Shown: piece after piece, positions 1-64,000 of the stretch
Position numbering within the stretch: position 1 is the first letter of the stretch
Layout: each line of letters begins with the position of its first letter
Origin: an uncultured Candidatus Saccharibacteria bacterium
Lineage (GTDB): Bacteria; Patescibacteriota; Minisyncoccia; Phycocordibacterales; UBA5272
Reading direction: 5' to 3'
Assembly: GCA_964546555.1 (NCBI GenBank)
Contig: CAZJJX010000002.1
Coordinates: 16,263-80,262, forward strand
DNA length: 64,000 nt
The notes under the pieces: generated by a model
The model's database searches: none
Told to the model about the DNA's origin: nothing
What the model saw: only the letters and a program-made list of their open reading frames with translations
Position numbers and translations under genes: made by a program

Positions 1-16
1 GAATAATTTTGATGCG

Positions 17-700
17 ATGAAGCATCCTAATGGGCAAGTTGCATCTGTCTCAGTATCTGGGGATGGTGAAGTAACTGCAAAGCCAGATATTGCAACGGTA
101 ACATTTACTGTTCGTGAAAGTGCAAAGTCTGTACCAGAAGCGCAAAAGCTAGTTGAAACAAAAATTGCTACCGGTATCAAAGAATTAAAGTCGCTTGGTG
201 TTGATGATAAAGATACAAAGACATTATCATACAATGTGTCTCCAAAGTATGAATATCAAAATGGTGCGTGTACTCAGTATGGATGTGGTCCTTCTAAATC
301 AACAATTGTTGGTTATGAGGTTACACAATCTGTTACGGTAAAGGTACGTAAGGTTGAGCAAGCAGGGGATGTATTTGGAATGCTTGGAAAGGCTAACATC
401 ACTGAAATCTCAGGCCCTGATTTTACGGTAGATGATATGGATAAGTTGCAAGCAGAAGCTAAGGCTCTTGCTATCAAGAAGGCCCAAGCAAAAGCAGAAG
501 CAACTGCAAAGTCTCTTGGGGTGTCGCTTGGATCTATCATTCAGTTCTCTGAGGATAATGGTGGGTACTATCCAGTGATGTACAGAGCGACAGCTGGTAT
601 GGCAGCTATGTCAGCAGATGTTAAGACTGAACAAGTGTCACTTCCACAGGGTGAAAATGTTATCAAATCACGAGTAACAATTACCTATACACTTAAATAA
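17..700 (+). CDS. SIMPL-domain (DUF541/YggE/BP26-like) periplasmic protein; N-terminus may lie upstream of window
   Basis: Translation resembles the SIMPL/26-kDa periplasmic immunogenic protein family (alternating beta-rich pattern, '...VTITYTLK' end); no signal peptide visible, so start is probably upstream of base 1. Confidence 0.55.
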   Translation: MKHPNGQVASVSVSGDGEVTAKPDIATVTFTVRESAKSVPEAQKLVETKIATGIKELKSLGVDDKDTKTLSYNVSPKYEYQNGACTQYGCGPSKSTIVGYEVTQSVTVKVRKVEQAGDVFGMLGKANITEISGPDFTVDDMDKLQAEAKALAIKKAQAKAEATAKSLGVSLGSIIQFSEDNGGYYPVMYRATAGMAAMSADVKTEQVSLPQGENVIKSRVTITYTLK

Positions 701-869
701 GTTCTGTACGCACAACGTGTTCTCTTCAAAAAAGCGCTTACATAAGCGCTTTTTTGTATTCTCGAGTATTCTTGCGTAGAGTTTAAAGATATGGTATTAT
801 TACTATATGAAATGCCCACGGGGGCGTTTTTTAGAATAAGAACAGTCCTTCTGTTCACACCTTACCTCT

Positions 870-1055
870 ATGAATAAACTTATACAATATCTAAAAGAAA
901 CAAAAGCGGAACTTAAAGAAGTTGTTTTTCCTACGACATCTCAAACTATTACGTTTACTGTTTTAGTCATTGTTATCTCAACGATCGTCGCTGTGTCACT
1001 TGGGGGTATTGATATTGGACTTCGTGCACTTCTAGAAAAAGTTATTAACCGTTAA
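870..1055 (+). CDS. secE: preprotein translocase subunit SecE
   Basis: 61-aa single-TM protein immediately upstream of nusG; conserved secE-nusG-rplK order. Confidence 0.8.
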   Translation: MNKLIQYLKETKAELKEVVFPTTSQTITFTVLVIVISTIVAVSLGGIDIGLRALLEKVINR

Positions 1056-1069
1056 ACTATCCTATTTCT

Positions 1070-1615
1070 ATGGCTAAACAAGAATTTACAGGGGAGCGTC
1101 ATTGGTATGCAATTCACACCTATAGTGGTTACGAAAATGCTGTTTTGCGTAACTTAAAGCAGCGTATTGAGTCACTTGGTATGCAGGATAAGATTTTTGC
1201 AGTGGTTGTTCCACTTGAAAAAAAGATTAAGGTAAAAGGAACAAAGCGTGTCGAGGTAGAGGAAAAGATCTACCCAGGATATGTTCTTGTGGACATGATT
1301 GTGGATGATAATAGTTGGTATGTTGTTCGTAATACTCCTCGTGTTACAGGGTTCGTAGGAGCAGGGACAACACCAGTACCACTTTCTCAAAAAGAAATTG
1401 ATTTCCTCTTTAGTCGTATGAACACAGGAGAAGTTGAGCACGATATTTCTGTTGATGTTGGGGAACTTGTTGGAATTGTTGATGGTCCGTTTAAGGATTT
1501 TGAAGGAAAGGTTTCTGAAGTTGACAAGGCTCGTGGAAAACTCAAGGTGCTTGTGAATATGTTCGGGCGAGAGACTCCGGTAGAGCTCGACTTCCTCCAG
1601 ATTAAGAAAATTTAA
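1070..1615 (+). CDS. nusG: transcription termination/antitermination factor NusG
   Basis: NGN domain ('HWYAIHTYSGYENAV') plus C-terminal KOW motif; synteny with secE and rplK. Confidence 0.9.
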   Translation: MAKQEFTGERHWYAIHTYSGYENAVLRNLKQRIESLGMQDKIFAVVVPLEKKIKVKGTKRVEVEEKIYPGYVLVDMIVDDNSWYVVRNTPRVTGFVGAGTTPVPLSQKEIDFLFSRMNTGEVEHDISVDVGELVGIVDGPFKDFEGKVSEVDKARGKLKVLVNMFGRETPVELDFLQIKKI

Positions 1616-1630
1616 AAAGTCATAAATTAC

Positions 1631-1732
1631 TTCATCTACTTTGTCGCTAGGAGATTTTTATCAGTCGCCGTACAAATAAGTACGTCTTCTTCCAAAAATC
1701 GCTAGACTCCTCGTAGCTAAAGCAATTTCTAA
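1631..1732 (+). ncRNA. conserved structured intergenic RNA element, copy A (unnamed family; 3 copies in window)
   Basis: Shares 5' 'TTCATCTACT' and 3' 'GTAGCTAAAGCAATTTC' blocks and an internal GTAC hairpin with copies at 2245-2343 and 21973-22072. Confidence 0.45.
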
Positions 1733-1820
1733 CTTTTTAAAGAATATTTAAAGAACAAAGAAATAGTCTTGAAATCAAGACAAAAACGTGTTAGAATAAC
1801 CAAACTTTAAAGAAAATACT

Positions 1821-2234
1821 ATGGCAGCAAAGAAAATTACAAAATATGTGAAAGTTCAAATTGAAGCAGGGAAAGCTACCTCTGCTCCACCACTTGGTCC
1901 AGCGCTTGGTCAGGCGGGTGTTCAGATTGGTGATTTCGTGAACAAGTTCAACGCAGCGACACAAGGAAAGCAGGGAAGAATGTCAGTAAAGATCTATGTA
2001 TACGAAGATCGTACGTATGATTTTGTTATCAAGACTCCTACAGCAACTTCACTTGTTATGAAGGCTGCAAACGTTGCAAAAGGTAACTCAAAAGGAAAGG
2101 CTGGAACAATCTCTAAGGATAAGATTCGTGAAATTGCTGAGCTTAAGCTTGCAGATCTTACTGCGCACACTGTTGAACAGGGGATGAAGATAATCGAGGG
2201 TACTGCACGTTCTGCCGGTATCAAGGTTGTTTAA
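1821..2234 (+). CDS. rplK: 50S ribosomal protein L11
   Basis: 'PPLGPALGQAGVQIGDFVNKFN' L11 signature; follows nusG. Confidence 0.95.
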   Translation: MAAKKITKYVKVQIEAGKATSAPPLGPALGQAGVQIGDFVNKFNAATQGKQGRMSVKIYVYEDRTYDFVIKTPTATSLVMKAANVAKGNSKGKAGTISKDKIREIAELKLADLTAHTVEQGMKIIEGTARSAGIKVV

Positions 2235-2244
2235 GTAAAATCAC

Positions 2245-2343
2245 TTCATCTACTGCGTTGCACGGAATTTTTGCTCCACGCGTCGTACAATAGTACGCCT
2301 TGGTTGCAAAAACTCCGTGCGCCTTGTAGCTAAAGCAATTTTC
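2245..2343 (+). ncRNA. conserved structured intergenic RNA element, copy B
   Basis: 'TTCATCTACTGCGTT...CCACGCGTCGTAC...CTTGG...GCCTTGTAGCTAAAGCAATTTTC'. Long helix GCACGGAATTTTTGC/GCAAAAACTCCGTGC flanks a GTAC hairpin. Confidence 0.45.
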
Positions 2344-2494
2344 CATAAACAAGAATACAAAAGCAACCTCTAACGAGGTTGCTTTTGTATTTGCTAAAGG
2401 CTGCTAGATAAAAGCTAATGGCTGCATATTTGCGGTTTTTTGTTTTGCAATGTAGGATTGGCGCAGGCCCCGAAAGGGAATATGGTCATTATCG

Positions 2495-3118
2495 GTGAGG
2501 TTACAAATGAACAACGAAGAAGGGGTTCCTCTACAGTGGGTAGCAGGAACGAATCGTGTTGTACTGGGAAAGATGTTGAGTCATAAGCTTGAGCCAACCT
2601 TTGAACGCCCGTCTCGATTGGATGTTGAAGCACAACAAGTAATCATCATCTCCAAGCGATCAACGTGCATGTTTTACGAAGTTGGTGCCAGGATTTGGTA
2701 TGTTCACGGGAAGAATCACTACTTCGTATCAGATGGGTACAACGGTGCCTCAGCTGGTGATGTTGATCCTCGCATGGTTGGATGCGCGCGTGTTGTTGAT
2801 GGCCAGCTTCAGGAAGGGAAAGGGTTGTGCCGAGGCTCCCACGCAGAACTAAATGCAGTAGGTAATTGCCAAGTTGATACAAGACTCTATCCTGATGTAC
2901 GTATGATGATCACGCTCCATCCTTGTTTTGGTTGTGCCAAGCAAATCGTGAATGCTGGGATCAAATACGTCTACTACATCTGGGAGTATGGACGTGAAGA
3001 GTTTGTGACACAGTACTTGAGGGATAGAGGTATTGGTATTGAGCGATATACTTCACCATTTCTGGAGAAGTGGATTGCTCATAACAATTATGATCCGAAG
3101 AACCTTAAGCTCGGATAG
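2495..3118 (+). CDS. deoxycytidylate (dCMP) deaminase, zinc-dependent CDA fold; true start probably internal (~2573)
   Basis: 'HAELNA' (H-A-E zinc/catalytic motif) and 'PCFGCAKQI' (PCxxC) motifs; 'KRSTC' N-terminal block typical of ComEB/dCMP deaminases. Confidence 0.8.
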   Translation: MRLQMNNEEGVPLQWVAGTNRVVLGKMLSHKLEPTFERPSRLDVEAQQVIIISKRSTCMFYEVGARIWYVHGKNHYFVSDGYNGASAGDVDPRMVGCARVVDGQLQEGKGLCRGSHAELNAVGNCQVDTRLYPDVRMMITLHPCFGCAKQIVNAGIKYVYYIWEYGREEFVTQYLRDRGIGIERYTSPFLEKWIAHNNYDPKNLKLG

Positions 3119-3175
3119 GGGTTACCTCTTGGCGGTCGCATGGACCGCCTTTTCTTTTTATGTTACTTTTATACT

Positions 3176-3595
3176 ATGAATATACAAGTAAAAAAATTAT
3201 ACAAGGATGCTGTTATGCCCTCTCGTGCACATCATGATGATGCTGGCATAGACCTCTTTGCATACGGTGATTATACTCTACACCCACAGGAAATGGTTAC
3301 AATAAAAACCGGATGCGCCTTTGAAATAGATAAGGGGTATGTTGGCCTTATTTGGGATAAGTCATCGATTGGTGCAAAAGGGATAAAAACACTAGGTGGG
3401 GTAGTTGATGCTGGGTATCGAGGTGAAGTACTTGTCATGCTTCACAATCTTTCAAATGAATTACACACATTTAAACATGGTCATAAAGTCGCCCAGCTCC
3501 TTATTCAAAAAGTTGAGTTTCCTGAAATTGTAGAAGTAGGTGAATTATCTGATTCTATTCGTGGGCAAGGGGGATTTGGGAGTACGGGGAAGTAA
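3176..3595 (+). CDS. dut: dUTP diphosphatase (dUTPase)
   Basis: 'AGIDL', 'GVVDAGYRGEV', 'RGQGGFGSTG' dUTPase motifs; ORF begins at 3140 but the conserved N-terminus starts at M(3176). Confidence 0.85.
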   Translation: MNIQVKKLYKDAVMPSRAHHDDAGIDLFAYGDYTLHPQEMVTIKTGCAFEIDKGYVGLIWDKSSIGAKGIKTLGGVVDAGYRGEVLVMLHNLSNELHTFKHGHKVAQLLIQKVEFPEIVEVGELSDSIRGQGGFGSTGK

Positions 3596-3658
3596 TTTGC
3601 TATTTAGTCTTGGTTCATTTAGTATTGATGTGGGCACTTTTGGTTAATTTTTAGGAGC

Positions 3659-4186
3659 ATGATTATGAGTCAGACAATTAGTGTTATCGGTGCTTTTTCA
3701 ATAAACGGTGTTTATGGTGAAGGTAATGAAATGGTGTGGAAAATTCTTGAAGACTTTAAACACTTTAAGAAATTAACCATTGAGTGGACGGTAATTATGG
3801 GAAGACTTACACGGGAGTCATTGCCACGTAAGCCGCTCCCACATCGTGAAAATATTGTAGTATCATCAAACGCATCCTATAAAGCAGATGGTGCAATTGT
3901 ATGCACTTCTTTTGAACAAGCACTAGCTAAAGCAAGCACCAATAAAATTTTCTGCATTGGTGGCAAAGAGGTTTGGTACAAAGGGATGGATATTGCTGAC
4001 GAGGCATGGATTACTGTTGTGAAAAACGAGTATCCAATAACTCCAGGCGTGACTCGTACTGCACCAGATCTTATTAATCCACCAGCCCGCTGGCCAGGAT
4101 TTTCATTTAACGAAATGGTCGTGAATAGAGATGCTGAAGGGGATACGCCAGGTTTTAGTATTGTTCATTGGGTGAGAAAAAAATAG
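3659..4186 (+). CDS. folA: dihydrofolate reductase
   Basis: 'ISVIGA...NGV.G..N.MVW' and 'VIMGRLTRESLP.KPLP.R.NIVVS' DHFR signature blocks. Confidence 0.8.
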   Translation: MIMSQTISVIGAFSINGVYGEGNEMVWKILEDFKHFKKLTIEWTVIMGRLTRESLPRKPLPHRENIVVSSNASYKADGAIVCTSFEQALAKASTNKIFCIGGKEVWYKGMDIADEAWITVVKNEYPITPGVTRTAPDLINPPARWPGFSFNEMVVNRDAEGDTPGFSIVHWVRKK

Positions 4187-4189
4187 CAA

Positions 4190-4228
4190 GAAAAAAGCCA
4201 AACGCGCGTGCGCGTTTGGCTTTTGTTG
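4190..4228. terminator. bidirectional rho-independent terminator between convergent folA and thyA
   Basis: Perfect hairpin AGCCAAACGCGC-GTG-CGCGTTTGGCT flanked by A-run and T-run. Confidence 0.7.
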
Positions 4229-4241
4229 TACTAGGATTAAC

Positions 4242-5171
4242 CTAGAGAAGAACAGCTGAAATTTTTTCGTGACTTCTGTAACCAATAAGCTTGATATCGT
4301 CCACTGTGAAATCATCAATATTTTTTACAAGTGGGTTCAGCCAAAGCTTTGGACCTTTTAAAGGTTTTCTTGCAAGTTGTTTATTCACTTGCCGAATATG
4401 ACCTTTATTCCACTGCGGTTTTTCTTCCACATCAAGACCTGCCATATAAATATGGCAGTCCTCAAGTGTAATCACGAGTTCACCTGGCACCATATCAACA
4501 CACTGGGCTACCATGTGGCACAGAAGTGCGTAACTTGCGATATTAAAAGGAACCCCCAGGAACATATCGCACGACCTCTGATCCATTGAAATATCAAGGT
4601 ACATTTTTTTATCTCGACGCCTGCTTGGGCGCACGAAGAATTGCATCTTCATGTGACAAGGTGGAAGACACATATCATTAAGTTCTCCCGGATTCCAGGC
4701 AGTGACAATATGATATCTACTGAAAGGATCTTCTTTGATTTGCTTCATTACCTTGGCGATTTGGTCAACAGTCGAGCCATCTGGTGCACGCCAATTTCTC
4801 CATTGTGCACCATAGATGCGTCCGCAGTCTCCTTCAAACTTTGCCTTACCTTGTGAAGCAAAACGAGTTTGATCCATTGTCCAGATATTTTTTGCAGTTG
4901 CAGGCTTTTCAAGAAGTTCATTGAGACGTGCAATGGAAAGTCTCCAATCTGTTGCTTTACCTGCCTCCAGAAACCAAATAAGTTCCGCTACAACGACATT
5001 AAATGCAAGGTACTTTGTGGTTGTTGCAGGGAAACTGTGTTGCAAGTTAAACCTCATTTGTCGTGCAAATACTGCATCTGTAATGCCATTCCTTGTCTTG
5101 CGTCGCGATCCATTCTGTTTCGTGAATCGCAATGCGCGCAGATACGCCTCTTCGTTTGGGTTTAAGTTCAT
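4242..5171 (-). CDS. thyA: thymidylate synthase (ThyA, folate-dependent)
   Basis: 'QMRFNLQ', 'ELIWFL', 'LPPCHMKMQFFV' (catalytic Cys), 'DMFLGVPFNIASYALL' motifs. Confidence 0.9.
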   Translation of the reverse strand: MNLNPNEEAYLRALRFTKQNGSRRKTRNGITDAVFARQMRFNLQHSFPATTTKYLAFNVVVAELIWFLEAGKATDWRLSIARLNELLEKPATAKNIWTMDQTRFASQGKAKFEGDCGRIYGAQWRNWRAPDGSTVDQIAKVMKQIKEDPFSRYHIVTAWNPGELNDMCLPPCHMKMQFFVRPSRRRDKKMYLDISMDQRSCDMFLGVPFNIASYALLCHMVAQCVDMVPGELVITLEDCHIYMAGLDVEEKPQWNKGHIRQVNKQLARKPLKGPKLWLNPLVKNIDDFTVDDIKLIGYRSHEKISAVLL

Positions 5172-5404
5172 CTCTTTCTCCTTTGTTGAGATTAAAAAGA
5201 TTGTTAAAGAGCTGTGTGAACTTTACAGTTTTATTGTGTTTCTTACAAGATTGACAAATTTAAGTATTTCTTTGTTTGTGAGAAGGGTTTAGTTGCTGTA
5301 CTATTGCATCAGATGTGTTGTTTTTTTGTTTCGATACAATACTTTGCAAGAAGTCGAAACGTTTTTATCCGAACAACTTTTTCTTTTTCGAAAGGGGAGA
5401 TGAG

Positions 5405-6103
5405 ATGACCGCACGACTAATTGTGATTGAAGGTTCCGATGGAGCGGGTAAAGAAACCCAAACAGGTTTGCTTTTTAAACATCTAGAAAATACAGGTGTT
5501 AAAGTTGCACGGGTTTCATTTCCTCGTTATAATCAAACGCTCGGTGGATCTCTACTGTTTGAGGTTCTTAAGAGTGAGCGTGCTTTGCGTTATAACTTTT
5601 CAAAAGTCGACCCGAAGATTGCTAGTAGGCTTTATACCATGGATAGAGAAGAGTCATTGCCATACCTCCAGGATTTGCTCTACACCAATGAAGTGGTAAT
5701 CTCTGACAGGTATGTCGAATCGAATCTTCTTCATCAAGGTGGCAAGTTTGCAACAGATGATGAGAAGATTGATTTTGCAAAATGGTTGTACGAAGAAGAG
5801 TACATACGTGCAAAGTTACCAAAGCCAAATGAGGTTATCTATCTATCTCTTCCGTTTTGGCTTTCAAGAAAGCGTGCAGAACAGCGTGCCCAAAAAGGTG
5901 GACCAAAACTAGATGCTGTTGAAAGTGATATAGAGTATGTTAAGCAAGGGCATGAAGCAGGGCTCTTCTACGCAAAACATTTTGAATGGCAAGTGGTTGA
6001 AGGTGTTCGAGATAGTCACGAGCGTACGCCTGAGCAGATTCACAAGGAAGTAGTTGTGGTTGCAGGGTATGCGGGAAAAGAATATTTCGATAGTATTCCG
6101 TGA
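5405..6103 (+). CDS. tmk: thymidylate kinase
   Basis: 'RLIVIEGSDGAGKETQ' P-loop typical of Tmk; AGGGGAG RBS 8 nt upstream of ATG 5405 (ORF track starts at 5315). Confidence 0.85.
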   Translation: MTARLIVIEGSDGAGKETQTGLLFKHLENTGVKVARVSFPRYNQTLGGSLLFEVLKSERALRYNFSKVDPKIASRLYTMDREESLPYLQDLLYTNEVVISDRYVESNLLHQGGKFATDDEKIDFAKWLYEEEYIRAKLPKPNEVIYLSLPFWLSRKRAEQRAQKGGPKLDAVESDIEYVKQGHEAGLFYAKHFEWQVVEGVRDSHERTPEQIHKEVVVVAGYAGKEYFDSIP

Positions 6104-6120
6104 ATATTGCATAAATAATG

Positions 6121-6150
6121 ACTGACCCAAGTTTTGGGTCAGTTTTTTCT
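6121..6150 (+). terminator. rho-independent terminator after tmk
   Basis: TGACCCAA-GTT-TTGGGTCA hairpin followed by TTTTTTCTTTTTTT. Confidence 0.7.
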
Positions 6151-6192
6151 TTTTTTCTTTTTATTATTTCCTAAATAAGGTAGTATAGAGAG

Positions 6193-7893
6193 ATGAATTC
6201 GTACGAGACAATTAAACAGGCGCTCTATACCCTTGCGGGGAGCGGTGTTGCGTTTTCTCTTCTGCAGCCAGAAGATGTGGCGCATGGCGATTATGCGACC
6301 AACATTGCATTTCCACTTTCAAAAGCAAAAGGTGTTTCTCCTAAGGAGTGTGCTTTAGAAATCATTATTCTACTTACTCAGTCACTGTCTGATGTCATAG
6401 AAAAAATAGAAGTCGCAGGTCCTGGTTTTATTAACTTTTACCTTAAAGATGACGTGCGAACTGACGCTGTGGAAGAGATCGCACTACATGGGATCTTAAG
6501 ACCACTCTTAGAAGAGAAAGCACTTGTTGAATACACTGATCCGAACTGTTTTAAGGTTTTTCATATTGGCCACTTGATGGCAAATGCTATAGGGGAATCA
6601 CTTTCTCGAATCTACGAAATGAAAGGCTATGATGTGACTCGAGTGTGCTATCCGTCAGATATCGGTAGGAATGTCGCCATGGGTGTGTGGGGTGTAATGC
6701 AAAAAACTTCTGAGAAACCAGATGAAGAAGCTTCACTTAAGGATAAAGTTGCGTTCCTTGGGATGTGCTATGCGTACGCTCACTCACAGTTTGAAAGCAA
6801 TGAAGCCGCAAAGCATGAGATAGCCGAAGTTAATCGCGCTATTTATGAAGGTACAAATCCTGAAGTTATGGAAGTGTATACTGAAGGACGAGCGCTCTCA
6901 CTCGCGTACTTCGATAGTCTGTATGAAAAGTTAGGCACTACGTTTGATGCTTTTATTTATGAATCTGAAGTTGCAGATCCAGGACTTGCGATTGTGCGTG
7001 AGCATCTTGCAAAAGGTGTCTTTGAAGAGTCAGATGGTGCAATTGTATACAAAGGTGAGCAAGATGGACTCCATACACGAGTGTTTGTTAACGCCCAAGG
7101 GCTTCCAACATACGAAGCAAAGGATCTTGGTAACTATGTTAAGAAAATGGAACTTGTTCCTGATGCGTCATACTATGTTGTTGTAACAGCGAGTGAACAG
7201 AATGAATATTTTAAGGTACTAAATACAGTAACTAAGAAAATTTTCCCACAACTAGAGAACAAACTTGTACACATAAACCACGGCATGATGCGCCTCCCAG
7301 AAGGGAAAATGTCATCTCGTACAGGTAATGTGATAGGGGGTGAAGATATGTTATGTATGATTGAAGAGCGTCTTAAGGAAAAGGTAATTGATATGCGTGT
7401 ACCTGAAGGTGAAATACAAAAGCTTGTGAATGATATTGCAGTTGGTGCAATAAAGTTTTCTATCCTTAAGATCGCACCAGGGAAAGACATTGCATTTGAT
7501 TTTGAGAAGTCACTTTCCTTCGAAGGGGACTCTGGACCGTATCTTCAGTATACGCATGCGAGATTGTGTGCGCTTTTGGATAAAGCAGAAGTAAGTGGTA
7601 TAGATTTTGAACATGGGTATGTTGTAGAAGCACCTGAGGTTGAAGTTGAACGAACTCTCGCGGCATATTCTCAAGTCTTAGAAAAAGCATTTAACGATCT
7701 TGGCCCACATCATATCGTTCAGTACTTACTTGTAGTTACTCGAGTGTTTAATAGTATGTATGCACGCCATCAGATAGTTGATGAGAATAACAAGGATGTA
7801 AGTCGCTACTATGTCATGCTCGCTCAAGCAACAAAAAATATCTTGGCTCACGGACTCAATGTTTTAGGAATTAAGGCACCTGAGAGAATGTAG
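6193..7893 (+). CDS. argS: arginine--tRNA ligase
   Basis: 'HGDYATNIAF', HIGH motif 'FHIGHLMANAIGESLSR', C-terminal DALR anticodon-binding region ending '...ERM'. Confidence 0.9.
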   Translation: MNSYETIKQALYTLAGSGVAFSLLQPEDVAHGDYATNIAFPLSKAKGVSPKECALEIIILLTQSLSDVIEKIEVAGPGFINFYLKDDVRTDAVEEIALHGILRPLLEEKALVEYTDPNCFKVFHIGHLMANAIGESLSRIYEMKGYDVTRVCYPSDIGRNVAMGVWGVMQKTSEKPDEEASLKDKVAFLGMCYAYAHSQFESNEAAKHEIAEVNRAIYEGTNPEVMEVYTEGRALSLAYFDSLYEKLGTTFDAFIYESEVADPGLAIVREHLAKGVFEESDGAIVYKGEQDGLHTRVFVNAQGLPTYEAKDLGNYVKKMELVPDASYYVVVTASEQNEYFKVLNTVTKKIFPQLENKLVHINHGMMRLPEGKMSSRTGNVIGGEDMLCMIEERLKEKVIDMRVPEGEIQKLVNDIAVGAIKFSILKIAPGKDIAFDFEKSLSFEGDSGPYLQYTHARLCALLDKAEVSGIDFEHGYVVEAPEVEVERTLAAYSQVLEKAFNDLGPHHIVQYLLVVTRVFNSMYARHQIVDENNKDVSRYYVMLAQATKNILAHGLNVLGIKAPERM

Positions 7894-7953
7894 ACATTTT
7901 ATAATAAATGTGTTATAATATAAATTGGTTCAACGGTAAATGAGGAGTTCCTT

Positions 7954-8286
7954 ATGAACAAATTGTCTAATGATATGGTCAAGGGTATCATCTTGGGTAT
8001 TCTTGATTCTGGCCCAAAGACTTTGGATGACTTGAATGCTGCTTATGGAGAGATCTTGAGAACTTTTGTGGAGAGGGGTGTCAATATTGATGAACTTAAA
8101 AATGTTGAGTTCCTTCCTCAAAAGAGACTTCTCAACACACTTCAGGTACTGAAACATGAAGGTTTGATTAAGGTAGAAGAAGTGATTGTTGATTCTTCGG
8201 TCACGTTCAAAGATGGTTGCAACGTTTCTGATTTAAATTTTGTAGTTACTTTCTATAGGCCTAGCCTGGGAGTCGATTCTTTCTGA
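7954..8286 (+). CDS. hypothetical protein (110 aa)
   Basis: ORF with upstream GAGG; no recognisable motif. Confidence 0.4.
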   Translation: MNKLSNDMVKGIILGILDSGPKTLDDLNAAYGEILRTFVERGVNIDELKNVEFLPQKRLLNTLQVLKHEGLIKVEEVIVDSSVTFKDGCNVSDLNFVVTFYRPSLGVDSF

Positions 8287-8332
8287 TGTATTAATTCTTT
8301 TATATTCAACTTTCTAATTGGGTATAAAAAGC

Positions 8333-8370
8333 AAAACACCAAGAACAGCTTGTTCTTGGTGTTTTTATAA
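8333..8370. terminator. bidirectional terminator between convergent genes
   Basis: AACACCAAGAACA-GCT-TGTTCTTGGTGTT hairpin with flanking A/T runs. Confidence 0.65.
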
Positions 8371-8390
8371 ATATATGTTTTTTCTGAAAG

Positions 8391-9245
8391 CTAGTATTCT
8401 CGTAAATTATAATCGAATCGATGTTGGTAGAGTGCTGCCCAAAGACGAATATACATAATGCGATACCCTTCACTACTTGGGTGTAATCCATCGTGTGAGA
8501 AAAAATTAGATGGACACGTTTCACCAGGAAGAAAAACAGGGACTGCCTGTATGCCATAAATCTCAGCGGTTCTTAGATAGATTTCGTTAATGATTCTAGT
8601 TCTTCTTGTGATAAGCCATCGAATAAAAAACGGGAACACAGGTGCGGAGATGTCATTATTATAAATAATAAGTACAATGTTTTTACCGCTTAATGTCATA
8701 GTACGAGAAATCACTTCACGAAGATTTTGTTCAACAGAAGCAAGGGGAGTCATTTTCCACGTATCATTTCCACCTGAACTTATAATTGTTAAATTGTAAT
8801 GCTTGCCTTCTGCGCGCTTTAGCTGTGTAAGCATATTTGATGTTGTTGATCCATTAACGGCATAGTTATGAATTGCAACATCAGGGAAGTCGTGTGCAAA
8901 TCTTCCTGCAAGGGTATCCTCTATTGTTCGGGCACCTGTACCGTATCCGGTACTATCTCCTAGGATAAGAACATTACGACTGCTACTAGAGTTTATATCT
9001 CTAGGTCTTTCTCCTTGTTGTTTAGCGATTTTTCTATTTGTGATGCCATTTATGATGATCATTCTCATTTGACTTGCAAACAAAAGCACAAGAATTGCAA
9101 GACCAAAATAAAGATACAATGTATGGGTGTGTGTAGTTTGGTAATATAAAATGCTTTCTACAAGATTATCTTTATCTAAAGAAGATGTAGAGAGAAAAAG
9201 TTGTGAGCCAAGAGAGGTTATGTTGTTTACGTTTGCAGTATCCAT
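8391..9245 (-). CDS. SGNH/GDSL-family hydrolase with N-terminal TM anchor (ORF extends to 9365; start at M 9245 more plausible)
   Basis: 'ILGDSTGYG' (GDS block I), 'SGGNDTW' (GxND block III), 'DGLHPSSEGY' (DxxH block V). Confidence 0.65.
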   Translation of the reverse strand: MDTANVNNITSLGSQLFLSTSSLDKDNLVESILYYQTTHTHTLYLYFGLAILVLLFASQMRMIIINGITNRKIAKQQGERPRDINSSSSRNVLILGDSTGYGTGARTIEDTLAGRFAHDFPDVAIHNYAVNGSTTSNMLTQLKRAEGKHYNLTIISSGGNDTWKMTPLASVEQNLREVISRTMTLSGKNIVLIIYNNDISAPVFPFFIRWLITRRTRIINEIYLRTAEIYGIQAVPVFLPGETCPSNFFSHDGLHPSSEGYRIMYIRLWAALYQHRFDYNLREY

Positions 9246-9379
9246 AGTGGTCTTGTTAGTATAGCGACAAATCTTCTTCTTCCATAGGGAGTATTTACGA
9301 TTGTAAGGGGTGTATGATAGTATAGAAGTGTAAGCGTTGATTGGACTAATCACCCAGGAGCTCAAGGAAGAACGTTGTC

Positions 9380-9512
9380 GAGATATTCTAGATAACTAGT
9401 AGAACCTTAATAATTAAGGGAGTCATTGCACTCTAAAGCAAGGTGGTACCACGGTTTATAAAAATCGTCCTTGAGAAAACAAGCACATTGTTTTCTTAGG
9501 GGCGATTTTTGC
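9380..9512 (+). promoter_or_regulatory. compact T-box riboswitch leader of ileS
   Basis: T-box motif 'AGCAAGGUGGUACCACGG' (9435-9454). Antiterminator: CAAGG / 7-nt bulge UGGUACC / ACGG ... UCGU-CCUUG. Mutually exclusive terminator hairpin AATCGTCCTTGAGAAAACAA...TTGTTTTCTTAGGGGCGATT + TTTTT (9462-9510). Short stem-loop with AUAA in loop (9386-9404). Confidence 0.6.
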
Positions 9513-9553
9513 TTTATATTACTACTAACGCGTTATCAATTACATTTATTACT

Positions 9554-12500
9554 ATGCCTCCAAAATCAATTTCAGAAAAAGAACAAGAAGTGCTCAAATT
9601 CTGGGAAGATAATCACATCTTTGAAAAGTCAGTCAATATGCCTGCAGGCGAACAAGCGCGGGGTAACTTTTCATTTTATGACGGACCACCGTTTGCAACG
9701 GGCCTACCACACTACGGACATATCTTAGCTGGAACTATTAAGGATGCAGTTCCACGTTATCAGACGATGAAAGGAAACTCTGTTCGTCGTGTGTGGGGGT
9801 GGGATTGTCATGGGCTTCCCATTGAAAATTTGATTGAAAAGAAACTTGGGCTTGCAAGTAAAAAGGATATAGAAGATTTTGGAATTGATAAGTTTAATAA
9901 TGATGCGTACCAAAGTGTGCTTCAGTATGAAGAAGAGTGGAAGGGTATTGTTCCGCGTCTTGGAAGATGGATCGATATGGAAAAACCGTATAAGACAATG
10001 GATGCATCATATACGGAAAGTATTTGGTGGGCATGGAAGTCACTCTATGAAAAAAAACTTGCATACGAAGGCAACAAGATGATGCACATTTGTCCTCGTT
10101 GTGAAACAACACTTGCCCAGAGTGAGGTAGGTATGGAGTATCACGATGTTACAGATATTTCCGTCACCGCAAAATTTGAGCTTAAAGATGAGCCGGAAAC
10201 ATTTGTTCTTGCGTGGACAACAACACCATGGACTCTCCCTGGCAATACCGCGCTTGCTATTAATATAGCAATTCCTTATGTAAAAGTGCGAGCTACAAAA
10301 AATGACGGAGTGATAGAATTTTATATTTTAGCAGAAGCAAAGTTTGCAGATTATAAGGTCTATGCAGAAAAAGATTTTAGTAATTTTGAAATAGTGGAGC
10401 AATTACAAGGAAGTGAGCTTGTTGGTAAAACATACAAACCGGTGTTTCCGTATTTTGAAAATGCTGATATAGAAAACAAAGAACATATTTGGAAAGTTTG
10501 GCATGCAGATTTTATTACAGCAGACACTGGAACTGGTATTGCTCACGAAGCTCCAGCATTTGGTGCTGAGGACATGGAACTTGCCAAGGCGCATAAGATT
10601 CCTATTATCAAGCATGTGAAAATGGATGGAACATTTACTTCATCTGTAACAGATTTTGCTGGGATGAAAGTAAAAGTAAAAGACGACACCCAGTCTGCAG
10701 ACATTGAGATTATTAAGTGGCTTGCTCATAATGGTAAGCTCTTTGAGAAGCATAAAATTATTCACTCGTATCCACTTTGTTGGCGATGTAAAACACCGCT
10801 TCTTAACTATGCAACATCGTCGTGGTTTGTGGATGTTCCGAAAATAAAGGAGAAGCTTCTTAGTGAGAACAAGCAGATTGGATGGACGCCATCTCATACC
10901 CGTGACGGACGTTTCGGTAAATGGCTTGAAGGTGCTCGTGAGTGGGCTGTGTCACGTTCAAGATACTGGGGTGCACCACTTCCTGTATGGAAGAATAGTG
11001 ATGGTAGTGAAGTAAAAGTAATTGGCTCACTCAAAGAGCTTGCAGAAGCTAATATGGTAAAGCCAAAGAATACATATTTTGCTATGCGTCATGGGGAATC
11101 TGTTTTTAATACACTTAATAAATTAGATTCACTAGGAAATAAAGATAATGTTCTTACCAAAAAAGGTGTTGGTCAAATAAAGGAAGCAATTAGTAAGCTT
11201 AAGGATCTTAAGGTTGATGTTATTATCTCTTCACCATTACCTCGTACAATAGAGAGTGCGGAGATTCTGTCAGAGGCACTTGGTATCAAGTATGAGGTTG
11301 ATGAAAACTTGCGAGAATTTAATTTTGGGGAGTACGAAAATGTCTCAGCATCAGAGTTTCATGAGATGAAAGATATTCACGAGAATCCATATAAGCGAGT
11401 TCCAGGTGGAGAGTCGTTTAAGGATGGTGCGTACAGATTCATGAAAGTTGTTGGTGCATGCGAAGAGAATTATACAAATAAAAAGATCCTCCTTGTTACT
11501 CATGGATCACATGTCTATATGGGTACTCGTGAAGCAGAATTAGTAACAGATGAGATGATGATACATGGAGGAAAAGACGGACATACAATCAATGTTAAAA
11601 ATGGAGACGTTGTTTCTTTTACTCCACACTGTGTTCCTCGAGATGAGACTGGTGCAGTTAATCTCCATCGTCCATACATTGACCAGATTGAGATGATTGA
11701 CAGTAAAGGAAATCCTATGAAGCGTATAGGGGATGTGTTTGACTGTTGGTTTGAGTCTGGGTCTATGCCGTTTGCGTCTATTCATTATCCATTTGAGAAT
11801 AAAGAAGTTTTTGATAAAAATTATCCAGCGCAGTTTATTGCGGAGGGGATGGATCAGACCAGAGGTTGGTTCTACTCGCTCATTAACCTTGGTGTTGGAT
11901 TATTTGATAAGGCACCCTATGAACATGTGATAGTAAATGGGTTAGTGCTTGCGTCTTCAGGAGTAAAGCTCTCTAAGAGTGAAAAGAATTACACTGACCC
12001 GATGGAGCTTGTAGAGAAGTATGGAGCTGATGCAATGCGTTATGCGCTTCTGTCTTCTCCTGTCGTAAAAGGTGAGAACTTACAATTTGATGATGAGAAT
12101 ATTTCTGATGTGTATAAGAAATGCATTAGTCGACTCGAAAACGTTGTAACACTCTATGAGATGAATAAGGAAGATGAGGTGCAAGCATCAACAAGTTCAA
12201 CAAACATACTCGATAGATGGATGGTTGCACGTATGCACGAGCTTGTAGAAAGCTCTACTCGTGGTTATGATCAATACTTACTCGATGACGCTACTCGAGG
12301 AATAGGAGATATCATAGATGATATATCAGTTTGGTATACACGTAGAAGTCGCGAGCGTCTTAAGGGTGATGAAGGAGAGGACGCAAAGCGCGAAGCATAC
12401 CAAACACTTACTTACACGTTACTTACACTTGCAAAAATCATGGCACCAGTGATGCCATTTATCGCCGAGCGAGTCTATAAAGCAGTTGGCGGAGAAAAGG

Positions 12501-13009
12501 AGTCGGTACATCTTGATAGTTGGCCTACAGAAAGTGCTATCGACACTGATCTCATTACTGATATGAAATTAGTTCGTGAGCTTGTATCACTTGGTCTTAT
12601 GAAGCGCACAGAGTCAAAGATAAACGTGAAGCAACCATTACTTTCAGTAACTTTTAATAGAGCTCTTGATGAAAAGTATTTCGGTCTGATAATCGATGAG
12701 CTCAATGTTAAAGAAGTAAAGATTGACGAAACCTCAATAGTCGACGTGATACTTAATACAACCATTACAGAAGAATTACAAAAAGAAGGAGATATGCGTA
12801 AGCTCATGCGTGCTATTCAGGATGCCCGAAAAGAAAAAGGACTATCTCCAAGTGATAGTGTTACTCTTATCGTTTCCTCTCTTACGCTTCTTTCAGACGA
12901 TACCCAACTTCGTGCAACCTGTAAAATATCTTCAATCAAAGAAGATGTGTCTATTGTGTCTAATCCAACAGATTTTTCTCAACACACTTTGTATTTTGGT
13001 ATTGAATAA
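9554..13009 (+). CDS. ileS: isoleucine--tRNA ligase, type 2 (eukaryote-like) with an inserted histidine-phosphatase domain
   Basis: 'FYDGPPFATGLPHYGHIL' (HIGH), CP1 editing region, 'RVGDVFDCWFESGSMP' and 'NLHRPYID' type-2 blocks, 'KLSKS' (KMSKS). Start taken at MPPKSI (ORF track 9509). Confidence 0.9.
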   Translation: MPPKSISEKEQEVLKFWEDNHIFEKSVNMPAGEQARGNFSFYDGPPFATGLPHYGHILAGTIKDAVPRYQTMKGNSVRRVWGWDCHGLPIENLIEKKLGLASKKDIEDFGIDKFNNDAYQSVLQYEEEWKGIVPRLGRWIDMEKPYKTMDASYTESIWWAWKSLYEKKLAYEGNKMMHICPRCETTLAQSEVGMEYHDVTDISVTAKFELKDEPETFVLAWTTTPWTLPGNTALAINIAIPYVKVRATKNDGVIEFYILAEAKFADYKVYAEKDFSNFEIVEQLQGSELVGKTYKPVFPYFENADIENKEHIWKVWHADFITADTGTGIAHEAPAFGAEDMELAKAHKIPIIKHVKMDGTFTSSVTDFAGMKVKVKDDTQSADIEIIKWLAHNGKLFEKHKIIHSYPLCWRCKTPLLNYATSSWFVDVPKIKEKLLSENKQIGWTPSHTRDGRFGKWLEGAREWAVSRSRYWGAPLPVWKNSDGSEVKVIGSLKELAEANMVKPKNTYFAMRHGESVFNTLNKLDSLGNKDNVLTKKGVGQIKEAISKLKDLKVDVIISSPLPRTIESAEILSEALGIKYEVDENLREFNFGEYENVSASEFHEMKDIHENPYKRVPGGESFKDGAYRFMKVVGACEENYTNKKILLVTHGSHVYMGTREAELVTDEMMIHGGKDGHTINVKNGDVVSFTPHCVPRDETGAVNLHRPYIDQIEMIDSKGNPMKRIGDVFDCWFESGSMPFASIHYPFENKEVFDKNYPAQFIAEGMDQTRGWFYSLINLGVGLFDKAPYEHVIVNGLVLASSGVKLSKSEKNYTDPMELVEKYGADAMRYALLSSPVVKGENLQFDDENISDVYKKCISRLENVVTLYEMNKEDEVQASTSSTNILDRWMVARMHELVESSTRGYDQYLLDDATRGIGDIIDDISVWYTRRSRERLKGDEGEDAKREAYQTLTYTLLTLAKIMAPVMPFIAERVYKAVGGEKESVHLDSWPTESAIDTDLITDMKLVRELVSLGLMKRTESKINVKQPLLSVTFNRALDEKYFGLIIDELNVKEVKIDETSIVDVILNTTITEELQKEGDMRKLMRAIQDARKEKGLSPSDSVTLIVSSLTLLSDDTQLRATCKISSIKEDVSIVSNPTDFSQHTLYFGIE
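11066..11560 (+). other. in-frame inserted histidine phosphatase (PGAM/branch-1) domain within IleRS
   Basis: 'YFAMRHGESVFN' (RHGE catalytic His motif), 'VIISSPLPRTIESAEIL', 'ILLVTHGSHV' (C-terminal HG). Lies between the 'WGAPLPVW...VIGSLKELAEA' and 'NLHRPYID' blocks that are ~40 aa apart in ordinary type-2 IleRS. Confidence 0.7.
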
Positions 13010-13041
13010 TAACTAAAAACTGACAACTACTAACTGTCCTG

Positions 13042-13596
13042 ATGGCCATCGAAAAGTATACAACCAAAGCAATAGTTCTTGAATGGTACGATCAAGGGGA
13101 GCACGATCGTGTCTTTAAAGTTTTTACACGAGAGTTCGGTCTTCTTATGTGTCACGCAAAGAGTGTTCGTAAACTAGAGAGTAAATTACGTGCGCATCTT
13201 CTACCTCGCTCGGTTAGTCTTATTACCCTTGTTCAAGGGAAGGAAGTTTGGCGACTTGTTGGTGCAGAACATGAGCATGTTGCTTCACCTTATATTCATG
13301 ATGTGGTGCAACTCCTTAAACGGTTTGTAAGAGGTGAAGGTGAACATACTTTTCTTTATGACAGGCTGACAGAGTTTCTTACGTGTAATCATGTATATGA
13401 TGAGCAAACAACGAGATTGCTGCTTTATTTTATGATGCTTACTGAGCTCGGGTATGCGGATGCAAAAGTTCTCGGAGTTACTTCTCATAAGGACTACTCT
13501 GAACTTCAAATTGAAGATCTGTATACTCATCTTCTTCTTACAAAACAGCAAGTCAGAAAGCATATTCAAGAAGTTCTGCTAGAAATGCACCTTTAG
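13042..13596 (+). CDS. recO: DNA repair protein RecO (short form)
   Basis: N-terminal OB-fold pattern 'KAIVLEWYDQGEHDRVFKVFTREFG...KSVRK..SK'; length 184 aa is short for RecO. Confidence 0.55.
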   Translation: MAIEKYTTKAIVLEWYDQGEHDRVFKVFTREFGLLMCHAKSVRKLESKLRAHLLPRSVSLITLVQGKEVWRLVGAEHEHVASPYIHDVVQLLKRFVRGEGEHTFLYDRLTEFLTCNHVYDEQTTRLLLYFMMLTELGYADAKVLGVTSHKDYSELQIEDLYTHLLLTKQQVRKHIQEVLLEMHL

Positions 13597-13634
13597 GTAC
13601 ACGAAGAGATTTTTCTTCTGATATACTTGGTGGT

Positions 13635-15515
13635 ATGGATCAACTGCCAAAACCTAGCACCACAGATGACAATCTTCATGCAATAGATTCGATAGAGCAC
13701 GAGCTCTACAATCCAAATGTGCACGCACATCAAGCAGAGACACATCGTGTAAAAACTCACAGATCACTTAACCTCCCTCAGTCGTGGGGAGAAGAGGCTC
13801 CTCTTGTTGTTAAAATAAAAGAAGAAGGCGGGTCAACCTTTGGAACAAAATTGCTTCTTATTGCGACGTTGTTTTTTTTGGTAATGCTTGGATTCTCTGC
13901 GTGGAGAGTAATGTCTGCACGTAATGTTGTATCTGCAAACAATATAGACATGACCGCAGATATGGAAGCCTTTGTTGAAGGAGGGGAACGTGCACCTCTT
14001 ACACTTCGTCTTAGAAATCGTAATCGTGCACCCCTTGAGTCTACAAACATTACACTTTCCTATAAGCAAGGAAGCGGATCGCAGGATGAACAAGAGAAAA
14101 AAATAGAAAAGAAGGACCTCGGGACTCTTGCACCAGATGCAGCACTAGCGCTTGACTACGGGGTTGTGCTTTATGGAAGTGAAGGTGAGACGCGTGACAT
14201 TACACTTAAGCTTGAATATAAGGTTGCGGGGTCTAATTCGTATTTTACAAAAACAGTACAGAAGCAAGTTATTTTGCGCTCCCCACCAATCTCTGTTGGA
14301 ATTGACGGTCCAGAAAAACTATCTCTTGGACAAAGCGGGGTATATGTTTTTACTGTTCGTAATAACTCCGCAACCTCCTCTGTTGCAAGTGTTTTACGTC
14401 TTCAGTTTCCAGAAAATTTTAAGCTAGAAAAGACTGATAGTAAACCAATAGGTCGCAGCACATCATGGAATGTCCCTAGGCTTTCAAAAGGGGATTCGTT
14501 CTCGGTGACTGTTACGGGGTCATTCAGTACAAAAGAAGGTGAGAAGAGTGCGCTCTTGGCACAGGTTGGTTTGGCTGGAGATTCACCTTCTGAAATTGGC
14601 CTTGTGTTTTCTTCTGCAAGTTATGATGTAGCAATGAGAACATCACCACTCCTTGTTGTGCAAGATTTGTCATCAGAAAGTTCTCTTAATGAATTTATAA
14701 AGTACGGTGATCGTGCGCGTGTAAAAATTACCTACACAAATAGTAGCAATGAGCCACTAGAAGATGTTTCTATAGTTCTGAAACTCTCAGGGGATGCACC
14801 TATATATGCTTCTGTTGAACCGGGGGATGGGTATTATAATTCTGTAGATAAAACCATAACATGGAATAAAGCAAATAGTCCTGATCTTGCAATCCTTGCA
14901 CCAAATGCAAATGGAACATTAAATCTTTCAATTCCAATTGTTGCAAAAGGTATAAATTCTCCCGTGCTTACACTTACAACAACGGGAGTTGCTACTGCAA
15001 AATTAACTGACGATGTAGTTACAAATGTTACAAAAACATACGGAGTCTCGGGTAGTGCGACACTTCAAGCAGGCACACAGTATAAGACTTCTTCGTTTAC
15101 AAATACTGGCCCTATTCCTCCTCGTCCGAATCAAGAAACAACCTATACAGCAAATTTAAAAGTTGTTGCACAAAATGCCATTGTTAATACTAAGGTCTCA
15201 TTTACATTACCTATCTATGTTACATGGCGTGGCGTAACTTCAGACCCTGCTGTTACCTATGATGCAAAACGAAGAACAGTCACCTGGAATATTGGTAGTC
15301 TAGATCAAGGAAAAACTGCAAGCGTAGACGTTGGACTTCTTGTGAAACCTTCACAAAGTCACGTCGGTCAATCTCCTCCGATTACTTCTGGTATTGTACT
15401 TGATGCTGACGAGGCGGTATCGAGAACTCATATAAAGAGCACGCTCTCTGCACTCACGACAGCTCTTCGTAATGAGTTGTGGCCAACTAATCCATCTATT
15501 GTTGTTGATAAGTAG
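13635..15515 (+). CDS. membrane-anchored extracellular protein with repeated beta-sandwich (CARDB/DUF11-like) modules
   Basis: Cytoplasmic N-term, TM 'LLLIATLFFLVMLGF', then repeated 'TLRLRNRNRAPLE', 'VFTVRNNSATSS', 'KITYTNSSNEPLEDVSI' modules. Confidence 0.5.
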   Translation: MDQLPKPSTTDDNLHAIDSIEHELYNPNVHAHQAETHRVKTHRSLNLPQSWGEEAPLVVKIKEEGGSTFGTKLLLIATLFFLVMLGFSAWRVMSARNVVSANNIDMTADMEAFVEGGERAPLTLRLRNRNRAPLESTNITLSYKQGSGSQDEQEKKIEKKDLGTLAPDAALALDYGVVLYGSEGETRDITLKLEYKVAGSNSYFTKTVQKQVILRSPPISVGIDGPEKLSLGQSGVYVFTVRNNSATSSVASVLRLQFPENFKLEKTDSKPIGRSTSWNVPRLSKGDSFSVTVTGSFSTKEGEKSALLAQVGLAGDSPSEIGLVFSSASYDVAMRTSPLLVVQDLSSESSLNEFIKYGDRARVKITYTNSSNEPLEDVSIVLKLSGDAPIYASVEPGDGYYNSVDKTITWNKANSPDLAILAPNANGTLNLSIPIVAKGINSPVLTLTTTGVATAKLTDDVVTNVTKTYGVSGSATLQAGTQYKTSSFTNTGPIPPRPNQETTYTANLKVVAQNAIVNTKVSFTLPIYVTWRGVTSDPAVTYDAKRRTVTWNIGSLDQGKTASVDVGLLVKPSQSHVGQSPPITSGIVLDADEAVSRTHIKSTLSALTTALRNELWPTNPSIVVDK

Positions 15516-15615
15516 AGGGTGAAGGGGAGGTGGGTTAAGGGGTTAGTGGTAGGTACATACAAATACAATGAGGTACCAATACCCGCTAGTTTCTAACTTG
15601 TGCTAGAATACGCTC

Positions 15616-16659
15616 ATGAAGGAAAATCTTACTATTTCAATCTCATCGGGCACCATTATTAAGGTTCTAGCTTGGATTACTGTGTTTGCTGCACTTTTAT
15701 ACATAAATGATTTTGTTATTGCACTTTTAGTTGCTGTCGTCCTTGCATCTTCTGTTGAAATGCCTGTACGAAAACTTGTGAAATGGGGAGCCCCACGAGC
15801 CCTTGCGGTGACTGGACTGTTTCTTTTCTTACTCATTCTTGTCGCAGCTATTATGCTTTTGTTTCTTCCGCCGATTGCGGATGACATTGCAAGGTTTATT
15901 AAGACGCTTCCTACGCTCCTTGAATCACTTAGAATTTTCGGTAAAGATCTCGGTCTTAAGGACCTCTCGCTTATGGTTGCGCAGCTGTCTCAAGATATTT
16001 CTAAAGGGCAGATACTCACGATTCTCAAGAATATTTTTATAGGATCCGGTAGTTTCTTTGCAACAACATCAGTTGTTATTGGAAGTCTTCTTAATCTTTT
16101 GCTTACTTTTGTTCTTGCGTTCTATCTTGCGCTTGAAGAAGATGGAGTTCATAAATTTTTACGATTGATTGTTCCAAAGCACCAAGAAGAATACATTGAT
16201 AACCTATGGAGTCGAGCCCAAAGAAAAATTGGTCTATGGATGCAAGGACAATTACTTCTTTCTCTTCTTGTTGCACTGCTTGTATATATACCGATGCTTA
16301 TCCTTGATATGCCGTATGCGTCGCTTCTTGCAATCATTGCATTCTTTGGAGAACTTATTCCAATGGTTGGTTTGACAATTGCAACAGTTCCAGCGCTTTT
16401 TATTGCGTGGGCACACGGTGGACTTTCACTCCTTGGAATTGTTGGACTTATTTATTTTGTAATCGGGCAACTTGAAGGTAATGTTCTTTATCCAAAAGTA
16501 ATGAATAAGATGGTAGGTGTACCGTCTATCATTGTGCTCATTGCTCTTGTTGTTGGTGCTAAGTTTGCGGGAATCTGGGGGATGATACTTGCAGTACCAC
16601 TTGCAGCAATTGTGATGGAACTTATTAATGATATAGATAAACGAAAATCAAATGCCTAA
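15616..16659 (+). CDS. AI-2E family transporter (PerM/YhhT-like, UPF0118)
   Basis: 8-TM topology and conserved 'P..LV.WG.PR.LAV' block of the AI-2E family. Confidence 0.65.
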   Translation: MKENLTISISSGTIIKVLAWITVFAALLYINDFVIALLVAVVLASSVEMPVRKLVKWGAPRALAVTGLFLFLLILVAAIMLLFLPPIADDIARFIKTLPTLLESLRIFGKDLGLKDLSLMVAQLSQDISKGQILTILKNIFIGSGSFFATTSVVIGSLLNLLLTFVLAFYLALEEDGVHKFLRLIVPKHQEEYIDNLWSRAQRKIGLWMQGQLLLSLLVALLVYIPMLILDMPYASLLAIIAFFGELIPMVGLTIATVPALFIAWAHGGLSLLGIVGLIYFVIGQLEGNVLYPKVMNKMVGVPSIIVLIALVVGAKFAGIWGMILAVPLAAIVMELINDIDKRKSNA

Positions 16660-18097
16660 AGAATCAAAACGAACACTGCTCTCAACTGCAATCGCCTATG
16701 CAAATGGTGTCCCACATATTGGACATGCTTTTGAATGTGTTATGGCAGATTCGCTTGCGCGTTATTATAAGACAAAGTACGACACATATTTTATTACAGG
16801 TATGGATGAGCATGGGCAGAAGATAGAAGAGAAAGCGAATGAGAAAAATATCCCTGCGCAAAAGTTTGTTGATAGTTATGCTGAGGCATTTAAGTCGCTT
16901 GATAATGAGTTAAGTGTTGCGTATGATTTTTTTGTTCGTACAAGCGATAAAGAAAAACATTACATAGGTGCGCAGTATCTATGGAATAAACTTCTGGAAA
17001 GAGGTGACCTAGAAAAGCGTACGTATAAGGCTCTCTATTGTGTTGGTTGTGAAGAATTCAAAACAGAGAAGGACTTAAATGAAGAAGGTCTATGTCCGGC
17101 ACATCTTAAGAAGCCAGAAATTGTAGAAGAAGAAAATTATTTCTTTACTCTCCACAAATACACTGCCGCCATAAAGGACGCAATAGAAAAAGGTGAAATG
17201 GAAATTGTTCCACAAACTCGTAAGAATGAAATCCTTGCTTTTCTTGACCGTGGACTTGAAGATGTTTCATTCTCTCGACCTAAGAGTAAAGTGTCGTGGG
17301 GGATACCAGTGCCAGGCGATGATACTCAGGTGATGTATGTGTGGTGTGATGCGCTCTCAAATTACATTACAGCAATCGGATATGGAACTGATGGTTTTGA
17401 TGAAGAAAGATGGAATGATGCAACTCATATTATTGGTAAAGATATTTTGCGTTTTCATGCTGCCATTTGGCCGGGTATGCTTTTGTCTGCAGGACTCCCA
17501 CTACCAAAGAGGATCCTTGTTCATGGTCATATTACAAGTGGTGGACAGAAAATGAGTAAATCACTAGGTAACGTTATTGATCCACGTGAAATAATCGACC
17601 TCTTTCAACCCGTATGTCATGATCTCGCAGGGGAAGCTCTTAGATTTATCGTGCTTCATGAAGTGCCTTCATTTGAAGATGGAGATATCACTCTTGATTC
17701 AATTAAGTCACTCTATACTGCGCATCTTGCAAATGGAATTGGTAATCTTACGAATCGTATAATGAAAATGGCAATTACTCACAGTGTATTATCAAGTGGT
17801 GCAATAGATATTCCTCCTGTGTATCAATCACTTGACGAATTTAATGTAAAAGGTGCGCTTAATAATTTGGTCACGGCCATAACATCACTTGATCGTAAGA
17901 TACAAGAAGAAGAAGCATTTAAGGTGATAAAAGTTGATCAAGAAAAAGGAAAGGAATATATTGCTAAGTATGTATGTGAATTAAGAGGTATAGCAAATGT
18001 GCTTGCATTCTTTATGCCACGAACATCTTCTAAAATTCTTGAATGTATTATCGAAAATAAGATGCCTGAAAAGCCACTATTTGGTCGTCTCTCATAA
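16652..18097 (+). CDS. metG: methionine--tRNA ligase (minimal form, no C-terminal tRNA-binding extension)
   Basis: 'YANGVPHIGHAFECVMAD' (HIGH), zinc knuckle 'CVGCEEF...CPAH', 'KMSKSLGNVIDP' (KMSKS); overlaps upstream gene by 8 nt. Confidence 0.9.
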   Translation: MPKESKRTLLSTAIAYANGVPHIGHAFECVMADSLARYYKTKYDTYFITGMDEHGQKIEEKANEKNIPAQKFVDSYAEAFKSLDNELSVAYDFFVRTSDKEKHYIGAQYLWNKLLERGDLEKRTYKALYCVGCEEFKTEKDLNEEGLCPAHLKKPEIVEEENYFFTLHKYTAAIKDAIEKGEMEIVPQTRKNEILAFLDRGLEDVSFSRPKSKVSWGIPVPGDDTQVMYVWCDALSNYITAIGYGTDGFDEERWNDATHIIGKDILRFHAAIWPGMLLSAGLPLPKRILVHGHITSGGQKMSKSLGNVIDPREIIDLFQPVCHDLAGEALRFIVLHEVPSFEDGDITLDSIKSLYTAHLANGIGNLTNRIMKMAITHSVLSSGAIDIPPVYQSLDEFNVKGALNNLVTAITSLDRKIQEEEAFKVIKVDQEKGKEYIAKYVCELRGIANVLAFFMPRTSSKILECIIENKMPEKPLFGRLS

Positions 18098-18459
18098 TGA
18101 AAAAGATATACAACAAGTTAGTGAGAGATAAGATGGTTGATATCTATCAGCATGATGTTGAGAACAAAATTAGTGCGAGTGGCTATAGTGTGCGATACAT
18201 GGAAAAGACCGAGACACTTGAGAGATTGAAAGATAAACTTCTCGAGGAAGCACAAGAAGTGTTTGAGGCATATAACAATGAGGACAAATCGCATCTCAAA
18301 GAAGAGATTGCGGACGTGATAGAAGTTATCGATGCAATTTTGTATCACAATACTATTACACTTGAAGAAGTGCTTGCAATTCGTGATGCAAAAAAAGAAA
18401 AGAAGGGTGGTTTTGAAAAAGGTATTTATTTAGAAAGTATAGATTATTTTGAAAAGTAA
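18097..18459 (+). CDS. MazG-like all-alpha nucleoside triphosphate pyrophosphohydrolase
   Basis: 'KLVRDK', 'EEAQEVFEA', 'EEIADVIEVIDAIL' EExxE/ExxAD metal-binding helices of MazG/HisE-like NTP-PPases; start overlaps metG stop (ATAATG). Confidence 0.6.
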   Translation: MKKIYNKLVRDKMVDIYQHDVENKISASGYSVRYMEKTETLERLKDKLLEEAQEVFEAYNNEDKSHLKEEIADVIEVIDAILYHNTITLEEVLAIRDAKKEKKGGFEKGIYLESIDYFEK

Positions 18460-18465
18460 ACGTAT

Positions 18466-19077
18466 ATGACCCCACACGCACAAGGCCTTGTTGATATCGG
18501 TAGATTGGTTTTACAATTTGCAAAAGTAAATCGCGTGACACTTCATGAGGATGGCAAACGTCTTGAATCTGACACAGATCACACAGTAATGTTGTCTGTA
18601 GCTTCGCTTGCTCTTGGTGAACGGTTATATCATGGAGAACTTGATCTTGGGATGGTTGCACAATTTGCAATTGTTCATGATTTGGTAGAGGTGTATGCTA
18701 TGGACACGGATAGTTTTGGTATTAGCGATGCAAAGCGTAAAGAAAAAGAAGAGCGAGAACATAAAGCCTATCTTCGCATCGAGGGTGAATTTAAAGATGT
18801 CTACCCATGGATACCTAACACAATCAAAAAATATGAAGCACTCGACACCAAGGAGGCTCGTTTTGTAAAGACGCTTGATAAAGCAATGTCGAAGATAACA
18901 CATATTTTAAATAACGGGCAGTATTTTAAGAATAGAGGATTATCTGAAGAAGTAATGTGGCGCGATTATACTGAAGTGGTGAAGACGGCAGAGAGTAAAT
19001 ATGGCGCTGAATTTCCAGAAATAATAAGCATTATGGAAGAAATGATGGAGGAAGCAAGAAAGAAGACGTATAGCTAA
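18466..19077 (+). CDS. HD-domain hydrolase, YfbR-like 5'-deoxynucleotidase family
   Basis: 'ESDTDHTVMLS' (H...H) and 'AIVHDLVEVYAMDTD' (HD...D) motifs. Confidence 0.65.
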   Translation: MTPHAQGLVDIGRLVLQFAKVNRVTLHEDGKRLESDTDHTVMLSVASLALGERLYHGELDLGMVAQFAIVHDLVEVYAMDTDSFGISDAKRKEKEEREHKAYLRIEGEFKDVYPWIPNTIKKYEALDTKEARFVKTLDKAMSKITHILNNGQYFKNRGLSEEVMWRDYTEVVKTAESKYGAEFPEIISIMEEMMEEARKKTYS

Positions 19078-19136
19078 CAGCACGGTATGTTTCGCATTTT
19101 AGCTCCTCGTATGTAATACTAATTACAATATATTCT

Positions 19137-19979
19137 ATGAATTACGCACTATTTGATGCACATGCACACGTTCACGATGTTGCCTACAAAGATGATATGA
19201 AGGAAATCTTAGACGAGATGAAGGCATATGGGGTTGGGGCGATTACTGTTGGGACAGATCTTACACGTAGTAAGGAGGCTGTTACTGTTGCAGATGCTTA
19301 CGATCACATTTATGCGACAATCGGACTCCACCCAGCAGATAACGTGACCGAAGAATTTGATGAAGATGCTTTTGAGAAATTATTACAGAGTTCACAAAAA
19401 ATTGTAGCAATTGGGGAATGTGGACTAGACTACCACTATATAGAAAATTTTTTTGAAAGAGACAAAAAAGAGAAGGGGGTATCGCACAATAAAGATGCTG
19501 AAGCAGATAGACAGCAAGCAATTTTTGAAAAACAAGTGCACTTTGCAGCAAAGCATAATCTCCCACTTATGCTTCATGGTAGACCAAGTAAAGGCAGTAT
19601 GGATGCATATGAAGATATGCTTTACATTCTTGAGAATGCAAAAAAGAAGTACGGCACGCTTCTTCGTGGGAACGCTCACTTCTTTGTTGGCACTATTGAT
19701 ATTGCAGAGAGATTTGTGCAACTTGGTTTTACGATGAGTTTTTCTGGTGTTATCACTTTTGCGAAAGAGTACGATGACGTTGTGCGATATCTTCCGTCTA
19801 CTATGATTCTTGCAGAGACAGATAGTCCTTATGCAACACCTCATCCGTTCCGCGGTAAGCGTAATAGCCCAATGTATGTACAAGAAGTTGCTGCACGTAT
19901 TGCAGTACTCCGTAACGAACCATTTGAAGAGACTCGGGTACAGTTGCTTGAAAATGTGCGAAGAATTTTTGGAATCTAA
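19137..19979 (+). CDS. tatD: TatD-family metal-dependent DNase/hydrolase
   Basis: 'FDAHAHV', 'IGLHP', 'AIGECGLDYHY', 'HGR' TatD motifs; classic metG-tatD linkage. Confidence 0.85.
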   Translation: MNYALFDAHAHVHDVAYKDDMKEILDEMKAYGVGAITVGTDLTRSKEAVTVADAYDHIYATIGLHPADNVTEEFDEDAFEKLLQSSQKIVAIGECGLDYHYIENFFERDKKEKGVSHNKDAEADRQQAIFEKQVHFAAKHNLPLMLHGRPSKGSMDAYEDMLYILENAKKKYGTLLRGNAHFFVGTIDIAERFVQLGFTMSFSGVITFAKEYDDVVRYLPSTMILAETDSPYATPHPFRGKRNSPMYVQEVAARIAVLRNEPFEETRVQLLENVRRIFGI

Positions 19980-20052
19980 TTTGCAATCTTTCTTAAAGTA
20001 AAGTAGAGTCTGATAGTTGTTCTTTATTAATGTCCTTAAAAAAGGTGGTTTT

Positions 20053-20430
20053 ATGATATTTGGGGTCTCTTTATTGTGTGCATTAGTGGGATGGGTTATT
20101 AACATGGTTGCATCGTCATGTGTATTTGTATTTCTAGATAAGAACATTGCAGGCGGTGCAGTGCTTAACAACATCAAGGTGATTACAAGTAATGATCTGT
20201 CTGCAATTAGTATGGGTTATTTTCTTAAAGGTGTTGCCAACATCTCTCAACGAACCGTACTCTTTTGTCTTCTTTTTAATCTCACTGTAAATACAGACAA
20301 CTTGTTTGTGCTTCTTTTTGTGCCAGTTTTTGTGAGTTTGGTAAGTATCGTGAGTCTACTTATTCTTGCAAAATTTTCAAAAACATTTTTTGGAAATCTT
20401 CTAGAACGTGGTAAAAAACAGCCACAATGA
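20053..20430 (+). CDS. hypothetical membrane protein
   Basis: AAGGTGG RBS before ATG 20053; 3-4 predicted TM helices. Confidence 0.4.
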   Translation: MIFGVSLLCALVGWVINMVASSCVFVFLDKNIAGGAVLNNIKVITSNDLSAISMGYFLKGVANISQRTVLFCLLFNLTVNTDNLFVLLFVPVFVSLVSIVSLLILAKFSKTFFGNLLERGKKQPQ

Positions 20431-20510
20431 CAGTATTGACTTTTCTTCCTAAAAAGCGCAGGATGTCAGGAGGTGCCCTCAGTTAACCCATACCAAAGAA
20501 GGAGGAACGT

Positions 20511-20852
20511 ATGGAATCAAGCCAAGAGTATTCCTCCTACTGGGGGAAACTAAAAGATAGGAAACGGATTAGCGATGACATAGTCATGATCGTTATCGCT
20601 AGCCATTCATTGTATCTTTTTGCAGATGATCCGCTGCTTCCTGTGCTACGACCACGAAACATAAAAAGAAAAGTATTTGTGGCCATTTGTAACAACAGTG
20701 TAGTACATGTAGAGTTATCCAAAGGTAGCGGTAAGGATGTTCAGGTGTCGCTCTTGCTTGATGTCCAAGTGACTGATAGCTACTCCCATGTTTCTCGTTT
20801 GCGAGACTTTTGGGATTCTGAGTCCAAAAATATGCTTCCTATTGGTGCCTAG
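20511..20852 (+). CDS. hypothetical protein
   Basis: Strong AAGGAGG RBS 7 nt upstream; followed by terminator. Confidence 0.45.
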   Translation: MESSQEYSSYWGKLKDRKRISDDIVMIVIASHSLYLFADDPLLPVLRPRNIKRKVFVAICNNSVVHVELSKGSGKDVQVSLLLDVQVTDSYSHVSRLRDFWDSESKNMLPIGA

Positions 20853-20857
20853 AGTGT

Positions 20858-20890
20858 CAAGGCCTTGCAGTTTGCAAGGCCTTTTCTTTT
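20858..20890 (+). terminator. rho-independent terminator
   Basis: AAGGCCTTGCA-GTT-TGCAAGGCCTT then TTCTTTT. Confidence 0.7.
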
Positions 20891-20918
20891 GCATAAAATT
20901 ATGGTATAATGCGCTCCT

Positions 20919-21431
20919 ATGACTAATGAAAATGAAACCACAGTAGATAGTCGCGTGTATGAAATTTCTTTCATCTTTGATAACAAACTAGATGAAAGCG
21001 CGGCGCTTGAAAAGAGTAACGCACTCAAGCAATCTATTGCTACCTTAGGTGGTAGCTTCATTTCAGAAGAAGCTCCGTATATGCGTGAGCTCGCTTATGA
21101 AATGATTCGCGTTGTTAATAATGTGAACGTTCGTTTTAATGAAGGATACTTCGGATGGATCAAGTTCAATCTTACTCCTCTAAAAGTTGTTGAGTTTGAA
21201 AAGGCTCTCAAGCTTGATGAGCAAATTGTCCGTTACCTTGTGGTGTCTACTGTTGCTGAGAACACTGTATACACAAAGCGTGCACCAGTTATCAAGGCTG
21301 AAACACTCGTTGACAATGAGACAGATGAGGTAGAAGTGATTGCTGATACTGTAAATATCGACACAACAAAAGATGCTGATATAGTCGAGCCAACAATCGA
21401 AACAGTTGCTGTTTCTGAGGAGACAAAGTAA
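20919..21431 (+). CDS. rpsF: 30S ribosomal protein S6 with acidic C-terminal extension
   Basis: 'YEISFIFD...GG.F...........RELAYEM......GYFGWIKF' S6 fold; rpsF-ssb-rpsR synteny. Confidence 0.85.
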   Translation: MTNENETTVDSRVYEISFIFDNKLDESAALEKSNALKQSIATLGGSFISEEAPYMRELAYEMIRVVNNVNVRFNEGYFGWIKFNLTPLKVVEFEKALKLDEQIVRYLVVSTVAENTVYTKRAPVIKAETLVDNETDEVEVIADTVNIDTTKDADIVEPTIETVAVSEETK

Positions 21432-21496
21432 AAGAGGAGATTTTGCTACTAGTGTTATACTATTAACTATCCACTAATAACTAATCACTATTTACT

Positions 21497-21958
21497 ATGT
21501 ATCTTAACAAAGTATTTCTATTCGGTAACTTAACTCGTGACCCAGAGCAAAAGTCACTTCCAAACGGAACTGCAGTCACGAACTTCTCGCTTGCAACTAA
21601 TCGTACCTATAAAGATGCAAATGGCGCACGTCAAGAGCAGGTAGAGTATCACAACATTGTTGTCTTTGGTCGCCAAGCAGAAACAAGTGCCCAGTATCTA
21701 AAGAAGGGTCAGGGTGTTATGATCGAAGGAAGAATATCAACTCGTTCATGGGATGACAAAACAACTGGAGAAAAAAAGTACCGAACAGAGATTATTGCTG
21801 ATGCTGTACAGTTCGGGCCAAAGTCAGGAGGGGCTCCTTCTGCTGAAGGGTTCACAGGTAATCCTGGGCCAACAAGTCAAAAGGCAACACCAGCAACTGA
21901 TCTCGATACGATTGATTATGGAGATGCTAATGTTAACCTCGACGACATCCCATTTTAA
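21497..21958 (+). CDS. ssb: single-stranded DNA-binding protein
   Basis: OB fold 'NKVFLFGNLTRDPE', C-terminal acidic tail ending 'DDIPF'. Confidence 0.9.
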   Translation: MYLNKVFLFGNLTRDPEQKSLPNGTAVTNFSLATNRTYKDANGARQEQVEYHNIVVFGRQAETSAQYLKKGQGVMIEGRISTRSWDDKTTGEKKYRTEIIADAVQFGPKSGGAPSAEGFTGNPGPTSQKATPATDLDTIDYGDANVNLDDIPF

Positions 21959-21972
21959 ACAGACAAAATTAT

Positions 21973-22072
21973 TTCATTTACTGCGTTACTTGAAATTTTT
22001 CTTCCACGCGTCGTACTAGGTGTACGACTTGGTCAGAAAAATTTCAAGTGCCTTGTATCTAAAACAATTTTC
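21973..22072 (+). ncRNA. conserved structured intergenic RNA element, copy C
   Basis: 'TTCATTTACTGCGTT...CCACGCGTCGTAC...CTTGG...GCCTTGTATCTAAAACAATTTTC'. Helix ACTTGAAATTTTT/AAAAATTTCAAGT covaries with copy B. Confidence 0.45.
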
Positions 22073-22186
22073 TCAGTTTAAAACCGTTTCACTTGCTTAA
22101 GAAATAAAATTATTAAATTATTAATATGAAGATAAAGAAAAAAGAATTCTAACTACATTCTATTCTCTACCTTCCACACTCCACAT

Positions 22187-22390
22187 ATGAAAAAACAAGA
22201 TCACTTTAATGCTAACAACATAAAGTTCATTGACTACAAGGACACAGAAATCCTCGTTAAGTTTTTGAACCCACACGCTCGTATTCTTAATCGCCGTAAG
22301 ACCGGTCTTACAGCAAAGAATCAGCGAGCACTTGCTAACGCTGTAAAGCGTGCACGTTTTATGGGGCTTCTTCCCTATGTTGCACATTAG
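22187..22390 (+). CDS. rpsR: 30S ribosomal protein S18
   Basis: '[10 protein letters not shown].....[26 protein letters not shown]'. Confidence 0.9.
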
Positions 22391-22469
22391 TGCAACCGGG
22401 CGAACTTTGTAAACTAAGTTTTAGCCATACGTAGCGCACTAAGATACTTCTGATTATTCAGAAAAGACT

Positions 22470-22500
22470 AAAAACAATCTACACCTAGATTGTTTTTTGC
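22470..22500 (+). terminator. rho-independent terminator after rpsR
   Basis: AACAATCTA-CACC-TAGATTGTT + TTTTGC. Confidence 0.7.
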
Positions 22501-22546
22501 TTTTGAAGGGGATACACTTAATTTATTATTTAACTAGCTAAATTAT

Positions 22547-22959
22547 ATGAAAACGTTATTTTCATTTGAGGGGAGGATTACTGCACATGATTATAGGAAA
22601 AGTTGTTCTATTGCTACTAGAGTAGGCATAGCTGCCATCCTTGTTCCTCTAGTGGTTTTGGCTCTTGCGTTTCCAGGTGTATCTATTTTTAGAGATATTG
22701 GAAATTTATTCCCTAAAGGTCAGTCAGTATTGATTTTTTTATAATTATCTTTTTTGTACTATTGTCCATATCTTTTTTGATTTTTTTAACAGGAACAGCG
22801 AGAAGGTTCCATGATCTAGATAAGAGTGGGTGGTGGACTTTGGTGACATTCATTCCAGTTGTTGGTTGGTATTGGGTTAATGCAGAACTTTCTTTTACGA
22901 GAGGAACTACCGGTCAAAATCGTTTTGGGGATGATCCGCTTTCTGGTTCTACGGTATAG
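22547..22959 (+). pseudogene. DUF805 (YhaH-like) membrane protein split in two ORFs (frameshift or sequencing error at a T-homopolymer)
   Basis: ORF1 'FSFEGRITAHDY' = DUF805 N-terminal block; ORF2 'RRFHDLDKSGWWTL...GQNRFGDDP' = DUF805 core; they are separated by a stop plus a T8 run at ~22733-22745. Confidence 0.55.
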
Positions 22960-23080
22960 TTGCAGGTAACTAATAGTAACTAACGATCTTCTTTTTTGAC
23001 ATCTTTGTGAAGATGGTGCACTCTATGCTCGTAGTTTAAAAGGTCTTTTATTTGTGTAATCTTTATGAGATACTTCTAGT

Positions 23081-23572
23081 ATGGAAAATTTCAATAATCA
23101 AAATAGTATTATTTCTCCACAACAGCGATTAAAAAATGCTGAAGACGAGATGCTGTTAGCAAAGAAAGAAATGACAAACACTGTTGCAGGTGGAGGTCAT
23201 GCGATAACAGAAGATGGAAATACTTACACAAAATTAGCAGGCATTAATTTACCTGAAGTGTATGTTGTGCTTCGAGAAGATCTAGCAAACACAATAGATC
23301 TTGCTATGCAAGACCGCGATGTTGCGGCATTAAATATACAAGATTCTGAAAAGTCGCTCCTTATTGATGCGTGTGTGAAGTCTTTACATGAGGGAGAAAA
23401 TAGTGACTACCAGCTAGCATATAAGCCACTTCTAGAGAGTGGGTACTTCGACGACGATAAAATGTCAAAACGTTACGTACGGTATTATCAAGAAAATTAT
23501 CATGGTACGTTTAGAGATTACTTTAAAGCAATGGTGCAAGGTGAGTTGGAAAAGATTCGGATGAAAAAATAA
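23081..23572 (+). CDS. hypothetical protein (163 aa)
   Basis: ORF only. Confidence 0.35.
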   Translation: MENFNNQNSIISPQQRLKNAEDEMLLAKKEMTNTVAGGGHAITEDGNTYTKLAGINLPEVYVVLREDLANTIDLAMQDRDVAALNIQDSEKSLLIDACVKSLHEGENSDYQLAYKPLLESGYFDDDKMSKRYVRYYQENYHGTFRDYFKAMVQGELEKIRMKK

Positions 23573-23640
23573 AAAACAGAGGAGTGTGCTGTGTGACTGT
23601 TTTGTTTTAAATAGTGTAAAAAATTATTGTACAGGTGGAG

Positions 23641-23715
23641 TACGTTGACCTTTGGCAAAATCAAATTTTTTGGTGGTATGGATATATTATACGTGAAAGT
23701 AATTACTCGTTAAGC
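23641..23715 (+). promoter_or_regulatory. ~75-bp conserved upstream element, copy 1 (candidate promoter/operator)
   Basis: 'TTGACCTTTGGCAAAATCAAATTTTTTGGTGGTATGGATATATTATACG...AGTAATTACTCGTTA' ~90% identical to 24588-24665. Confidence 0.4.
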
Positions 23716-23818
23716 GCACTAGTTTTTATAAACAAAAAAAGACCTCTTAAGGGGTTTTTGTTGATATAAATTAGGTACAAATTGCTTTTTTTAAAATTTT
23801 GTATGATACACTGTTGCT

Positions 23819-24574
23819 ATGAGTATCCAATTTTCTTGGAGCGGTAATCTTACAAAGACTGAATATATTGAGTCCATTCTCAAACTCAGAAAGTATCTTA
23901 AGTATTTATTTTTAGTGTTCGTTATAAGTATATTTTGCATACCTTCGTTCTATCACCCGACTCTAGGTTCTGTAGTAACCCCCGACGAGCAGAGTGATAT
24001 GATGACGAGAAACATGGTTCTTATCATGTTAGTTCCGGCAAGTTTATATACATTATTGCGTATTTCTTTGCTTGTTAGGCGTTTAAATAATCTTGGGAAA
24101 AATGGAACAATGTATGGTGTTGTTCAAATAATTACAATCTCAGTACTCCTTTTCCTTTCCTTAAAGTATTTTTATGTAATCTTAGACGATAATACATTAA
24201 TTGTTTTTACGCTTATTGTTATAGGTATAGTTAGTTATTTTCAGTCTCATCTTGAAAAATTATGCGAACAGGGTGCCACTGTTGATACTATTACTATGCA
24301 AAATTCTGAAGGTATCCAGATGACTGATCAAGAAAAAGAGGCAGAGAATACAGCTATTGAAAAGTTAGATCAATACAACAGAAGAAATAGATTAATAGGC
24401 GCGATCTTATTATTTATTATGGTTGAGGGTTTTATTGGCTTACTTGGTTTAATTGCCGGAGCCACTAGTGGTAAGTGGCACCTTTCCATTACAGTTTTAT
24501 TACTTACCCCGATCATTTTATTTGCACTCTATTTAAAAAGATTTATTGGAAATAAAAGTATCAAGAATTCTTAA
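23819..24574 (+). CDS. hypothetical polytopic membrane protein
   Basis: 6+ hydrophobic helices, no motif recognised. Confidence 0.4.
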   Translation: MSIQFSWSGNLTKTEYIESILKLRKYLKYLFLVFVISIFCIPSFYHPTLGSVVTPDEQSDMMTRNMVLIMLVPASLYTLLRISLLVRRLNNLGKNGTMYGVVQIITISVLLFLSLKYFYVILDDNTLIVFTLIVIGIVSYFQSHLEKLCEQGATVDTITMQNSEGIQMTDQEKEAENTAIEKLDQYNRRNRLIGAILLFIMVEGFIGLLGLIAGATSGKWHLSITVLLLTPIILFALYLKRFIGNKSIKNS

Positions 24575-24587
24575 TAGATTTGAAAGA

Positions 24588-24665
24588 AGTTTGCCTTTGG
24601 CAAAATCAAAGTTTTTTGGTAGTATGGATATATTATACGTAAACAGTAATTACTCGTTAGTTGTC
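24588..24665 (+). promoter_or_regulatory. ~75-bp conserved upstream element, copy 2 (immediately upstream of ndk)
   Basis: 'TTTGCCTTTGGCAAAATCAAAGTTTTTTGGTAGTATGGATATATTATACG...AGTAATTACTCGTTA'. Confidence 0.4.
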
Positions 24666-24674
24666 AACAAAACC

Positions 24675-25298
24675 ATGTCAAAACCACATCATCCAAAAAA
24701 AGAAAGAACATTTGTAATCCTTAAGCCAGACGCTGTACAGCGTGGTCTAGTCGGGGAAATCATTAAGCGTTTCGAGCGTATAGGTCTTAAGATTGTTGGT
24801 ATGAAGATGCACATGGTTAACGAAGAAACGCTCTGGGCGCACTACAACAAGGATGATGCTTGGTATATCAAGAAAGGGACAAATATTGTTGCTAACAAGA
24901 AGTCCCTAGGTATGACCATCGACAAAGAGCCAATTGAATATGGAAAAGACATTATTAGGGCAATGGTTCACTATATGTGTGCTGGTCCTGTGGTGTCACT
25001 TGTGATTGAAGGTAATAACGCACAAGCAGTTGTTAAACGTCTTGTTGGAGGTACTGAGCCTGCAACTGCAGATACGGGTACAATCCGAGGTGATTATGCA
25101 ATCGACTCCTATCTTCTTTGTGATACTGATGGTTCACGCGGTATGCGTAATCTTATTCATTGTACAGATCCTGCAGACGGTGAAGGCGCATATGATCGTG
25201 AAGTTAATCTGTGGTTTACACAAGAGGAGCTTATGAAGTACAAGCTCGTTACTGAAGTCATGCTCTATGATATTAATCTAGACGGAATTACAGAGTAA
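24675..25298 (+). CDS. ndk: nucleoside diphosphate kinase with two insertions (207 aa)
   Basis: 'ERTFVILKPDAVQRGLVGEIIKRFE..GLKIVGMKM', 'AGPVVSLVIEGNNA', 'TIRGDYA', 'NLIHCTD' (active-site His). The ORF-track start at 24546 would read through the repeated upstream element, so start is taken at MSKPHH. Confidence 0.8.
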   Translation: MSKPHHPKKERTFVILKPDAVQRGLVGEIIKRFERIGLKIVGMKMHMVNEETLWAHYNKDDAWYIKKGTNIVANKKSLGMTIDKEPIEYGKDIIRAMVHYMCAGPVVSLVIEGNNAQAVVKRLVGGTEPATADTGTIRGDYAIDSYLLCDTDGSRGMRNLIHCTDPADGEGAYDREVNLWFTQEELMKYKLVTEVMLYDINLDGITE

Positions 25299-25446
25299 TT
25301 CTAGAGGCGCAACATAAAAACACAGCACCGTAGTGCTGTGTTTTTATGTTGAAGGGGATAGTGCTGTAGACTAATGAGGTATTAGCGCATATACTTGACG
25401 TACATATACGTTTATATTTTTATTTACCTTTGTATAACTTTTTTGT

Positions 25447-27510
25447 ATGGACCCACAATCAGATATCGCACAACCTAATGGCAAGCAGACACCAAGTACA
25501 GGTGTGCCACAAGTCCCGCAAACTTCTCCATTACCACAAGAGGGGCAAGTCTATACACAATCTCCAATGGGTGCAGCTTCTGAGGTTACACCTATACAAC
25601 AACAAGCTAATATGCCTGTGTACCCTCAGTCGGCGACTCATCAATATCCTCCGATGAACCCAGGTGTACCAGCACAAGTGTTCGCAAATGTTCCACCGAT
25701 GCAAGGAAGTGGGTACCCTAATCAAATGCCACCATATCAGCCGATGAGTATGCCTGGCCAAGGAATTCCGCAAGCACAACCTATGACGCAAGGAATGCCT
25801 CCATACGGAGGTGTGCAGCAAGGTGTGCCAATAAATGGACAACCGTTTCCTGTGCAAGGTCAAATGATGCCACCACAAGTACAGGTGCCACCTAGATCTT
25901 CTAAGAAAGTACTCGTTACAATTCTTGTGCTTTTGCTTACTTCTGGTGCCGCATACGGTATGTATGTTTATAAAGATACAATCAAGGCGCGTCTTCCATA
26001 TTTTGGAAGTGCAGTGGTCTTTACAGAAGACAATTTTACAACATCAATGATTGATAAGTTTAAAACGGTAAATTCAGCAGAGTATACCGTAAGTGGAAAT
26101 ATCTATGTTCGTGACCGTGAAAGTGGTGTCGTGAGCATGGATTCAAAAGCAGCGCCAACGCCGGAAAGAGTTGCTGCATATGCTCTTGATTATCAGAAGC
26201 TTCAAGTTATGAATGGTCTTATGTCTATTTTGCGCTACTCTTCTAAATCGACATACGTTAATGGTAAATACGTAACCACAAAAACATATCCTAAAAATCT
26301 TCTCGAGTTAAAGCAAGCTCAAACAAGTAGATATTCAGGCTCAGGATACTATGGTTCAAAAAGCAGTAGTGTCACAATGACTGACGACCAGATCATAGAT
26401 GCATATATTACGTACCTACCAAGTATAGATGGACAAGGATATACACTTTCTGTTCTTCTTGAAAACCAAGATGCAATTGCTGTTGCAAAAGAAGCTGCAG
26501 AAAAAAACATCTCTTACTATGTTCGTACAGATGAACAGAAATATAAAAATTCTGTTTCAGTTGATGGGGGACGTATTACCGTAAATCAGGATTATCCGAG
26601 TTCTATCTTTATCACAAGTGAGATACCAAAACCACTCTTAGCACAACTTGGTTTCTATCTCAAGGAGCTTCCTCAAGACTTTAAGCTTGCTGCTACCACA
26701 ACAATACTTTCCAAACTAGAAGAAGGTAAAAAGCCAGAACTTTCATCAAGTGTGACTGCAGAAGGGGATTTTTCTGATCTCTCATATAAGCTTGGACTTG
26801 ATGTGATCCTCAAAGAAGATATGCTTTATTATCATATTGCGAATTTCCCAGCACTCGGACTCTTTAGTGGACTTACTTCGCTTAAAGGTAAGTGGATAAA
26901 AGTTGATATGTCTCCACAAGCATCGTCAACAAAAGATATGTTTGGGTCTATGTCATTTGAAGTCCAAAAAGATCTTGAAAAAAATAAAGAGCTATCCAAA
27001 AAAACTTTAGGTATCCTTGCTCGTAGTGCTGATGCGTCCAAGCTTATATCGTTTGTGACTCCTCCTATTCATGAAAAGTTAGAAGGAAAAAATGTTACCA
27101 AGTATCAGCTTACGGTTAAAAAAGAATCACTCCGGTCGTTCCTTGATGCTCTGGAAAAAGAAGCAAGTGCTGACCCAGAGCTTGCAAAAAGTAGTAAAGG
27201 TATAGCTGAGTACAAAAAGGAGATCGAGAAGATGCTCGACTCGCCAGATTTTAATGAAGTTTACGATTATACAAAATCAAATATCTTCTTAACGGTATGG
27301 ACACGTGAAGACGGAGTACCTGTACGTATGGAGGTGCGGTTCCGTGTTGTTCCATCGTTAGAGTCAAAGAACCTTGCTGACAAGCAGATTGAAATAGTTC
27401 TTACTATGATGCTCAATAAAATTAATGAGACCATTATGATAGAAGAACCAAAAGACGCAAAGACATATAGAGAGGTTGTGGGCACAAGTACACGTGGATT
27501 CCTTTGGTAA
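25447..27510 (+). CDS. hypothetical bitopic membrane protein with Pro/Gln/Met-rich low-complexity cytoplasmic N-terminus
   Basis: ~150 aa of PQ-rich repeats (QPMxxGxP) then TM 'VLVTILVLLLTSGAAYGMYVY' then ~500-aa extracellular region. Confidence 0.5.
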   Translation: MDPQSDIAQPNGKQTPSTGVPQVPQTSPLPQEGQVYTQSPMGAASEVTPIQQQANMPVYPQSATHQYPPMNPGVPAQVFANVPPMQGSGYPNQMPPYQPMSMPGQGIPQAQPMTQGMPPYGGVQQGVPINGQPFPVQGQMMPPQVQVPPRSSKKVLVTILVLLLTSGAAYGMYVYKDTIKARLPYFGSAVVFTEDNFTTSMIDKFKTVNSAEYTVSGNIYVRDRESGVVSMDSKAAPTPERVAAYALDYQKLQVMNGLMSILRYSSKSTYVNGKYVTTKTYPKNLLELKQAQTSRYSGSGYYGSKSSSVTMTDDQIIDAYITYLPSIDGQGYTLSVLLENQDAIAVAKEAAEKNISYYVRTDEQKYKNSVSVDGGRITVNQDYPSSIFITSEIPKPLLAQLGFYLKELPQDFKLAATTTILSKLEEGKKPELSSSVTAEGDFSDLSYKLGLDVILKEDMLYYHIANFPALGLFSGLTSLKGKWIKVDMSPQASSTKDMFGSMSFEVQKDLEKNKELSKKTLGILARSADASKLISFVTPPIHEKLEGKNVTKYQLTVKKESLRSFLDALEKEASADPELAKSSKGIAEYKKEIEKMLDSPDFNEVYDYTKSNIFLTVWTREDGVPVRMEVRFRVVPSLESKNLADKQIEIVLTMMLNKINETIMIEEPKDAKTYREVVGTSTRGFLW

Positions 27511-27561
27511 AACGTTTCTTGTATGTTTGGAAATAAATTATTGATGCTACACTAACTGAGT

Positions 27562-30500
27562 ATGAAATCCAATAAAATCCTTCTAGTTCTACCATTATTC
27601 TTTGCGATATATGGTGCAGCTTTTGCAACAATTCCTCCATTTAATCTTGTTTCATCACAAACCTCCACCTCAACCTTAGGTACATCTTCATCAACCTCTT
27701 TGTCAAAAGTAGGGGCAGTTTGTACAGATATTACTCGAACGCTTGTACTTTTTTCTGCGGATACAAAAAAGAACCGTGATGTTAGCGCTCTGCAAACGTA
27801 CCTTCGCTCTATTGGTTTGTATACAGGTAAAATAAGTGGAAGCTATAACCTTGAAACCGAAAAAGCGGTCAAAGTTTTTCAAAAGCAAAATAATATCACA
27901 TCATCTGGGATGGTGATGAAGCAAACACGAGGGGCCATAAAAAATAAAACATGTACTACAAAGACAGCGGAAAATCTTCTGCCTCCTGTTTTTGATTTAG
28001 AAAAAGGCAGACCATTACCGGGTGCTACAACTTCTTTAACATATCATCAAGACATTCAACTAGATGAGCCGCTTCCTCCTGCTGGTTTCCTTGTGCCTAC
28101 TAAAGAATCTATTCCTAAAGGGTATAGTAGAAACAAAAAAACCGGAGGTACATTTTTGGTTGCCACAGGTACGGTAGGTTATGATTGGGAATACGAAAGA
28201 TTAGATTACGTAAATGGAGAATATAATAAAAATACAATTACGTTTAGTCAGTTCCACTATGCTGAGAATAATGCTGCCAACCAAGAAGCGATACGTAAAA
28301 CAATAGAACTAAATGTTGAAAAAGGAAACTGGAAAGGTAGATATTTTATGTATAACAATTCCAAAGGCTATCTCAAGAATAGTATTGGAAATAACTTCGA
28401 AACTTTTGAACTCTACTGGGACGATAGGGGTACTTTCCTACAAATAAAACTTAACGTGCCAGTGAACAAGTTTACCGATCAACAAGTTGTTAATATTTTA
28501 AGAACAATGAGATATACCGACGGGAAAGGTCTTATTGATACAGAGGTTGGTGATTCTCAGCCAACTTTTTATGGCACCTCAACGATAGAGGTTGAAAGAA
28601 AGCTTAAGATGGCTTCTTCCTTAAAGAACGAGTACACCATGAAGCAGGTACATGTACCGGACGGGTTACTTGGGCCTACGAGTAAATCGTTACCAGCTAT
28701 GTCTCCTTACGTCGGAGAGTCAATAAGTGGAAGTGAAGATTATTTCTACAATATTTCGCCAAAAGAAAAAGGTTACCGGATAACCTTCATGGGAATTTTG
28801 ATACCAGAAGATCCACAAGGGTCGACGTCGTATTTTTCTTATGTGCGGTTCTCAGAAACTTTAGCTACAAGCACAGAGAGCTCGTATGAGGCACGAAGTC
28901 AAAACGATCTCAAAGAAATTAAACGTCTTGCGTCAATAGATGGGGCAACAGTTAAAGATATACAAGTAAAAAAGTTTACGTATCAAGGTCGTGAAGGTGT
29001 TCTTTATTCATACAAGGATATGTATCAAGTTTACAATCTTCATTATAATGATAACGGAAACGACCTCCAGATTATTATTAATAATCCACCAAAAAATGTA
29101 TACACCGAAGAAAAAGTTATTGATATTTTAAGTACGCTTGTTCGTGCTCCATCTGATCTTATATATGACTCTCCAGAGATATCAGTTGTTGTACCTCCAA
29201 AAGGACTTCTTGGTATCAGTCAAAAATCTTTACTAAAGGGTTTTAGTCTGACACCGGAGAGTAAAGCGATGTCTGATAAAAACTCTACTCTTACTAAGTG
29301 GTATTCAGTAAGTTATGGTTTTGAAGATGTAGATAGACGGGATAATCGTTCATTTCCAGCAAGACAAGGACCAAGAATTGCACAGATTGTATTTAGTGAG
29401 CATGAGGTCGCTCCTTACCTAGATGGGAATGATACACAAGGTTTGACAATGTCATATCAATATATTGTGAGCGCCTTTCTCGACAACATTGCACAGGGGT
29501 ATGGTTCAGCTAGGTTCTTCACCTATAACGGTCGTCAGGGATTCCTTTGGTACTCAACAACGAGTCCTGACGTAGAAAATGTGCAGTATAGTATGGTATG
29601 GGATGATTCGGGTAAAGTATTCCAGATTAACGTATCCGCGCCGTTTTCTATGTACACACAACAAGATGTAATAAATATTCTTACTACATTAAGACGGTCA
29701 GACGGAAAAAAACTTGATGAAGTTGGGTTATCTTCTGCAAAACCAGTTTTCTTTGGAAAAGAAATTAAGATCGATCAAGACTTATCTAGATTACGCGCTA
29801 TTGAGCTTAAGTGGCCAATCTTACCTTCTGTTATTCCTGATGTTGGAAGAAAAGGATTGCTTATTCCTACTAATAGCACCGTACGGTTTGCCACCTCGTC
29901 ATACCTTTACGTATATCTAAATAATAAAGAAAATAGTAGTAATTTTCACCAGTACTACTTCTATATGAATGAAGATGCTCCTTACTGGCTCTATGTTAGA
30001 GAAAGTGATCAAAAATCTTATCAGAGTATTACATCAGCTAAAAATAATCTAGCATTAGCTGGTAATTCTGGATCATGGTTTAATCTTAAGAAGTTTACAT
30101 ATCAAGGCAATGAGGGCGTGCTATATACTCACAAAAGGCAAGGTAGGGTTACGTATGATCTGCACTACAATGATGAAGGGAGAGATTTAACTATTAATCT
30201 TTCTGAGATTCCAGAAGACGATGCTCCGTCAAAAGATACTGTGATCGGTCTTTTAAAAACACTTAAACGATCTGATGGACACTTCGCTGAGATGATAGCT
30301 AACGCATCCTCGTCAGACAGAGGTGAGATTGTTCTTCGGTTAGGACATGTTCAAAATATGGACGATGTTGCAAAAAAGGTACAAAAAGGGTTACTTATTC
30401 CAACACAAAGTTCTATTTGTAAACATTGTGTGAGTACATCGTTTGGATCATCTCAAGACCCAGATGGTGGAGGGAGTTATGAGGGGGTATTTGTGCCACT

Positions 30501-30825
30501 TACCCCAAATTGGAGCAAAGATGCATTCAGTGTTACTTTTAAAGAGGATAAAAGTAACTATAAAAAAGGTACATATGCTTCATTGAGTAAAGAAGATTAT
30601 CAAAATATTCTTAAAACTACAAAAGAAGTATCACAAAAAACTTTTACTCATAACGGAAGCGAGGGTGTTATTTATAGTTACGGAGATGGTGATACTAGGA
30701 ATTTTAGTTTGCACTATAATGATGGGGGAGATGATCTGCAGATTGTGATTAAGAACGCACCAAAGGATATGTATTCAGAAGATTCGGTAATAGCATTACT
30801 AAAAACTTTCAAGCGTAAAACCTAA
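27562..30825 (+). CDS. secreted 1087-aa protein: signal peptide, peptidoglycan-binding (PGBD1-like) domain, five copies of a novel ~90-aa repeat
   Basis: SP 'ILLVLPLFFAIYGAAFA'; 'ALQTYLRSIGLYTGKISGSYNLETEKAVKVFQKQNNITSSGMV' PG_binding_1-like; repeats 'FTYQG.EGVLY...Y.LHYND.G.DLQI.I.N.P...Y.E..VI..L.TL.R' at ~28340, 28969, 29515, 30092, 30640. Confidence 0.6.
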   Translation: MKSNKILLVLPLFFAIYGAAFATIPPFNLVSSQTSTSTLGTSSSTSLSKVGAVCTDITRTLVLFSADTKKNRDVSALQTYLRSIGLYTGKISGSYNLETEKAVKVFQKQNNITSSGMVMKQTRGAIKNKTCTTKTAENLLPPVFDLEKGRPLPGATTSLTYHQDIQLDEPLPPAGFLVPTKESIPKGYSRNKKTGGTFLVATGTVGYDWEYERLDYVNGEYNKNTITFSQFHYAENNAANQEAIRKTIELNVEKGNWKGRYFMYNNSKGYLKNSIGNNFETFELYWDDRGTFLQIKLNVPVNKFTDQQVVNILRTMRYTDGKGLIDTEVGDSQPTFYGTSTIEVERKLKMASSLKNEYTMKQVHVPDGLLGPTSKSLPAMSPYVGESISGSEDYFYNISPKEKGYRITFMGILIPEDPQGSTSYFSYVRFSETLATSTESSYEARSQNDLKEIKRLASIDGATVKDIQVKKFTYQGREGVLYSYKDMYQVYNLHYNDNGNDLQIIINNPPKNVYTEEKVIDILSTLVRAPSDLIYDSPEISVVVPPKGLLGISQKSLLKGFSLTPESKAMSDKNSTLTKWYSVSYGFEDVDRRDNRSFPARQGPRIAQIVFSEHEVAPYLDGNDTQGLTMSYQYIVSAFLDNIAQGYGSARFFTYNGRQGFLWYSTTSPDVENVQYSMVWDDSGKVFQINVSAPFSMYTQQDVINILTTLRRSDGKKLDEVGLSSAKPVFFGKEIKIDQDLSRLRAIELKWPILPSVIPDVGRKGLLIPTNSTVRFATSSYLYVYLNNKENSSNFHQYYFYMNEDAPYWLYVRESDQKSYQSITSAKNNLALAGNSGSWFNLKKFTYQGNEGVLYTHKRQGRVTYDLHYNDEGRDLTINLSEIPEDDAPSKDTVIGLLKTLKRSDGHFAEMIANASSSDRGEIVLRLGHVQNMDDVAKKVQKGLLIPTQSSICKHCVSTSFGSSQDPDGGGSYEGVFVPLTPNWSKDAFSVTFKEDKSNYKKGTYASLSKEDYQNILKTTKEVSQKTFTHNGSEGVIYSYGDGDTRNFSLHYNDGGDDLQIVIKNAPKDMYSEDSVIALLKTFKRKT

Positions 30826-31103
30826 GAACTATAAGCTTGATTTTATAAAATTTGCTTTTTAAAAACAGGAGCTTATACTACAGGAAGGTGCTTAGGTATT
30901 TTTCTGGATAAAACATCTTTGGGTTATAGAATATTGCGAAAAGGCCGAGGCCTCTCCGTTTTCTTACCCACCTGAATTAAAACATCAGGAAGATGTCCTA
31001 GGCACCTTATACTACAATCCCCGTAAGGGGATTTTAGTATTTCAATAGCTCAGGTCATTTTTTTGGTGTCTGTGATACACTAAAATTAGATAATATATAA
31101 AAC

Positions 31104-31682
31104 ATGGACCAAAATACAGTTACAGAGTTAGAACAAGCATCGGAGATACAAAAAGCGTACAATAAAAAAATACAGTACGGTTACGGTGTTGGAATACGTT
31201 GGTTTTTTATGTCTGTTGTACCTTGTGTTTTCATCGCGTCATTTCTATACGGTGTAACATTATGGTTTTTTGTTATAGTTCTTCTTCCTGTTATACCAAT
31301 TATTTTTGCTGTAATTGATGGTTCTCGATTGAGAAAGAAAGCAAAACAAGATCAGGATCTTGTGATAACTGATCACGCTAATTCAGGAATTATTATACAT
31401 GACGCAAAAAGTTCAGGTTTTTCAAAGTATAATTTAGCTGTGCTATGGGTTATTGCAGTTGTGGTTTCTGCAGCAGGTATTATTGGGATGTTCTTTGGTA
31501 TTAATCTTTATATTTCTTTTAAGACTGCGCTTGGGTTTAAGGATACGCATGACATTTTTGATACTCTTTTTTTGATTTTTATTGGACTGTGGCCAATTTT
31601 CTTAGTAATTCAAGTTACAATTGAAAAGATACAAAGAAAAAAATTGTTAGACTCCCAAAATTCCTCCACAGGACCTGAATAG
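31104..31682 (+). CDS. hypothetical membrane protein (4 TM)
   Basis: ORF, hydrophobic helices. Confidence 0.4.
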   Translation: MDQNTVTELEQASEIQKAYNKKIQYGYGVGIRWFFMSVVPCVFIASFLYGVTLWFFVIVLLPVIPIIFAVIDGSRLRKKAKQDQDLVITDHANSGIIIHDAKSSGFSKYNLAVLWVIAVVVSAAGIIGMFFGINLYISFKTALGFKDTHDIFDTLFLIFIGLWPIFLVIQVTIEKIQRKKLLDSQNSSTGPE

Positions 31683-31799
31683 ATTAGTTGCTTACTTTAG
31701 AGCTTAGTATCTTATACTACAATACCCTAAAAAAGGTTGGATGTAGTAATCTTTTCTAGATACCTAGAAGTGTTTACTTCATACTGCTATACTAGAACA

Positions 31800-32156
31800 A
31801 TGAAACGAATTATAGTAACAGGACTTCTCTTGCTGGGTGTCTACTTAGTGTCAACATTTATTTTTGACCCAGCAAATTTATATTATGAATTACCATGGCT
31901 TGATATACCGATGCATTTTATTGGAGGCTTTTGTGTAACACTATTTGTTCTTGCTGTAGCATCTCACGGGCATCAAAAACTTTCTTTGACACAGGTCTTT
32001 ATGGTATACCTCATGGTTGCAATCACGTGGGAGCTTTATGAAGTGTTCAGAGATCTACTTGTTCGACATACAGAGTGGAATGGTTGGCAAGATACACTTG
32101 CGGATGTTTTTAATGGTGCTGTAGGAACATGGGTAGCATTTTCTCTACGAAAGTGA
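31800..32156 (+). CDS. hypothetical small membrane protein
   Basis: Start at MKRIIV (ORF track begins at a TTG at 31737). Confidence 0.4.
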   Translation: MKRIIVTGLLLLGVYLVSTFIFDPANLYYELPWLDIPMHFIGGFCVTLFVLAVASHGHQKLSLTQVFMVYLMVAITWELYEVFRDLLVRHTEWNGWQDTLADVFNGAVGTWVAFSLRK

Positions 32157-32198
32157 CAGTGCTTAGTGTTATGTGCGCTCTTTCGTGTATACTGTTTT

Positions 32199-32228
32199 CT
32201 AAAGTCTAAAGTCTAAAGTCTAAAGTCT
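32199..32228. repeat. heptanucleotide tandem repeat (CTAAAGT)x4.3 in 5' region of beta-CASP RNase gene
   Basis: 'TCTAAAGTCTAAAGTCTAAAGTCTAAAGTCTG' directly read; 12 nt upstream of ATG 32240. Confidence 0.85.
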
Positions 32229-32239
32229 GTCTCATTACT

Positions 32240-33613
32240 ATGTCTACATTTAAAGTTACGTTTGCAGGAGGGGCTCAGATGCCAACAGGATCTAACTTCT
32301 TGGTGGAGTTTGGTGGTAAAAAAATCTTAATTGATTGCGGTCTTGTTCAGGGTGAAAAATACTCACTTCCAATTAACAGTGAGCCATTTTCATATGACCC
32401 TACAGCAATTGAGTATCTATTTGTGACTCATGCTCACCTCGACCATGTCGGGCGCATCCCACAACTAGTTCGTGCAGGTTTTAGGGGGTCTATTATAAGT
32501 ACAGCTCCTACCCGAGAGATGGGGGAGCTAATTATGCTCGACTCACTTGGTATTCTAGGAAAGGAAGCAGCACAAGCGGGGGTGCCAGTACTCTATGAAG
32601 AAAAAGATGTTTTTGAAAGTATGCATCTATGGAAGGATACGCTCTCTTATGAAGAGGTTTTTACTATTAAAACTGATGACGGGGATGCTACGGTTACTCT
32701 TCATGACGCGGGACATATATTAGGTAGTTCAATTGTAGAGATTACGTATAAGGGTAAGAAAATTGCTTTTACCGGGGATCTAGGTAACACGCCGTCACCG
32801 CTTATGAAAGATACAACGCTTCTTAAAGATATTGATTATCTCGTTATAGAAAGTGTGTACGGCGATAGAAATCATAAAGATAAAGATCAGCGTATTGAAA
32901 TATTTAAAGAAGCCGTTACCTCAACAATTATAAAAGGGGGGACTGTACTTATTCCTGCATTTTCTATTGAGCGTACGCAGGAGCTCTTAATGGCTTTTAA
33001 TGAACTTGTAGAATCACATCAAATTCCAGAAATTCCTGTATACCTTAATTCACCGCTTGGTATCAATATTACAAAGGTGTACAAAAAATATGAAAGTTGG
33101 TTCAATGAAAATGCTGAATCAATCATAAAAAGTGGAGACGACATTTTTGCTTTTAAAGGTCTTATTCAGACACCGACACCAGAAGAGAGTAAAGCAATCA
33201 ACGGAGACCACAGACCAAAAGTTATTATTGCAGGAAGTGGCATGAGTAACGGTGGAAGAATTCTTCATCATGAAGCGCAATACTTACCTGACCCAAACAG
33301 CACAATTATTATTGTCGGATATCAATCAGTGGGCACTGTCGGACGTCACATTGTCGATGAAGAAAAAGAAATTTTTATTCATGGTAATCGTGTGCCACTG
33401 CGTGCACGTGTGGTTAATATTCATGGATTTTCTGCACATAAAGATTCTGAGCATCTTGTGGAGTTTGTTGCATCAACTGCAGAGACACTTAAAAAAGTTA
33501 TTGTAGTACTTGGAGAACCAAAGAGTACCTATTTCTTAGGACAACGCATCCACGAAACATATGATGTGCCTGTTGTGGTACCAGAGAAAGGGGATGTATT
33601 GGAGCTTGAGTAA
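32240..33613 (+). CDS. MBL-fold beta-CASP family ribonuclease (RNase J/CPSF73-like)
   Basis: 'FVTHAHLDHVGRIP' (HxHxDH), 'DAGHILGSS', beta-CASP 'ESVYGDR', C-terminal His 'HGFSAHKD'. Confidence 0.75.
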   Translation: MSTFKVTFAGGAQMPTGSNFLVEFGGKKILIDCGLVQGEKYSLPINSEPFSYDPTAIEYLFVTHAHLDHVGRIPQLVRAGFRGSIISTAPTREMGELIMLDSLGILGKEAAQAGVPVLYEEKDVFESMHLWKDTLSYEEVFTIKTDDGDATVTLHDAGHILGSSIVEITYKGKKIAFTGDLGNTPSPLMKDTTLLKDIDYLVIESVYGDRNHKDKDQRIEIFKEAVTSTIIKGGTVLIPAFSIERTQELLMAFNELVESHQIPEIPVYLNSPLGINITKVYKKYESWFNENAESIIKSGDDIFAFKGLIQTPTPEESKAINGDHRPKVIIAGSGMSNGGRILHHEAQYLPDPNSTIIIVGYQSVGTVGRHIVDEEKEIFIHGNRVPLRARVVNIHGFSAHKDSEHLVEFVASTAETLKKVIVVLGEPKSTYFLGQRIHETYDVPVVVPEKGDVLELE

Positions 33614-33640
33614 ACGTTGATAGCTAATAGCAGATAGCTT

Positions 33641-33991
33641 ATGGCAGATTACAAAACACTCAGAGTTTGGCAAAGATCAACAAGTTTTTGTATTTCAATT
33701 TATAAAATCACTAAAAAATTTCCTTCTGAGGAACAGTTTGGAATAATTTCTCAATTACGTCGAGCTTCTTTGTCAATTCCTTCAAACATTGCAGAGGGAA
33801 GTAAAAGGTCAACTGATAAAAGTTACGCATCTTTTTTAAGAATTTCCTTAGGATCTGGAGCAGAGATCGAAACACAATTATACATTGCAAAAGAATTGGA
33901 ATATATTTCGAACGAAGAATATAAAGAATTAATTTTTGAGCTTAGTGAAATAATGAAAATGCTAATGATGTTTATTAAAAAAGTTGTGTAA
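33641..33991 (+). CDS. four-helix-bundle protein (TIGR02436 / '23S rRNA intervening-sequence protein', Avd-like)
   Basis: 'SQLRRASLSIPSNIAEGSKR', 'SLGSGAEIETQLYIAKEL' signatures. Confidence 0.8.
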   Translation: MADYKTLRVWQRSTSFCISIYKITKKFPSEEQFGIISQLRRASLSIPSNIAEGSKRSTDKSYASFLRISLGSGAEIETQLYIAKELEYISNEEYKELIFELSEIMKMLMMFIKKVV

Positions 33992-34092
33992 GTGCAGTAT
34001 TGAATTGAGTTACTATAAGCTACTGTCTATTAGCCATAAGCAACTTACACTATACACTACCAACTATTAACCATTAACTATATACTGTTTAC

Positions 34093-34668
34093 ATGAAATC
34101 AGAACGAATTACAATCAGTGTGTCAGGTGCAGCAGAGATAGCACATTGCGGCCCATCAGTTATTCCAATTGCTAAAGAATTAGGGCGAGAGATTGCACGA
34201 CAAGGTGCACAGATTGCAACAGGGGCAACAAGTGGTTTCCCTCTTTATGCTGCAGAGGGCGCAAAAGAAGTTGGGGGATTTTCTTTCGGGCTTTCGCCAG
34301 CCGCTAGTAAAAAAGAGCATCTAGAAGTCTATCGTTTACCTACAAAGGCAATGGACGCAATTATTTATACTGGGTTTGGTTTCCCGGGCCGAGATTTGAT
34401 GCTTATCCGGTCATCAGATGCGGTTGTTATAGGTTGTGGGCGTATTGGTACCATTCATGAGTTTACCGTTGCCTGGGAGGCAAATATGCCTCTTGGGGTG
34501 CTTGAGGGTGAGTGGGCAACAGACGAGGTTATTAAAAATATTATTGCCAACAGCAATCGCTCAAACCCAAACGTAGTCTTTGAAAAAGATCCAAAAATCA
34601 TGATTGAAAAATTGATCAAGATGGTGCGTGACAAGGAGGGGAACGGTGAGCGAGAGATGAGATTGTAG
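34093..34668 (+). CDS. LOG/TIGR00725-family Rossmann-fold protein (SLOG-like)
   Basis: 'TGATSGFPLYAAEGA', 'VIGCGRIGTIHEFTVAWE' (PGGxGTxxE-like motif). Confidence 0.55.
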   Translation: MKSERITISVSGAAEIAHCGPSVIPIAKELGREIARQGAQIATGATSGFPLYAAEGAKEVGGFSFGLSPAASKKEHLEVYRLPTKAMDAIIYTGFGFPGRDLMLIRSSDAVVIGCGRIGTIHEFTVAWEANMPLGVLEGEWATDEVIKNIIANSNRSNPNVVFEKDPKIMIEKLIKMVRDKEGNGEREMRL

Positions 34669-34669
34669 C

Positions 34670-34790
34670 AGAGATAACAGATAACAGACTTTAAGACCAT
34701 TACGCATTCAGAAAATACAGAGTTGTAACCGAAGGTCACAACTCTGTATTTTTGTAGTCTGATGTCTGAAAGCGTAGCGGTCTGATTGTC
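34670..34790. repeat. MITE-like repeat element copy a (terminal 'CAGATAACAGAC'/'AGCGTAGCGGTCTGAT' ends, central CGAAGG hairpin terminator 34712-34754)
   Basis: 'AATACAGAGTTGT-AACCGAAGGTC-ACAACTCTGTATT' + TTTTT, followed by 'TCTGAAAGCGTAGCGGTCTGAT' motif shared with 35583, 35669 and 52035. Confidence 0.5.
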
Positions 34791-34827
34791 TACAGGTCGC
34801 ACCAAGTTCTCCTGCTATACTATTTCC

Positions 34828-35556
34828 ATGTCCAAAAAACTTCAATTCTCACTTCTTGGCCTAGGTATTATTTTCTTTTTCTATAACGGATTTTTTGATT
34901 TCTCGGAGTATGGTCTTGATAAAGTATATTTAACCGTAAGTACATTTCTTTTTTCTGTTTTTAACGGGTTCTTTATATCGCGTCAATCGACCCGCTATAG
35001 CGATATTCGAAATGGTCTAAGCCGCTTTGATGCTGATATGACGATTGTCTTTCGTGAGAGTACTCATTTACGTAAAGAAGAGCATGAACATATTGCACAT
35101 CTCATACGAGAGCACTATGCGATCTTACTTAAGAAAAAAGACTGGGCTTATTATTTTACGCACAAGTCTCATCTCATTAGTGATATTCATGCGTCACTCC
35201 AAAAGTATGGTGATATTGATATGGATAAAGTTCGAGGCGAGTGTATTCGTAAGATGATGGGGACTCTTGATGATGCACAGATTGTTCGTAAGATGCTTGT
35301 ATCCCTTAAGGAAGAAACAATTCCAAAGCTTCAGCAGGTTTTTATTTATGTTCTTGCGGTTATTTTATTCTTGGCTGTGCTTACACTTCCTTCTAAAGAT
35401 CTTGTTTTTGCGTCACTTCTTAAGAGTGTGTATATGATGACAATTGTGATCGTCGTTATCTTGCTTAAGCGTTTCGATAATCTCACACTTTTTGAAAGTA
35501 CTATCGGTGAACATAGTGCAAAGGATGTGATTAGTATTATTGATGGAGAAAAATAG
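34828..35556 (+). CDS. hypothetical membrane protein
   Basis: Start at MSKKLQF; TM helices at both ends. Confidence 0.4.
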   Translation: MSKKLQFSLLGLGIIFFFYNGFFDFSEYGLDKVYLTVSTFLFSVFNGFFISRQSTRYSDIRNGLSRFDADMTIVFRESTHLRKEEHEHIAHLIREHYAILLKKKDWAYYFTHKSHLISDIHASLQKYGDIDMDKVRGECIRKMMGTLDDAQIVRKMLVSLKEETIPKLQQVFIYVLAVILFLAVLTLPSKDLVFASLLKSVYMMTIVIVVILLKRFDNLTLFESTIGEHSAKDVISIIDGEK

Positions 35557-35580
35557 GGGTAGATGTCATACTTTATGACA

Positions 35581-35695
35581 ACAGACCGCTACGCTAACAG
35601 ATAGTAGACTAATTTAAAGCGCGACCTTCGGTCGCGCTTTAAATGTGTAGTAAGTTGTATTGTCCGACTATCTGTTAGCGTAGCGGTCTGATAGT
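35581..35695. repeat. MITE-like repeat element copy b/c: 25-bp inverted repeats around a UUCG-tetraloop GC hairpin, between convergent genes
   Basis: 'ACAGACCGCTACGCTAACAGATAGT' ... 'TTAAAGCGCGACC-TTCG-GGTCGCGCTTTAA' ... 'ACTATCTGTTAGCGTAGCGGTCTGAT'. Confidence 0.55.
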
Positions 35696-35708
35696 CAGGT
35701 GTCTGTAT

Positions 35709-36056
35709 CTACCCTTTAACGTGTGTCACGATACGTGAAAATGTCTCAGGGTTATCTTGTGCAATTTCTGCGAGCATCTTACGGTTAATGATAATGTTAT
35801 TTTTCGTAAGTTTGTCGATGAATACTGAGTAGGTGATACCTAGAGCACGAAGTCCTGCGTTAAGACGTACAGTAAAGAGACGGCGCATGTCAGTCTTCTT
35901 GTCCTTACGGTGTGCAAATGCATGTGCACCTGCATGGCGAAGTGCAACTTTTGCTTCAACTTCTTTCTTACTGCGACCGAAGCGATAACCTTTTGCTCGT
36001 TTAAGAACATTGCGGCGGTGCTTCATTGCGATGATACTGCGTTTTACTCGTGACAT
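35709..36056 (-). CDS. rplT: 50S ribosomal protein L20
   Basis: 'MSRVKRSIIAMKHRRNVLKRAKGYRFGRSK' canonical L20 N-terminus. Confidence 0.9.
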   Translation of the reverse strand: MSRVKRSIIAMKHRRNVLKRAKGYRFGRSKKEVEAKVALRHAGAHAFAHRKDKKTDMRRLFTVRLNAGLRALGITYSVFIDKLTKNNIIINRKMLAEIAQDNPETFSRIVTHVKG

Positions 36057-36093
36057 AGTAGTTAAATTAGATAATTAAAAGACGGGTAGGTAA

Positions 36094-36282
36094 TTATAGA
36101 AGACCTGGAAGAAAACGAGACTTTTCTTTACTTGTCATCGCGAAATCCTGTCCACGCTTACCAGCAAGCTGCTTTCGGCGAGATGTTTTTGCATTGAAGT
36201 GGTTAAGACCTGGCTTACGAGCAATGATCTTACCATTTTTGGTGACCTTAAGTCGCTTAAGAAATGATTTGTTTGTTTTCAT
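36094..36282 (-). CDS. rpmI: 50S ribosomal protein L35
   Basis: 'MKTNKSFLKRLKVTKNGKIIARKPG..H' L35 pattern; ORF track extends to 36366 but the conserved start is MKTNKS. Confidence 0.75.
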   Translation of the reverse strand: MKTNKSFLKRLKVTKNGKIIARKPGLNHFNAKTSRRKQLAGKRGQDFAMTSKEKSRFLPGLL

Positions 36283-36476
36283 AAAGGTTTCCCAGTAGGG
36301 CTTATAACTATATACTGTCTTTTTGGATAGTTGGGGTATTATATCACGTTTATTCAATAATATCAAGTATTTTTTTCGGAAGACTACTTGCTGTTTTTCC
36401 CATTATTTTTGCTATTTTGAGCAAGTTTCTGCTTTTTACACAACAGAAGCATTTTACCAATTACGATATAGGTACG

Positions 36477-36752
36477 TCACTTTGTTTTTTTAAAATTTTC
36501 TTTAATTGTGCTTGCTGTGTCTATTAGCATGGATATAAACAAAATTATACAACCAACAGGAAATGCAATAGACCCAAAAACAATAGTTACAAGGACATAC
36601 TCACCACGTACATTAAACAGTAAAATACATATTCCGATTATAACTGGCGCCAACATAAGGATGGAGCCGATAATAGCTAAATAACCAGCAAGAGTTGTCT
36701 TTTTAACAGGGGCTGGATTATTTTGAAAAGTATCATTATTGTCACTATTCAT
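36477..36752 (-). CDS. hypothetical small membrane protein inserted between infC and rpmI
   Basis: Two TM helices; no homolog recognised. Confidence 0.4.
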   Translation of the reverse strand: MNSDNNDTFQNNPAPVKKTTLAGYLAIIGSILMLAPVIIGICILLFNVRGEYVLVTIVFGSIAFPVGCIILFISMLIDTASTIKENFKKTK

Positions 36753-36767
36753 ACAAGGCTTATGTTA

Positions 36768-37349
36768 TTATTTCGCCTTCTCAATAACAATCATCATAGA
36801 CTTCGGTATTTTCTTGAAAGGTTCTGCAACTTTGTAGTCAGCAGGGATGATAGCAAGAATTCTGTCCATGCGATCTTTGAGGAACTTCTCGTCCATGTAC
36901 TTTGTACGGCCTTTAAGTTGGAGTTCGATCTTGACTCGGTGACCTTCATTGATCCATTCTGCGGCCTTCTTGGCTTTGATCATGATGTCGTTTTCACTAA
37001 TTGCCACACTTATCTGAACAGTTTTTGTTTCTGTGATGTGAGCTTTTGCCTTAACTTCTTTGAGTTTCTTGGATGTTTCGTAGGTGTATTTTCCATAATC
37101 AGCGATACGGGCAACAGGTGGGTCTGCTTGAGGGGAAACTTCGATAAGGTCTAAGCCTACAGCTTTTGCTTTTTGGAGCGCTTCTTCTTTTGTGAGGACA
37201 CCTAAATTCTCTCCTGTGCTGCCGATAACGCGAAGTTTGAGTGAGCGAATATTATTATTGATGTTTACTTTTTCTGCCAAGGGATTAATTGTAAGGGTAA
37301 TAATACCATATTTTTTTCGATTGCGCCACCAAGAGGATGTGTGGCACAC
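36768..37349 (-). CDS. infC: translation initiation factor IF-3 (N-terminus uncertain; IF-3 genes often use non-ATG starts)
   Basis: 'IR..KLRVIGSTGENLGVLTKEEALQKAKAVGLDLIEVSPQADPPVARIADYGKY' N-domain and C-domain 'KGRTKYMDE'. Confidence 0.8.
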   Translation of the reverse strand: MCHTSSWWRNRKKYGIITLTINPLAEKVNINNNIRSLKLRVIGSTGENLGVLTKEEALQKAKAVGLDLIEVSPQADPPVARIADYGKYTYETSKKLKEVKAKAHITETKTVQISVAISENDIMIKAKKAAEWINEGHRVKIELQLKGRTKYMDEKFLKDRMDRILAIIPADYKVAEPFKKIPKSMMIVIEKAK

Positions 37350-37381
37350 TGAATGTGGTTCTTTACACTAAGGAGAGATTT

Positions 37382-38209
37382 ATGGGATTTAGTTGTGCGC
37401 TGGCAATTGTGCTCCCGACACCTACAACAGAGTTGAAAGATTTTCATCCTACAGAAAGTGAAGCTTCGGTATCTGATGATATTTTTTTTAGTAATCACAC
37501 TGTAAAAAATATTCCAGGTCGTGCATGGGAGGTTATGCGGTTCATTGATTTTGGACGAGTAAGGACTCTCATTAAACCAAGCAGTAGCCTCTCTGTTTCG
37601 CAAAGAGCGGGGGATGATTTCATTTCTCGTGCGGCAATTTGTGCGGCATCATTTCTTTTGGACCATCTCTATGAGCTTGAGAGGAAGGTCCAGTTGGGTT
37701 CCGTTGAGTACTCTGTTCCATTTATTGCTGACCATCTTCTTTTTTGTAGTTACTCACACAGTCATGATGATTTTTTGACTAAGAATCATTATGAGGATGT
37801 GTTTGCATATCTTGGCACATCAGATGTCGTGACAGGGTTGTGGAGTTATCAAGAGAATCTCTACTCTCGTTATCCAGATGGAGAACAACTAGCAGTTGTA
37901 AATAGTGTTTTCTGGAACTATAACCAAGCACTACTAAATACTGGATCGATGGCAGCATTTTTCCAAGAGCATTACTCGTTACTGTGGGACTCTGCTTATT
38001 CGCTAAGTGGTGTCCTTACAGAGCTGCTTGAAGATGGTGCGATTTCTGGGGAAGAACTTAGAAAGGATGCTCGATCAGTTGCAATCGTGACAACGTGGAG
38101 AGACACCTTACAGGTTCTTTCAAAAGAAGGTGCACGATGTATCTTTTTGACTGATGCGTATCATTCAGAAGCAACTACAAGCATAAGGTCAATGCGGAGA
38201 TATCTGTAA
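37382..38209 (+). CDS. hypothetical protein (275 aa)
   Basis: AGGAGAG RBS before ATG 37382. Confidence 0.4.
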   Translation: MGFSCALAIVLPTPTTELKDFHPTESEASVSDDIFFSNHTVKNIPGRAWEVMRFIDFGRVRTLIKPSSSLSVSQRAGDDFISRAAICAASFLLDHLYELERKVQLGSVEYSVPFIADHLLFCSYSHSHDDFLTKNHYEDVFAYLGTSDVVTGLWSYQENLYSRYPDGEQLAVVNSVFWNYNQALLNTGSMAAFFQEHYSLLWDSAYSLSGVLTELLEDGAISGEELRKDARSVAIVTTWRDTLQVLSKEGARCIFLTDAYHSEATTSIRSMRRYL

Positions 38210-38300
38210 GTATTGATATGTGGTCTAAAAGACGATTATCGTATATGGTGATCGTCTTTATTTTTATATACCAAGCTGTACTCGTATGTAGAGTAGTGAA

Positions 38301-39323
38301 TTAATTATTTATAAGGGGTAGAATGAATTTACTAAAGGCGCTGATCGCTAATACGATCAGGACAATGATGAGGCTGATTCCATTTTTGCTAAATATAAAC
38401 GCAAACACCTTGGCATCATCATTAAAAAAACTATACCCGTCTTTTTTAAGGAGGGTGGATACGTCACCAATATGAGCAAAACTAAATGTAGACATTTTTT
38501 GTGTAAGTGATGGAGAAAGTGCGTCGTAGATCTCAAATAGTTTCTTTGTTTCACCAACCTCATCGTACCCGCCGTATTCATTTTGTTTTCGTTCTCCGTA
38601 GATGAACATCGTCGTATTAAAAAATTCTACATCGTATGTGTTTACGGTTTTTGATAGTAGATCGACAAAGGTGCTATCAAGGATTTGGAGTGCTTCAATC
38701 TCATACTCCTTGGGCGCATAGGTGACGTGGTTCTTTTCGTAGTCGCTGTTTACGTTAAGAGCAAGGCGTTGCTCTTCAGTAAAGGGTTCGCGTATGTAGT
38801 CATTTTTTATATTATGAATATAGATATTCGGTATTTCTTTGCGTAATTCAAAAGCTGCAATAATAAAAGGGTGCCACGTGATTTTAGTTTTATTATCTCC
38901 AGTTTTGTAAGTTTCACCATATTCAAATCTAAAAAAAGAAAATGGTACAGTGTAATTTTGCGCCTCGATACAGTATGAAAATTTTCTCTTGTCTCCGTAG
39001 TGCAAAAAGTGAGCGTGACGTAGGGTGTCTCTTGGCTTTTCATAAAAAGTGAATCCGTTATCAAGAGCAAATTGTTGGTATTCTTTTTTCTTAATAGTTT
39101 CTCCAAGAAAGTGATACACAATTGCAAAAGGTAGAGAAAAAAGGAAAATCCATAAAAGGAAGTACCCAAATAGTTGATCTACAATATCAGTGGAACCGTG
39201 CGTGGTCGTAAAAAGCGCAACACTCAAAAGCACGATAGATATAACAATACTGATAATAAGACTCCGTTTCAAGATCTTGTTGGCGTTTTTGTCTATCTCC
39301 TCAAGTGCTGTAAAATTAATCAT
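38301..39323 (-). CDS. hypothetical membrane-anchored protein
   Basis: N-terminal TM pair, ~250-aa extracytoplasmic domain. Confidence 0.4.
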   Translation of the reverse strand: MINFTALEEIDKNANKILKRSLIISIVISIVLLSVALFTTTHGSTDIVDQLFGYFLLWIFLFSLPFAIVYHFLGETIKKKEYQQFALDNGFTFYEKPRDTLRHAHFLHYGDKRKFSYCIEAQNYTVPFSFFRFEYGETYKTGDNKTKITWHPFIIAAFELRKEIPNIYIHNIKNDYIREPFTEEQRLALNVNSDYEKNHVTYAPKEYEIEALQILDSTFVDLLSKTVNTYDVEFFNTTMFIYGERKQNEYGGYDEVGETKKLFEIYDALSPSLTQKMSTFSFAHIGDVSTLLKKDGYSFFNDDAKVFAFIFSKNGISLIIVLIVLAISAFSKFILPLINN

Positions 39324-39335
39324 AGATAGAACAAT

Positions 39336-40130
39336 TTACTTTTTTGGGAACCAGGGAATAAATGCACTTGTTTTTGCTTTGTAGACTTCCCATTCAGGAA
39401 TTCCTTCCCATTTTTTCTCAAGCATCGGTATGCCTGATACTTTAAGAAGAAGGAACGTGATGAGAATAGGAGATGCAAAGACTATGCTAAATGATGTTAC
39501 AGAATACGAGATACATGCTATTCCAAACCACATCATCGACTCACCAAAATAGTTTGGGTGGCGTGTATATTTCCAGAGACCTGTCTTCATGATCTGGCCT
39601 TTATGTATAGACTTACTTTTAATAAATCGATCAAGCTGTCTATCTCCAAGTACTTCAAAGAAGAATCCGAGCCCCCAAAGGCTAAGCCCAAAAAGAAGTG
39701 GCAAACTAGGGGTCGATACACGGACAAGGGAGAGTGTAAAAGGAAGAAGGACGATACTTATGACAACTCCTTGAAGTACAAAAATCTGAAGGTACGCACG
39801 TGCAAGATAGTATCGCGCTCCATGACGTAGCCACGTCTTACGCCACGAGAGGTATCTGAAATCTTCTCCCTTGCCACGGTTTTTCATATATATTCTGTAT
39901 GATAGTCGCAGTCCCCATAGTGTAATGAGTGTGAGTATAATGATACTTGCAGGGTTAAGAGCTTCTGATTGCATGGACATAAGTTCGTACGCAACAGCAA
40001 TAAATGTAAGACCATATGCGATATCAATGATGCTGTTATCTTTTTTAAACTGAGCGACAAAAAAGAGAACGCTTGTAATGCCTAATGTGATAATGAGTGA
40101 GGTGATGTAGAGCGCAATTGCTTGTTCCAT
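39336..40130 (-). CDS. DUF1295 / steroid-5alpha-reductase-like (ICMT-fold) membrane protein
   Basis: 'TGLWKYTRHPNYFGESMMWFG' hallmark motif. Confidence 0.65.
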   Translation of the reverse strand: MEQAIALYITSLIITLGITSVLFFVAQFKKDNSIIDIAYGLTFIAVAYELMSMQSEALNPASIIILTLITLWGLRLSYRIYMKNRGKGEDFRYLSWRKTWLRHGARYYLARAYLQIFVLQGVVISIVLLPFTLSLVRVSTPSLPLLFGLSLWGLGFFFEVLGDRQLDRFIKSKSIHKGQIMKTGLWKYTRHPNYFGESMMWFGIACISYSVTSFSIVFASPILITFLLLKVSGIPMLEKKWEGIPEWEVYKAKTSAFIPWFPKK

Positions 40131-40256
40131 AATGTGATTAAGTATAGCAAGTAATATTGAATAGGGTGGGGATGTTGTCAGGTGGTATATAAGGAAGAAA
40201 GAATTCAAGAAATGAAAAGGGCCACGCAAAGCGTAGCCCTTAGAAAGACAACCAGA

Positions 40257-41030
40257 TTACTTTGTAGTAATTGTTATTGTACTTGTAACAAGATTACCTC
40301 TTGAGTTCAATGTCTGAACGGTGATAACTTTTTCACCTGTAGTCCAGCCTTCTGTCAGTGCGTCAAGATGTTTTATCAGTGATTTTGCATGTTCGTCTGT
40401 CGTGGCAACTTCAGGCAAAGTTGCTTGATGAGGCGTTTCTGCTTCAACTGCATGTTGATTGTCCGCTGCAGTACTGACACTAACACTTTCGATGTTAGGG
40501 ATAAGTTCCTTAGCAAGAATGAGTGCATCATCATAAACAGGTCCGATGCCACGAGTAAGTTCATTGATGCGACTGAAGGTTGCTTTTGTGTTGTTCCTGT
40601 CCTTCCTCTTTTTGTACAATTCAAGAAGTTTAAGAAGGTACTTCCCTTGACGAATAGGGTCAGTTTCTTCTGCAAGACCTTCATTGAGTATCGCTTCTGC
40701 TTGGACATCTCTTCCGTAGGCCAGATAGACGTCGGCTTCTGCAATAGGGTCAACTTCGTGATACGTACCATGTTGCATCGTCTTGTCTGTGGTGTCAGGT
40801 GTTCCAAAGAAACTATCCGGTGACAAACGTGACTCCAGAAAAACAGATTCTGTGTTCATGTTCCGCCGGGTAGGCCGCCTGTAAATAGAGAGACCCATTA
40901 CCATCGCTGCCAGAACAAGAAATGCAACTACTATTGCTTCCACATTTGCACTACCATCCGCTTCTACTTGAGCATAGACAGGGGAACAAGCAATTAAAGT
41001 CGCTAGCAAAAAGAAGAGTGAACGAACCAT
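40257..41030 (-). CDS. membrane protein with FimV/HubP C-terminal-type motif
   Basis: SP/TM N-terminus; 'DPIAEADVYLAYGRDVQAEAILNEGL' matches the FimV C-terminal TPR-like peptide motif. Confidence 0.5.
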   Translation of the reverse strand: MVRSLFFLLATLIACSPVYAQVEADGSANVEAIVVAFLVLAAMVMGLSIYRRPTRRNMNTESVFLESRLSPDSFFGTPDTTDKTMQHGTYHEVDPIAEADVYLAYGRDVQAEAILNEGLAEETDPIRQGKYLLKLLELYKKRKDRNNTKATFSRINELTRGIGPVYDDALILAKELIPNIESVSVSTAADNQHAVEAETPHQATLPEVATTDEHAKSLIKHLDALTEGWTTGEKVITVQTLNSRGNLVTSTITITTK

Positions 41031-41205
41031 TTCGATATCCTTTCAGGATTAGGTTTCTAGGAATATCCGTAAACATCATACAATATAATTTACAAAAAGC
41101 AAGAAATCGTACCTGAATTCGCATTCTAATCGCACAAAGGTTTCAGACTAATTGCACAGGTGTTTTCGGTATATAGCTCATGTATATATCTCATACACAA
41201 ATTGG

Positions 41206-41250
41206 AAAAGAAAAAAGCCCCGAAACGATTAAACGTTTGACGGGGCTACT
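41206..41250 (-). terminator. rho-independent terminator of SPFH operon (minus strand)
   Basis: GCCCCG-tcaaacgtttaatcgttt-CGGGGC then TTTTTTCTTTTCC on minus strand. Confidence 0.65.
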
Positions 41251-41271
41251 TCATCGGCATTGCGCCGATGG

Positions 41272-42480
41272 TTACTTCTTGGTGCCTTGCATGCTCATGT
41301 CGAGCGAAAGGTCCTTTGCCGTCCTCACGGAGAGCATGTCGAGGAGGCCTTGCACACTACTGTGCTGACCGGTGCCCGACTGGCCCATGACGACGCCCGG
41401 AACGAGCGGCTGCTTGGAGTTGGCGAGTGCGTCGGCGTAGAACTTCTGCGCTGCCGTCCATGCTTCCAGCTTCTTTTCGAGCGCGCCGTCGGCTTGCATG
41501 ACCAGACGCTTGCGTTCGGCTTCGCCTTCACCTAGGAGCACTTGCTCGCGCTTGCGCTGCTCGGCGGTCTTGGCTGCCAGCGAAGCGACTTCGAACTCTT
41601 GTTGAGCCTTGGTCACTTCCTTGGCCTTGACCGTCTCTTGCTCCCACTTCGCTTTCGCTGCGGTCGCTTGACCTTCCTTCTCGGCGGTGATCGCCGCTTG
41701 GATGGCCTTCTGAGCATTGGCTTGCGAAACCTGGACTTGCGTCATGGCTGCTTGCCGTTGCTTGATCTGCTCTTGCACGATCGTCGAGTAGTCGAGCTTC
41801 TCGATCGACATGGGTTGCAGCGTGATGCCGAACTGGTCGAGGATCGACCCGTGTTGACGTGAGGCCTTGCCGGTCTTCGGGTCGCGCACGATCTCGGCGG
41901 CCAACACCTTCTCGGGTTGGTTCGTGATCGGGTTCGTGCGTTCGACCTGGTGTGTCACCATCTGGAAGGCGCCATTCTGCGCTTGGTCGTTGATGATGTC
42001 GATCAGCTCGGCCTTGCGTTCGGCAAACGATTCGATTGACGTCATGGTGTTGCCCGACAACTGAATGGCGGTGTTCACCATGCGTGCGACGCCTCGTTCT
42101 TCGATTCCGGACGGCGAACCGAACTGCTTGTGGATCATGACGATCTGCTTGCAGTCGGTTGGCATTTGCCAGTTGACGCTGCCGTACAGCCTTGCTGTGC
42201 CGCCATCGTTGAACTGGAGCGCCTTGCCGGTGTCCATCTTCTCGGTGTGCACGTCGAACAGGTACGAGCCTTGCCGCGGGTACGTCGTCACGGTACCGAG
42301 CCATTGCATCTTGGGGCCAGGTTCGGTGTAGCAGTCGAGGGTGCCGTCGAGCTTCTGGATCACCATCAACTGCTTGGCATCCAGGTTTTCGACAAGCTGT
42401 GGCGTGAGGATCAGGGTGACGAGTGCTGTGATGGCAGCGCAAGCCATCATGACGAGGTTGCGCATCGTGAGTTTTTCCAT
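41272..42480 (-). CDS. SPFH/band-7 (flotillin/YqiK-like) protein, encoded in a GC-rich island
   Basis: N-terminal TM, SPFH core, long Ala/Gln/Glu-rich coiled coil 'QAAMTQVQVSQANAQKAIQAAITAEKEGQ'; local GC ~60-65% vs ~40% background. Confidence 0.75.
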   Translation of the reverse strand: MEKLTMRNLVMMACAAITALVTLILTPQLVENLDAKQLMVIQKLDGTLDCYTEPGPKMQWLGTVTTYPRQGSYLFDVHTEKMDTGKALQFNDGGTARLYGSVNWQMPTDCKQIVMIHKQFGSPSGIEERGVARMVNTAIQLSGNTMTSIESFAERKAELIDIINDQAQNGAFQMVTHQVERTNPITNQPEKVLAAEIVRDPKTGKASRQHGSILDQFGITLQPMSIEKLDYSTIVQEQIKQRQAAMTQVQVSQANAQKAIQAAITAEKEGQATAAKAKWEQETVKAKEVTKAQQEFEVASLAAKTAEQRKREQVLLGEGEAERKRLVMQADGALEKKLEAWTAAQKFYADALANSKQPLVPGVVMGQSGTGQHSSVQGLLDMLSVRTAKDLSLDMSMQGTKK

Positions 42481-42492
42481 TGCGGGATCTCC

Positions 42493-42720
42493 TTAGTTGT
42501 TGCCGTCGTTGCGGCGAGGTTGGTGCTTCTTCACTTGCTTTTCCAGGCCGGCTTCAAGGCTGGCTTGGTTGGCATCGGCGAGTTCCTTCTCCAGCTTCCG
42601 TTGTTTGCGGAAGAAGGGGAAAGTGGGACGCCCCTTGTAGAGCGGCCAGGCGACCTGGGTGATGAACACCAGCAGGACGATGGCCACAAACAGGTACTCC
42701 ATGAGACGATAGAACAGCAT
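42493..42720 (-). CDS. small membrane protein upstream of SPFH gene (NfeD/YqiJ-like position)
   Basis: Single TM 'LFVAIVLLVFITQVAWPLY' + charged tail; same GC-rich island. Confidence 0.45.
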   Translation of the reverse strand: MLFYRLMEYLFVAIVLLVFITQVAWPLYKGRPTFPFFRKQRKLEKELADANQASLEAGLEKQVKKHQPRRNDGNN

Positions 42721-43015
42721 GTCTGGCTCCTCTTAAAAAGGTTGAGTTTGGAAAGGGCTTCTGCTCTTATTGGTTACCCAATTTTGAGACAATTATTATT
42801 ATATAATATAATATATTTGTTTGTCAATAGTGACAAAATAGAAATTTATTGCCTAAAATTAGTAACATTCTTATAAACAACAAGATGTAGTTCTAAAGGA
42901 TTTCTCTAAAATATTATTTGTAAGTCTTTAGCTAGTAACATGGTTTTTGACTTATCAATTTATAAACGATAGGATGATTTTAGGTAGTTTTTTAAAATCG
43001 TAAGGAAAGGTAATT

Positions 43016-43705
43016 ATGAACACAAAAAGGTTTTTTCCAGTAATTCACTGTATTGACCCATTTGAAGAGCAGGGTATTGGTCATGCAATTCATAATACTA
43101 AGATTGCAATGACACATGGTGCTGACGGAGTGTTCCTTATTGGTCATGCGATGAAGTATGGGCCACTATGTGAAATCTATGAACATGTAAGAAAACAGTT
43201 TCCTGAAATATGGATTGGTATCAACTTTCTCGATATTACAGGTTATGATACATGGCACCTGCTAGGCAGTGTTGTTAGACATCAGCGAGGGATCAACGGT
43301 CTCTGGGTAGACATGTTGCCTGATGAGCGAATTGATGTCCCGTCATCAGTTGAGGTGTTTGGCGGTGTTGCCTTCAAATACATAGATCCAAATATTCGAG
43401 GACAAGAACTCAAGGAAGCATGCAACAAGGCTCTAAAGGTGGTTGATGTCGTTACAACAAGTGGAATAAAAACTGGCTCAGCTCCTGATACAGAGAAACT
43501 AGAAGAGATACGAAGAAACATTGGTAACGAAACACAGCTAGCACTTGCAAGTGGGGTTACCGAAGAAAATGTCTCCTTGTTCTTGCCGACTGTGGATACA
43601 TTTTTGGTTGCTTCAAGTATCATTGAACGAAAAAAGAGCCTAGGTAATCATGAGTATCTTATTCCAGAAAAAGTAGCATCACTCGCGCAAAAAATTCATG
43701 CATGA
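43016..43705 (+). CDS. TIM-barrel protein, BtpA/SgcQ-like (tentative)
   Basis: Alternating beta/alpha pattern, 'PVIHCIDP' N-terminal strand; weak. Confidence 0.35.
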   Translation: MNTKRFFPVIHCIDPFEEQGIGHAIHNTKIAMTHGADGVFLIGHAMKYGPLCEIYEHVRKQFPEIWIGINFLDITGYDTWHLLGSVVRHQRGINGLWVDMLPDERIDVPSSVEVFGGVAFKYIDPNIRGQELKEACNKALKVVDVVTTSGIKTGSAPDTEKLEEIRRNIGNETQLALASGVTEENVSLFLPTVDTFLVASSIIERKKSLGNHEYLIPEKVASLAQKIHA

Positions 43706-43716
43706 GTAAGACTTAA

Positions 43717-43760
43717 CTTCACGTAACTATAGAGCATATGGTTACGTGATTTTATTTTTG
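43717..43760 (+). terminator. rho-independent terminator
   Basis: TCACGTAAC-13nt-GTTACGTGA + TTTTATTTTT. Confidence 0.65.
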
Positions 43761-43868
43761 TGACGCCACGGGGTACCGCGGCATCCTACAAAAACATAGT
43801 CGTGAGTACACTTTTTTTATGTAAGGAGTGATACGTCACAAAATGATTACATTTAGAGTATTTTTACT

Positions 43869-44105
43869 TCATAGTAAGTGTTTATATGAAAAAGGATATC
43901 CAGAACTTGACTTAAGATATTTTTCAAATTCGTATGCACGATCTTTGTTAGTAAAAGAGCAGTACCAGACTATTTTATAAACACCATTATTTCTTGTTGT
44001 TTTTGTTTCGCCGTTATTATGTTCTTGTAATCTCTTTTTAAGATCAAATGTGCACCCTATATACTTTTCTTGCCTTTCATTTTTTAAAATGTAGACATAG
44101 TGCAT
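43869..44105 (-). CDS. GIY-YIG nuclease-family small protein (YhbQ/UPF0213-like)
   Basis: 'YVYILKNERQEKYIGCTFDLKKRLQEHNNG' GIY-(x10)-YIG + R...E..N. Confidence 0.65.
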   Translation of the reverse strand: MHYVYILKNERQEKYIGCTFDLKKRLQEHNNGETKTTRNNGVYKIVWYCSFTNKDRAYEFEKYLKSSSGYPFSYKHLL

Positions 44106-44267
44106 ATGATTTAAGTATATTCCACGACGCAAGATTACTTGCTATGAGGGGCACGACCCCACTTCGCGATTACGTTACACGGGGTCCTACCACTTCTTTT
44201 CAATTTTTTATTCATATCTTAAGATATCTAATGAGATTTTCTATACTATGGTGCGCGCACCGCGAAG

Positions 44268-44308
44268 CTCCAAAAAACCACCAAGCATTTCTTGGTGGTT
44301 TTTTTGGA
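44268..44308. terminator. bidirectional terminator downstream of ssrA
   Basis: CCAAAAAA-CCACCAAG-cattt-CTTGGTGG-TTTTTTGG. Confidence 0.6.
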
Positions 44309-44314
44309 GCGAAG

Positions 44315-44711
44315 TGGTGGAGATGGCGAGAATCGAACTCGCGTGTACTAAGGTATGAGGTATGGGTCTACTGTACGTAGTTTGCTTCATGTGTTCGCAT
44401 TCATTATTAAAAGCAAACTAAAGCAATGAATGTATAGCATGAATTATTTCAAGTATAGTGTTATGCAACACTGTGCTCTACATCTACTGTTATATTGCCA
44501 GCAGTCATCCCGTAGATGCGAACGAAAGTGACACCAGATCGGCCAGTAATTTAGGCGAATGCTGGAACTAGTCCGTTTGCCATGTATGGTGAACGGATAG
44601 CCTTACCAGTTGAGTTTGCAACATGGTCTCTCCGGTCTTTTACGAGTTGCGGAGAATTCTCGGTACAGCACATACAACATATTCTTAGTATCGATGCCAA
44701 AGATCATCCCC
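44315..44711 (-). ncRNA. ssrA: tmRNA (SsrA), ~397 nt; predicted tag (A)ANGLVPAFA
   Basis: 3' tRNA-like end 'GCGAG-TTCGATT-CTCGC-CATCTCC-A-CCA' (44315-44343); 5' 'GGGGGATGATCTTTGGCATCGATAC' pairs to give a G3:U70 acceptor stem; internal 'GCA AAC GGA CTA GTT CCA GCA TTC GCC TAA' (44551-44580); smpB 400 bp away. Confidence 0.75.
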
Positions 44712-44842
44712 CTAAAACATCGGTAAACTGATGTTTGGGCGTCCGTTTGCCATGGGCCCTGCAAACGGATTAGCCATAAAACACCAGTAACCAAATGTTC
44801 GGGCGAATTAACCGCCCAAATAATTTTTCAATTTATAAAAAA

Positions 44843-45109
44843 TTATTTGGATTGTTTATTCTTTAGATATTCTTTTTTAATTTTATTTTTGAAATTAGCA
44901 GACCAAAGAGTTTTTAGAAATCTTTCCCTATTAAACACATCTTCTTTTGAAGTAAATTCCTCAGTGTGTATACAAACAAGCGGCTGTCTATTTTTTGTTG
45001 CTGGAACGTGTCCAGAGTTATGCCTCCTTAATCGCTCTACTACATTAGATGTGCATCCTACATATAGCTTTGTATCTTTTTCACTATATAAAATATAAAT
45101 GAAATACAT
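44843..45109 (-). CDS. GIY-YIG nuclease-family small protein (second copy)
   Basis: 'MYFIYILYSEKDTKLYVGCTSNVVERLRRHNSG'. Confidence 0.65.
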   Translation of the reverse strand: MYFIYILYSEKDTKLYVGCTSNVVERLRRHNSGHVPATKNRQPLVCIHTEEFTSKEDVFNRERFLKTLWSANFKNKIKKEYLKNKQSK

Positions 45110-45113
45110 ACCT

Positions 45114-45548
45114 TTAATTACTTTCTCGCAGTTCTCTGCGAGTGATATTTTTTTTGATATCTTCTCGCTTGTCGCGTGCATCTTTCTTTTTACACACCGC
45201 GACCTCAACTTTAATGAGGTTATTTTTACTATACAACGAGTTAGGATGAAGTGTCAATACTTTTGTTTGTTCGAGTCCGTAGAGCTCAGCAATCTCTTTT
45301 TTTTGTAACAATAGTTTGCGGGTGCGGTAGGGGTCATAGTCTTTTGGGGTATTTGCAGCTTGATATGGTGCAATATAGACACCAACAAGAAACGCTTCAC
45401 CTCCACGGATGAGAATTTTCCCACCTTCAAGGTTTGCAAGCTTAGCTCGCACAGCTTTTACTTCAAAACCAAAAAGCTCGATTCCTGCATCATAGGTGTC
45501 GTTTATCACGTAGGTGAGATGGAGTTTTTTGTGTTCAGCTTGTCTCAT
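45114..45548 (-). CDS. smpB: SsrA-binding protein SmpB
   Basis: 'NDTYDAGIELFGFEVKAVRA', 'DPYRTRKLLLQKKEI', C-terminal basic tail. Confidence 0.85.
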   Translation of the reverse strand: MRQAEHKKLHLTYVINDTYDAGIELFGFEVKAVRAKLANLEGGKILIRGGEAFLVGVYIAPYQAANTPKDYDPYRTRKLLLQKKEIAELYGLEQTKVLTLHPNSLYSKNNLIKVEVAVCKKKDARDKREDIKKNITRRELRESN

Positions 45549-45662
45549 AGATATCTAGATGGTTATAGATAAACGTATTCTATCTATTCTAACATACCCA
45601 TTTCCTATGGTCGGTCATTTTTGGTATACTACATATCTTGCGGTTCTTTATGGAGGTTTACC

Positions 45663-45902
45663 ATGTCTTCTGATAATGCTTCCCCAAAAAACAGGGAACA
45701 TGTCGTTCCTTTGACTTCAGAAGAAAAATTGTGGTATTCAGCTTTGTTTGTTGGGAAGTACACGTGTCCAACATGTCGTGTGCTTATTCCGGTTATGAAT
45801 AATCATGGGATAGAAGGTGACACAAAAAGTGATTATTTTACTCGCCACAAAAAGATAGGTACATCACTTCTGTGTGATTACTCCTTACAGCCTATTGCGT
45901 AA
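45663..45902 (+). CDS. hypothetical small protein with CPTC motif
   Basis: GGAGG RBS before ATG 45663. Confidence 0.35.
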   Translation: MSSDNASPKNREHVVPLTSEEKLWYSALFVGKYTCPTCRVLIPVMNNHGIEGDTKSDYFTRHKKIGTSLLCDYSLQPIA

Positions 45903-46027
45903 CCTCATCTGTGCTAGGAGACTCCACCAAAAAGGTTTTTGTGTACGGACCAATCACGCTTATCTGTGATTGGTTTTTTTTTATGCTTTGCTGTAATCTG
46001 CTATAATGTCTTCACTATAATCTAATT

Positions 46028-47923
46028 ATGCAAAAGATGAAATTCCCAAAACTTACTAAGCAGTCCAAACAACAAAAGGAAGATCAGTCTTCCCAGGCAA
46101 AACCAACAAGCTTTGCTCAACAACTTTTTGGAGTTTTTATTATCTTCATGTTTTTGTCATGGGGGTACTCAATTATTAGCGAAAAGAAGGCGACACCAGT
46201 TGTGCCTATTTCAGAGTTCGCACAAAAGGTTGCAACACGAGAAATCGTGGCTATTGATGTAGAAGGGAGCTCTCTTACTGGGAAAAAAGCAGACGATACA
46301 AAAATAGTGACTAAGAAAGAAGATGGAGCGTCTGTATTTTCAACACTCTCTGCATATGGGGTTAGTACAAGCACCCTTGCAACAACGACAATAACTATTT
46401 CTTCTGATAGGGGTGCATCTTTTTGGGTTTCACTTATTCCAATTATCCTCCCGATCCTTTTCCTTGCGTTTATGATTTGGTGGTTAGCTCGTGGCATCAA
46501 AGGTGCGAATGTACAAGCGCTTTCATTTGGTCAGTCTCGTGCAAAAGTTATTTATCCAGATGACACAAAAGAAAAAATTCTTTTCAAGGACGTGGCTGGT
46601 GCAAAAGAAGCAAAAGAAGAACTGGAAGAAATCGTAGAGTTTTTGCGTGCGCCAAAGAAGTTTACTGATATTGGTGCAGAGATTCCAAAAGGTGTCCTTC
46701 TTATGGGTGCACCAGGAACAGGTAAGACTATGCTTGCTCGTGCTGTGGCTGGGGAGGCAGGAGTGCCGTTCTTCCATTTATCTGGATCGGAGTTCGAAGA
46801 GATGTTTGTTGGTGTCGGGGCATCACGCGTGCGTGATCTTTTCGATATGGCAAAGAAAGCCGCACCTGCAATCATCTTCATTGATGAAATAGATGCGGTT
46901 GGACGAAGTAGATCTACAACAATAGGTGGGCAAGGAGAAGCTCGCGAACAGACACTCAATCAGATACTTGTAGAGATGGATGGATTCGAGCCAACAATGA
47001 ATCTCATTGTTATGGCGGCAACGAACCGTCCTGACGTGCTCGATAAAGCACTACTTCGTCCTGGACGTTTTGATCGTCGAGTGACACTTGATCTTCCTGA
47101 TCGTAATGATCGTGAAGAGATTCTTTCTGTTCATATAAAGTCTAAGCCACTTGCAGAAGACGTGAATCTTAAGGTAATCGCAGAAAGAACACCAGGGTTT
47201 TCTGGTGCAGATCTGTATTCTCTTATGAACGAAAGTGCGATCTTAGCTGCGCGAGAAGGTCGCAAGTCTGTTGCGCAGTATGATCTTATTCGCTCTATCG
47301 AAAAGGTGATGCTTGGTCCAGAGCGAAAGAGTCATGTTCTTTCTGATAAAGAAAAGAAGTTAACGGCATATCACGAAGCAGGACATGCTCTTGTCGCATC
47401 AGTATTGCCTGATGCTGATCCTGTGCATAAGATATCTATTATTGCTCGCGGTAATGCCGGAGGATACACACTTAAGCTCCCACTTGATGACAGGCGACTC
47501 ATGAGTCGTGCGACGTTTTTGGATGATATTGCAATGTCACTTGGTGGATATGTAGCAGAAAAAGAAATCTTTGGAGACATTACTACGGGACCATCAAATG
47601 ATCTAGAGGTTGCGTCCAAGATGGCTCGTCAGATGGTGATGCGATACGGTATGAGTACACTTGGGCCGATTGCTTTTGATGCGCGCAATGAGACACTTTT
47701 AGGAACTAAGGAATACAGCGAAGAATATGCACAGAAGATTGACGATGAAGTAAAGCGCATCATGGATGAGGCGTGGAATAGAGCACGGCTTATCATTACC
47801 GACAAACGGCATGTGCTCACAGCGATAGCAGAGGAGCTTATGCGTGTTGAGAATATCGAGCGTGAAGAGTTTGAGAAGCTTCTTGTTTTACACGGTATCG
47901 CACCAAAGAAGAAAGAGATGTAA
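46028..47923 (+). CDS. ftsH: ATP-dependent zinc metalloprotease FtsH
   Basis: Walker A 'GAPGTGKT', SRH region, 'HEAGHAL' zinc-binding motif, two N-terminal TMs. Confidence 0.9.
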
Positions 47924-48055
47924 GAAAGGGGGGTGATGGGGAAGAAATAAGGGTGGAGGCGAAGCCTCCACCCTTATTTCTTCCCCATAGAAACATTTGC
48001 TATTTTTTGCTATAGTACAGTAACAAAATAGTAAGTAACGTCGTATCAGCAAAGT

Positions 48056-48128
48056 GCATCCATAGCTCAGTTGGTAGAGCCGTCGTCTTATACACGACTG
48101 GTCCCTGGTTCGAGTCCAGGTGGATGCA
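48056..48128 (+). tRNA. tRNA-Ile, anticodon UAU (reads AUA); CCA not encoded
   Basis: Cloverleaf by hand: acceptor GCATCCA/TGGATGC, D GCTC/GAGC, anticodon stem GTCGT/ACGAC with loop CTTATAC (U33, anticodon TAT, A37), T arm CCTGG-TTCGAGT-CCAGG, discriminator A. Confidence 0.75.
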
Positions 48129-48173
48129 CTTTGGGGATAAGGTGCGAATGAAATCAAAATACGATGTAGTATA
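48117..48173 (+). repeat. 57-bp direct repeat, copy 1 (includes tRNA 3' end)
   Basis: 'CAGGTGGATGCACTTTGGGGATAAGGTGCGAATGAAATCAAAATACGATGTAGTATA'. Confidence 0.8.
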
Positions 48174-48226
48174 CACGACTGATTCTTTGTTCTCGTTTTT
48201 ATGGCCAAGCCATGAATCTGCTGATT

Positions 48227-48283
48227 CAGGTGGATGCACTTTGGGGATAAGGTACGAATGAAATCAATTTACGATGAAGTATA
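48227..48283 (+). repeat. 57-bp direct repeat, copy 2 (degenerate copy of tRNA 3' half + flank)
   Basis: 'CAGGTGGATGCACTTTGGGGATAAGGTACGAATGAAATCAATTTACGATGAAGTATA'; preceded by 'TATACACGACTG' echoing the tRNA anticodon arm. Confidence 0.8.
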
Positions 48284-48446
48284 AATGACCAACTTGAGTC
48301 ATCTGTTGATTTTGTAATACGTAATGGTATTTGTGTTGTAATTTTTTATATCCGCTTTACAAGCATGCTTTCAAGGAGTAGCATAGAGAGAGTGCTTCTT
48401 AAAAAGAGAAGTGCTGATCTCTAATCTACAACTAAGGAGATTCAGG

Positions 48447-48809
48447 ATGGCAGATACAACACAAGGCAACTCTCACATCATTGAGAGCTGCTGGCAAACT
48501 GGCAAAGGAGAACAAGATCTTGGCTCACAACAAGACAAAACTTCTACAACACAGAATCCATGCAGGCGAGTGCTTCCTGGAAGTACTGACTGCCGTGGAC
48601 AAATTGAAAAGAGTAAATGTGTTTTTCAACAAGTAGGTGAACATGCTTCGTGTGCAGGTCTGATTCATTCAGCGGGGGCCAACACTGAACAAGCAAAACA
48701 TTTTTTTCGTGTGAAGCGTCTCGAAGACTATCGTTCTACAGAGCAAGGTCTTGGACATCTTTCAAACAAAAGAGCATTACATTCTTCGCCGGTCCCGCTT
48801 AGGGAGTAG
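48447..48809 (+). CDS. hypothetical Cys-rich small protein
   Basis: AAGGAGA RBS before ATG 48447; followed by terminator 48828-48853. Confidence 0.35.
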   Translation: MADTTQGNSHIIESCWQTGKGEQDLGSQQDKTSTTQNPCRRVLPGSTDCRGQIEKSKCVFQQVGEHASCAGLIHSAGANTEQAKHFFRVKRLEDYRSTEQGLGHLSNKRALHSSPVPLRE

Positions 48810-48827
48810 GTGCATATCTGGTGCCAC

Positions 48828-48853
48828 AAAGTCGCGCAAAGCGCGACTTTTTG
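48828..48853. terminator. rho-independent terminator
   Basis: GTCGCGC-AAA-GCGCGAC + TTTTTG. Confidence 0.6.
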
Positions 48854-48889
48854 TATGCATCTACATGTACAGTTTAATGAACTATGGAT

Positions 48890-51112
48890 CTACTCCATAT
48901 GTACTTTTTCCTTTGCATCGATTGTGTTCTTTAGAAGTTCGTGATGTTCCAAAGTAGGATCTTGCTCGACGAGTTTTTTTGCTTCTTGTTGAGCAATATC
49001 TACGAGCTTCGGATTTTTGATTGCTTCCATTGCCAGATCACTTACGCCCCATTGTTTACCATCAAAGAGAGTCCCTATACCGCGTGTGAGCATATCTTGT
49101 TCAGCAAGCTCAAAGCCATTCTTTGCATGTACAAGCGCTTTGAGTCGTGTGTACGTGGTCTCTCCGGTGCTTTCGGTAAAGAGATAACAATATGACTGGT
49201 GCTCTGCTCTTCCTACTCGTCCACGAAGCTGATGGAGTTGCGCAAGTCCGAACCTGTCAGCATGTTCAATAATAATAACTGTTGCGTTTGGGACATTAAC
49301 ACCAACCTCAACAACAGATGTCGCAACCAAGATGTCAGATTTTTTGTCCAAGAAATCTTGCATCACTTCTTCTTTTTCTTCTTTCTTCATTTTGCTATGT
49401 AAAATATCGACAACGAATTCAGGAAAGATCTGGTGTGCGAGTCTGTCTGCTTCTTCTTTGACGCTCTTGAGAATTCTCTTTTGACGCTCTTCCTCATCTT
49501 GCTCATCGATGCGTGGGCAAATAACGTACACTTGTCTCCCAGATTGAAGTTCTTTGCGTACATGCTCATACATCTCACTTCGCTTACTGCTTTTGATTAT
49601 CTCTGTAATAATTTTTTTACGATTCTTCGGCATCGCATCAATAACAGTAAGGTCAAGATCTCCAAACATGGTAAGTGCAAGTGTACGAGGGATAGGGGTT
49701 GCTGTCATTGATAGGAGGTGAGGGATCGTGGAAGCATCGTTTCCGCTTGCAAGTGCTTTTCTTTGCTTTACCCCAAATCTATGTTGTTCATCAATAATGA
49801 CAAGGGCTAATTGTTCGAACTTAACACTCTTTTGAATAAGAGCATGAGTTCCAATGACAATTGATATCTTCCCATCTTTTATCCATGTAAGAAGCTGAGC
49901 GCGTGAGATTGAGGTTGAGTCATCATTTGTTTTGCTCGGGAACTTCTTACACCCATTTCCAGTAAGTAACCCGATCTCAATCCCTGTTCCTTTGAAATAA
50001 CTAACAAAGCTTTCAAAATGTTGTTTGGCAAGAATTTCAGTTGGAGCCATGTATGCAACTTGTAAGCGTTTACCATGTGTGGTTGCTCTATGACGTAGCA
50101 CAGCATGAGCAACAACCGCTGCAACAAACGTCTTACCACTACCAACATCACCCTCAAGTAGGCGTCCCATAGGCGTGCCGCTTCCCATATCTTCAAGAAT
50201 TGTCTTAATTGCCTGATTTTGAGCATCTGTTGGGGTGAAAGGGAATGTTCCAATAAACTTTTTCATTTCTTTAGTGTCTGTGGTGATAGTATAAGCATGT
50301 TCATTTTTAGCGGCTGCCTTTTCTTTGTGTTGTTTAACCTGAAGATGAAAAATTTCTTCGAATGCAAATCGTTTTCGTGCTGCAATTGTAAGATCTTCAG
50401 ATTTTGGAAAATGAATATAGAGTAGCGCCTCACGAAGTGTGGGCAAGTGTAGACGCTTACAGAGTTCTTGAGGAAGTGTGTCTTCTACAAAATCAAGAAT
50501 ATTTGTAGCGAGGGCTTTCTTAAGAAGGCTCTGGATGTAGAGCGATGTAACACCTTTTGTTTCTGGATAAATAGGGGTTAGCAGGGACATGTCTTTTTTA
50601 TTCAGTGATTTCCCTGCATCTGTTTCTCTTTGTTCTGCCATTGTTGTAAAGAGGGATTCTCCGCTTTCGGGAATGATAGATACTTTTTCAATGCTTGGGT
50701 TTGAAAGAAATATTCCTTTACTGTCTTCTTGGACGATTCCTGACACGCGAACCTTTGTGCCATCAGGGTACATCTTGCCAATATATGCTTGGTTAAACCA
50801 GATGCATCTGATGTGACCTGTGTTATCTACAACACGTGCTTCAGTCATTGGAATATGCCCTCGGAAACTTCTTCGGACTGCAACTTTTTCCATGATACCG
50901 TAGAGTACGATTGACTGACCTTTTGTAAGGTTTGTAGCACCTGTCATACCTTCCATGTTTACATAGCGTAATGGAAAATGTCTAAGAAGTTCCTCGATTG
51001 TTGTAATGTGCAGTCGAAGTAATCCAGCTTTATGATCAGAGGATAGACGGGTGAGAGACTCAAGAGATGATCTAAGGTTATAGGTATTAGGTTGTAGGTT
51101 TAAAGGGTTCAT
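48890..51112 (-). CDS. recG: ATP-dependent DNA helicase RecG
   Basis: Wedge/OB N-domain, 'GDVGSGKTFVAAV' Walker A, 'DEQHRFGV' DEQH box, helicase C motifs 'LHSKMKKEEKE', 'TSVVEVGVNVPNA', 'QLRGRVGR'. Confidence 0.85.
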   Translation of the reverse strand: MNPLNLQPNTYNLRSSLESLTRLSSDHKAGLLRLHITTIEELLRHFPLRYVNMEGMTGATNLTKGQSIVLYGIMEKVAVRRSFRGHIPMTEARVVDNTGHIRCIWFNQAYIGKMYPDGTKVRVSGIVQEDSKGIFLSNPSIEKVSIIPESGESLFTTMAEQRETDAGKSLNKKDMSLLTPIYPETKGVTSLYIQSLLKKALATNILDFVEDTLPQELCKRLHLPTLREALLYIHFPKSEDLTIAARKRFAFEEIFHLQVKQHKEKAAAKNEHAYTITTDTKEMKKFIGTFPFTPTDAQNQAIKTILEDMGSGTPMGRLLEGDVGSGKTFVAAVVAHAVLRHRATTHGKRLQVAYMAPTEILAKQHFESFVSYFKGTGIEIGLLTGNGCKKFPSKTNDDSTSISRAQLLTWIKDGKISIVIGTHALIQKSVKFEQLALVIIDEQHRFGVKQRKALASGNDASTIPHLLSMTATPIPRTLALTMFGDLDLTVIDAMPKNRKKIITEIIKSSKRSEMYEHVRKELQSGRQVYVICPRIDEQDEEERQKRILKSVKEEADRLAHQIFPEFVVDILHSKMKKEEKEEVMQDFLDKKSDILVATSVVEVGVNVPNATVIIIEHADRFGLAQLHQLRGRVGRAEHQSYCYLFTESTGETTYTRLKALVHAKNGFELAEQDMLTRGIGTLFDGKQWGVSDLAMEAIKNPKLVDIAQQEAKKLVEQDPTLEHHELLKNTIDAKEKVHME
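51073..51098. repeat. 26-bp inverted repeat, left arm (overlaps first codons of recG)
   Basis: 'AGGTTATAGGTATTAGGTTGTAGGTT' = reverse complement of 51481-51506 with 1 mismatch (G.U in plus-strand RNA). Confidence 0.8.
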
Positions 51113-51468
51113 TTTATTATGTTAATTTATGAATCATTGAATTTAGCATTTTCATTATTTCGATGAGTTTATTATTTAGTTCATCGTACTTATCTTTCCC
51201 CAGGTATCCCTAGATCTTTAGAAAAAAGTAATTGGGTTTCAATCTCTGCGCTTGAACCATATGCCATAATAATAAAAGACCGGTAATCTTTTCTCGTTCC
51301 CCGTTTACTTCCTTCCGCAATATTTGAAGGTATTGAAAGTGATGCCCTTCGTAGTTGTGATACTAGTCCATATTTTTCATCAGCTGGAAAATTTTTTGTT
51401 ACTGAATATACCTCAAGACCAAATTTGTATGATTGTTGCCAGACAGTAAGTTCTTTGTACGATGTCAT
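51112..51468 (-). pseudogene. four-helix-bundle (Avd-like/TIGR02436) gene, second copy, interrupted by +1 frameshift near 51205
   Basis: 'SQLRRASLSIPSNIAEGSKRGT...GSSAEIETQLLFSKDLG' in one frame, conserved C-terminal helix 'YLGKDKYDELNNKLIEIMKMLNSMIHKLT' in the next frame; an extra A after GGG restores it. Confidence 0.65.
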
Positions 51469-51480
51469 TTTGTATTTTAT

Positions 51481-51507
51481 AACCTACAACTTAATACCTA
51501 TAACCTT
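51481..51507. repeat. 26-bp inverted repeat, right arm
   Basis: 'AACCTACAACTTAATACCTATAACCT' followed by GCTTTTTTG. Confidence 0.8.
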
Positions 51508-51516
51508 GCTTTTTTG

Positions 51517-51888
51517 TTACCTAAACTGTGCTGCACGTCGTGTATAGATGATAAGCGCAAGGGTGACCAAGATAAGCACAAAGAGAAGCATGTTTGCGCT
51601 TGTATAGCTATGCATTGAAAAGTTAATATAGAGTTCCGTTGAGAGGATAAGGAGGACAATGATAAGTGGGAATATCGGTCGAGGCCAAATAAGAATAAGA
51701 AGACCAAGCGCGATGAAGAATGAGTGCCAAAGGGTAAAGGTGATACTTTCTGATATTTGTATAGACTGATTAATGCACTCAAAAAGAGCCATTTTAGCTT
51801 TTTTTACACCAGCGGTAAGTGCTTGTGCATGAGGGTAAATGAAGTAGAGCGCTACTGCAAGTCTAAGAAGATATGGCCAGATAAACAT
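51517..51888 (-). CDS. hypothetical 4-TM membrane protein (DoxX-like, tentative)
   Basis: Four hydrophobic helices; weak family resemblance only. Confidence 0.35.
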   Translation of the reverse strand: MFIWPYLLRLAVALYFIYPHAQALTAGVKKAKMALFECINQSIQISESITFTLWHSFFIALGLLILIWPRPIFPLIIVLLILSTELYINFSMHSYTSANMLLFVLILVTLALIIYTRRAAQFR

Positions 51889-51948
51889 AGGGTTATTATA
51901 TCATGGGTAATAAGGAAGACTACAGATCAGGGGGTATACAGATATTAA

Positions 51949-52064
51949 ATCGCTACCTGTTAGTTGTCAGTTAAATACAATACACGCTACGCGAAGGCTT
52001 TGCCTTCGCGTAATATCCTCTAGTATTTGTCTGTTATCTGTTAGCGTAGCGGTCTGTTTGTCTG
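51949..52064. repeat. MITE-like repeat element copy d (GC hairpin CGCGAAGG-CTTTG-CCTTCGCG + 'TATCTGTTAGCGTAGCGGTCTG')
   Basis: Shares 20-nt motif with copies at 34764, 35583(rc), 35669. Confidence 0.45.
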
Positions 52065-52073
52065 AAATCTTTC

Positions 52074-54248
52074 CTACTGTTCCTCGCTCTTGACTACCTG
52101 TACCCGTTTTGTTTCCTTATTGCCATTACCGCAGTCATAGACGAAGTCTGTCGTGTAATTAATCTTCAGTGTCTTTTTACCAAGCGCTCTCCAGTCTGTG
52201 CCTAGATGTCCAGGTGCTACTGTTTTTATTGCGGTTGTGAGTACACGTGATGTAGCAGGGTCATTCACGTCAGTTGTTGTTGCATTTAAGATAGCATTAA
52301 GTGAGCTTGATGCTGCAAGTTGGAGCGCACTACATGCATTGTTTGCACACACAACACGTGCGTAGAGCATACAACTAGAAGTTGGGTAGACGGTGTCCCA
52401 TGTAAGAGTCGCAGGTTCACCGATAACGATAGAAGGCGGAGTAACATTGAGTGTCACATCAGGTGTTCCTGGCGTTGCGTCGTAATATCGAGTGACTTGG
52501 TCGTAGATGTTGCCGTGCGCACATCGTATAACATAGTTCCCTTCACTTGTTATACCGCCTATCACAACTGGTCCACTATATGATGTTGTAGCAACAAAAA
52601 TTGAATCATTATAGTACACAGCGTAGCTGTCCGTATCTGTGTTGTCACATGTAAGTGTGATCGTTCCAGGAGGGTAGAGCTCACCGTCAACTACAGCACT
52701 GATTACCTGAGGATCTGCACATGCTGAGTTCATACTATCCCATCTATCTGACCCGGTACACGCAACAGTAACATCAGTCCATGGTGTTCCACAATTATTT
52801 GTTTCGTCAGATTCAGTGATTACGCCACCACCTGCTGATGAAGTTTTATCAGTACATAGCCTCACAGAGTACGTACCTGGTCCACCAGGGAACGTGTATG
52901 TTTTATTAATTACTCTACTTCCTCCCGCAGCTAATGTTGATGTGCTGGATGAAGGTAAGTCAGTAATAGTTCCTCCTCCATTTGATTGATCGGCTACCTG
53001 GAAGAAGTTGCTAAATGATCCACCAGTTGAAAATGTTCCACCATTTGTAATGGTTCCAGAGAGTATTGTATCTGTTCCAGGTACAGCAGAAGAAGGTGAT
53101 GCAACTGAAGCGGTAAGGTCTATATATCCTGTACCACATGTTACACCATCCCAAGGTGTAGAAGGGTCACAAACAACAAGTGAACGTGTTGGTGGAGGGG
53201 TTGGGCCGTAGCGTAGACCTAGTGCTGCGTTATCGTATGCGGCAGCTTGGATTGTGTAAGTGCCTGTACCGGCAGGTGTAAACACAAAGTCTAGGGTTTT
53301 ACTTGTTGTTGCAGTAAATGGGGCACGGTTCGCAACCCATCCCCCGTTACTTTGAGTTCCTCCTGTACTTGTTGCAGTGTATCCAGGTATTGCGTATGTG
53401 TTCCATGTCCAGTTACTTATAGGGGCAGGTGCTAGCCAGTCCATGACGAGATTTGTCATGTCACCGTTTGCATCGTACGCTTCCATATGAACATCAACAT
53501 TACCTCCAAGAGTTATACCTGTTTGCGAAACTGTAAAGACTGGAATGGTTGGTAAAGGGTTAACAAGGATAGAAACTGTTGAATATCCATGTCCTAATGT
53601 GTTGTAACATGAAAACATGTAGTCTGTTGATGATGAAAAAGGACTGCTCGGGTTCCAGTCAACACCGTGGGTTGCAAGATAAGTGTCTGTAGCATTAAGG
53701 AGAGTCCATGCAGATGTAAGGTCAGGGTAACGGTAGTACATCCCACACGTATCTGCCCCAACTTCAGTAAACGTTATATGCGATGTCCCTCCAGGTAAAA
53801 CAACGGTCGGCGTTGCAGTAGCTGTAACAACTGGTGGGCCAGCAACACATGTAGTGCCGTTCCAAGAAGAAGACCCAGCAAGATCCCACTTTCCGCAGCA
53901 TCGTGACTGATCAGGGTTTACATTAATTGTATCGCTTGCAGACATACCGTCACAGACAAGTGTTACGGTGCATGTTGCGGCAGGGTAAATAGTAGATGAA
54001 CTTGAAGTATTAGGGGTGATGGTAAAGTTACAAGAAGAGATGGATCCACCGCCTGGAGTTGTGTCATCTGGCGTACATGCACCCGAGGTATTACTTGATG
54101 ACCAGTAAAGTGTTTGAGGTTCTCCTGGGCAAACATCAGAAATAGCAAAAACAGGGACATATGCTAGAAGGGTGAGTGATACTAATGCGAAAGCAAGTAA
54201 CGTTTGACGAAGTGGGTTTCTGTGAGATCTGTGAGAATAGTGCAACAT
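52074..54248 (-). CDS. large secreted/surface Cys-, Thr-, Gly-rich protein (724 aa)
   Basis: N-terminal signal/anchor 'LLAFALVSLTLLAYVPVFA'; low-complexity T/S/G stretches and many Cys. Confidence 0.5.
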   Translation of the reverse strand: MLHYSHRSHRNPLRQTLLAFALVSLTLLAYVPVFAISDVCPGEPQTLYWSSSNTSGACTPDDTTPGGGSISSCNFTITPNTSSSSTIYPAATCTVTLVCDGMSASDTINVNPDQSRCCGKWDLAGSSSWNGTTCVAGPPVVTATATPTVVLPGGTSHITFTEVGADTCGMYYRYPDLTSAWTLLNATDTYLATHGVDWNPSSPFSSSTDYMFSCYNTLGHGYSTVSILVNPLPTIPVFTVSQTGITLGGNVDVHMEAYDANGDMTNLVMDWLAPAPISNWTWNTYAIPGYTATSTGGTQSNGGWVANRAPFTATTSKTLDFVFTPAGTGTYTIQAAAYDNAALGLRYGPTPPPTRSLVVCDPSTPWDGVTCGTGYIDLTASVASPSSAVPGTDTILSGTITNGGTFSTGGSFSNFFQVADQSNGGGTITDLPSSSTSTLAAGGSRVINKTYTFPGGPGTYSVRLCTDKTSSAGGGVITESDETNNCGTPWTDVTVACTGSDRWDSMNSACADPQVISAVVDGELYPPGTITLTCDNTDTDSYAVYYNDSIFVATTSYSGPVVIGGITSEGNYVIRCAHGNIYDQVTRYYDATPGTPDVTLNVTPPSIVIGEPATLTWDTVYPTSSCMLYARVVCANNACSALQLAASSSLNAILNATTTDVNDPATSRVLTTAIKTVAPGHLGTDWRALGKKTLKINYTTDFVYDCGNGNKETKRVQVVKSEEQ

Positions 54249-54567
54249 ATATTTGTAGAGCTGTTACCATTGACTACATTATTTTAGTGTAGCACTAGTT
54301 TTGTATTTGTAAGGTTTTTTTATATAAAAAATGGGGAAAACTCAAAGATTGTTAAATGTAAATGCACTCACCACCTATTGTTTTTCTTTGTGTGAGTACT
54401 TGCAGGAGATAAATAAACCAATATGTGCTTAATGCTTTAAACATAGACAAAACAGTTATATTAAAAGGGTTTTAACAAGTATTGACAAAATAATAATAAA
54501 ATGTAATAATATATAGTGGATTCTTTGTACGTTTCAATCCTCATTTCAAATTTCAGGAGATTTCACC

Positions 54568-55194
54568 ATGAAGAAAATTCTTTCGGTATTCGTTGCTGCA
54601 GTTGTTGTTGCGTTCTCGGTTTCCGTTTTCGCGCAGCAGGCAGTGGCACAAGCCCCGCAAGTTGCAGTGTCAGCAGCAGCTACATCCGACGATGGTAAGA
54701 TTGTCGGTAATGAGAAGATCGCAGCCTTCCTCAAGGAGGAGTTCAAGATTGACTACACTCCGGTGGATGATGGGATGGATTGTGATTCCAAAGCAAAAAC
54801 CCCGACCGTTGGTGCTAAAGTCCCGGAGAATATTTTCTATGTGGTTAATTGTCAGACAGGAGTAAAATCCTCAAATGGTCAGTTGCAGGTCTCGATCGGA
54901 TGGGTTCCGAAAAGTAAAAACAAACTTCATTCACAAATCTTTTTTTCCGTTAACAACGCGATAAGTAATAATGTTTCTTATCGAGTGGATGACAAAGTGG
55001 TTTGCAAGAAAGAAGAGAAAGGTATCACTGGATGTCTCTCAGAGTTTGCAACAAACAAAAATGTTCTTCATACGTACTTTTTTTATATCGGAGATAATGT
55101 ATTTCTGGCTGTTAGTGACCTTTTTTCGAATCAAAAAGAAGAGGCCTACAAAGTCGCTGTAGAGTACTCATCTCGGATTAAATCATTCAAGTGA
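54568..55194 (+). CDS. secreted protein (208 aa) with compositionally distinct 5' third
   Basis: Signal peptide 'ILSVFVAAVVVAFSVSVFAQQAVAQA'; first ~280 nt ~50% GC, remainder AT-rich. Confidence 0.45.
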   Translation: MKKILSVFVAAVVVAFSVSVFAQQAVAQAPQVAVSAAATSDDGKIVGNEKIAAFLKEEFKIDYTPVDDGMDCDSKAKTPTVGAKVPENIFYVVNCQTGVKSSNGQLQVSIGWVPKSKNKLHSQIFFSVNNAISNNVSYRVDDKVVCKKEEKGITGCLSEFATNKNVLHTYFFYIGDNVFLAVSDLFSNQKEEAYKVAVEYSSRIKSFK

Positions 55195-55206
55195 ATTGTT
55201 TTTGTT

Positions 55207-55241
55207 TCAAACCCCCTAGATACAGTCTAGGGGGTTTTGTG
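55207..55241 (+). terminator. rho-independent terminator
   Basis: AACCCCCTAG-ATACAGT-CTAGGGGGTT + TTG. Confidence 0.7.
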
Positions 55242-55269
55242 TATAACTGGTAACTATATTTGTGCATAA

Positions 55270-57234
55270 ATGGTATACACTATAAAGTATATGCAATCTT
55301 TTAATAATTTTTTAAATAACCTTAGACAAGAGCCTACTACTTTTAAGAGAGCGCTTTATCTTGGAGTTTTTATAGCTTTATGTATTGTCGTAGGTAGTAT
55401 CATCATTTTCCGTGTTTACACTATCAAGCAAAAGCCAATCACTACAATCCCACGTTCAGATATTGTGACATTTATTAAAGAAAAGTATGGAACCACTATT
55501 TCTCTTGCGTCATTTGGAAATTTTGATTTTGTTATTTGTCCTGAAGTGGAAGAGTTAACAAAGTATACAAAAATAGGTCAAAACATAGATTGTGTTGCCA
55601 GAAAAGATGGCTATGTGATGGTTGTGGGCTCAACAATGGTGTCTTCAATGACACAAGATGCAAAAGATTTTTTGAGTAACTATTTAGTTAAAAATTATCA
55701 TTTAAGTGTAGGACGAGATTATACTATTACGTGTACACTTGAGAAAGCTTTTAAGCGTCCAAATCAAAGTCTTGAACAATGTGAAATATATGCTGTGTTA
55801 AATAATGATATTGCAAAGCAAAAATCTCTTCTTGTTATGAATTTTTCGGCATATTTCTTTAACACCGATAGAGAGACTAAGAATTTTATTATTATAAGTC
55901 CATGGCTTGACCCATTTGTTTTTGAGTCAATTATTATTAATCAAGATATAAAGAAAGTATCGAGCACTAAGTATAAAATGCAAAGCGGCATACTTTTTGA
56001 AAAGGTGTACGCTACCGAAGGTCCTACCGGAGGAGAAACTTCCTCTGGCGGAGGAAAAGGAAGTGGAGAGACTACTGGTACGGGTAACTTAGGTGTAACT
56101 TTAGGTGTGCATGCTGCTTCACTCGGAGTAGCAAATCTTAGTGGCGTTAATATTGTTGGGTCTCCTGGTACTGTTGCAAATGCTGTCGCTGCAGGAATGT
56201 CAATCACAGGTCCAGGTGTTGCATGTTGCAATTCAGCAGGTGATAGTGTTTCTGACTCAGATTCGCCAGGAGTAGATGCTGGGAATGGTTCAATAACATA
56301 TGCTCAAGATGGAACACCGATTTACGTTACAACAACACCAACATCTACAAGTACAATCACATGCCCATCTGGGTACGAGGTGGATAGTTATATGCAGTAC
56401 GCATGTTATACAGCACCGAGAGCTGCAGGGTGTGTGAGCCAAGGGGATTCAGATCAATGTTGGAATGCTACAGCAGGTTCTGTAACTCCTTACCAGACAT
56501 CCATACCTAATTGTGCATATTATGGGGCTATTCAGGTGTCTCGACAAGTGATTTATTGTGCAGCAGATACGCCATCTTCTGATGTTGGTCTCTCTGTTGG
56601 ATCAGCGATTCCTCCTGCACCTGCCGTCACCTTTAAAGTTAATAATACAAAAGAAACTGCTGCTACAACAACATACGGGGGATCCGCTTCACTCACGTGG
56701 TCATCACTTGGTGCGCGTGACTGTGTTGCTTCTGGTGATTGGAGTGGCACAAAGGGAACTTCATCAGGGTCGCTCTCGGTTACTAATACAAATATTGCAT
56801 CTGGGGTAACAGCAAAAACCTATAAGCTCTCTTGTACAACAGGTAAACGTACCATTACAAAAACAATTAGAATTAATGAGGATGCGCAGCCTGCACCTAC
56901 AGTGTCATTCTATGCTACATACGATCAAGGGTCTGCTCTCGTAGGCTCAACCCTCCATCAAGGACAGTCACTTCATTTGACATGGAGTACTACTAACGCA
57001 AGTACATGTACTGCGTCAAATGCATGGTCTGGACCAAAGGCTACGTCCGGAACTCTTGAAGTATTAAGTAGTAATGCAACAGTTTCAAATTATGATGTAA
57101 CTTATACACTTACCTGTGCTAATCTAAGCGGAAGAACAACTGCCCAGTCTGTTACAGTTACTATTAGTACTGCAGTACCAGTTTGTCCTGATAATGGAAC
57201 ATGGCCAAATTGTTGGGCTTCAGGAGGAAACTAA
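55270..57234 (+). CDS. membrane-anchored surface protein with Gly/Ser/Thr-rich linker and two C-terminal ~90-aa repeats
   Basis: TM 'LYLGVFIALCIVVGSIIIF'; repeats 'LTWSS.GARDCVASGDWSGTKGTSSGSLSV...YKLSCT' and 'LTWSTTNASTCTASNAWSGPKATSGTLEV...YTLTCA'. Confidence 0.5.
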   Translation: MVYTIKYMQSFNNFLNNLRQEPTTFKRALYLGVFIALCIVVGSIIIFRVYTIKQKPITTIPRSDIVTFIKEKYGTTISLASFGNFDFVICPEVEELTKYTKIGQNIDCVARKDGYVMVVGSTMVSSMTQDAKDFLSNYLVKNYHLSVGRDYTITCTLEKAFKRPNQSLEQCEIYAVLNNDIAKQKSLLVMNFSAYFFNTDRETKNFIIISPWLDPFVFESIIINQDIKKVSSTKYKMQSGILFEKVYATEGPTGGETSSGGGKGSGETTGTGNLGVTLGVHAASLGVANLSGVNIVGSPGTVANAVAAGMSITGPGVACCNSAGDSVSDSDSPGVDAGNGSITYAQDGTPIYVTTTPTSTSTITCPSGYEVDSYMQYACYTAPRAAGCVSQGDSDQCWNATAGSVTPYQTSIPNCAYYGAIQVSRQVIYCAADTPSSDVGLSVGSAIPPAPAVTFKVNNTKETAATTTYGGSASLTWSSLGARDCVASGDWSGTKGTSSGSLSVTNTNIASGVTAKTYKLSCTTGKRTITKTIRINEDAQPAPTVSFYATYDQGSALVGSTLHQGQSLHLTWSTTNASTCTASNAWSGPKATSGTLEVLSSNATVSNYDVTYTLTCANLSGRTTAQSVTVTISTAVPVCPDNGTWPNCWASGGN

Positions 57235-57275
57235 CTGAGAAAGAGTATTCATGCTAAATAAAGACATGATACACT

Positions 57276-58646
57276 TTGCGTATCATGTCTTTATTTGTTT
57301 ATTTATACGCTTTGTGTGTAAGTGCCGCACTACTTTTTTCATTCTATGTTGTTTTAAATAACGTAGCAAAAGGTTTTTCTAAAAAAACATGCTTACACAT
57401 TATTGGTGTAGGTGTTATTTTCTATTCGATAGTATTTTCTTGGATATTGACAACATACCCTCTTGAGTATTCTGGTTTTACGGGGCTTACAAGTTTTCTA
57501 TTACTCCTTGTTTATTATAGTGCTACAGTAGTGGTCGCAGCAGTTTCTTTCGTATGGTTCTTTTTACTTGTTCTTGTAAAAAGGTTGCTTCAAAAATGTA
57601 AAGACATAGCATATGGTGCATATGGTCGCGTTATATACACCCTTTTTTGTGGGGTTCTTATGATGACATATGGTTACGTATCTTCTTTTCTACTCTATTT
57701 GCTCTACTATTCTCCTCATATTGATTTTGGTTGGTATTGGATTTTTGCAGATCCGTCAGTACTCCTTGTTTTTACTCCCGTTGGACTTTTAATTCCTTTC
57801 ATCGGTGCCTTAGGAGTGAACTTTTTATTTGGCGTCAGTGTGGAATTTCTTTCTAGGTTCTCATTTAGAAAGACTATCGTCGTGTATTTGTTTTTTGGTG
57901 TACTTTCTTGTATGTATATAGGGTATTCTTCTAAAATTATGTCTGCTACAACAAGCATAAGTGTTCCACTTGCTGGAACCAATATTTTAGACATGGATGG
58001 AAATAGAATTATTTCTACATCCATGTATGATACCAAGAAACCACAAGAAACAGTTATGCGTGTTATTGAGAAAACACAACCAAGTACAACTTTTTTTGCT
58101 CCTGAGGCAGTTGGCACAAGATATGAGCTTCTTGAGAGTGTAAGAAGGGCTAAGTCACATATTATTTACGGAGGTCCGTATTATAAGAATGGGTTGTCCT
58201 ATAATGGTCTTATGGAATATTCATTTGATGGTTCGTCATATCCGCAAAGTATTACAGAAAAGAAGTTCCTCATTCCTTTTGGTGAATATATCCCACTTGT
58301 TTTTACGTATTCTGGTGCGCTTTTTTTATCCGATGAAAACTTTACTAAGGTGATTACAAGGAAGCAAAGAGATTCTGGTCGAGGCTTGCAGGAAAAATGG
58401 ATTAATGGGGAGTTGTATGTGGTTGGGCTTTGTTCTGATTTTTGGTCACGAGAAGGTATTGCAGTTGCAAAAAAATCACAAGCAAGAAAAGCATTAGCAT
58501 TTGAGTCAAATTCTTTTTTTAGAAATAATAGATGGTTCTTGGTTAATCTTTATGCATGGCATACATATTTTGCAAAATCAACAGGGAAGACGCTCGTCTC
58601 TGTTCCAAACGATAGTCCGATATGGGTAATTAATGGAAGCTGGTGA
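57276..58646 (+). CDS. apolipoprotein N-acyltransferase (Lnt)-like: polytopic N-domain + CN-hydrolase-like C-domain
   Basis: 6-7 N-terminal TMs; 'FFAPEAVG' (catalytic Glu context), 'KKFLIPFGEYIPLVF' closely matches Lnt 'KxHLVPFGEYVP', 'VVGLCSDFWS' (Cys block). Confidence 0.5.
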   Translation: MRIMSLFVYLYALCVSAALLFSFYVVLNNVAKGFSKKTCLHIIGVGVIFYSIVFSWILTTYPLEYSGFTGLTSFLLLLVYYSATVVVAAVSFVWFFLLVLVKRLLQKCKDIAYGAYGRVIYTLFCGVLMMTYGYVSSFLLYLLYYSPHIDFGWYWIFADPSVLLVFTPVGLLIPFIGALGVNFLFGVSVEFLSRFSFRKTIVVYLFFGVLSCMYIGYSSKIMSATTSISVPLAGTNILDMDGNRIISTSMYDTKKPQETVMRVIEKTQPSTTFFAPEAVGTRYELLESVRRAKSHIIYGGPYYKNGLSYNGLMEYSFDGSSYPQSITEKKFLIPFGEYIPLVFTYSGALFLSDENFTKVITRKQRDSGRGLQEKWINGELYVVGLCSDFWSREGIAVAKKSQARKALAFESNSFFRNNRWFLVNLYAWHTYFAKSTGKTLVSVPNDSPIWVINGSW

Positions 58647-58674
58647 GGTATACTTATCAAATACTTAACACTTA

Positions 58675-59472
58675 ATGAGTTATTCAAATGTGGCAACAAT
58701 TTATTATGATTCAGATTGTGGATTTTGCTATAATGCTGCAAAGTTAGTTCTTGGTGTACTAAGATTAACTAATGTTAATCTTGTTCCAGCGCGTAATAAC
58801 AATGAGATTCATAGAATGCTGCTGAAGGAAAATTCTTGGGTTGTTGTGGACCTTGTGACTAATAAAAAATATTTACGTTTTGAAGCTCTTCTTTTTCTAA
58901 TCAGAAAATCAAGGTTTGATTTTCTTTATTATTTCAAATATTTACCAGGGATAGTGTTTGTCGGAAATACAGTCTATAACATTATTGGGTTTTTTAGATC
59001 TAATACATGCACGGATGAGGTTGAATCAAAAAAATTAAACATTATCTTGCGGAACGTTGCATCAATTTTTTTAGGGTTATTGGCTTGTTTAGTAGTTTTT
59101 GGATATGTTACCAAATCGTCAACTTTATTTAGTTTTGGTAGGTCAATTGGTTTTGCACCTCTCCCGCTCCCTTTTAGGGATATGGGTGGGGCAGAAACGA
59201 TGCAGAGGCCGAAGCTTACTCTTATCGTTGATGGTAATACTCGTGCTTCAGCAATGGATGATTTTAGAATACTACTGCACGAAGGTGAGAGGTCGCATCA
59301 TGCAATTGTTCCGTATTATGCTCTGATTAATTACGGGCCAGCTGTCCCTTCTCGGTTAAGAGAAAGCATATTGACTTACTTTTGTCGATCTTTTTTAGAT
59401 GCTCATCATATTTATTATAGTGCAAGATATTCAGCATCTTTGGCTATTACTCATGACATTGTATGCAAGTAA
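58675..59472 (+). CDS. DCC1-like thiol-disulfide oxidoreductase (DUF393) with C-terminal extension
   Basis: 'TIYYDSDCGFCYNAAKLV' N-terminal DxxCxxC block typical of DUF393. Confidence 0.6.
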   Translation: MSYSNVATIYYDSDCGFCYNAAKLVLGVLRLTNVNLVPARNNNEIHRMLLKENSWVVVDLVTNKKYLRFEALLFLIRKSRFDFLYYFKYLPGIVFVGNTVYNIIGFFRSNTCTDEVESKKLNIILRNVASIFLGLLACLVVFGYVTKSSTLFSFGRSIGFAPLPLPFRDMGGAETMQRPKLTLIVDGNTRASAMDDFRILLHEGERSHHAIVPYYALINYGPAVPSRLRESILTYFCRSFLDAHHIYYSARYSASLAITHDIVCK

Positions 59473-60380
59473 ATAAAATTTTAAAAAATATAAAAATTAC
59501 TGAAACCACTCCCTATCCGCTATATATTTTTGTTATTTTTAGGTTTTTACTAGGTATATTTTTATTATATTATTATATTACAGAGATTCCTTATATAGAT
59601 GAAATATATAGCAACCAAGGACTTATTCCATCTGCAGACCTTAATTCAACGTTTGGATATTTCCCAAGCATTTTGTATGTATTTGATTCCCCGTTTTTTG
59701 TGAAAATTATTTTTATTATAGGGGCGGTTATCTCATGTTTGTTTGCATTCGGAATCTGTCCTAGGATCGGATCATTTCTTTTGTGGTACATTCAAACATC
59801 TCTATATAATCGAAATAATTTAGTCGGCGAACCAGCAATGGCGTTTGTGGGTTTGCTTCTAGTTATGTTTGTGTTGGTGCCAAAAACTAAGCAATTAATA
59901 CAAGTAATACTTGGTAATAAAAGGGATAGCATGAGAGATACTGTTTTTGTTCCCGTGTATTTATTTTATATGCCGATATTTATTTTCTGCTTAACATTTA
60001 CACTAAGTGCAATAGATAAATTATATGCAGAGTCATGGGTAAACGGACAAGCATTAAATTTAATTCTTTCGCTTAATATCGGTAGGGATACATTTTTGGT
60101 CTCGTTCTTAAAAAACTCAGAGTACTTCGTGGTTATTTTGTCTTACCTGGCTCTTTTTGCTCAACTGATCTGTCTCCCTCTGTTTATTGTTGGGTGGTAC
60201 CGGTACGCACTAATAATTAATTTTTTTGCTTTTGCATTTGTACTTATCACTCTAGATATTAACCAGGTTTCCCTCGGAATGTTGCTCTTCTTCCTATTCT
60301 TTTTAGGTAAAGATATTCCTGAATTTTTTACAAAACTTTCTAAAGTCTTTATTTTCTTGAGGTTAAAATATTTTAGCTAA
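59463..60380 (+). CDS. HTTM-domain (vitamin-K-dependent gamma-carboxylase-like) membrane protein
   Basis: Polytopic membrane protein overlapping the DUF393 gene stop; DUF393+HTTM is a recurrent gene pair. Confidence 0.5.
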   Translation: MQVNKILKNIKITETTPYPLYIFVIFRFLLGIFLLYYYITEIPYIDEIYSNQGLIPSADLNSTFGYFPSILYVFDSPFFVKIIFIIGAVISCLFAFGICPRIGSFLLWYIQTSLYNRNNLVGEPAMAFVGLLLVMFVLVPKTKQLIQVILGNKRDSMRDTVFVPVYLFYMPIFIFCLTFTLSAIDKLYAESWVNGQALNLILSLNIGRDTFLVSFLKNSEYFVVILSYLALFAQLICLPLFIVGWYRYALIINFFAFAFVLITLDINQVSLGMLLFFLFFLGKDIPEFFTKLSKVFIFLRLKYFS

Positions 60381-60539
60381 AAGTTTTTCTCTGATTCGTG
60401 GATGGTGAAATGTAGTAATAGGTGGAAGAGAAACACAATTGAAAAATTAAGATGAATGCTGTACCACAAAAAGAAGCCCCTCCTACGGAGGCGCTTCTTT
60501 TGCACCTAAAAATATGGTAGAATCGGGCTACTTATATAT

Positions 60540-61856
60540 ATGAAAGCAAAGATTAAAGCATTTTGGTTGGTTATGGCTGTTACTGTACTTTCCTTGTGGT
60601 TATGGAAAGGAGGGGCAGTATTAAACGGTAATTTTAGAAAGGATTTCGTACTTGGGCTTGATCTTGCTGGTGGGTCAGCGCTTACCTATACGATCGACAC
60701 AAATGCACTTCCAAAAGATGTGAATGTAAACGATAGTGTCGATGCGCTTCGTGATGTTATCGAGCGACGTGTCAACCTCTTTGGTGTCCGTGAACCAACA
60801 GTGACCACATCATTTTCTCGTCTTGCTAATGAATGGAGACTCGTTGTAGAGCTTCCTGGTGTTGCAGATGTTGATCAGGCAGCGAAGCTTATCGGGGAGA
60901 CACCTGTGCTTGAGTTTAAGACACAGAAAAAAGATGCAAAGGAGCTCAATGCATCATCTACGGTATATGACATGATCGGTAATTATGAAAGTACCGGTCT
61001 TACAGGAACATACCTTAAGAAGTCATCGCTTGTCTTTGACCAGACAACGAACCGTCCAATGGTAGAGCTTACTTTTGATGAAACAGGGGCAAAGCTCTTT
61101 GCGGACATCACAAAAGCAAACATTGGTAAGCAAGTCGCGATCTTTCTAGATGGTGTACCAATTTCTTCACCTACCGTTAACGAAGAAATCACACTCGGTA
61201 AGGCGGTTATCTCAGGTAATTTCACAACACAAGAAGCAAAAACTATGGTTGGACGCTTGAACTCAGGAGCGCTTCCCGTGCCTATCTCACTTGCAGGAAA
61301 AAGTGTTGTTGAGCCTTCTCTTGGAGTAAAAGCAATCGATGCTGGTAAGAAGTCAGCGATTGCAGGGTTCTTGTTTATTGTCATCTTCATGATCCTTTGG
61401 TATCGTCTCCCTGGTGTTATGGCATCTCTTGCGCTTGTATCATATCTTGCTTTTATGCTTGCGCTCTTTAAGCTTATTCCTGTTACGCTTACATCTGCAG
61501 GTATCGCAGGTCTCATTATCTCGCTTGGTCTTGCAGTGGATGCAAACGTGCTTACCTTTGAACGCATGAAAGAAGAAATTGCAAAAGGAAAGGGAATCAA
61601 AGAAGCGATGGAAACTGGATTTTTGCGTGCATGGACTTCTATCCGTGACTCACACATCGCAGCGATTATTGTATCTATTATTCTCTTTTGGCTTGGTACA
61701 TCGGTTGTAAAAGGCTTTGCGTTTACGTTTTTCTTAGGAGCTGTCGTGTCACTCTTCTCAGCGCAGATTGTTACACGATCACTCCTTCGTGCAATCGTGC
61801 TTGATAAAAATAGTAAATTCGCAAAGTTCTTATTCGGTAGTGGTTTTATTGGGTAG
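60540..61856 (+). CDS. secD: protein translocase subunit SecD
   Basis: 'LGLDLAGGSALTY', periplasmic domain, C-terminal 6-TM bundle. Confidence 0.85.
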   Translation: MKAKIKAFWLVMAVTVLSLWLWKGGAVLNGNFRKDFVLGLDLAGGSALTYTIDTNALPKDVNVNDSVDALRDVIERRVNLFGVREPTVTTSFSRLANEWRLVVELPGVADVDQAAKLIGETPVLEFKTQKKDAKELNASSTVYDMIGNYESTGLTGTYLKKSSLVFDQTTNRPMVELTFDETGAKLFADITKANIGKQVAIFLDGVPISSPTVNEEITLGKAVISGNFTTQEAKTMVGRLNSGALPVPISLAGKSVVEPSLGVKAIDAGKKSAIAGFLFIVIFMILWYRLPGVMASLALVSYLAFMLALFKLIPVTLTSAGIAGLIISLGLAVDANVLTFERMKEEIAKGKGIKEAMETGFLRAWTSIRDSHIAAIIVSIILFWLGTSVVKGFAFTFFLGAVVSLFSAQIVTRSLLRAIVLDKNSKFAKFLFGSGFIG

Positions 61857-61907
61857 TATGTATTGTATTAACTAATAACTAATTACTAACAACTAATAAC
61901 TAACCAT

Positions 61908-62783
61908 ATGTTTATCATCAAATACAAAACCATATTCATTGCAATTGCTATATTCATGGTGGCAGCAAGTTTCATGCTCGTGTCAAAGTTCGGCATCAAA
62001 AAAGGAATTGACTTTACTGGAGGAACTGTTATTGAGGTGAGTTATGCGACATCTTCTGTTCCTGCTATTGATGTGGCCCTTTTTGAAGAGAAGGGGGTGA
62101 AGGCTTTCAAAACAAGTGCGACATCATACAAGTTCATTTCTTCTGCATCATTTGAAGAAACTGACAAAGCTCTTCGTGGGACATTAGATACTGTGAAGAA
62201 TCCTTTTACTGTTACACAGGTCAACACTGTAGGTCCTACAATGGGTAAAGAAATGACTAAGAAGGCGATTATCGCAATTATTGTCGTGGTTATAGCGATA
62301 CTTTCATTTATTGCGTTTGCATTCCGTGAGGTGTCACGTCCGGTTGCTTCGTGGAAGTATGGAATCGTTGCGATGGTAACAATCGTACACGATATTATTA
62401 TCCCAACTGGAGTGTATGCGTATCTCTCACATTTCTATGGTGCAGAAGTAGATACACTCTTTGTGGTAGCGCTTCTTACGGTTATGGCTGTTACTATTTC
62501 TGATAAGATTGTGGTATTTGATAGAATTCGTGAGAACTTGAAAAATGAGGGCACCAAAAAGAAGTCATTTGATGAGATTGTCGGTAATTCTCTTGCGCAG
62601 ACGTTTACTCGATCTGTTAACACATCTCTTACAACAATACTCTCACTTATTGCGCTCTATTTCTTCGGGCCTGAGACGACAAAGTTCTTCGCGCTCACGC
62701 TTATGGTTGGTATCGCGGTAGGAACATATTCATCTATCTTTGTTGCGTCACCTATTCTTACGGTGTGGAACAAGGAGAAGTAG
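61908..62783 (+). CDS. secF: protein translocase subunit SecF
   Basis: 'GIDFTGGTVIEV', C-terminal TM bundle; follows secD. Confidence 0.85.
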   Translation: MFIIKYKTIFIAIAIFMVAASFMLVSKFGIKKGIDFTGGTVIEVSYATSSVPAIDVALFEEKGVKAFKTSATSYKFISSASFEETDKALRGTLDTVKNPFTVTQVNTVGPTMGKEMTKKAIIAIIVVVIAILSFIAFAFREVSRPVASWKYGIVAMVTIVHDIIIPTGVYAYLSHFYGAEVDTLFVVALLTVMAVTISDKIVVFDRIRENLKNEGTKKKSFDEIVGNSLAQTFTRSVNTSLTTILSLIALYFFGPETTKFFALTLMVGIAVGTYSSIFVASPILTVWNKEK

Positions 62784-62946
62784 GTAAGACAGAGCACAGA
62801 CTTGAAAGCCTCTCAACAGGACTGCGACTTTAACAAACTAGTTACAGTTTAAAAAGTCTGGAGCACTTCGCTAACACACTGTTAGATGAAAAGATTGCGT
62901 GAGCACAGATGGTGGATATTAGACAATAAGACTGATACATGTTAGT

Positions 62947-62981
62947 AAAACAAGCAAAGGCGAAGCCTCTGCTTGTTTTTC
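62947..62981 (+). terminator. rho-independent terminator after secF
   Basis: ACAAGCAAAGG-CGAAG-CCTCTGCTTGT + TTTTCTTTC. Confidence 0.65.
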
Positions 62982-63058
62982 TTTCTTGCTCCTATCTTGC
63001 TGCTCCCGTTCTATTGTTTTTGATAGTGTAGTTTGTCATACTGACATTATCACTATAA

Positions 63059-64000
63059 TGAAAAAAGTAATTAAAAAAGCAACAAGAAAAGAAAGTTCTG
63101 TGAAAAATGATAAGCCAATTATCTATCAGACTCCGGATGGTGCTGTGGAATTACGTGCTGATTTTAGAAATGAAACAGTATGGGCGACGCAAGCACAGAT
63201 GGCTACAGTGTTTGGTGTAAACACGCAAGCGATTACAAAACACATTAAGAATATTTATAAAGAGAAAGAGCTTGTGCAAAAAGCAACTTGTTCCAAATTG
63301 GAACAAGTTCGAATTGAAGGAAACAGAAAAGTAACAAGAACTCTCGAAACATATAACCTTGACGTGCTTATTGCAGTCGGGTACCGCACAAACTCAGTTA
63401 CAGGAACAAAATTTAGACAGTGGGCAACAAAAACACTTAAAGCTCACATTACACAAGGTTATACCATTAATAAAAAAGTTATTGGTAACAACTGGGAAGA
63501 GTTCAGTAAGGCAATAGAATCTGCCAAAAAATTGTTACCAAAACAATACCAAGCATTATCCAGTACACAGGCACTTGACCTTGCTAGTCTCTTTGCACGT
63601 ACATGGTTGTCTCTTGATTCGTACGATAAGCAAGCGCTTAAACTTATAAAACCAACCAAGAAAAATGTGAAGCTCACTGCAGATGAACTTTCACTTGCTC
63701 TTTTGGATCTTAAACAAATGTTGCTCATGAAAAGTGAAGCTACAGAGCTCTTTGCAACTGATAGACAAAGAGGAAGTCTTGAAGGAATCGTAGGGAATGT
63801 TATGCAGATTTTTGGAGATATTCATGCTTATGAAAGCGTTGAGGCAAAAGCGGCACATCTTATGTATTTCATTATCAAGAACCATCCTTTCGTTGACGGT
63901 AATAAGCGAAGCGGTGCTTTTGCTTTTCTGTGGTTCCTTGAAAAGTGTAAGAGGCTTGATGTAGATCGTATGACCCCAGAAGCGCTTACTGCGCTCACGC
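63059..64000 (+). CDS. RhuM-family virulence protein fused to Fic/DOC domain; 3' end beyond window
   Basis: 'IIYQTPDGAVELRADFRNETVWATQAQMATVFGVNTQAITKHIKNIY' RhuM N-domain; 'HPFVDGNKRSGAFAFLWFL' Fic motif HPFx[DE]GN[GK]R. No stop before window end, so it is absent from the ORF track. Confidence 0.7.

Follow-up and report, generated by a model that had tools for sequence, protein, structure and literature searches.

A GC-rich two-gene SPFH operon of a phage-typical family in a low-GC Patescibacteria chromosome, likely a recently acquired foreign allele

The window, by which we mean the full 64,000-nt stretch of DNA analysed here, is a piece of cellular chromosome from a ~40% GC member of the Patescibacteria (CPR), and encodes NusG, L11, ArgRS, IleRS, MetRS, SSB, IF-3, SmpB, FtsH, RecG and SecD. 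Taxonomic labels of its relatives disagree at the class level: its FtsH relatives (78-83%) are labelled Parcubacteria or Gracilibacteria, and Saccharibacteria is the label of the syntenic MAG L005. In the following, WIN denotes the operon allele of the window, and L numbers denote the loci to which it was compared.

A self-contained two-gene operon, with promoter, two genes, hairpin and terminator, lies on the minus strand. In the AT-rich spacer upstream, a promoter-like site (TTGACA-18-TATAAT; 42798..42827, minus strand) agrees with the consensus at 12/12 positions, and the equivalent position in L005 reads TTGACA-17-TATAAT. A Shine-Dalgarno sequence, AAGAGGAG (42727..42734, minus strand), likewise read from the sequence, stands 6 nt ahead of the ATG of the first gene (42493..42720, minus strand), which encodes the 75-aa single-pass membrane protein that a first-pass annotation had placed here. 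A gap of 12 nt separates it from the second gene (41272..42480, minus strand; Pfam Band_7, phrog_11908), which encodes a 402-aa SPFH protein and is translationally coupled to the first, its ribosome-binding site AAGGAG overlapping the stop codon of the small gene. Directly past the SPFH stop codon is a small hairpin (41252..41271, minus strand), whose loop GCAAT is kept and whose stem covaries in L005 and L241. The operon closes with an intrinsic terminator (AGCCCCG...CGGGGCT and a T-run; 41206..41247, minus strand), the G+C-rich hairpin of which (41217-47) marks the 3' edge of the GC-rich block and accounts for the GC-rich terminator previously claimed for the operon. The terminator is identical in L005 at 36/37 nt, at a coding-sequence identity of only 68%, and near-identical in L241; it has a single copy in the window and is absent from IMG/VR, which gives no sign that it is mobile or repeated. 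Standard gene callers miss the 75-aa gene, a lesson for annotation, and it is on record only from a Logan assembly, not from NCBI.

The operon stands out sharply in base composition. The segment 41217-42770 has 59% GC against 39.7% for the window, and the GC jump described earlier for 41255-42725 is real (59.0% GC, with sliding windows up to 0.63), as is the value of 65% given for 41521-41580. In 200-nt windows GC is 0.555-0.63 across 41200-42699 and 0.35-0.45 on both flanks, which bears out the abrupt edges; these coincide with the promoter and the terminator rather than with arbitrary points. Outside the island, 300-nt windows have a mean GC of 0.392 (sd 0.042, maximum 0.507) against an island peak of 0.63, and a 1-kb profile of the 64 kb contains no second comparable block. 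Two of the figures first given for the surroundings were slightly too high: the gene at 40257-41030 has 43.7% rather than ~47% GC, and the sequence at 42760-43000 is 76% AT (78% in its richest 200 nt) rather than >80%. The long open reading frames said to overlap on both strands were found, one of 304 aa in another minus-strand frame and one of 248 aa on the plus strand. The GC and GC3 profiles that the first-pass annotation had proposed thus single out the island and place its excess in third codon positions. GC at the three codon positions of the SPFH gene is 0.60, 0.39 and 0.79, and GC3 of the 75-aa gene is 0.78; the neighbouring genes have a GC3 of 0.32-0.37, and every other gene-like ORF of at least 120 aa in the window lies at 0.24-0.45. 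Since GC3 differs to this extent, the GC excess is driven by synonymous sites.

The identification of an SPFH/band-7 protein was sound. The 402-aa protein matches Pfam Band_7 (PF01145) over residues 68-258 with 31.8 bits, above the cutoff of 23.6 (E-value 1.8e-7), and consists of an N-terminal transmembrane helix, the SPFH domain, an 85-residue coiled-coil helix and C-terminal helices. Its AlphaFold monomer model (pLDDT 78.8) has the SPFH fold, with a helix at 6-29, strands and helices at 30-231 and a long helix at 233-317. Foldseek matched this model to HflK/C, prohibitin, erlin, stomatin, flotillin and QmcA, each with a probability of 1.00; among the best 45 PDB matches there is nothing but SPFH-type cage proteins and the major vault protein, with flotillin no higher than 23rd and outranked by HflK/C, prohibitin, erlin and stomatin. 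In the Pfam search Band_7 was the sole match, with no flotillin-specific C-terminal region, and the NCBIfam equivalog models for HflK or HflC did not match. The protein is thus a member of the SPFH/Band 7 superfamily and not specifically a flotillin or YqiK. Lysine and arginine residues precede the transmembrane helix and acidic residues follow it, which suggests an N-in topology like that of HflK/C. Judging from its fold and family, the protein may oligomerise into a membrane-attached ring or cage, as HflK/C, prohibitin and QmcA do. Its function is one that we infer altogether, candidate roles being FtsH-type quality control and protection of the membrane in phage-host conflict; the PADLOC models of anti-phage defence matched neither operon protein nor the neighbours.

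The small upstream protein is a conserved partner of this SPFH family and not an NfeD protein. It carries the motif TQ..xP...G..xFPxFR, is predicted by a single-sequence model to form two helices (2-29 and 36-65), and gave no match to the NfeD OB-fold domain (PF01957) in Pfam or NCBIfam even at E<=10. A homologous small ORF lies directly upstream of the SPFH gene in all 28 loci that reach 45% identity and in 64 of the 84 loci at 38-45%. The classic YqiJ/NfeD-YqiK arrangement proposed at first is therefore not supported for this all-helical partner and an SPFH protein with no flotillin-specific match. The 75-aa protein would instead act as a membrane partner of the SPFH protein, in the operon position that NfeD takes in classical SPFH operons.

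The operon sits in a variable region 3' of ssrA, the tmRNA gene (44315..44711, minus strand; Rfam RF00023, 86.5 bits), from which it is separated by 1.6 kb and two genes; in L005, 316 nt lie between the end of the tmRNA and the small gene. Further along lie smpB (45114..45548, minus strand; Pfam SmpB, 1.6e-37) and ftsH (46028..47923, plus strand), the latter 3.5 kb from the operon, and in L006 an SPFH gene of the family is located between smpB and ftsH, with ftsH directly downstream. Gene content 3' of ssrA differs between related genomes. No att-type direct repeats were found in 36000-46000, whether of the ssrA 3' end or flanking the island, and no integrase or other transfer scar among the neighbouring genes. 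Across 221 loci, tRNA or tmRNA genes are not enriched beside the SPFH gene (21 observed, 19.3±3.1 on random placement).

The gene adjoining the terminator (40257..41030, minus strand) is not part of the island: it has a host-like GC3 of 0.345 and is present in L005 and absent in L241. It encodes a 257-aa protein with a signal/transmembrane segment and a TPR-like motif, which had been described as carrying the FimV/HubP C-terminal motif. The resemblance is real, because proteins that JGI or NCBI call FimV or FimV/HubP are among its 26 homologues (E-values 1e-16 to 4e-7). The motif itself escaped every curated model: no FimV model in NCBIfam or Pfam matched at E<=10, the one hit being a weak TPR_19 (E 0.053, residues 99-125). 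Full-length FimV/HubP has a LysM domain and a long acidic linker; this protein, at 257 aa, gave no LysM match, and a sequence search of the PDB with it found nothing.

The SPFH family to which the operon belongs is typical of phages. The protein matches phrog_11908 over its full length (1.7e-41; residues 28-395 aligned to positions 24-427 of the 430-position profile), and homologues that are 28-40% identical across 93% or more of the length occur in crAss001, in Vibrio phages of the pVp-1 group and in a 462-kb phage. The family is found on 70 IMG/VR contigs and is spread over CPR, Gammaproteobacteria, Bacteroidota and phages, and structural matches to phage proteins in BFVD reach 1e-20 to 1.8e-26. 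The nearest relatives (59-71% identity) are located on contigs of 59-66% GC with phage genes, where the gene fits its background. The closest homologues among them (P0004, P0005, P0013, P0011 and P0002; 59-69% identity), on contigs of the same GC range, are accompanied by genes for primase, RecT, tail-fibre assembly, endolysin, DNA polymerase, ligase and endoV, and on these contigs the GC of the SPFH gene equals that of its flanks.

In codon usage, too, the operon is foreign to its surroundings: its RSCU correlates with the host at r -0.45 and with the genes of L085, one of these high-GC phages, at +0.87. Over 178 non-redundant family loci gene GC tracks flank GC with a slope of 0.78, and WIN has the largest GC residual of all (z 4.3; for GC3 z 4.6, level with L204). 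A neighbour-joining tree places the Patescibacteria-type alleles including WIN in a clade (94% bootstrap) nested among phage alleles (99%). At informative sites, WIN agrees with the phage consensus 34 times and with the L005/L002 type 20 times. The closest allele known, L243, comes from another sample, run SRR14039885, on a 1.4-kb contig; it is 92% identical, has a GC3 of 0.81 and differs from WIN by a dS of 0.72, with S/W differences balanced at 44:35. Because these changes are balanced and L243 is as GC-rich, amelioration is not detectable in WIN.

The same locus is occupied in related genomes. Both L005 and L241 carry the operon with ssrA or DUF1295 flanks and the near-identical terminator, and WIN, L005 and L241 are equidistant at DUF1295 (75-79% identity). 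Their SPFH proteins do not follow this pattern, L005 and L241 being 79% identical and WIN only 61-62% identical to either, and an 11-aa insertion common to L005 and L002 is absent in WIN. Flanking dS between WIN and L005 is 1.2-2.3 (saturated), yet GC3 is 0.79 in WIN and 0.56 in L005; the positional counterparts in L005 and L241 have a GC3 of 0.56-0.57. An allele this divergent between equidistant sister genomes points to replacement at the operon locus. Mosaic structure inside the SPFH gene, for which WIN was scored against a resident-type and a phage-type consensus, was not significant (p=0.18 with one breakpoint, p=0.24 with two).

Taken together, we consider it likely that the island is a two-gene, phage-typical SPFH operon present as a foreign allele that was acquired horizontally and recently, probably by xenologous replacement, and whose product would be of the cage type. 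Atypical composition and codon usage, phylogenetic discordance and patchy distribution, by which horizontal transfer was judged, are all found here, and the earlier suggestion of acquisition from a high-GC donor is strengthened by the relatives on phage contigs, the donor-like codon usage and the first rank among 178 loci. The WIN allele would have entered from a gene pool of ~60-65% GC, and would have kept the codon usage of that pool because it came in horizontally and recently. The word recent is to be read as a statement about composition, since no donor above 71% identity was found. The incoming homologue would have replaced at least one allele at the locus. Replacement is the simplest account because the relatives hold the locus with a different allele type of intermediate GC3, and a first-time insertion is less likely.

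The donor could instead have been a Patescibacteria relative of higher GC (~55-60%) and not a phage, with the operon circulating among CPR genomes of different GC and recombining at the homologous locus, a possibility that we hold to be real but doubtful. It is consistent with the 94% bootstrap that groups WIN with Patescibacteria-type alleles, with a two-hairpin 3' end that is common to this clade and absent from phage contigs, and with L005-type alleles that keep 77-83% identity in unrelated contexts and at differing host GC. A cellular locus of 56% GC, L239 (with ATP synthase and MscL), also has an SPFH gene whose GC3 of 0.81 fits its neighbours. However, WIN is no closer to L239 and L240 (61-62%) than to phage alleles (59-69%), the informative sites favour the phage consensus, and high-GC cellular contexts yielded no allele of the WIN type.

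A bolder version of the preferred reading, which we would call improbable at present, makes the ssrA-smpB-ftsH region of these CPR bacteria a landing pad, where a phage-derived SPFH cage operon is repeatedly exchanged for new alleles out of a phage pool of much higher GC and serves in phage-host conflict or in an HflK/C-like role regulating FtsH. If true, it would mean that DNA regularly moves from the phages of high-GC bacteria into low-GC episymbionts, and that an undescribed non-NfeD partner protein is in use.

Less probable still is an old resident operon without recent transfer, the GC of which is kept up by selection or by a GC-biased process, for instance very high expression, mRNA structure or recurrent gene conversion. 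WIN, L005 and L241 do share the locus and the terminator, WIN and L243 both hold a GC3 of ~0.8 over a dS of 0.72 with balanced S/W changes, and the operon has a consensus promoter and a strong ribosome-binding site. GC-rich alleles of the family also recur in low-GC, Patescibacteria-like contexts (L002, L204, L018 and L008), which could reflect a force maintaining GC. Against this, GC3 in this genome does not rise with high expression, because L11 (0.33), NusG (0.34) and SSB (0.32), together with IF-3, span 0.32-0.42; translational selection was ruled out on these values as the source of the high GC3. Moreover, the L005 and L241 counterparts stay well below WIN in GC3, other Patescibacteria copies do not exceed their hosts (L046, GC3 0.31 at a flank GC of 0.40; L006, 0.26 at 0.45), the WIN allele is discordantly divergent given equidistant genomes, and its codon usage follows a generic high-GC pattern over all amino acids.

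We hold it very improbable that this is an ordinary housekeeping NfeD-SPFH operon of the YqiJ-YqiK or YbbJ-QmcA type, with GC raised only by an Ala/Gln/Glu-rich coiled coil: a small membrane gene does precede the SPFH gene and QmcA-YbbJ (8z5g) is among the fold matches, but the partner is helical and lacks the NfeD domain at E<=10, GC2 is ordinary (0.39) with the excess in GC3, homologous genes of 38-40% GC yield the same protein, and the family is phage-typical. The last reading, an assembly chimera in which a high-GC fragment of another organism was joined into a low-GC contig, had been raised by the first-pass annotation on account of the abrupt boundaries and can be rejected, because an independent Logan contig (run SRR12487045) matches 39547-45483 (5,937 nt) at 100% identity across both junctions and L005 and L241, from other studies, share the gene order, the boundaries moreover being a promoter and a terminator.

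As a case of gene transfer the locus is instructive yet fairly ordinary. Under the preferred reading of a recently acquired foreign allele, it would be a clean, well-bounded entry of a phage-type cassette into a streamlined CPR genome across ~20 GC points, with evidence for allele exchange at a fixed locus beyond a single insertion. It also draws attention to a large uncharacterised family, in which a conserved single-pass protein of ~75 aa, not of the NfeD kind, accompanies the SPFH protein; members are common in CPR bacteria, in huge and crAss-like phages and in some Gammaproteobacteria. Should the product prove to be a cage like that of HflK/C, this would give a tractable way into the role of SPFH cages during phage infection.

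Four known systems invite comparison. With ssrA/tRNA-linked genomic islands the locus shares its position 3' of ssrA, foreign composition and codon usage and variable gene content, but the island spans just 1.5 kb and is without an integrase or att direct repeat. The full-length profile match links the protein to phage SPFH proteins (phrog_11908; the 'SPFH-domain/band7-family protein' of crAss001, the pVp-1 group and huge phages), on whose function we found nothing specific in the literature; in the window the gene is part of a cellular chromosome and has a promoter and a terminator to itself, whereas the phage genes lie inside long operons without this terminator. In SPFH-NfeD operons (QmcA-YbbJ, YqiK-YqiJ, FloA-NfeD), a small upstream membrane gene is similarly coupled and co-conserved, but the partner in the window is a predicted transmembrane helix plus an amphipathic helix and not an OB fold, and a flotillin-type C-terminal domain was not detected in the SPFH protein. 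Operons of this type are patchily distributed and horizontally transferred in Pseudomonas (PMC13086221). Finally, compared with the HflK/HflC-FtsH system of E. coli (7vhq, 7wi3, 9cz2), the window encodes a single SPFH gene rather than a K/C pair, identity is 12-15%, and adjacency to FtsH is seen in just one other locus; nevertheless, the predicted fold shares the N-terminal transmembrane helix, the SPFH domain and the long coiled coil, HflC is the best PDB match to the model (E 4.5e-9), and ftsH is 3.5 kb away in the window and immediately downstream in L006.

The jump in GC content described in the first-pass annotation was borne out, with values of 0.555-0.63 across 41200-42699 against 0.35-0.42 on the side below 41200 and 0.22-0.30 over 42700-43099 (200-nt windows). 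The island is the sole such kilobase in a 1-kb profile of the 64-kb window; outside it, 300-nt windows averaged 0.392 (sd 0.042, maximum 0.507), and its peak reached 0.63. Two figures in that annotation required adjustment: the adjacent gene measured 43.7% GC rather than 47%, and the upstream spacer 76-78% AT rather than >80%. Both strands do carry long overlapping ORFs as described, and these are by-products of the high GC. The GC excess sits at synonymous sites: GC1/GC2/GC3 of the 402-aa SPFH gene are 0.60/0.39/0.79 and GC3 of the 75-aa gene is 0.78, while GC3 is 0.32-0.37 in the immediate neighbours and 0.24-0.45 in every other plausible gene of the window.

Read on the minus strand, a perfect TTGACA-18-TATAAT promoter in the AT-rich spacer (42827-42798) is followed by the Shine-Dalgarno sequence AAGAGGAG, the 75-aa gene (42493-42720), a 12-nt gap with an AAGGAG overlapping the stop codon, the 402-aa SPFH gene (41272-42480), a small hairpin 3' of the latter (41271-41252), and a terminator made of a long G+C-rich hairpin (41247-41217) with a T-run after it. 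The GC-rich block thus corresponds exactly to one operon, start codon to terminator, under an AT-rich promoter. The 75-aa gene is recorded only in Logan gene calls, with no NCBI record, and standard annotation appears to miss it.

The chimeric assembly proposed earlier as one explanation is excluded, because a contig built independently by Logan from run SRR12487045, identical (100%) to window positions 39547-45483, crosses both island boundaries and the same gene order occurs in two related genomes from other studies, L005 (tmRNA, small gene, SPFH, 257-aa gene, DUF1295, 340-aa gene, 290-aa gene, IF-3) and L241 (small gene, SPFH, DUF1295). The window is cellular DNA and encodes NusG, L11, ArgRS, IleRS, MetRS, SSB, IF-3, SmpB, FtsH, RecG, SecD and tmRNA. 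Relatives of its FtsH with 78-83% identity bear Parcubacteria or Gracilibacteria labels, and L005, whose flanking proteins are 69-85% identical to those of the window, is a MAG labelled Saccharibacteria; because these labels differ, the genome is referred to here as Patescibacteria (CPR). Elsewhere in the window, a histidine-phosphatase (His_Phos_1) domain interrupts the isoleucyl-tRNA synthetase (9509-13009, plus strand) as an insertion spanning residues 525-671, and the only tRNA is a tRNA-Ile with anticodon TAT (48056-48129, plus strand).

Amino-acid composition does not account for the GC excess, as GC2 shows nothing unusual and the protein is encoded by homologues of just 38-40% GC; nor does high expression, as the L11, NusG, SSB and IF-3 genes have a GC3 of only 0.32-0.42. 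Horizontal acquisition, correctly spotted in the first-pass annotation, is further upheld by codon usage, outlier status and phylogeny. Codon usage of the two-gene module correlated negatively with host genes (r=-0.45) and strongly with genes of the phage contig L085 (r=+0.87). Across 178 non-redundant loci, GC of the SPFH gene tracked flank GC (slope 0.78, residual sd 0.037), and the window was the biggest outlier (z 4.3), followed by L204, L002, L018, L008 and L005, which have low-to-moderate flank GC (0.36-0.50) and of which the taxon-labelled ones are Patescibacteria. In a neighbour-joining tree (200 bootstraps), the Patescibacteria-type alleles (the window, L005, L002, L241, L239, L240 and P0018) formed a clade at 94%, nested with phage alleles P0002, P0003, P0004 and P0005 at 99%. 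A search around the island turned up neither an integrase nor an att repeat.

Other single-gene GC-rich islets were observed near the SPFH operon in low-GC Patescibacteria-like loci, encoding a 208-aa protein with no Pfam match (L002, 8298-8924, minus strand; GC3 0.79), a 242-aa membrane protein (L018, 11544-12272) and a vWA protein (L230, 7293-8366); genomes of this kind may often harbour them. L002 also carries a diversity-generating retroelement (6445-7832; RVT_1 reverse transcriptase and bAvd) about 2 kb from its GC-rich operon.

The 402-aa protein passes the Pfam Band_7 threshold, has weak sequence similarity to solved prohibitins and HflC, and matches the phage SPFH profile phrog_11908 over its full length (1.7e-41). 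Its AlphaFold model (pLDDT 78.8) places a TM helix at residues 6-29 and an 85-residue helix at 233-317, with the alpha/beta SPFH domain between them and additional helices towards the C-terminus, and Foldseek against the PDB returned HflK/C, prohibitin, erlin, stomatin, flotillin, QmcA and vault protein, all at probability 1.00. The protein is thus a true, though remote, member of the SPFH group. Flotillin/YqiK, the label first given, is no nearer to it than the other SPFH types are, and the proper family label is phage-type SPFH.

The family is represented in crAss001-like Bacteroides phages, where it is annotated SPFH/band 7, in T5-like Vibrio phages, one 462-kb uncultured phage and the BFVD phage structures, and on 70 IMG/VR contigs, a large share of them 100-424 kb long. 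Its distribution over GTDB genomes is patchy and takes in many Patescibacteria, Methylococcales and other Gammaproteobacteria, and some Bacteroidota. The closest relatives (59-69%; P0002, P0004, P0005, P0011, P0013) all lie on contigs of 59-66% GC bearing genes for primase, RecT, NinB, tail-fibre assembly, endolysin, DNA polymerase, helicase, ligase and endonuclease V; in each of the five the SPFH gene matches its surroundings in GC and is preceded by the small partner gene.

Sequence comparison identifies the 75-aa protein as a real, conserved partner of the SPFH protein. Using an HMM built from eleven proteins of this type, a partner ORF was detected directly upstream of the SPFH gene at 28/28 loci with ≥45% SPFH identity to the window protein, 64/84 at 38-45%, 12/25 at 32-38% and 0/76 below 32%. 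The earlier 'NfeD-like' assignment does not hold, because a profile search gave no NfeD match even at E≤10 and the predicted structure is a TM helix plus one charged helix.

The operon occupies the same position in the window, L005 and L241, and these three genomes are equidistant at DUF1295 (75-79%). At SPFH, L005 and L241 share 79% identity and the window allele only 61-62% with either; an 11-aa insertion common to L005 and L002 is absent from the window and phage alleles. The terminator hairpins of the window and L005 are identical at 36/37 positions, with the coding sequence just 68% identical, and across the three loci the small hairpin keeps its loop with a covarying stem. Flanking-gene dS between the window and L005 is saturated (1.2-2.3), and therefore a gene resident since their split should have shed a foreign GC3 signal; SPFH GC3 is 0.79 in the window versus 0.56-0.57 in L005 and L241. 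Despite the shared position and 3' hairpins, the window allele does not behave as a vertical ortholog. A second sample (SRR14039885) yielded a 1386-nt contig, L243, which stops just past the SPFH stop codon and carries a 92%-identical allele (GC3 0.81, dS 0.72); strong/weak differences between the two are balanced (44:35), so the window allele has no detectable decay of its GC signal. Alleles of the L005 type, 77-83% identical, turn up in unrelated contexts with host GC of 40-56%, and thus both allele types are mobile. We infer that at least one allele at this locus was probably replaced by an incoming homologue; when the SPFH gene itself was tested directly for a mosaic left by recombination, the result was not significant.

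The neighbouring 257-aa gene (40257-41030) is host-like in GC3 (0.345), absent in L241, and a separate, older variable gene outside the island. Homologues beyond the L005 ortholog are named FimV or FimV/HubP by JGI or NCBI (e.g. one from Rhodoferax), but no curated FimV model recognizes the protein. The region has a further variable gene in the BtpA-like one (43016-43705, plus strand; Pfam 6.4e-9) that separates ssrA from the operon, since it is missing at that position in L005.

The operon lies in an ftsH-smpB-ssrA neighbourhood (tmRNA 44315-44711, minus strand; smpB 45114-45548; ftsH 46028-47923) that recurs in L006, where a family member is located between smpB and ftsH. The tmRNA gene was found by Rfam (86.5 bits) and missed by ARAGORN. 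Two small GIY-YIG genes around ssrA (43869-44132 and 44843-45208, both minus strand) may be selfish insertions; in L005, neither is present in the 316 nt between tmRNA and operon, and the contig extends for only about 116 nt on the tmRNA's other side, ending in tandem (GTGTAGC)n copies (1-56) just upstream of the tmRNA gene. ARAGORN placed a tmRNA within 10 kb of the SPFH gene at 7 loci, in addition to the window and L005, and two viral IMG/VR contigs carry one 182 nt downstream (L143, 11409-11795) or 1.4 kb upstream (L097, 8152-8496) of it; tRNA/tmRNA proximity was not enriched overall across family loci.

PADLOC models gave no match, and a literature search returned nothing on what phage SPFH proteins do. 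By analogy with SPFH assemblies of solved structure, the 402-aa protein would be expected to build a ring or cage attached to the membrane, and the small protein would be its membrane partner. Because K/R residues precede its TM helix and acidic residues follow, and a strongly basic stretch follows the TM helix of the partner, the charge pattern suggests that the SPFH protein is N-in, as HflK/C are, and its partner N-out, C-in. The ftsH-smpB-ssrA neighbourhood, seen only in the window and L006, would be compatible with a connection to FtsH of the HflK/C kind. The feature is real and its family labels need correcting. Horizontal transfer of bacterial SPFH operons has been described (PMC13086221), and horizontally transferred islets and mobile SPFH operons are known kinds; what deserves recording beside them is the probable origin in phages, how wide the GC gap is, that an allele was apparently replaced while the locus stayed fixed, and the conserved but uncharacterized partner.

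Follow-up and report, generated by a model that had tools for sequence, protein, structure and literature searches.

Two minimal GIY-YIG genes beside a Patescibacteria tmRNA gene as probable homing-like cassettes

Introduction

Why do two small GIY-YIG genes lie on either side of a tmRNA gene, and where does the hairpin come from that precedes this tmRNA and resembles a part of its tag region? Both questions are raised by the ssrA locus in a 64-kb stretch of DNA (hereafter the window) from a bacterium of the Paceibacterota (Patescibacteria/CPR). A first-pass annotation had described there a tmRNA, the two flanking genes and an upstream partial duplicate of the tag hairpin, and had suggested that the latter may be a scar or a regulatory decoy. 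To answer them we compared the locus with the loci of relatives, meaning the matches listed by similarity searches; these loci are given L-numbers (L003, L102 etc.). Our reading is that a normal smpB–ssrA locus with a 22-aa tag has probably been colonised by two independent, homing-like GIY-YIG cassettes, and the mechanism of this colonisation is one that we infer.

Results

The features of the locus are collected in Table 1.

Table 1. Coordinates of the features discussed, as positions within the window.
Feature	Positions	Strand	Description
smpB, SsrA-binding protein, 144 aa	45114..45548	-	Pfam PF01668, E 1.6e-37
GIY2-type mini GIY-YIG gene, 88 aa	44843..45109	-	PF01541, E 5.8e-15; ATG 4 nt past the smpB stop
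Leader unit 1	44801..44817	-	Hairpin GGGCGG-TTAAT-CGCCC, then CGCCCGAACAT (44795-44805); fold, weak match of model R1
Leader hairpin module	44732..44778	-	GGCTAA-TCCGTTTGC-loop-GCAAACGGA-CGCCC-AAACA; model R1, 54.3 bits
ssrA, one-piece tmRNA	44315..44711	-	397 nt; RF00023, 86.5 bits, model positions 1-374
Tag ORF, GCA...GCC TAA	44551..44619	-	Encodes the predicted tag ANSTGKAIRSPYMANGLVPAFA, 22 aa; resume codon per Infernal alignment
14-nt stretch in tag ORF	44571..44584	-	Identical to 44741-44754 of the leader module
tmRNA trailer	44250..44314	-	CTTCGC, intrinsic terminator hairpin (44270-44307), GCTTCGCGGTGCGCGCACC; inverted repeats I2, I4
Element upstream of GIY1	44155..44196	-	GAAGTGGTAGGA, then hairpin GGACCCCG...GGGGTC; inverted repeat I7
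GIY1-type mini GIY-YIG gene, 78 aa	43869..44105	-	PF01541, E 1.1e-15
Orphan module	22393..22429	-	GGCTAA-AACTT..AAGTT-CGCCC; pattern search; R1 31.7 bits, E 4e-6

The tmRNA gene lies exactly where it had been placed by the first-pass annotation: using Infernal, the model RF00023 covers it end to end (374 of 374 model positions) with a score well above the gathering score of 47, and together with one tRNA it is the only Rfam match above gathering score in the window. The tRNA-like features read from the letters could also be confirmed, as the 5' end GGGGATG and the 3' end CATCTCC form an acceptor with the G3:U70 alanine identity pair, the T-arm is GCGAG-TTCGATT-CTCGC and ACCA (discriminator A and CCA) is encoded. 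The gene is 67–87% identical to the tmRNAs of relatives, and smpB, announced about 400 bp upstream, is found on the same strand at a distance of 402 nt. In Paceibacterota and Patescibacteria, homologues of the window SmpB carry the name SsrA-binding protein. With the full-length model match, the G3:U70 pair, the T-arm and the adjacent smpB the locus follows the E. coli paradigm, and it is a normal smpB–ssrA trans-translation locus of a Paceibacterota bacterium with an alanine-identity tmRNA. In contrast to the paradigm, smpB and ssrA are kept apart by a nuclease gene and hairpin modules, and the gene escapes detection by ARAGORN. This second program named as a check reported no tmRNA in the window, and it also misses the tmRNA of L081, L001, L002, L003 and L027 and gives a wrong tag for L083. 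Because several close relatives are also missed or mis-called, we attribute the blank to a weakness of the finder in this clade and dropped it as an argument against ssrA. An apparent 50-nt duplicate of the tmRNA 5' end in L085 was likewise set aside as an assembly artefact, since it borders a run of N.

For the tag, the frame and the stop codon of the first-pass annotation are upheld, but its start is not: translation of the tag resumes at the GCA of position 44619 and not at that of 44580, and the nine residues ANGLVPAFA are only the C-terminal end of the predicted 22-aa tag. Comparison with relatives shows the frame to be open from this earlier GCA, which is invariant in eight of eight of them, with 3-nt indels and synonymous changes, and the invariant block CCATGTTGCAAA precedes the frame in the window and in these eight relatives. 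The tags that ARAGORN calls in L007 and L018 are long and homologous, have an equivalent start and have a ..SPY.. motif in common. PK1 followed by a GCA resume codon and a tag with a hydrophobic end and TAA are shared with E. coli-type one-piece tmRNAs; unlike in these, the tag is long and has an internal hairpin that Infernal treats as an insertion. What had been called a resume-codon hairpin thus sits within the tag reading frame and not at the resume site. The long tag of this clade is one of the few useful points about the tmRNA, which is otherwise routine; the ARAGORN failures matter for the annotation of CPR genomes.

The YhbQ/UPF0213-like genes claimed for both sides of ssrA proved to be sound matches to PF01541 (bit scores 58.1 and 55.8, cut-off 22.6; E about 1e-15 each), with the UPF0213 proteins 1ywl and 1zg2 as best PDB matches of GIY2 and GIY1, respectively. 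Both proteins are 34% identical to each other and are the sole GIY-YIG ORFs in the window. The core catalytic residues Y5, Y15, R25, H29 and E61 are invariant in 12 sequences of both subfamilies, and a search for further Pfam domains in GIY1 and GIY2 found none, leaving the catalytic domain alone, without a DNA-binding module. Judged from these sequence matches both are minimal single-domain GIY-YIG proteins of the UPF0213 or prokaryotic Slx1-like branch and predicted nucleases. To our knowledge, such proteins are widespread and have no assigned function.

Each subfamily has its fixed position, one directly after smpB and the other 60–230 nt past the tmRNA 3' end. GIY1 homologues with 49–78% identity are found at this distance downstream of the tmRNA in L003, L035, L102–L106 and L116, and those at 61–77% identity in an exact-sequence look-up are, among the matches listed, all downstream of a tmRNA. 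Homologues of GIY2 (59–83% identity) start 2–8 nt after smpB and before the tmRNA in L111–L117, and among the matches listed all those at 68–83% identity lie between smpB and tmRNA; in L044 and L087 this is also the case, with the gene farther from the smpB stop. L115 and L116 show the double arrangement of the window. In the element upstream of GIY1, GAAGTGGTAGGA repeats the tmRNA 3' end and the first trailer bases in inverted orientation. This element (GAAGTGGTGGACCC, exact) and the tmRNA trailer are both kept in L003, L102, L103, L104 and L116.

The leader between GIY2 and the tmRNA folds strongly (z = -6.8), and its hairpin module is nested in a long hairpin at 44716–44799. Modules follow the consensus GGCTAA-stem-loop-stem-CGCCC(GAACA) and all nine stem pairs covary over 10 distinct versions, with 95% of the cells paired and a score reached by none of 500 shuffles; G-U pairs are absent from the 23 cells with a compensatory change. 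Using the covariance model R1 the module was found in all eight of the ssrA loci that bear GIY2; about 50 loci without GIY2 had none. L115, L116 and L117 have one, two and three tandem copies, respectively. The position and motif of leader unit 1 also recur in L111, L113 and L115–L117. Pattern search and model R1 gave two module copies in the window, and no Rfam 15 match with E up to 1 was obtained for the module at 44732–44778.

To see how regularly such genes accompany ssrA, we inspected 80 SmpB-anchored genome loci (±3 kb) and six contigs of closer relatives. All seven GIY-YIG ORFs in them adjoin the tmRNA on the same strand and all belong to Patescibacteria loci, while loci of other phyla in the same sample have none. 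The neighbourhood noticed in the window is recurrent in this group. Both cassettes have been gained or lost between close relatives: the window has both, L081, L083 and L085 have none at the same site, and on the SmpB tree the four states (none, GIY1, GIY2, both) are intermingled, sister taxa being different. Between L102 and L116 the whole spacer from the smpB stop to tmRNA +1 is cleanly exchanged within flanks that are 88–99% identical. Truncated GIY-YIG copies are present in L052, L100 and L101, and at least four GIY subfamilies adjoin tmRNA.

Relatives of the same nucleases adjoin tRNA genes and are flanked by partial tRNA duplicates. With 32–55% identity they are found beside Thr, Ser, Pro, Ala, Met, Leu, Gly and Arg tRNA genes, and among 15 metagenome loci with relatives of GIY2, 11 have a tRNA gene about 10–260 nt away. 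Of eight loci examined, five have the ORF between direct repeats of 20–69 nt that are 100% identical and represent partial tRNA copies; in two more of the eight loci such copies lie beside or overlap the GIY ORF. A scan of viral contigs gave no relatives of the GIY genes, scans for defence systems and phage families gave weak generic GIY-YIG matches only, and in the open-access literature nothing specific was found on a link between small bacterial GIY-YIG genes and tmRNA or tRNA genes. GIY identity roughly follows SmpB identity, and SmpB is no more conserved than the mini GIY-YIG proteins. Of the candidate co-converted markers, an encoded CCA and the CTTCGC trailer accompany GIY1 in five of six loci; T-arm variants do not track it. 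No clear co-conversion tract was seen, and neither the T-arm variant nor the A5:U68 pair was consistently linked to the cassettes; A5:U68 and the T-arm GCGAG/CTCGC were discarded as markers, since A5 is widespread in the phylum and the T-arm variants are independent of GIY1.

Discussion

We consider it highly improbable that the leader hairpin is a partial duplicate of the tag/resume region, be it a remnant of integration at ssrA or a regulatory decoy or antisense partner. The repeat as such is there: CATGGCAAACGGAC occurs at 44571–44584 and again at 44741–44754, the similarity between leader and tag ORF extends over 38 nt around this 14-nt identity, and a leader–tmRNA match of at least 14 nt was obtained in 2 of 3000 dinucleotide shuffles (P ~0.001). 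Furthermore, GIY cassettes next to tRNA genes do hold partial duplicates of their RNA gene, and 12 of 13 positions in the 5' arm of this hairpin are complementary to the tag region (inverted repeat I8), although the similarity of this arm is a consequence of its pairing with the 3' arm. What the leader contains, however, is not a copy of the tag hairpin but a unit of the module, which accompanies the upstream GIY-YIG gene in at least eight other loci. L113 has a module identical in sequence to that of the window (CCCATGGCAAACGGACGCCC) together with another tag region (ATGGCGTTTGGATAC), modules with other stems (L044, L087, L111, L114–L117) have no significant match to the local tmRNA, and in five other loci the similarity of leader and local tmRNA was not significant (P 0.27–0.99). 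The hairpin in question is not at the resume site and GGCTAA and CGCCC are fixed parts of the module that flank its stem. This also holds for the second motif reported as repeated, ATGTTTGGGCG, which is indeed present twice (44731–44741 and, as ATGTTCGGGCG, 44795–44805) but is the conserved CGCCCRAACAT motif closing each module unit. The more general idea that modules mimic the local tag/resume region in every genome was abandoned, as L044 (GGCTAAAA-ACAT) and others gave no significant similarity. An integration scar was not borne out either: the ORFs near ssrA (40.2–44.1 kb) are GIY-YIG, BtpA-like, SPFH and unknowns with no integrase among them, no second copy of the ssrA 3' 20-mer was found when up to three mismatches were allowed, and a classical integrase-borne ssrA island was rejected on these grounds. 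We read the upstream 'duplicate' as the final hairpin module of the GIY2 cassette, and its 14-nt identity with the tag is specific to the window genome. Among the loci compared only the window shows a significant leader–tmRNA similarity, and the stretch holds the window-specific codons GCA AAC where relatives have GCGTTC, GCACAC or GCAGGG. The best account of this identity would be a resemblance that existed before and was completed by one to three substitutions; alternatively, a short patch of conversion would have run from the module to the tag.

Two further explanations leave the modules in place and concern the nucleases. That these are host factors in stable-RNA processing, quality control or repair, and the modules promoter, terminator or RNase-processing signals for a single smpB–nuclease–ssrA transcript, would fit their close packing with smpB and ssrA (2–8 nt after the smpB stop) and an orientation that is strictly the same, their conservation to the level of SmpB or above, the presence of some hairpin leader before the tmRNA in every relative, and the exact complement of the tmRNA 3' end upstream of GIY1. 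For a GIY-YIG–TrmH fusion a role in RNA metabolism has been suggested by the authors (PMC1564403), which also counts in this direction. The cassettes must be dispensable, however, because they are missing from the closest relatives with the same tmRNA; several GIY subfamilies occupy the same sites and truncated copies exist, the partial tRNA duplicates flanking the genes point to DNA rearrangement and not to a conserved operon, and the lack of G-U among the 23 compensatory cells is unusual for a constraint on RNA only. Host factors are thus an unlikely explanation. Simple inheritance from an ancestor with both genes beside ssrA, followed by random losses of what would be neutral passengers without targeting, is in line with GIY1 and GIY2 identities that broadly parallel those of SmpB, and with the recurrence of the double arrangement in a second sub-clade. 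Vertical descent with repeated loss may account for much of the patchiness because of the first of these points. As a full account it seems very unlikely to us, since at least four GIY subfamilies are found at tmRNA and the 32–55% identical relatives at many different tRNA genes, the state changes between sister taxa of the SmpB tree, and some flanking repeats are 100% identical, arguing for recent events.

We therefore favour colonisation of the locus by cassettes that most likely act as free-standing, homing-like selfish genes. The GIY2 cassette takes the place of the whole native smpB–ssrA spacer and consists of the nuclease gene behind smpB, a short G+C hairpin and one to three tandem modules (GGCTAA-stem-loop-stem-CGCCCGAACA) reaching to tmRNA +1. 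From the tmRNA 3' end, the GIY1 cassette comprises CCA|CTTCGC, the terminator, GCTTCGCGGTG, the tmRNA 3' end in inverted orientation and the nuclease gene. Stable-RNA genes might serve as landing sites and homology arms, with the cassettes riding on their transcription; the nuclease would presumably cut cassette-free alleles, and recombination via the smpB and ssrA flanks would copy the cassette in. Characterised GIY-YIG homing endonucleases carry a DNA-binding domain, which the window proteins with their 78–88 aa do not have. A tentative extension, which we regard as possible but rather doubtful, is that mini GIY-YIG (UPF0213) genes, modules and pseudo-tRNA/tmRNA fragments form an undescribed class of very small mobile cassettes homing to tRNA/tmRNA flanks, whose nuclease reads DNA structure, either a hairpin or a cruciform formed by the RNA gene or by the module, and not a long sequence. 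If true, such structure-guided homing would be the first concrete role for the widespread UPF0213 family. Minimal GIY-YIG proteins in Patescibacteria with fixed positions beside tRNA and tmRNA genes, signs of recent gain and loss and a covarying companion element are testable candidates for a new type of selfish element that targets stable-RNA genes, and selfish cassettes would help to explain the variable tRNA/tmRNA flanks in the reduced genomes of this group.

Several known systems share parts of this picture. Integrase-borne genomic islands target the 3' end of ssrA or tRNA genes, and they have in common with the window the variable DNA directly after ssrA, here about 4 kb of atypical G+C that relatives do not have, and the partial tRNA copies flanking the tRNA-adjacent cassettes; unlike these islands the cassettes span only about 0.3–0.5 kb and have neither an integrase nor a repeat of the ssrA 3' end. 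REP elements are short palindromes linked to RAYT (HUH/Y1) transposases. They resemble the module as a short palindrome with conserved flanks, a covarying stem, tandem and orphan copies and a linked small nuclease gene, but the gene linked in the window is GIY-YIG and not an HUH/Y1 transposase, and the module has two copies in 64 kb, most copies lying in a single leader. In T4-like phages the SegB gene is located in a tRNA gene cluster, and Seg proteins have about 200 aa or more including a DNA-binding domain. Common to both are a GIY-YIG gene between conserved genes and beside tRNA-type genes, its presence or absence between close relatives and the exchange of the intergenic allele via conserved flanks. 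In contrast to Seg, the window proteins consist of the catalytic domain only, belong to the UPF0213/Slx1-like branch and are predicted nucleases, and their cassettes are part of a cellular genome and include a covarying hairpin module. PMC13096335 deals with free-standing homing endonuclease genes of the GIY-YIG type in T4-like phages. From the same phylum as the window come the GIY-YIG-encoding insertion sequences in CPR rRNA genes (PMC11270868), which also tie GIY-YIG genes to stable-RNA genes and are not introns. They lie inside the rRNA genes, whereas the window cassettes lie just outside tmRNA or tRNA genes and leave the mature RNA intact; the term tRNA has no occurrence in the text of PMC11270868. 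The second module copy in the window, the orphan, shows the same flanks as the leader module around the stem AACTT..AAGTT. It is located 8 nt past the stop codon of a plus-strand gene that, read by eye, we take to be rpsR (ribosomal protein S18).

Results and Discussion

The tmRNA of the window is itself ordinary. Infernal with the Rfam model found it at exactly the position where the first-pass annotation had assembled it by hand, pairing of its 5' end GGGGATG with CATCTCC close to the 3' end gives the G3:U70 pair proposed there, and the tRNA-like 3' end is likewise as described, with the T-arm GCGAG-TTCGATT-CTCGC and ACCA encoded in the tmRNA sequence. Domain matches also support smpB and the two GIY-YIG genes flanking ssrA, named GIY1 (downstream of the tmRNA) and GIY2 (between smpB and the tmRNA), which are the only GIY-YIG ORFs in the whole 64 kb and whose proteins share 34% identity. 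ARAGORN found no tmRNA in the window, but it also missed those of the relatives L081, L001, L002, L003 and L027 (L numbers denote loci compared with the window) and in L083 called ADVGCSVA at position 220, which is implausible as a tag; for this reason we do not count the null result against the gene. Rfam finds all of these tmRNAs. This failure in the clade is an annotation pitfall for CPR genomes.

Coordinates of features in the window and in the compared loci
Feature	Locus	Position	Strand	Remarks
tmRNA (ssrA)	window	44315-44711	minus	full-length Rfam model match, 86.5 bits vs gathering score 47
smpB	window	45114-45548	minus	PF01668, E 1.6e-37
GIY1	window	43869-44105	minus	GIY-YIG domain match
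GIY2	window	44843-45109	minus	GIY-YIG domain match
Tag	window	44619-44554	minus	ANSTGKAIRSPYMANGLVPAFA, 22 aa; TAA stop 44553-44551
Repeat in tmRNA and leader	window	44571-84 and 44741-54		CATGGCAAACGGAC
Second repeat	window	44731-41 and 44795-805		ATGTTTGGGCG/ATGTTCGGGCG
First leader hairpin	window	44801-44817		GGGCGGTTAATTCGCCC
Inverted copy upstream of GIY1	window	44180-44196		GAAGTGGTGGA vs TCCACCA followed by CTTC; also L003, L102, L103, L104, L116
Orphan module	window	22393-22429	minus	
Orphan module	L102	2410-2456		
Segment between ssrA/GIY1 and DUF1295	window	40230-43868		BtpA-like gene, 75-aa ORF, SPFH/Band-7 protein, 257-aa unknown
Third GIY-YIG subfamily	L043; L052	935-1230; 3447-3754		between smpB and ssrA
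Terminal leader hairpin	L027	3455-3495		GAACAAATTTTAC...GTAAAATTTGTTTTAG followed by GGGG
N run	L085	3592-3690		between duplicated tmRNA 5' end copies
Partial tRNA copies flanking ORF	L092; L096; L088; L091; L090; L095	1713-2343; 1890-2325; 1891-2279; 1903-2309; 1905-2410; 1025-1556		20-158 nt, several 100% identical
Group I intron	L093	766-1014		about 540 nt from GIY-YIG fragment
tRNA call, anticodon UUA ('Stop')	L097	1482-1557		ARAGORN; 28 nt after GIY-YIG ORF

For the tag, Infernal placed the resume codon at 44619, in the first GCAAAC, and handled the hairpin after it as inserted with respect to the consensus. When the tmRNA of the window was aligned with those of seven relatives, CCATGTTGCAAA proved to be an invariant block. 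All eight sequences keep the frame from its GCA open up to one shared TAA; there is a single 3-nt indel, and many of the differences are synonymous. The ARAGORN tags of the more distant relatives L007 (ANKTAQKAKSIVSPYFEGNFAFAHA) and L018 (ANLSQKAKAILSPYAPALALA) have an equivalent start and a common SPY motif. Taken together, the tag is therefore the 22-aa ANSTGKAIRSPYMANGLVPAFA; the earlier proposal ANGLVPAFA had the correct frame and stop and a wrong start, as it represents only the last nine residues. A second GCAAAC in the tag region is found in this genome only, with GCGTTC, GCACAC or GCAGGG at its place in relatives.

The SmpB homologues and the loci recovered with them come from Paceibacterota/Patescibacteria metagenome-assembled genomes with the common gene order tRNA-Ile, ftsH, smpB, ssrA, DUF1295, infC, rpmI, rplT, and in 38 relatives an Rfam scan placed the tmRNA directly after smpB. 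Spacers between smpB and ssrA without an intervening gene are about 2-230 nt long and usually contain one hairpin (six read); the spacer of the window has 402 nt. The GIY-YIG genes, regarded as unusual in the first-pass annotation, are recurrent beside ssrA. A profile search of 80 SmpB-anchored loci (±3 kb each) and six contigs of closer relatives gave seven such ORFs, all on the ssrA strand and directly adjoining the tmRNA, four of them downstream (L003, L030, L035, L038) and three between smpB and ssrA (L043, L044, L052). All seven loci are Patescibacteria, and none of the cyanobacterial, Bacilli and other non-Patescibacteria loci of this search carried a GIY-YIG ORF. Exact-sequence look-ups showed that each type has a fixed position: GIY1 homologues (61-78% identity) lie 60-230 nt past the tmRNA in L102, L103, L104-106 and L116, GIY2 homologues (68-83%) sit ahead of the tmRNA in L111-L117, 2-8 nt past the smpB stop codon, and the window's combination of both genes recurs in L115 and L116. 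The GIY-YIG core residues are retained in both types, whose closest solved structures are the UPF0213 proteins 1zg2 and 1ywl and which belong to the minimal prokaryotic Slx1-like GIY-YIG branch (PMC1564403). A third subfamily, in L043 and L052, is bracketed by 25-28-nt inverted repeats. The GGGGG that opens the tmRNA forms the end of the right arm, and the left arm takes in the start codon of the nuclease gene and its ribosome-binding site.

The leader between the GIY2 stop and the tmRNA 5' end had been described as holding a partial duplicate of the tag hairpin. Both repeats are real (Table), and a 14-nt exact leader-tmRNA match was reached in only 2 of 3000 dinucleotide shuffles; the interpretation as a copy is contradicted. 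All GIY2-bearing ssrA loci have homologous leaders, which consist of a short G+C hairpin after the GIY2 stop, one, two or three units in tandem (each with GGCTAA, a stem of 9-10 bp with its loop and second arm, and CGCCC(GAACA)), and a final A/T-rich hairpin ending TTTTAG directly before the tmRNA GGGG. The repeated ATGTTTGGGCG is the CGCCCRAACAT motif closing each unit. Ten distinct versions of this module align with invariant flanks, nine of nine stem pairs covary without any G-U pair, and 95% of cells are paired; 0 of 500 shuffles reached the observed score, and slid control alignments collapse. A covariance model built from the ten versions detects the module in all eight GIY2-bearing ssrA loci, in none of about 50 GIY2-free ones and as two orphans, in the window and in L102; no Rfam family matched it with E up to 1. 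Decisive for its origin is L113, which has the same module as the window, CCCATGGCAAACGGACGCCC, and yet a different tag region, ATGGCGTTTGGATAC. In line with this, similarity between leader and local tmRNA is no better than shuffled in L113, L114, L115, L111 and L044 (P 0.27-0.99), compared to P about 0.001 in the window. The GGCTA common to module and tag is a constant of the module, the similarity of the 5' arm follows from its need to pair with the 3' arm, and the tag region of the clade is already ATGGC-NNN-CGGA. The 14/14 identity, completed by the window's own GCA AAC codons, would be due to chance or to conversion of a short patch by the module, which lies 170 nt upstream. L115, L116 and L117 are almost identical except for one, two and three tandem 70-nt units, which is copy-number variation over a very short evolutionary scale. 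The orphan of the window lies 8 nt after the stop of rpsR (ribosomal protein S18, plus strand, read by eye) and is followed by a bidirectional terminator-like hairpin, with no GIY-YIG gene nearby. The first leader hairpin resembles the clade-typical T-arm (GGCGGTTCGATTCCGCCC in L081 and others) and not the window's own; it is possibly a fragment of a pseudo-T-arm. In L027 the terminal leader hairpin is present without GIY2 gene and module, either as a remnant after loss or as a native leader ancestral to that of the cassette.

The GIY1 loci share another set of elements, namely CCA followed by CTTCGC at the tmRNA 3' end, a terminator hairpin of variable sequence, GCTTCGCGGTGCGCGCAC, an A/T-rich stretch and GAAGTGGTGGACCCCG, which is exactly reverse-complementary to the tmRNA 3' end and the start of the trailer, followed by the gene; there is no conservation past the GIY1 stop codon. 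The inverted copy could pair with pre-tmRNA in a long-range RNA stem, or act as an inverted repeat at the DNA level. CCA is encoded in five of the six tmRNA genes with this cassette, whereas most Paceibacterota tmRNA genes sampled (3' ends of about 40 relatives) do not encode it and end in ACAA, ACAG or ACAT. L116 carries a tandem duplication of the whole trailer unit.

Mapped on an SmpB neighbour-joining tree, the four cassette states (none, GIY1, GIY2, both) are interleaved: L081 (none) is sister to the window (both), L001 (none) stands beside L113 (GIY2), L002 (none) beside L111 (GIY2) and L102 (GIY1 only) beside L116 (both). In the last pair the flanks are 88-99% identical and the stretch from the smpB stop to tmRNA +1 is cleanly replaced, a native 96-nt hairpin leader in L102 corresponding to GIY2 plus modules in L116, with no target-site duplication. 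Truncated GIY-YIG copies occur in L052 (ORF of 51 aa), L100 and L101. Such gain and loss is the pattern expected for free-standing homing-type genes spreading by recombination through conserved flanks.

Related nucleases are also found next to tRNA genes. Metagenomes scanned with GIY2-type sequences gave 15 loci among the matches listed, and in 11 of them a tRNA gene (Thr, Ser, Pro, Ala, Met, Leu, Gly or Arg) lies about 10-260 nt from the GIY-YIG ORF. Of the remaining four, L087 shows the smpB-GIY2-ssrA arrangement again, L093 has a group I intron in the vicinity, and in L098 and L099 the ORF is near a contig end. Partial copies of the adjacent tRNA flank the ORF as direct repeats (20-69 nt, 100% identity) in five of the eight loci inspected; in L090 and L095 such copies lie beside or overlap the ORF. 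The repeats indicate that DNA at stable-RNA genes was recently rearranged. In the partial copy of L092 and L096 a perfect hairpin, TCCCGAWAGCWWTCGGGA, replaces the anticodon arm, and L092 also has three tandem tRNA 5' halves. The UUA tRNA call in L097 closely follows its ORF.

The best-supported explanation is that two independent homing-like cassettes exploit stable-RNA genes, which would serve them as conserved landing sites and as transcription sources. The link to these genes, the specific positions, the turnover among relatives and the structured module are observed, and on this model the nuclease would cleave empty alleles and the cassette would then be copied in by recombination. The main weakness of this model is that the GIY1 and GIY2 proteins are without any DNA-binding domain. 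Slx1 recognises DNA structure, and a similar recognition by GIY1 and GIY2 might, speculatively, bypass this lack. A host role in stable-RNA processing, with the modules as processing signals, appears unlikely to us. Purely vertical inheritance with loss is somewhat less probable still, even if repeated loss from an ancestor could account for much of the distribution, because GIY identity roughly follows SmpB identity across loci. Least probable by a small step further is the scar or decoy suggested for the leader hairpin in the first-pass annotation, as it is contradicted by the start of the 22-aa tag upstream of the hairpin and by the module distribution including L113, and neither an integrase nor an att repeat was found. 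GIY-YIG homing genes are known from phage tRNA clusters (SegB). GIY-YIG-encoding insertions are also known in CPR rRNA genes (PMC11270868). In the open-access literature we found no description of a systematic placement of minimal UPF0213-type genes at the flanks of tmRNA and tRNA genes or of the GGCTAA-hairpin-CGCCC module.

A duplication of the tmRNA 5' end in L085 was rejected as biological, being a scaffolding artefact around an N run. The distance from ssrA to DUF1295 is about 4.1 kb in the window compared to about 0.4-1 kb in the closest relatives; relatives lack the segment (about 4 kb) that lies between ssrA/GIY1 and DUF1295. Neither an integrase nor a repeat of the ssrA 3' end was found in this segment, which may stem from horizontal transfer or from a chimeric assembly. 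At 41.0-42.9 kb the G+C content is 49-54%, compared to about 39% elsewhere.

Follow-up and report, generated by a model that had tools for sequence, protein, structure and literature searches.

The direct repeat that follows the tRNA-Ile(UAU) gene in the window (the whole stretch of 64 kb analysed here) is probably, at a rough probability of 55%, the fossil of an older tRNA-Ile(UAU) gene that was split by a cassette in which a complete tRNA gene is flanked by the two strands of a stalk, the inner, active gene serving in AUA decoding. The host is a CPR bacterium of the Paceibacteria/Nomurabacteria type. Loci of its relatives (designated by L numbers) were analysed, covering ftsH with flanks of at most 10 kb to either side.

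When the 64 kb were searched with ARAGORN, a single tRNA was reported, a tRNA-Ile on the plus strand (48056-48129) with anticodon tat at position 34. The Rfam tRNA model matched positions 48056-48128 over its full length with 68.5 bits (gathering score 29) and a canonical cloverleaf. On these grounds, and with an allele that is shared by relatives, a functional tRNA-Ile with anticodon UAU was annotated at 48056-48128 (+). The original prediction of this gene was thus borne out: isotype Ile and anticodon tat were assigned with no differing assignment, and the gene is conserved beside ftsH in about 40 species. CCA is not encoded, and CTTTGG directly follows A73. The 73-nt sequence is identical in 11 of 40 compared loci (the window and 39 relatives), and in the relatives' alignment the tRNA stems change solely by compensatory substitutions. 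Since the gene adjoins ftsH in some 40 related species, its stems vary in this compensatory manner only and AUA makes up 22% of the Ile codons, it is kept by selection and is not a one-off pseudogene. A look-up of exact protein matches to the window's FtsH returned none on record. In relatives, the interval between ftsH and recG contains variable cargo genes, and the orientation of the tRNA flips among them. A sigma-70-like promoter of the tRNA unit was located by consensus scan at 47988-48016 (+; TAGAAA, 17 nt, TG-extended TATAGT); in relatives, the motif TTTTTGNTATAGT is likewise found upstream of the tRNA or of the outermost 5' half. The predicted transcription start lies about 2-3 nt 5' of the leader described below.

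An isoleucyl-tRNA synthetase (IleRS) of the eukaryote-like type (type 2, MupA/MupB-like) is encoded at 9509-13009 (+) according to NCBIfam and Pfam. It matched the NCBIfam ileS model TIGR00392 with 834 bits (cut-off 621), followed by MupB/MupA as next best matches, and contains the Pfam domains tRNA-synt_1, Anticodon_1, DUF5915 (C-terminal) and His_Phos_1, the last being a histidine-phosphatase domain inserted at amino acids 525-671. By analogy, this is the enzyme expected to charge tRNA-Ile(UAU), the link between IleRS and UAU recognition being drawn from PMC3575796. No PP-loop (SGGxDS) ORF of at least 150 amino acids was present in the 64-kb window or in any Patescibacteria locus examined, and no second tRNA was seen in the same DNA; in Spiroplasma control loci, tilS is present upstream of ftsH. 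The use of AUA, the eukaryote-like IleRS and the lack of a visible tilS in the examined DNA together fit TilS-independent AUA decoding by tRNA-Ile(UAU), a known kind of system. The suggestion made earlier from the UAU anticodon, that AUA is read in this manner, is therefore in keeping with an AUA share of 22% and with the type-2 IleRS in the window. A literature search revealed no paper linking lysidine with Patescibacteria or CPR.

The tRNA is flanked by a 30-nt leader (48026-48055, +) and a 41-nt trailer (trailer-0; 48129-48169, +), which were assigned from alignment A1 and RNAalifold as the 5' and 3' strand, respectively, of a stalk. Leader and trailer are predicted to pair along their whole length (about 23 bp) and to prolong the acceptor stem via U(-1):A73, with the leader 3' end CAAAGT pairing with A73 and CTTTG. 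As compensatory changes were found in 27 of 46 predicted pairs (stalk plus tRNA stems; 17 loci; RNAalifold), and as two stalk types, A and B, have unrelated primary sequences and yet the same lengths and boundaries, the stalk is judged from these comparisons to be real. Trailer-0 contains the conserved motif CGAATGAA...AAAATACG..TAG and shares 93% identity with the trailer of L003, even though four-fold sites of ftsH are close to saturation. The fixed unit of 30-nt leader, tRNA and 41-nt trailer occurs in 24 of 44 loci, and the tRNA-Ser(CGA) gene of relatives lacks such a stalk. No dispersed copies of leader or trailer were detected; both occur only beside tRNA-Ile(UAU) in all loci examined, and within this DNA the cassette is therefore not a dispersed repeat.

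The direct repeat itself was delimited by a repeat search to 48117-48179 and 48227-48289 (63 nt, 90% identity, start-to-start spacing 110). The 57-nt core with four mismatches that had been reported for it corresponds to a BLAST match of 92.98% over 57 nt. The degenerate copy of the anticodon arm that had been noted in between is likewise real (48089-48111 versus 48170-48192, 83% over 23 nt), the copy at 48170 being the 3' strand of that arm. Chance can be dismissed given 63 nt at 90% identity and a layout that recurs in independent assemblies. Tandem Repeats Finder reported no array at the locus, since the two units differ by an insertion of 29 nt.

Based on the repeat alignment and on colinear relatives, the 3' half of an older tRNA-Ile(UAU) (level-1 fossil; nt 34-73, TATACACGACTG...CAGGTGGATGCA) was assigned to 48170-48238 (+). 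It starts at +114 from the tRNA start, which is the 81-nt period, and its former T-loop holds an insertion of 30 nt (48193-48222). Two hairpins were predicted in the region of this insert (48201-48213 and 48214-48227), the second with compensatory changes in four of five pairs. The fossil is colinear with the shells of L080, L001 and L003; when it was joined to the 5' half of the tRNA, the tRNA score was lost. It is followed by a 41-nt trailer of its own (trailer-1; 48239-48279, +; 37 of 41 positions identical to trailer-0), as is every 3' fossil in the relatives, and trailer-1 together with the fossil end constitutes the second copy of the repeat. A further 3' half, strongly degenerate, was placed at 48280-48320 (+; level-2 fossil, TATAAATGACCAACTTGAG...) through its register with L080 in alignment A2, where it is 50% identical to the L080 level-2 half (TACACACAACTAGTCC...); this putative fossil is the weakest part of the annotation. 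Over 48129-48330 the window and L080 are colinear: in both, a trailer is followed by a half that carries the same insert in its T-loop, and then by a further trailer and a further half. The inner trailer of L080 is of a different subtype from its outer one. The window retains 3' fossils only; the 5' half, which is kept 66 nt upstream in relatives, is absent.

In relatives, the stalked unit sits exactly within the anticodon (TAT) of an older tRNA-Ile(UAU), whose 5' half comprises nt 1-36 and whose 3' half comprises nt 34-73. A 5' half (nt about 13-36, ending CTTAT) was found at -66 in 14 of 44 loci (at -67 in one of these, L044), and a 3' half (starting TATAC) at the exact +81 period in 12 of 44 tRNA loci. 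All halves are co-oriented with the tRNA, and 5' and 3' halves tend to co-occur per locus. Halves at -66 or +81 are restricted to the surroundings of stalked units, plus L066, in which the trailer is replaced; the other genes, which are promoter-proximal and unstalked, all lack such halves, and the +81 half is missing in 12 of 24 stalked loci. Nested units of this architecture thus recur, the number of levels ranging from 0 to 3 with second levels in L012, L049, L080 and the window. Decay of the fossils ranges from none (L014, perfect) to sequences unrecognisable as tRNA (L049, L079, L082 and the window). Extra insertions in outer genes are confined to the D, anticodon and T loops.

A scan of metagenomes with the 3'-junction pattern yielded only three new nested loci (L079, L080 and L082); the same scan also returned one duplicate of L014 and one chance match. 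In viral scans, one phage contig (L084) with a near-identical, un-nested tRNA-Ile(UAU) was found, and the junction pattern gave chance matches only. Literature searches for nested tRNA genes and for tRNA introns in CPR bacteria retrieved nothing relevant, and we could not find a description of this nested tRNA gene turnover pattern in the literature searched. Because tRNA finders report the inner gene only, nested loci are overlooked and may be mistaken for integration scars.

Such a scar had been the original interpretation of the repeat. For tyrosine integrases, the anticodon loop of a tRNA is a frequent crossover site, and a direct repeat of the tRNA 3' part is left. Accordingly, the 3' part of the tRNA might have been brought in by a phage or integrative element that integrated at the anticodon loop and was later deleted, with attL and attR left close together. 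The 3' copies do begin at the anticodon TAT, as a direct repeat from a crossover site would, and the variable cargo genes and flipping tRNA orientation in the ftsH-recG interval, as well as the tRNA-Ile(UAU) on viral contig L084, would also suit this explanation. However, what lies between the copies is not an element but the 41-nt trailer only, and the repeat continues for another 41 nt after the tRNA ends. Moreover, the spacer pairs with the leader and has a length of exactly 41 nt in every case; no such spacer would remain after random deletion of an element. The explanation fails on the relatives, as an element carrying a 3' part cannot yield co-oriented 5' halves at a fixed 30-nt spacing. 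The statement that no integrase is nearby held true in a Pfam scan of the 40 larger window ORFs, and none was seen in the ORF lists of 15 relatives' ftsH-recG intervals either (lists read for all 15 intervals; 10 ORFs run through Pfam). Integration and excision are thus largely refuted as the source of the repeat and are considered highly improbable.

The second explanation offered at the outset, tandem duplication, requires no incoming cassette: slippage or unequal sister exchange would have duplicated nt 34-73 plus trailer on the 3' side and, in relatives, separately the leader plus nt 1-36 on the 5' side. Head-to-tail units in the window (81 nt, then 110 nt) with trailers that are 90% identical are what it predicts, direct repeats of 36-40 nt provided by any half invite unequal exchange that could add levels, and L003, L014 and L034 have the same allele inside and outside. 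These points are opposed by the relatives. In L014, L003, L001 and L079, the native promoter is immediately followed by the outer 5' half, and no copy of the leader precedes that half, which contradicts simple tandem duplication. These outer 5' halves also match un-nested genes of sister species: they share their promoter context with the plain tRNA of L028, L008, L005 and L031. In these un-nested/nested comparisons (four sister pairs), 65-67 of 83 columns were identical, compared with 45-50 for the context of the inner gene. The tendency of 5' and 3' halves to co-occur also argues against duplication on separate occasions, as does a breakpoint that is always the anticodon in lineages with saturated synonymous sites. 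The two-level layout is common to the window and L080, whose inner and outer trailers differ in subtype, and no array was found by Tandem Repeats Finder. Local duplication is therefore regarded as unlikely, and a duplication private to the window is contradicted by the colinear layout in L080, the anticodon breakpoint and the promoter-abutting 5' halves. What stands of the original description of the repeat as a remnant is that it appears to be the relic of an event that split a tRNA gene, though neither an integrase scar nor a private tandem duplication.

Outer halves match each other rather than the inner gene, as seen from their stem sequences. In L082 the outer halves read GCACCTG/CAGGTGC and the inner gene reads GCGCTCA/TGAGCGC; the outer halves of both L012 and L049 have GCGCCTA/TGGGCGC, and the anticodon stem of L049 is GTCGT/ACGAC in the outer and GACGT/ACGTC in the inner gene. 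Similarly, cognate leader-trailer pairs of L012 are the most stable ones (-18.6 and -12.4 kcal/mol versus -10.0 and -3.7 kcal/mol for crossed pairs). The distribution of tRNA alleles does not follow the ftsH tree (Spearman rho 0.056, p = 0.12, 780 pairs): up to 9 nt of the tRNA differ between the most closely related species, whereas distant species have identical tRNAs.

It is the comparison of un-nested with nested loci that suggests cassette insertion, that is, gene replacement, as the origin of the nested units. A complete leader-tRNA-trailer cassette would have entered the older tRNA gene at its anticodon TAT in the same orientation. The 3' half of the older gene and its own trailer would have been left downstream, with a second, more decayed 3' half beyond, and the matching 5' half would later have been lost from the window genome. 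Our preferred guess for the entry is recombination of incoming or sister DNA in which fossil halves serve as homology arms, a route that would come after an initial rare event. From the promoter, a transcript consisting of 30-nt leader, tRNA and 41-nt trailer would be made; the tRNA would be excised from this stalked precursor and CCA then added. The eukaryote-like IleRS encoded 35 kb upstream would charge it, and AUA would be read without lysidine. Several observations count against insertion. No integrase, transposase or homing endonuclease was found among the ORFs scanned; leader and trailer are confined to this single locus in the DNA examined; frozen old duplicates combined with an evolving inner gene would also give matching halves and cognate leader-trailer pairs; and the 90% similarity of the window's two trailers is also consistent with a recent local duplication. 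With the same inner and outer alleles in L003, L014 and L034, an origin within the genome is possible.

The level-1 fossil is 78-86% identical to the colinear shells of L080, L001 and L003; the corresponding value at ftsH four-fold sites is 47-50%, so the fossils are better conserved than neutral sequence. Given this conservation and the compensatory changes in the hairpin, 'dead relic' may be too simple a description, and the fossils may be constrained or may be turned over by lateral exchange. Taken further, the halves could be working parts of the transcript, such as a processing scaffold, a partner that tunes maturation, a protective or terminating structure at the 3' end, or a two-piece precursor resembling split tRNAs. 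Conservation well above that of synonymous sites would be explained in this way, as would the T-loop-insert hairpin that keeps pairing through four compensatory pairs and the limitation of outer-gene insertions to the D, anticodon and T loops. In addition, the minimum free energy fold of 48023-48330 pairs the leader and the 5' acceptor strand with the distal copy (z = -2.98). A functional role is at odds, however, with the absence of the +81 half from 12 of 24 stalked loci, the remaining loci being unstalked and without halves, and with a level count anywhere between 0 and 3. Many halves have lost the tRNA fold, the window has no 5' partner, inspection of the junctions showed no bulge-helix-bulge, Rfam gave no ribozyme or intron, and the compensatory hairpin may be part of a small mobile palindrome and not of the half itself. 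Functional halves are distinctly unlikely on this balance; if they existed, they would represent a new means by which bacteria with reduced RNA-processing machinery build or control a tRNA precursor.

If cassette insertion is correct, an essential single-copy tRNA gene has been replaced repeatedly in place by its own copies, with dated fossils remaining, which would be a form of gene turnover and possibly of selfish spread. In the selfish case, considered somewhat unlikely, the stalked unit would be a protein-free, promoter-less cassette that spreads among Paceibacteria via the anticodon of the resident tRNA-Ile(UAU). It would borrow the resident promoter and break the resident copy, thereby becoming indispensable, and the victim's halves would be the homology arms for the next transfer. 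This would amount to homing without an intron, ribozyme or linked endonuclease, and a mobile cassette would provide a minimal model of an element built of a structured RNA gene alone.

A number of further candidates were rejected. An archaeal-type bulge-helix-bulge intron does not agree with a 5' junction that is fully paired (UAU with trailer AUA) and about 13 nt unpaired on the 3' side, which is not the 3-4-3 arrangement. A group I intron does not fit an insert of 147 nt, 73 of which are tRNA, with no Rfam intron or ribozyme match. TAT is present at both cassette junctions and the cassette ends are complementary; a MITE or small insertion sequence was dismissed because these ends covary as an RNA helix, not as conserved binding sites, and because copies occur at one locus only. 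The region 48290-48890, tried as an RNA with nhmmer, holds a protein gene (X). The interpretation of the trailer end CGTCTTAG as copied from nt 29-36 was abandoned, since it applies to roughly half of the units only. A hammerhead-like structure in the conserved motifs of trailer and leader was ruled out by eye and with Rfam, and three tandem genes (leader as decayed 3' half, trailer as decayed 5' half) do not match in lengths and sequences. Rfam searches of the window region (E up to 10) and of relatives (gathering score) gave tRNA and tmRNA matches only, with none for leader, trailer, halves or the Y element.

Several known systems resemble parts of this locus. rRNA operons have leader-trailer processing stalks that are substrates of RNase III; here, too, a long duplex is formed from the flanks of a stable RNA and kept by compensatory change, but it flanks a single tRNA, and its cleavage by RNase III or another enzyme is hypothetical. 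As with integrative elements that target tRNA genes, insertion would be inside a tRNA gene at the anticodon loop, function would be kept through the incoming tRNA sequence, and partial tRNA direct repeats remain. In contrast to such elements, the insert is about 147 bp long, encodes no protein and comes with no integrase that could be found, and its flanks form a covarying RNA-type stalk, not att arms; both 5' and 3' halves are left behind as the cassette carries the whole tRNA and not its 3' part. Archaea have split and intron-containing tRNAs, such as the Nanoarchaeum equitans halves with complementary extensions and the multi-intron tRNAs of Thermoproteales. In common with these, the 5' half at the nested loci ends near the anticodon and is followed by sequence complementary to that preceding the 3' half, and outer genes have extra insertions in the D and T loops. 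Here, however, the host is bacterial, there is no bulge-helix-bulge, the 'intron' contains a working tRNA, and, as the outer halves decay, nothing indicates that they become joined.

SegB in the tRNA gene region of phage T4 is an example of a free-standing endonuclease that brings about intronless homing. Parallels with intron homing and intronless homing are that one conserved site of an essential gene would be invaded repeatedly, with the invading allele favoured, and that the distribution is patchy relative to the species tree. Unlike in homing systems, no endonuclease gene was identified, and the invader would be unspliced and replace the function of the gene that it breaks. An ORF beside the tRNA in L016 was rejected as a homing endonuclease, since Pfam found an HTH domain only and there was nothing in PDB; a LAGLIDADG-like motif was seen in it by eye, as a candidate only.

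The closest counterparts in decoding are the tilS-independent tRNA-Ile2(UAU) systems of Mycoplasma mobile, Bifidobacterium and Neorickettsia (Taniguchi et al. 2013, PMC3575796), of which the tilS-less Bifidobacterium and Neorickettsia have an IleRS of the eukaryote-like type (PMC3575796). Common to these and the present system are a bacterial gene with a TAT anticodon, AUA in regular use, a eukaryote-like IleRS and no tilS seen, here within the 64-kb window and the relatives' ftsH flanks. The present system differs in its host, a CPR lineage of the Paceibacteria type, and in the extra histidine-phosphatase domain of the window IleRS. With it, a large uncultured lineage would join the few bacterial groups that read AUA through a UAU anticodon free of unmodified cytidine together with a eukaryote-like IleRS.

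A tRNA-Ile gene with anticodon tat was called by ARAGORN at 48056-48129 (+), the sole tRNA called in the 64-kb window. The Rfam tRNA model matched 48056-48128 end to end with 68.5 bits (gathering score 29), and both results confirm the tRNA-Ile(UAU) recognized in the original prediction. CCA is not encoded in the gene; CTTTGG follows directly after A73. The gene lies between ftsH (46028-47923, +) and recG (48890-51112, -), with smpB, a small GIY-YIG gene and tmRNA upstream. A promoter scan found TAGAAA and, 17 nt on, a TG-extended TATAGT (47988-48016), from which transcription would start at about the first base of the 30-nt leader that precedes the tRNA. The tmRNA gene (44315-44711, -; Rfam 86.5 bits) was missed by ARAGORN, which called its orthologs in several relatives (tag peptides such as ADVGYVVA*). 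Directly after ftsH there is a perfect 25-bp inverted repeat with a 3-nt loop (47936-47988), presumably a bidirectional terminator; microRNA-family matches obtained there in a permissive Rfam search were spurious products of this repeat.

An FtsH scan with one genome per species yielded 78 loci. Its close matches, at 71-87% FtsH identity, come from Candidatus Paceibacterota, Nomurabacteria or Parcubacteria MAGs, some otherwise labelled, and the source of the window is therefore a CPR/Patescibacteria bacterium. A tRNA-Ile(tat) gene was present just beyond ftsH in nearly all relatives whose contigs reach that far.

A repeat search placed the previously noted repeat of the tRNA 3' end at 48117-48179 and 48227-48289 (63 nt, 90% identity, 110-nt spacing). 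It also recovered, between the two copies, the degenerate anticodon-arm copy that had been described there (48089-48111 versus 48170-48192; 83% over 23 nt, anticodon-arm 3' strand plus variable region). The order in the window is tRNA nt 1-33, then nt 34-73 with a 41-nt trailer, a second such unit, and a third, degenerate copy of the half (TATAAATGAC...). The second copy of nt 34-73 carries a 30-nt insertion in the former T-loop before its own 41-nt trailer. No 5' half is present upstream of the window tRNA. The stretch 48129-48330 is colinear with the metagenome locus L080 (trailer, insert-bearing 3' half, second trailer, second weaker 3' half), and both share the T-loop insertion TCGT(T/A)TTTATGGCCAAGCCATGAAT...; in two relatives' ftsH loci the insert-bearing half is also present, as one copy in L001 and as two in L003. 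From this colinearity, the 57-63-nt repeat corresponds to the tRNA end and its trailer (trailer-0) matched to the end of the innermost fossil half (level 1) and its trailer (trailer-1). The window repeat is one instance of a clade-wide architecture.

Halves were sought at each locus by comparing its own tRNA with the flanks, followed by a fuzzy pattern search. Partial tRNA copies occupied fixed positions and were always co-oriented with the tRNA. A 5' half ending ...CTTAT (nt 36) was found 66 nt upstream in 14 loci (-67 in L044), leaving a 30-nt spacer, and 12 loci have a 3' half that starts TATAC (nt 34) at an exact 81-nt period, leaving a 41-nt spacer. The breakpoint was always the anticodon, with TAT at both junctions. 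Two levels were seen on both sides in L012 and L049, and on the 3' side in L080 and the window. A metagenome scan with the 3'-junction sequence yielded three more nested examples (L079, L080 and L082). Since the assemblies are independent, come from many studies and differ in spacer sequence, an assembly artefact is excluded. When the outer genes were rebuilt from their halves, that of L014 was perfect and those of L034 and L012 were still recognisable as tRNA; those of L049, L079, L082 and the window (tRNA 5' half plus level-1 fossil) were no longer called.

Seventeen units were aligned, each with 33 nt upstream and 44 nt downstream of the tRNA. In the fold of this alignment leader and trailer pair over their whole length and form a stalk that continues the acceptor stem via U(-1):A73, and 27 of the 46 predicted pairs of stalk and tRNA stems show compensatory changes. 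Type A (caaagt/actttg) and type B (ttaagt/acttag) are unrelated in primary sequence, yet their lengths and junctions agree; tttagt/actaag, ttgagt/actcag and aaggt/acctt are additional variants. Stalked loci numbered 24 of 44. Halves in the -66/+81 register occurred only around stalked units and in L066, where the trailer is replaced, and never at promoter-proximal, unstalked genes. Stalk sequences were found at no other site in the window and relatives' DNA searched, and the relatives' tRNA-Ser(CGA) gene has no comparable stalk.

Tandem duplication, the alternative raised in the original prediction, is contradicted in the relatives by four comparisons of the outer 5' half of a nested locus with the plain tRNA of an un-nested one (L014/L028, L003/L008, L001/L005, L079/L031). 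The outer halves share promoter and short leader with the plain tRNAs (65-67 of 83 columns identical, versus 45-50 for the inner gene's own context), and no copy of the leader lies upstream of them. Duplication of the leader with nt 1-36 cannot explain this. In L082, L012 and L049 the two outer halves also agree with one another but differ from the inner gene: L082 has GCACCTG/CAGGTGC outside and GCGCTCA/TGAGCGC inside, L012 and L049 have GCGCCTA/TGGGCGC outside and GCATCCA inside, and the anticodon stem of L049 is GTCGT/ACGAC outside and GACGT/ACGTC inside. Cognate leader-trailer duplexes of L012 reach -12.4 (outer) and -18.6 kcal/mol (inner), versus -3.7 and -10.0 when crossed. Frozen old duplicates would equally account for these matches and cognate pairs if they stood by themselves; it is from the promoter contexts that we infer nesting by insertion rather than tandem duplication.

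Stalked loci are intermixed with plain ones on the FtsH tree, as are the two tRNA orientations and the different acceptor- and anticodon-stem alleles. tRNA differences are uncorrelated with FtsH distance (Spearman rho 0.056, p = 0.12, 780 pairs), and the ten closest species pairs differ by a mean of 5.9 nt, the same as distant pairs, which indicates that replacement or exchange of the active gene far outpaces divergence of the genome around it. Four-fold degenerate sites of ftsH are near saturation (37-54% identical between the species compared). The level-1 fossil of the window shares 78-86% identity with its counterparts in L001, L003 and L080, and the window's trailer-0 is 93% identical to the L003 trailer. 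Conservation of the halves peaks beside the junction (nt 15-36 and nt 34-49), and the second hairpin of the T-loop insert remains paired in each of the five copies, where four of its five pairs show compensatory changes. Such conservation, above that of the near-saturated ftsH sites, and the kept pairing are hard to reconcile with a simple dead relic; possible explanations are that the module is exchanged laterally, that the halves are under selection as recombination arms, or that they have a role in the transcript. In the minimum-free-energy structure of 48023-48330 the distal copy pairs with the leader and the 5' acceptor strand, which makes alternative pairing at least conceivable.

Other structured elements were found in the relatives. 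A hairpin-rich insert of ~50 nt (GAGACGGCTCGGCCGCGAAGATGTCGAA...) interrupts the D-loop of old tRNA-Ile copies, at nt 13/14, in the outer halves of L001, L003, L005, L079, L080, L082 and L002; another, tandem copy adjoins infC after 'TTAGCTC' (L003:1-110, -). It looks like a small site-specific mobile repeat; small palindromic mobile repeats thus exist in these genomes and may account for the hairpins. A structured RNA of ~150 nt, Y, lies downstream of the tRNA in L033 (7507-7655), L031, L025, L024, L013, L005 and L003. Its acceptor stem and T-arm 3' strand are those of the neighbouring tRNA-Ile, and where the D and anticodon arms would be there is a large structured insertion; in six sequences, compensatory changes affect 24 of the 53 predicted pairs. 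Y is absent from the window and has no Rfam match. Downstream of tRNA-Ser(CGA) in L012:6700-6810 and L056:3000-3100, part of the gene's 3' end is repeated in inverted orientation, and this copy is broken by a 23-nt palindrome with CCAC on each side.

The ftsH-recG interval is a local rearrangement hotspot. Orientation of the tRNA flips among relatives, and the window has the module of tRNA and small gene X in inverted form, the usual order being ftsH, X(-), tRNA. A small Cys-rich protein (48448-48809, +; promoter 48356-48384; motifs LPGGxDC ... C.G ... GHLSD; no Pfam family) is kept in 13 relatives, always immediately after and convergent with ftsH, and is inverted with the tRNA in the window. 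The interval ranges from ~170 nt to >3 kb in relatives, with cargo differing by species: nucleoside 2-deoxyribosyltransferase, DUF6671, membrane proteins and an HTH protein abutting the tRNA (examples: L014:12603-13040, L044:12502-13353, L023:12437-13471, L016:3587-4252). recG is seemingly split or interrupted in some relatives (L007:12978-14063, L009:3451-4746, L012:13151-14368, L049:13725-14975 (-)); an ORF there joins an N-terminal ~130-aa domain (…YQPDFII…ELKA…), which by eye appears nuclease-like, in frame to the RecG C-terminal half (…HLLSMTATPIPRTLA…).

The window tRNA is predicted to be functional. Its exact 73-nt sequence is common to 11 of the 40 loci compared (window plus 39 relatives), and stem differences in the remaining ones are compensatory. 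AUA makes up 22% of Ile codons (14.9 per thousand codons) in 17 long window genes. The IleRS (9509-13009, +; TIGR00392, 834 bits) has eukaryote-like MupB/MupA as next best models and a DUF5915 C-terminal domain; Bifidobacterium and Neorickettsia, without tilS and with tRNA-Ile(TAT), have a eukaryote-type IleRS (Taniguchi et al., PMC3575796). The TilS PP-loop motif SGGxDS occurred in no ORF of at least 150 aa in the 64-kb window or any Patescibacteria locus; as a positive control for this search, tilS lies just upstream of ftsH in 7/7 Spiroplasma loci from the same scan. Judged from 64 kb of genome, this fits TilS-independent AUA decoding. The IleRS also contains a complete histidine-phosphatase domain (His_Phos_1, aa ~520-675) between the halves of its catalytic domain, an unusual architecture for an aminoacyl-tRNA synthetase. 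tRNA-Ile(UAU) also occurs in more distant Patescibacteria (L059:90-166 and L060:5361-5437 (-); FtsH ~54% identical, records labelled Gammaproteobacteria), with a different sequence, CCA encoded and tRNA-Leu(CAG) 1 nt away; this raises the possibility that many CPR bacteria use the UAU solution. The viral contig L084 (IMG/VR, 27 kb) carries a tRNA-Ile(UAU) at 9828-9903 (-), with tRNA-Arg(UCU) nearby, that is nearly identical to the Paceibacteria gene over nt 10-65 but encodes CCA and has neither flanking halves nor stalk.

The sequence comparisons show the architecture, the stalk, the anticodon breakpoint and the relation of un-nested to nested sites. In the mechanism we propose, a complete leader-tRNA-trailer cassette would enter a resident tRNA gene and take over its promoter, making the resident copy dispensable. 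Extra levels might come from recombination between an intact inner gene and DNA with fossil halves, or from unequal sister exchange, and halves may be lost through recombination between the 36-40-nt direct repeats. No recombinase was found among the ORFs examined. The repeat is indeed a remnant, as originally proposed, but its cause is not an integrase scar, a reading that was rejected. Also rejected were an archaeal-type intron (no BHB geometry, no Rfam match) and a group I intron (no catalytic core, no Rfam match); a MITE finds no support, since in the DNA searched the unit has one location and its two ends covary. The window tRNA-Ile(UAU) itself belongs to an already known kind of tRNA; the nested cassette is a variant of tRNA-gene-targeted insertion for which the literature searched gave no earlier description.
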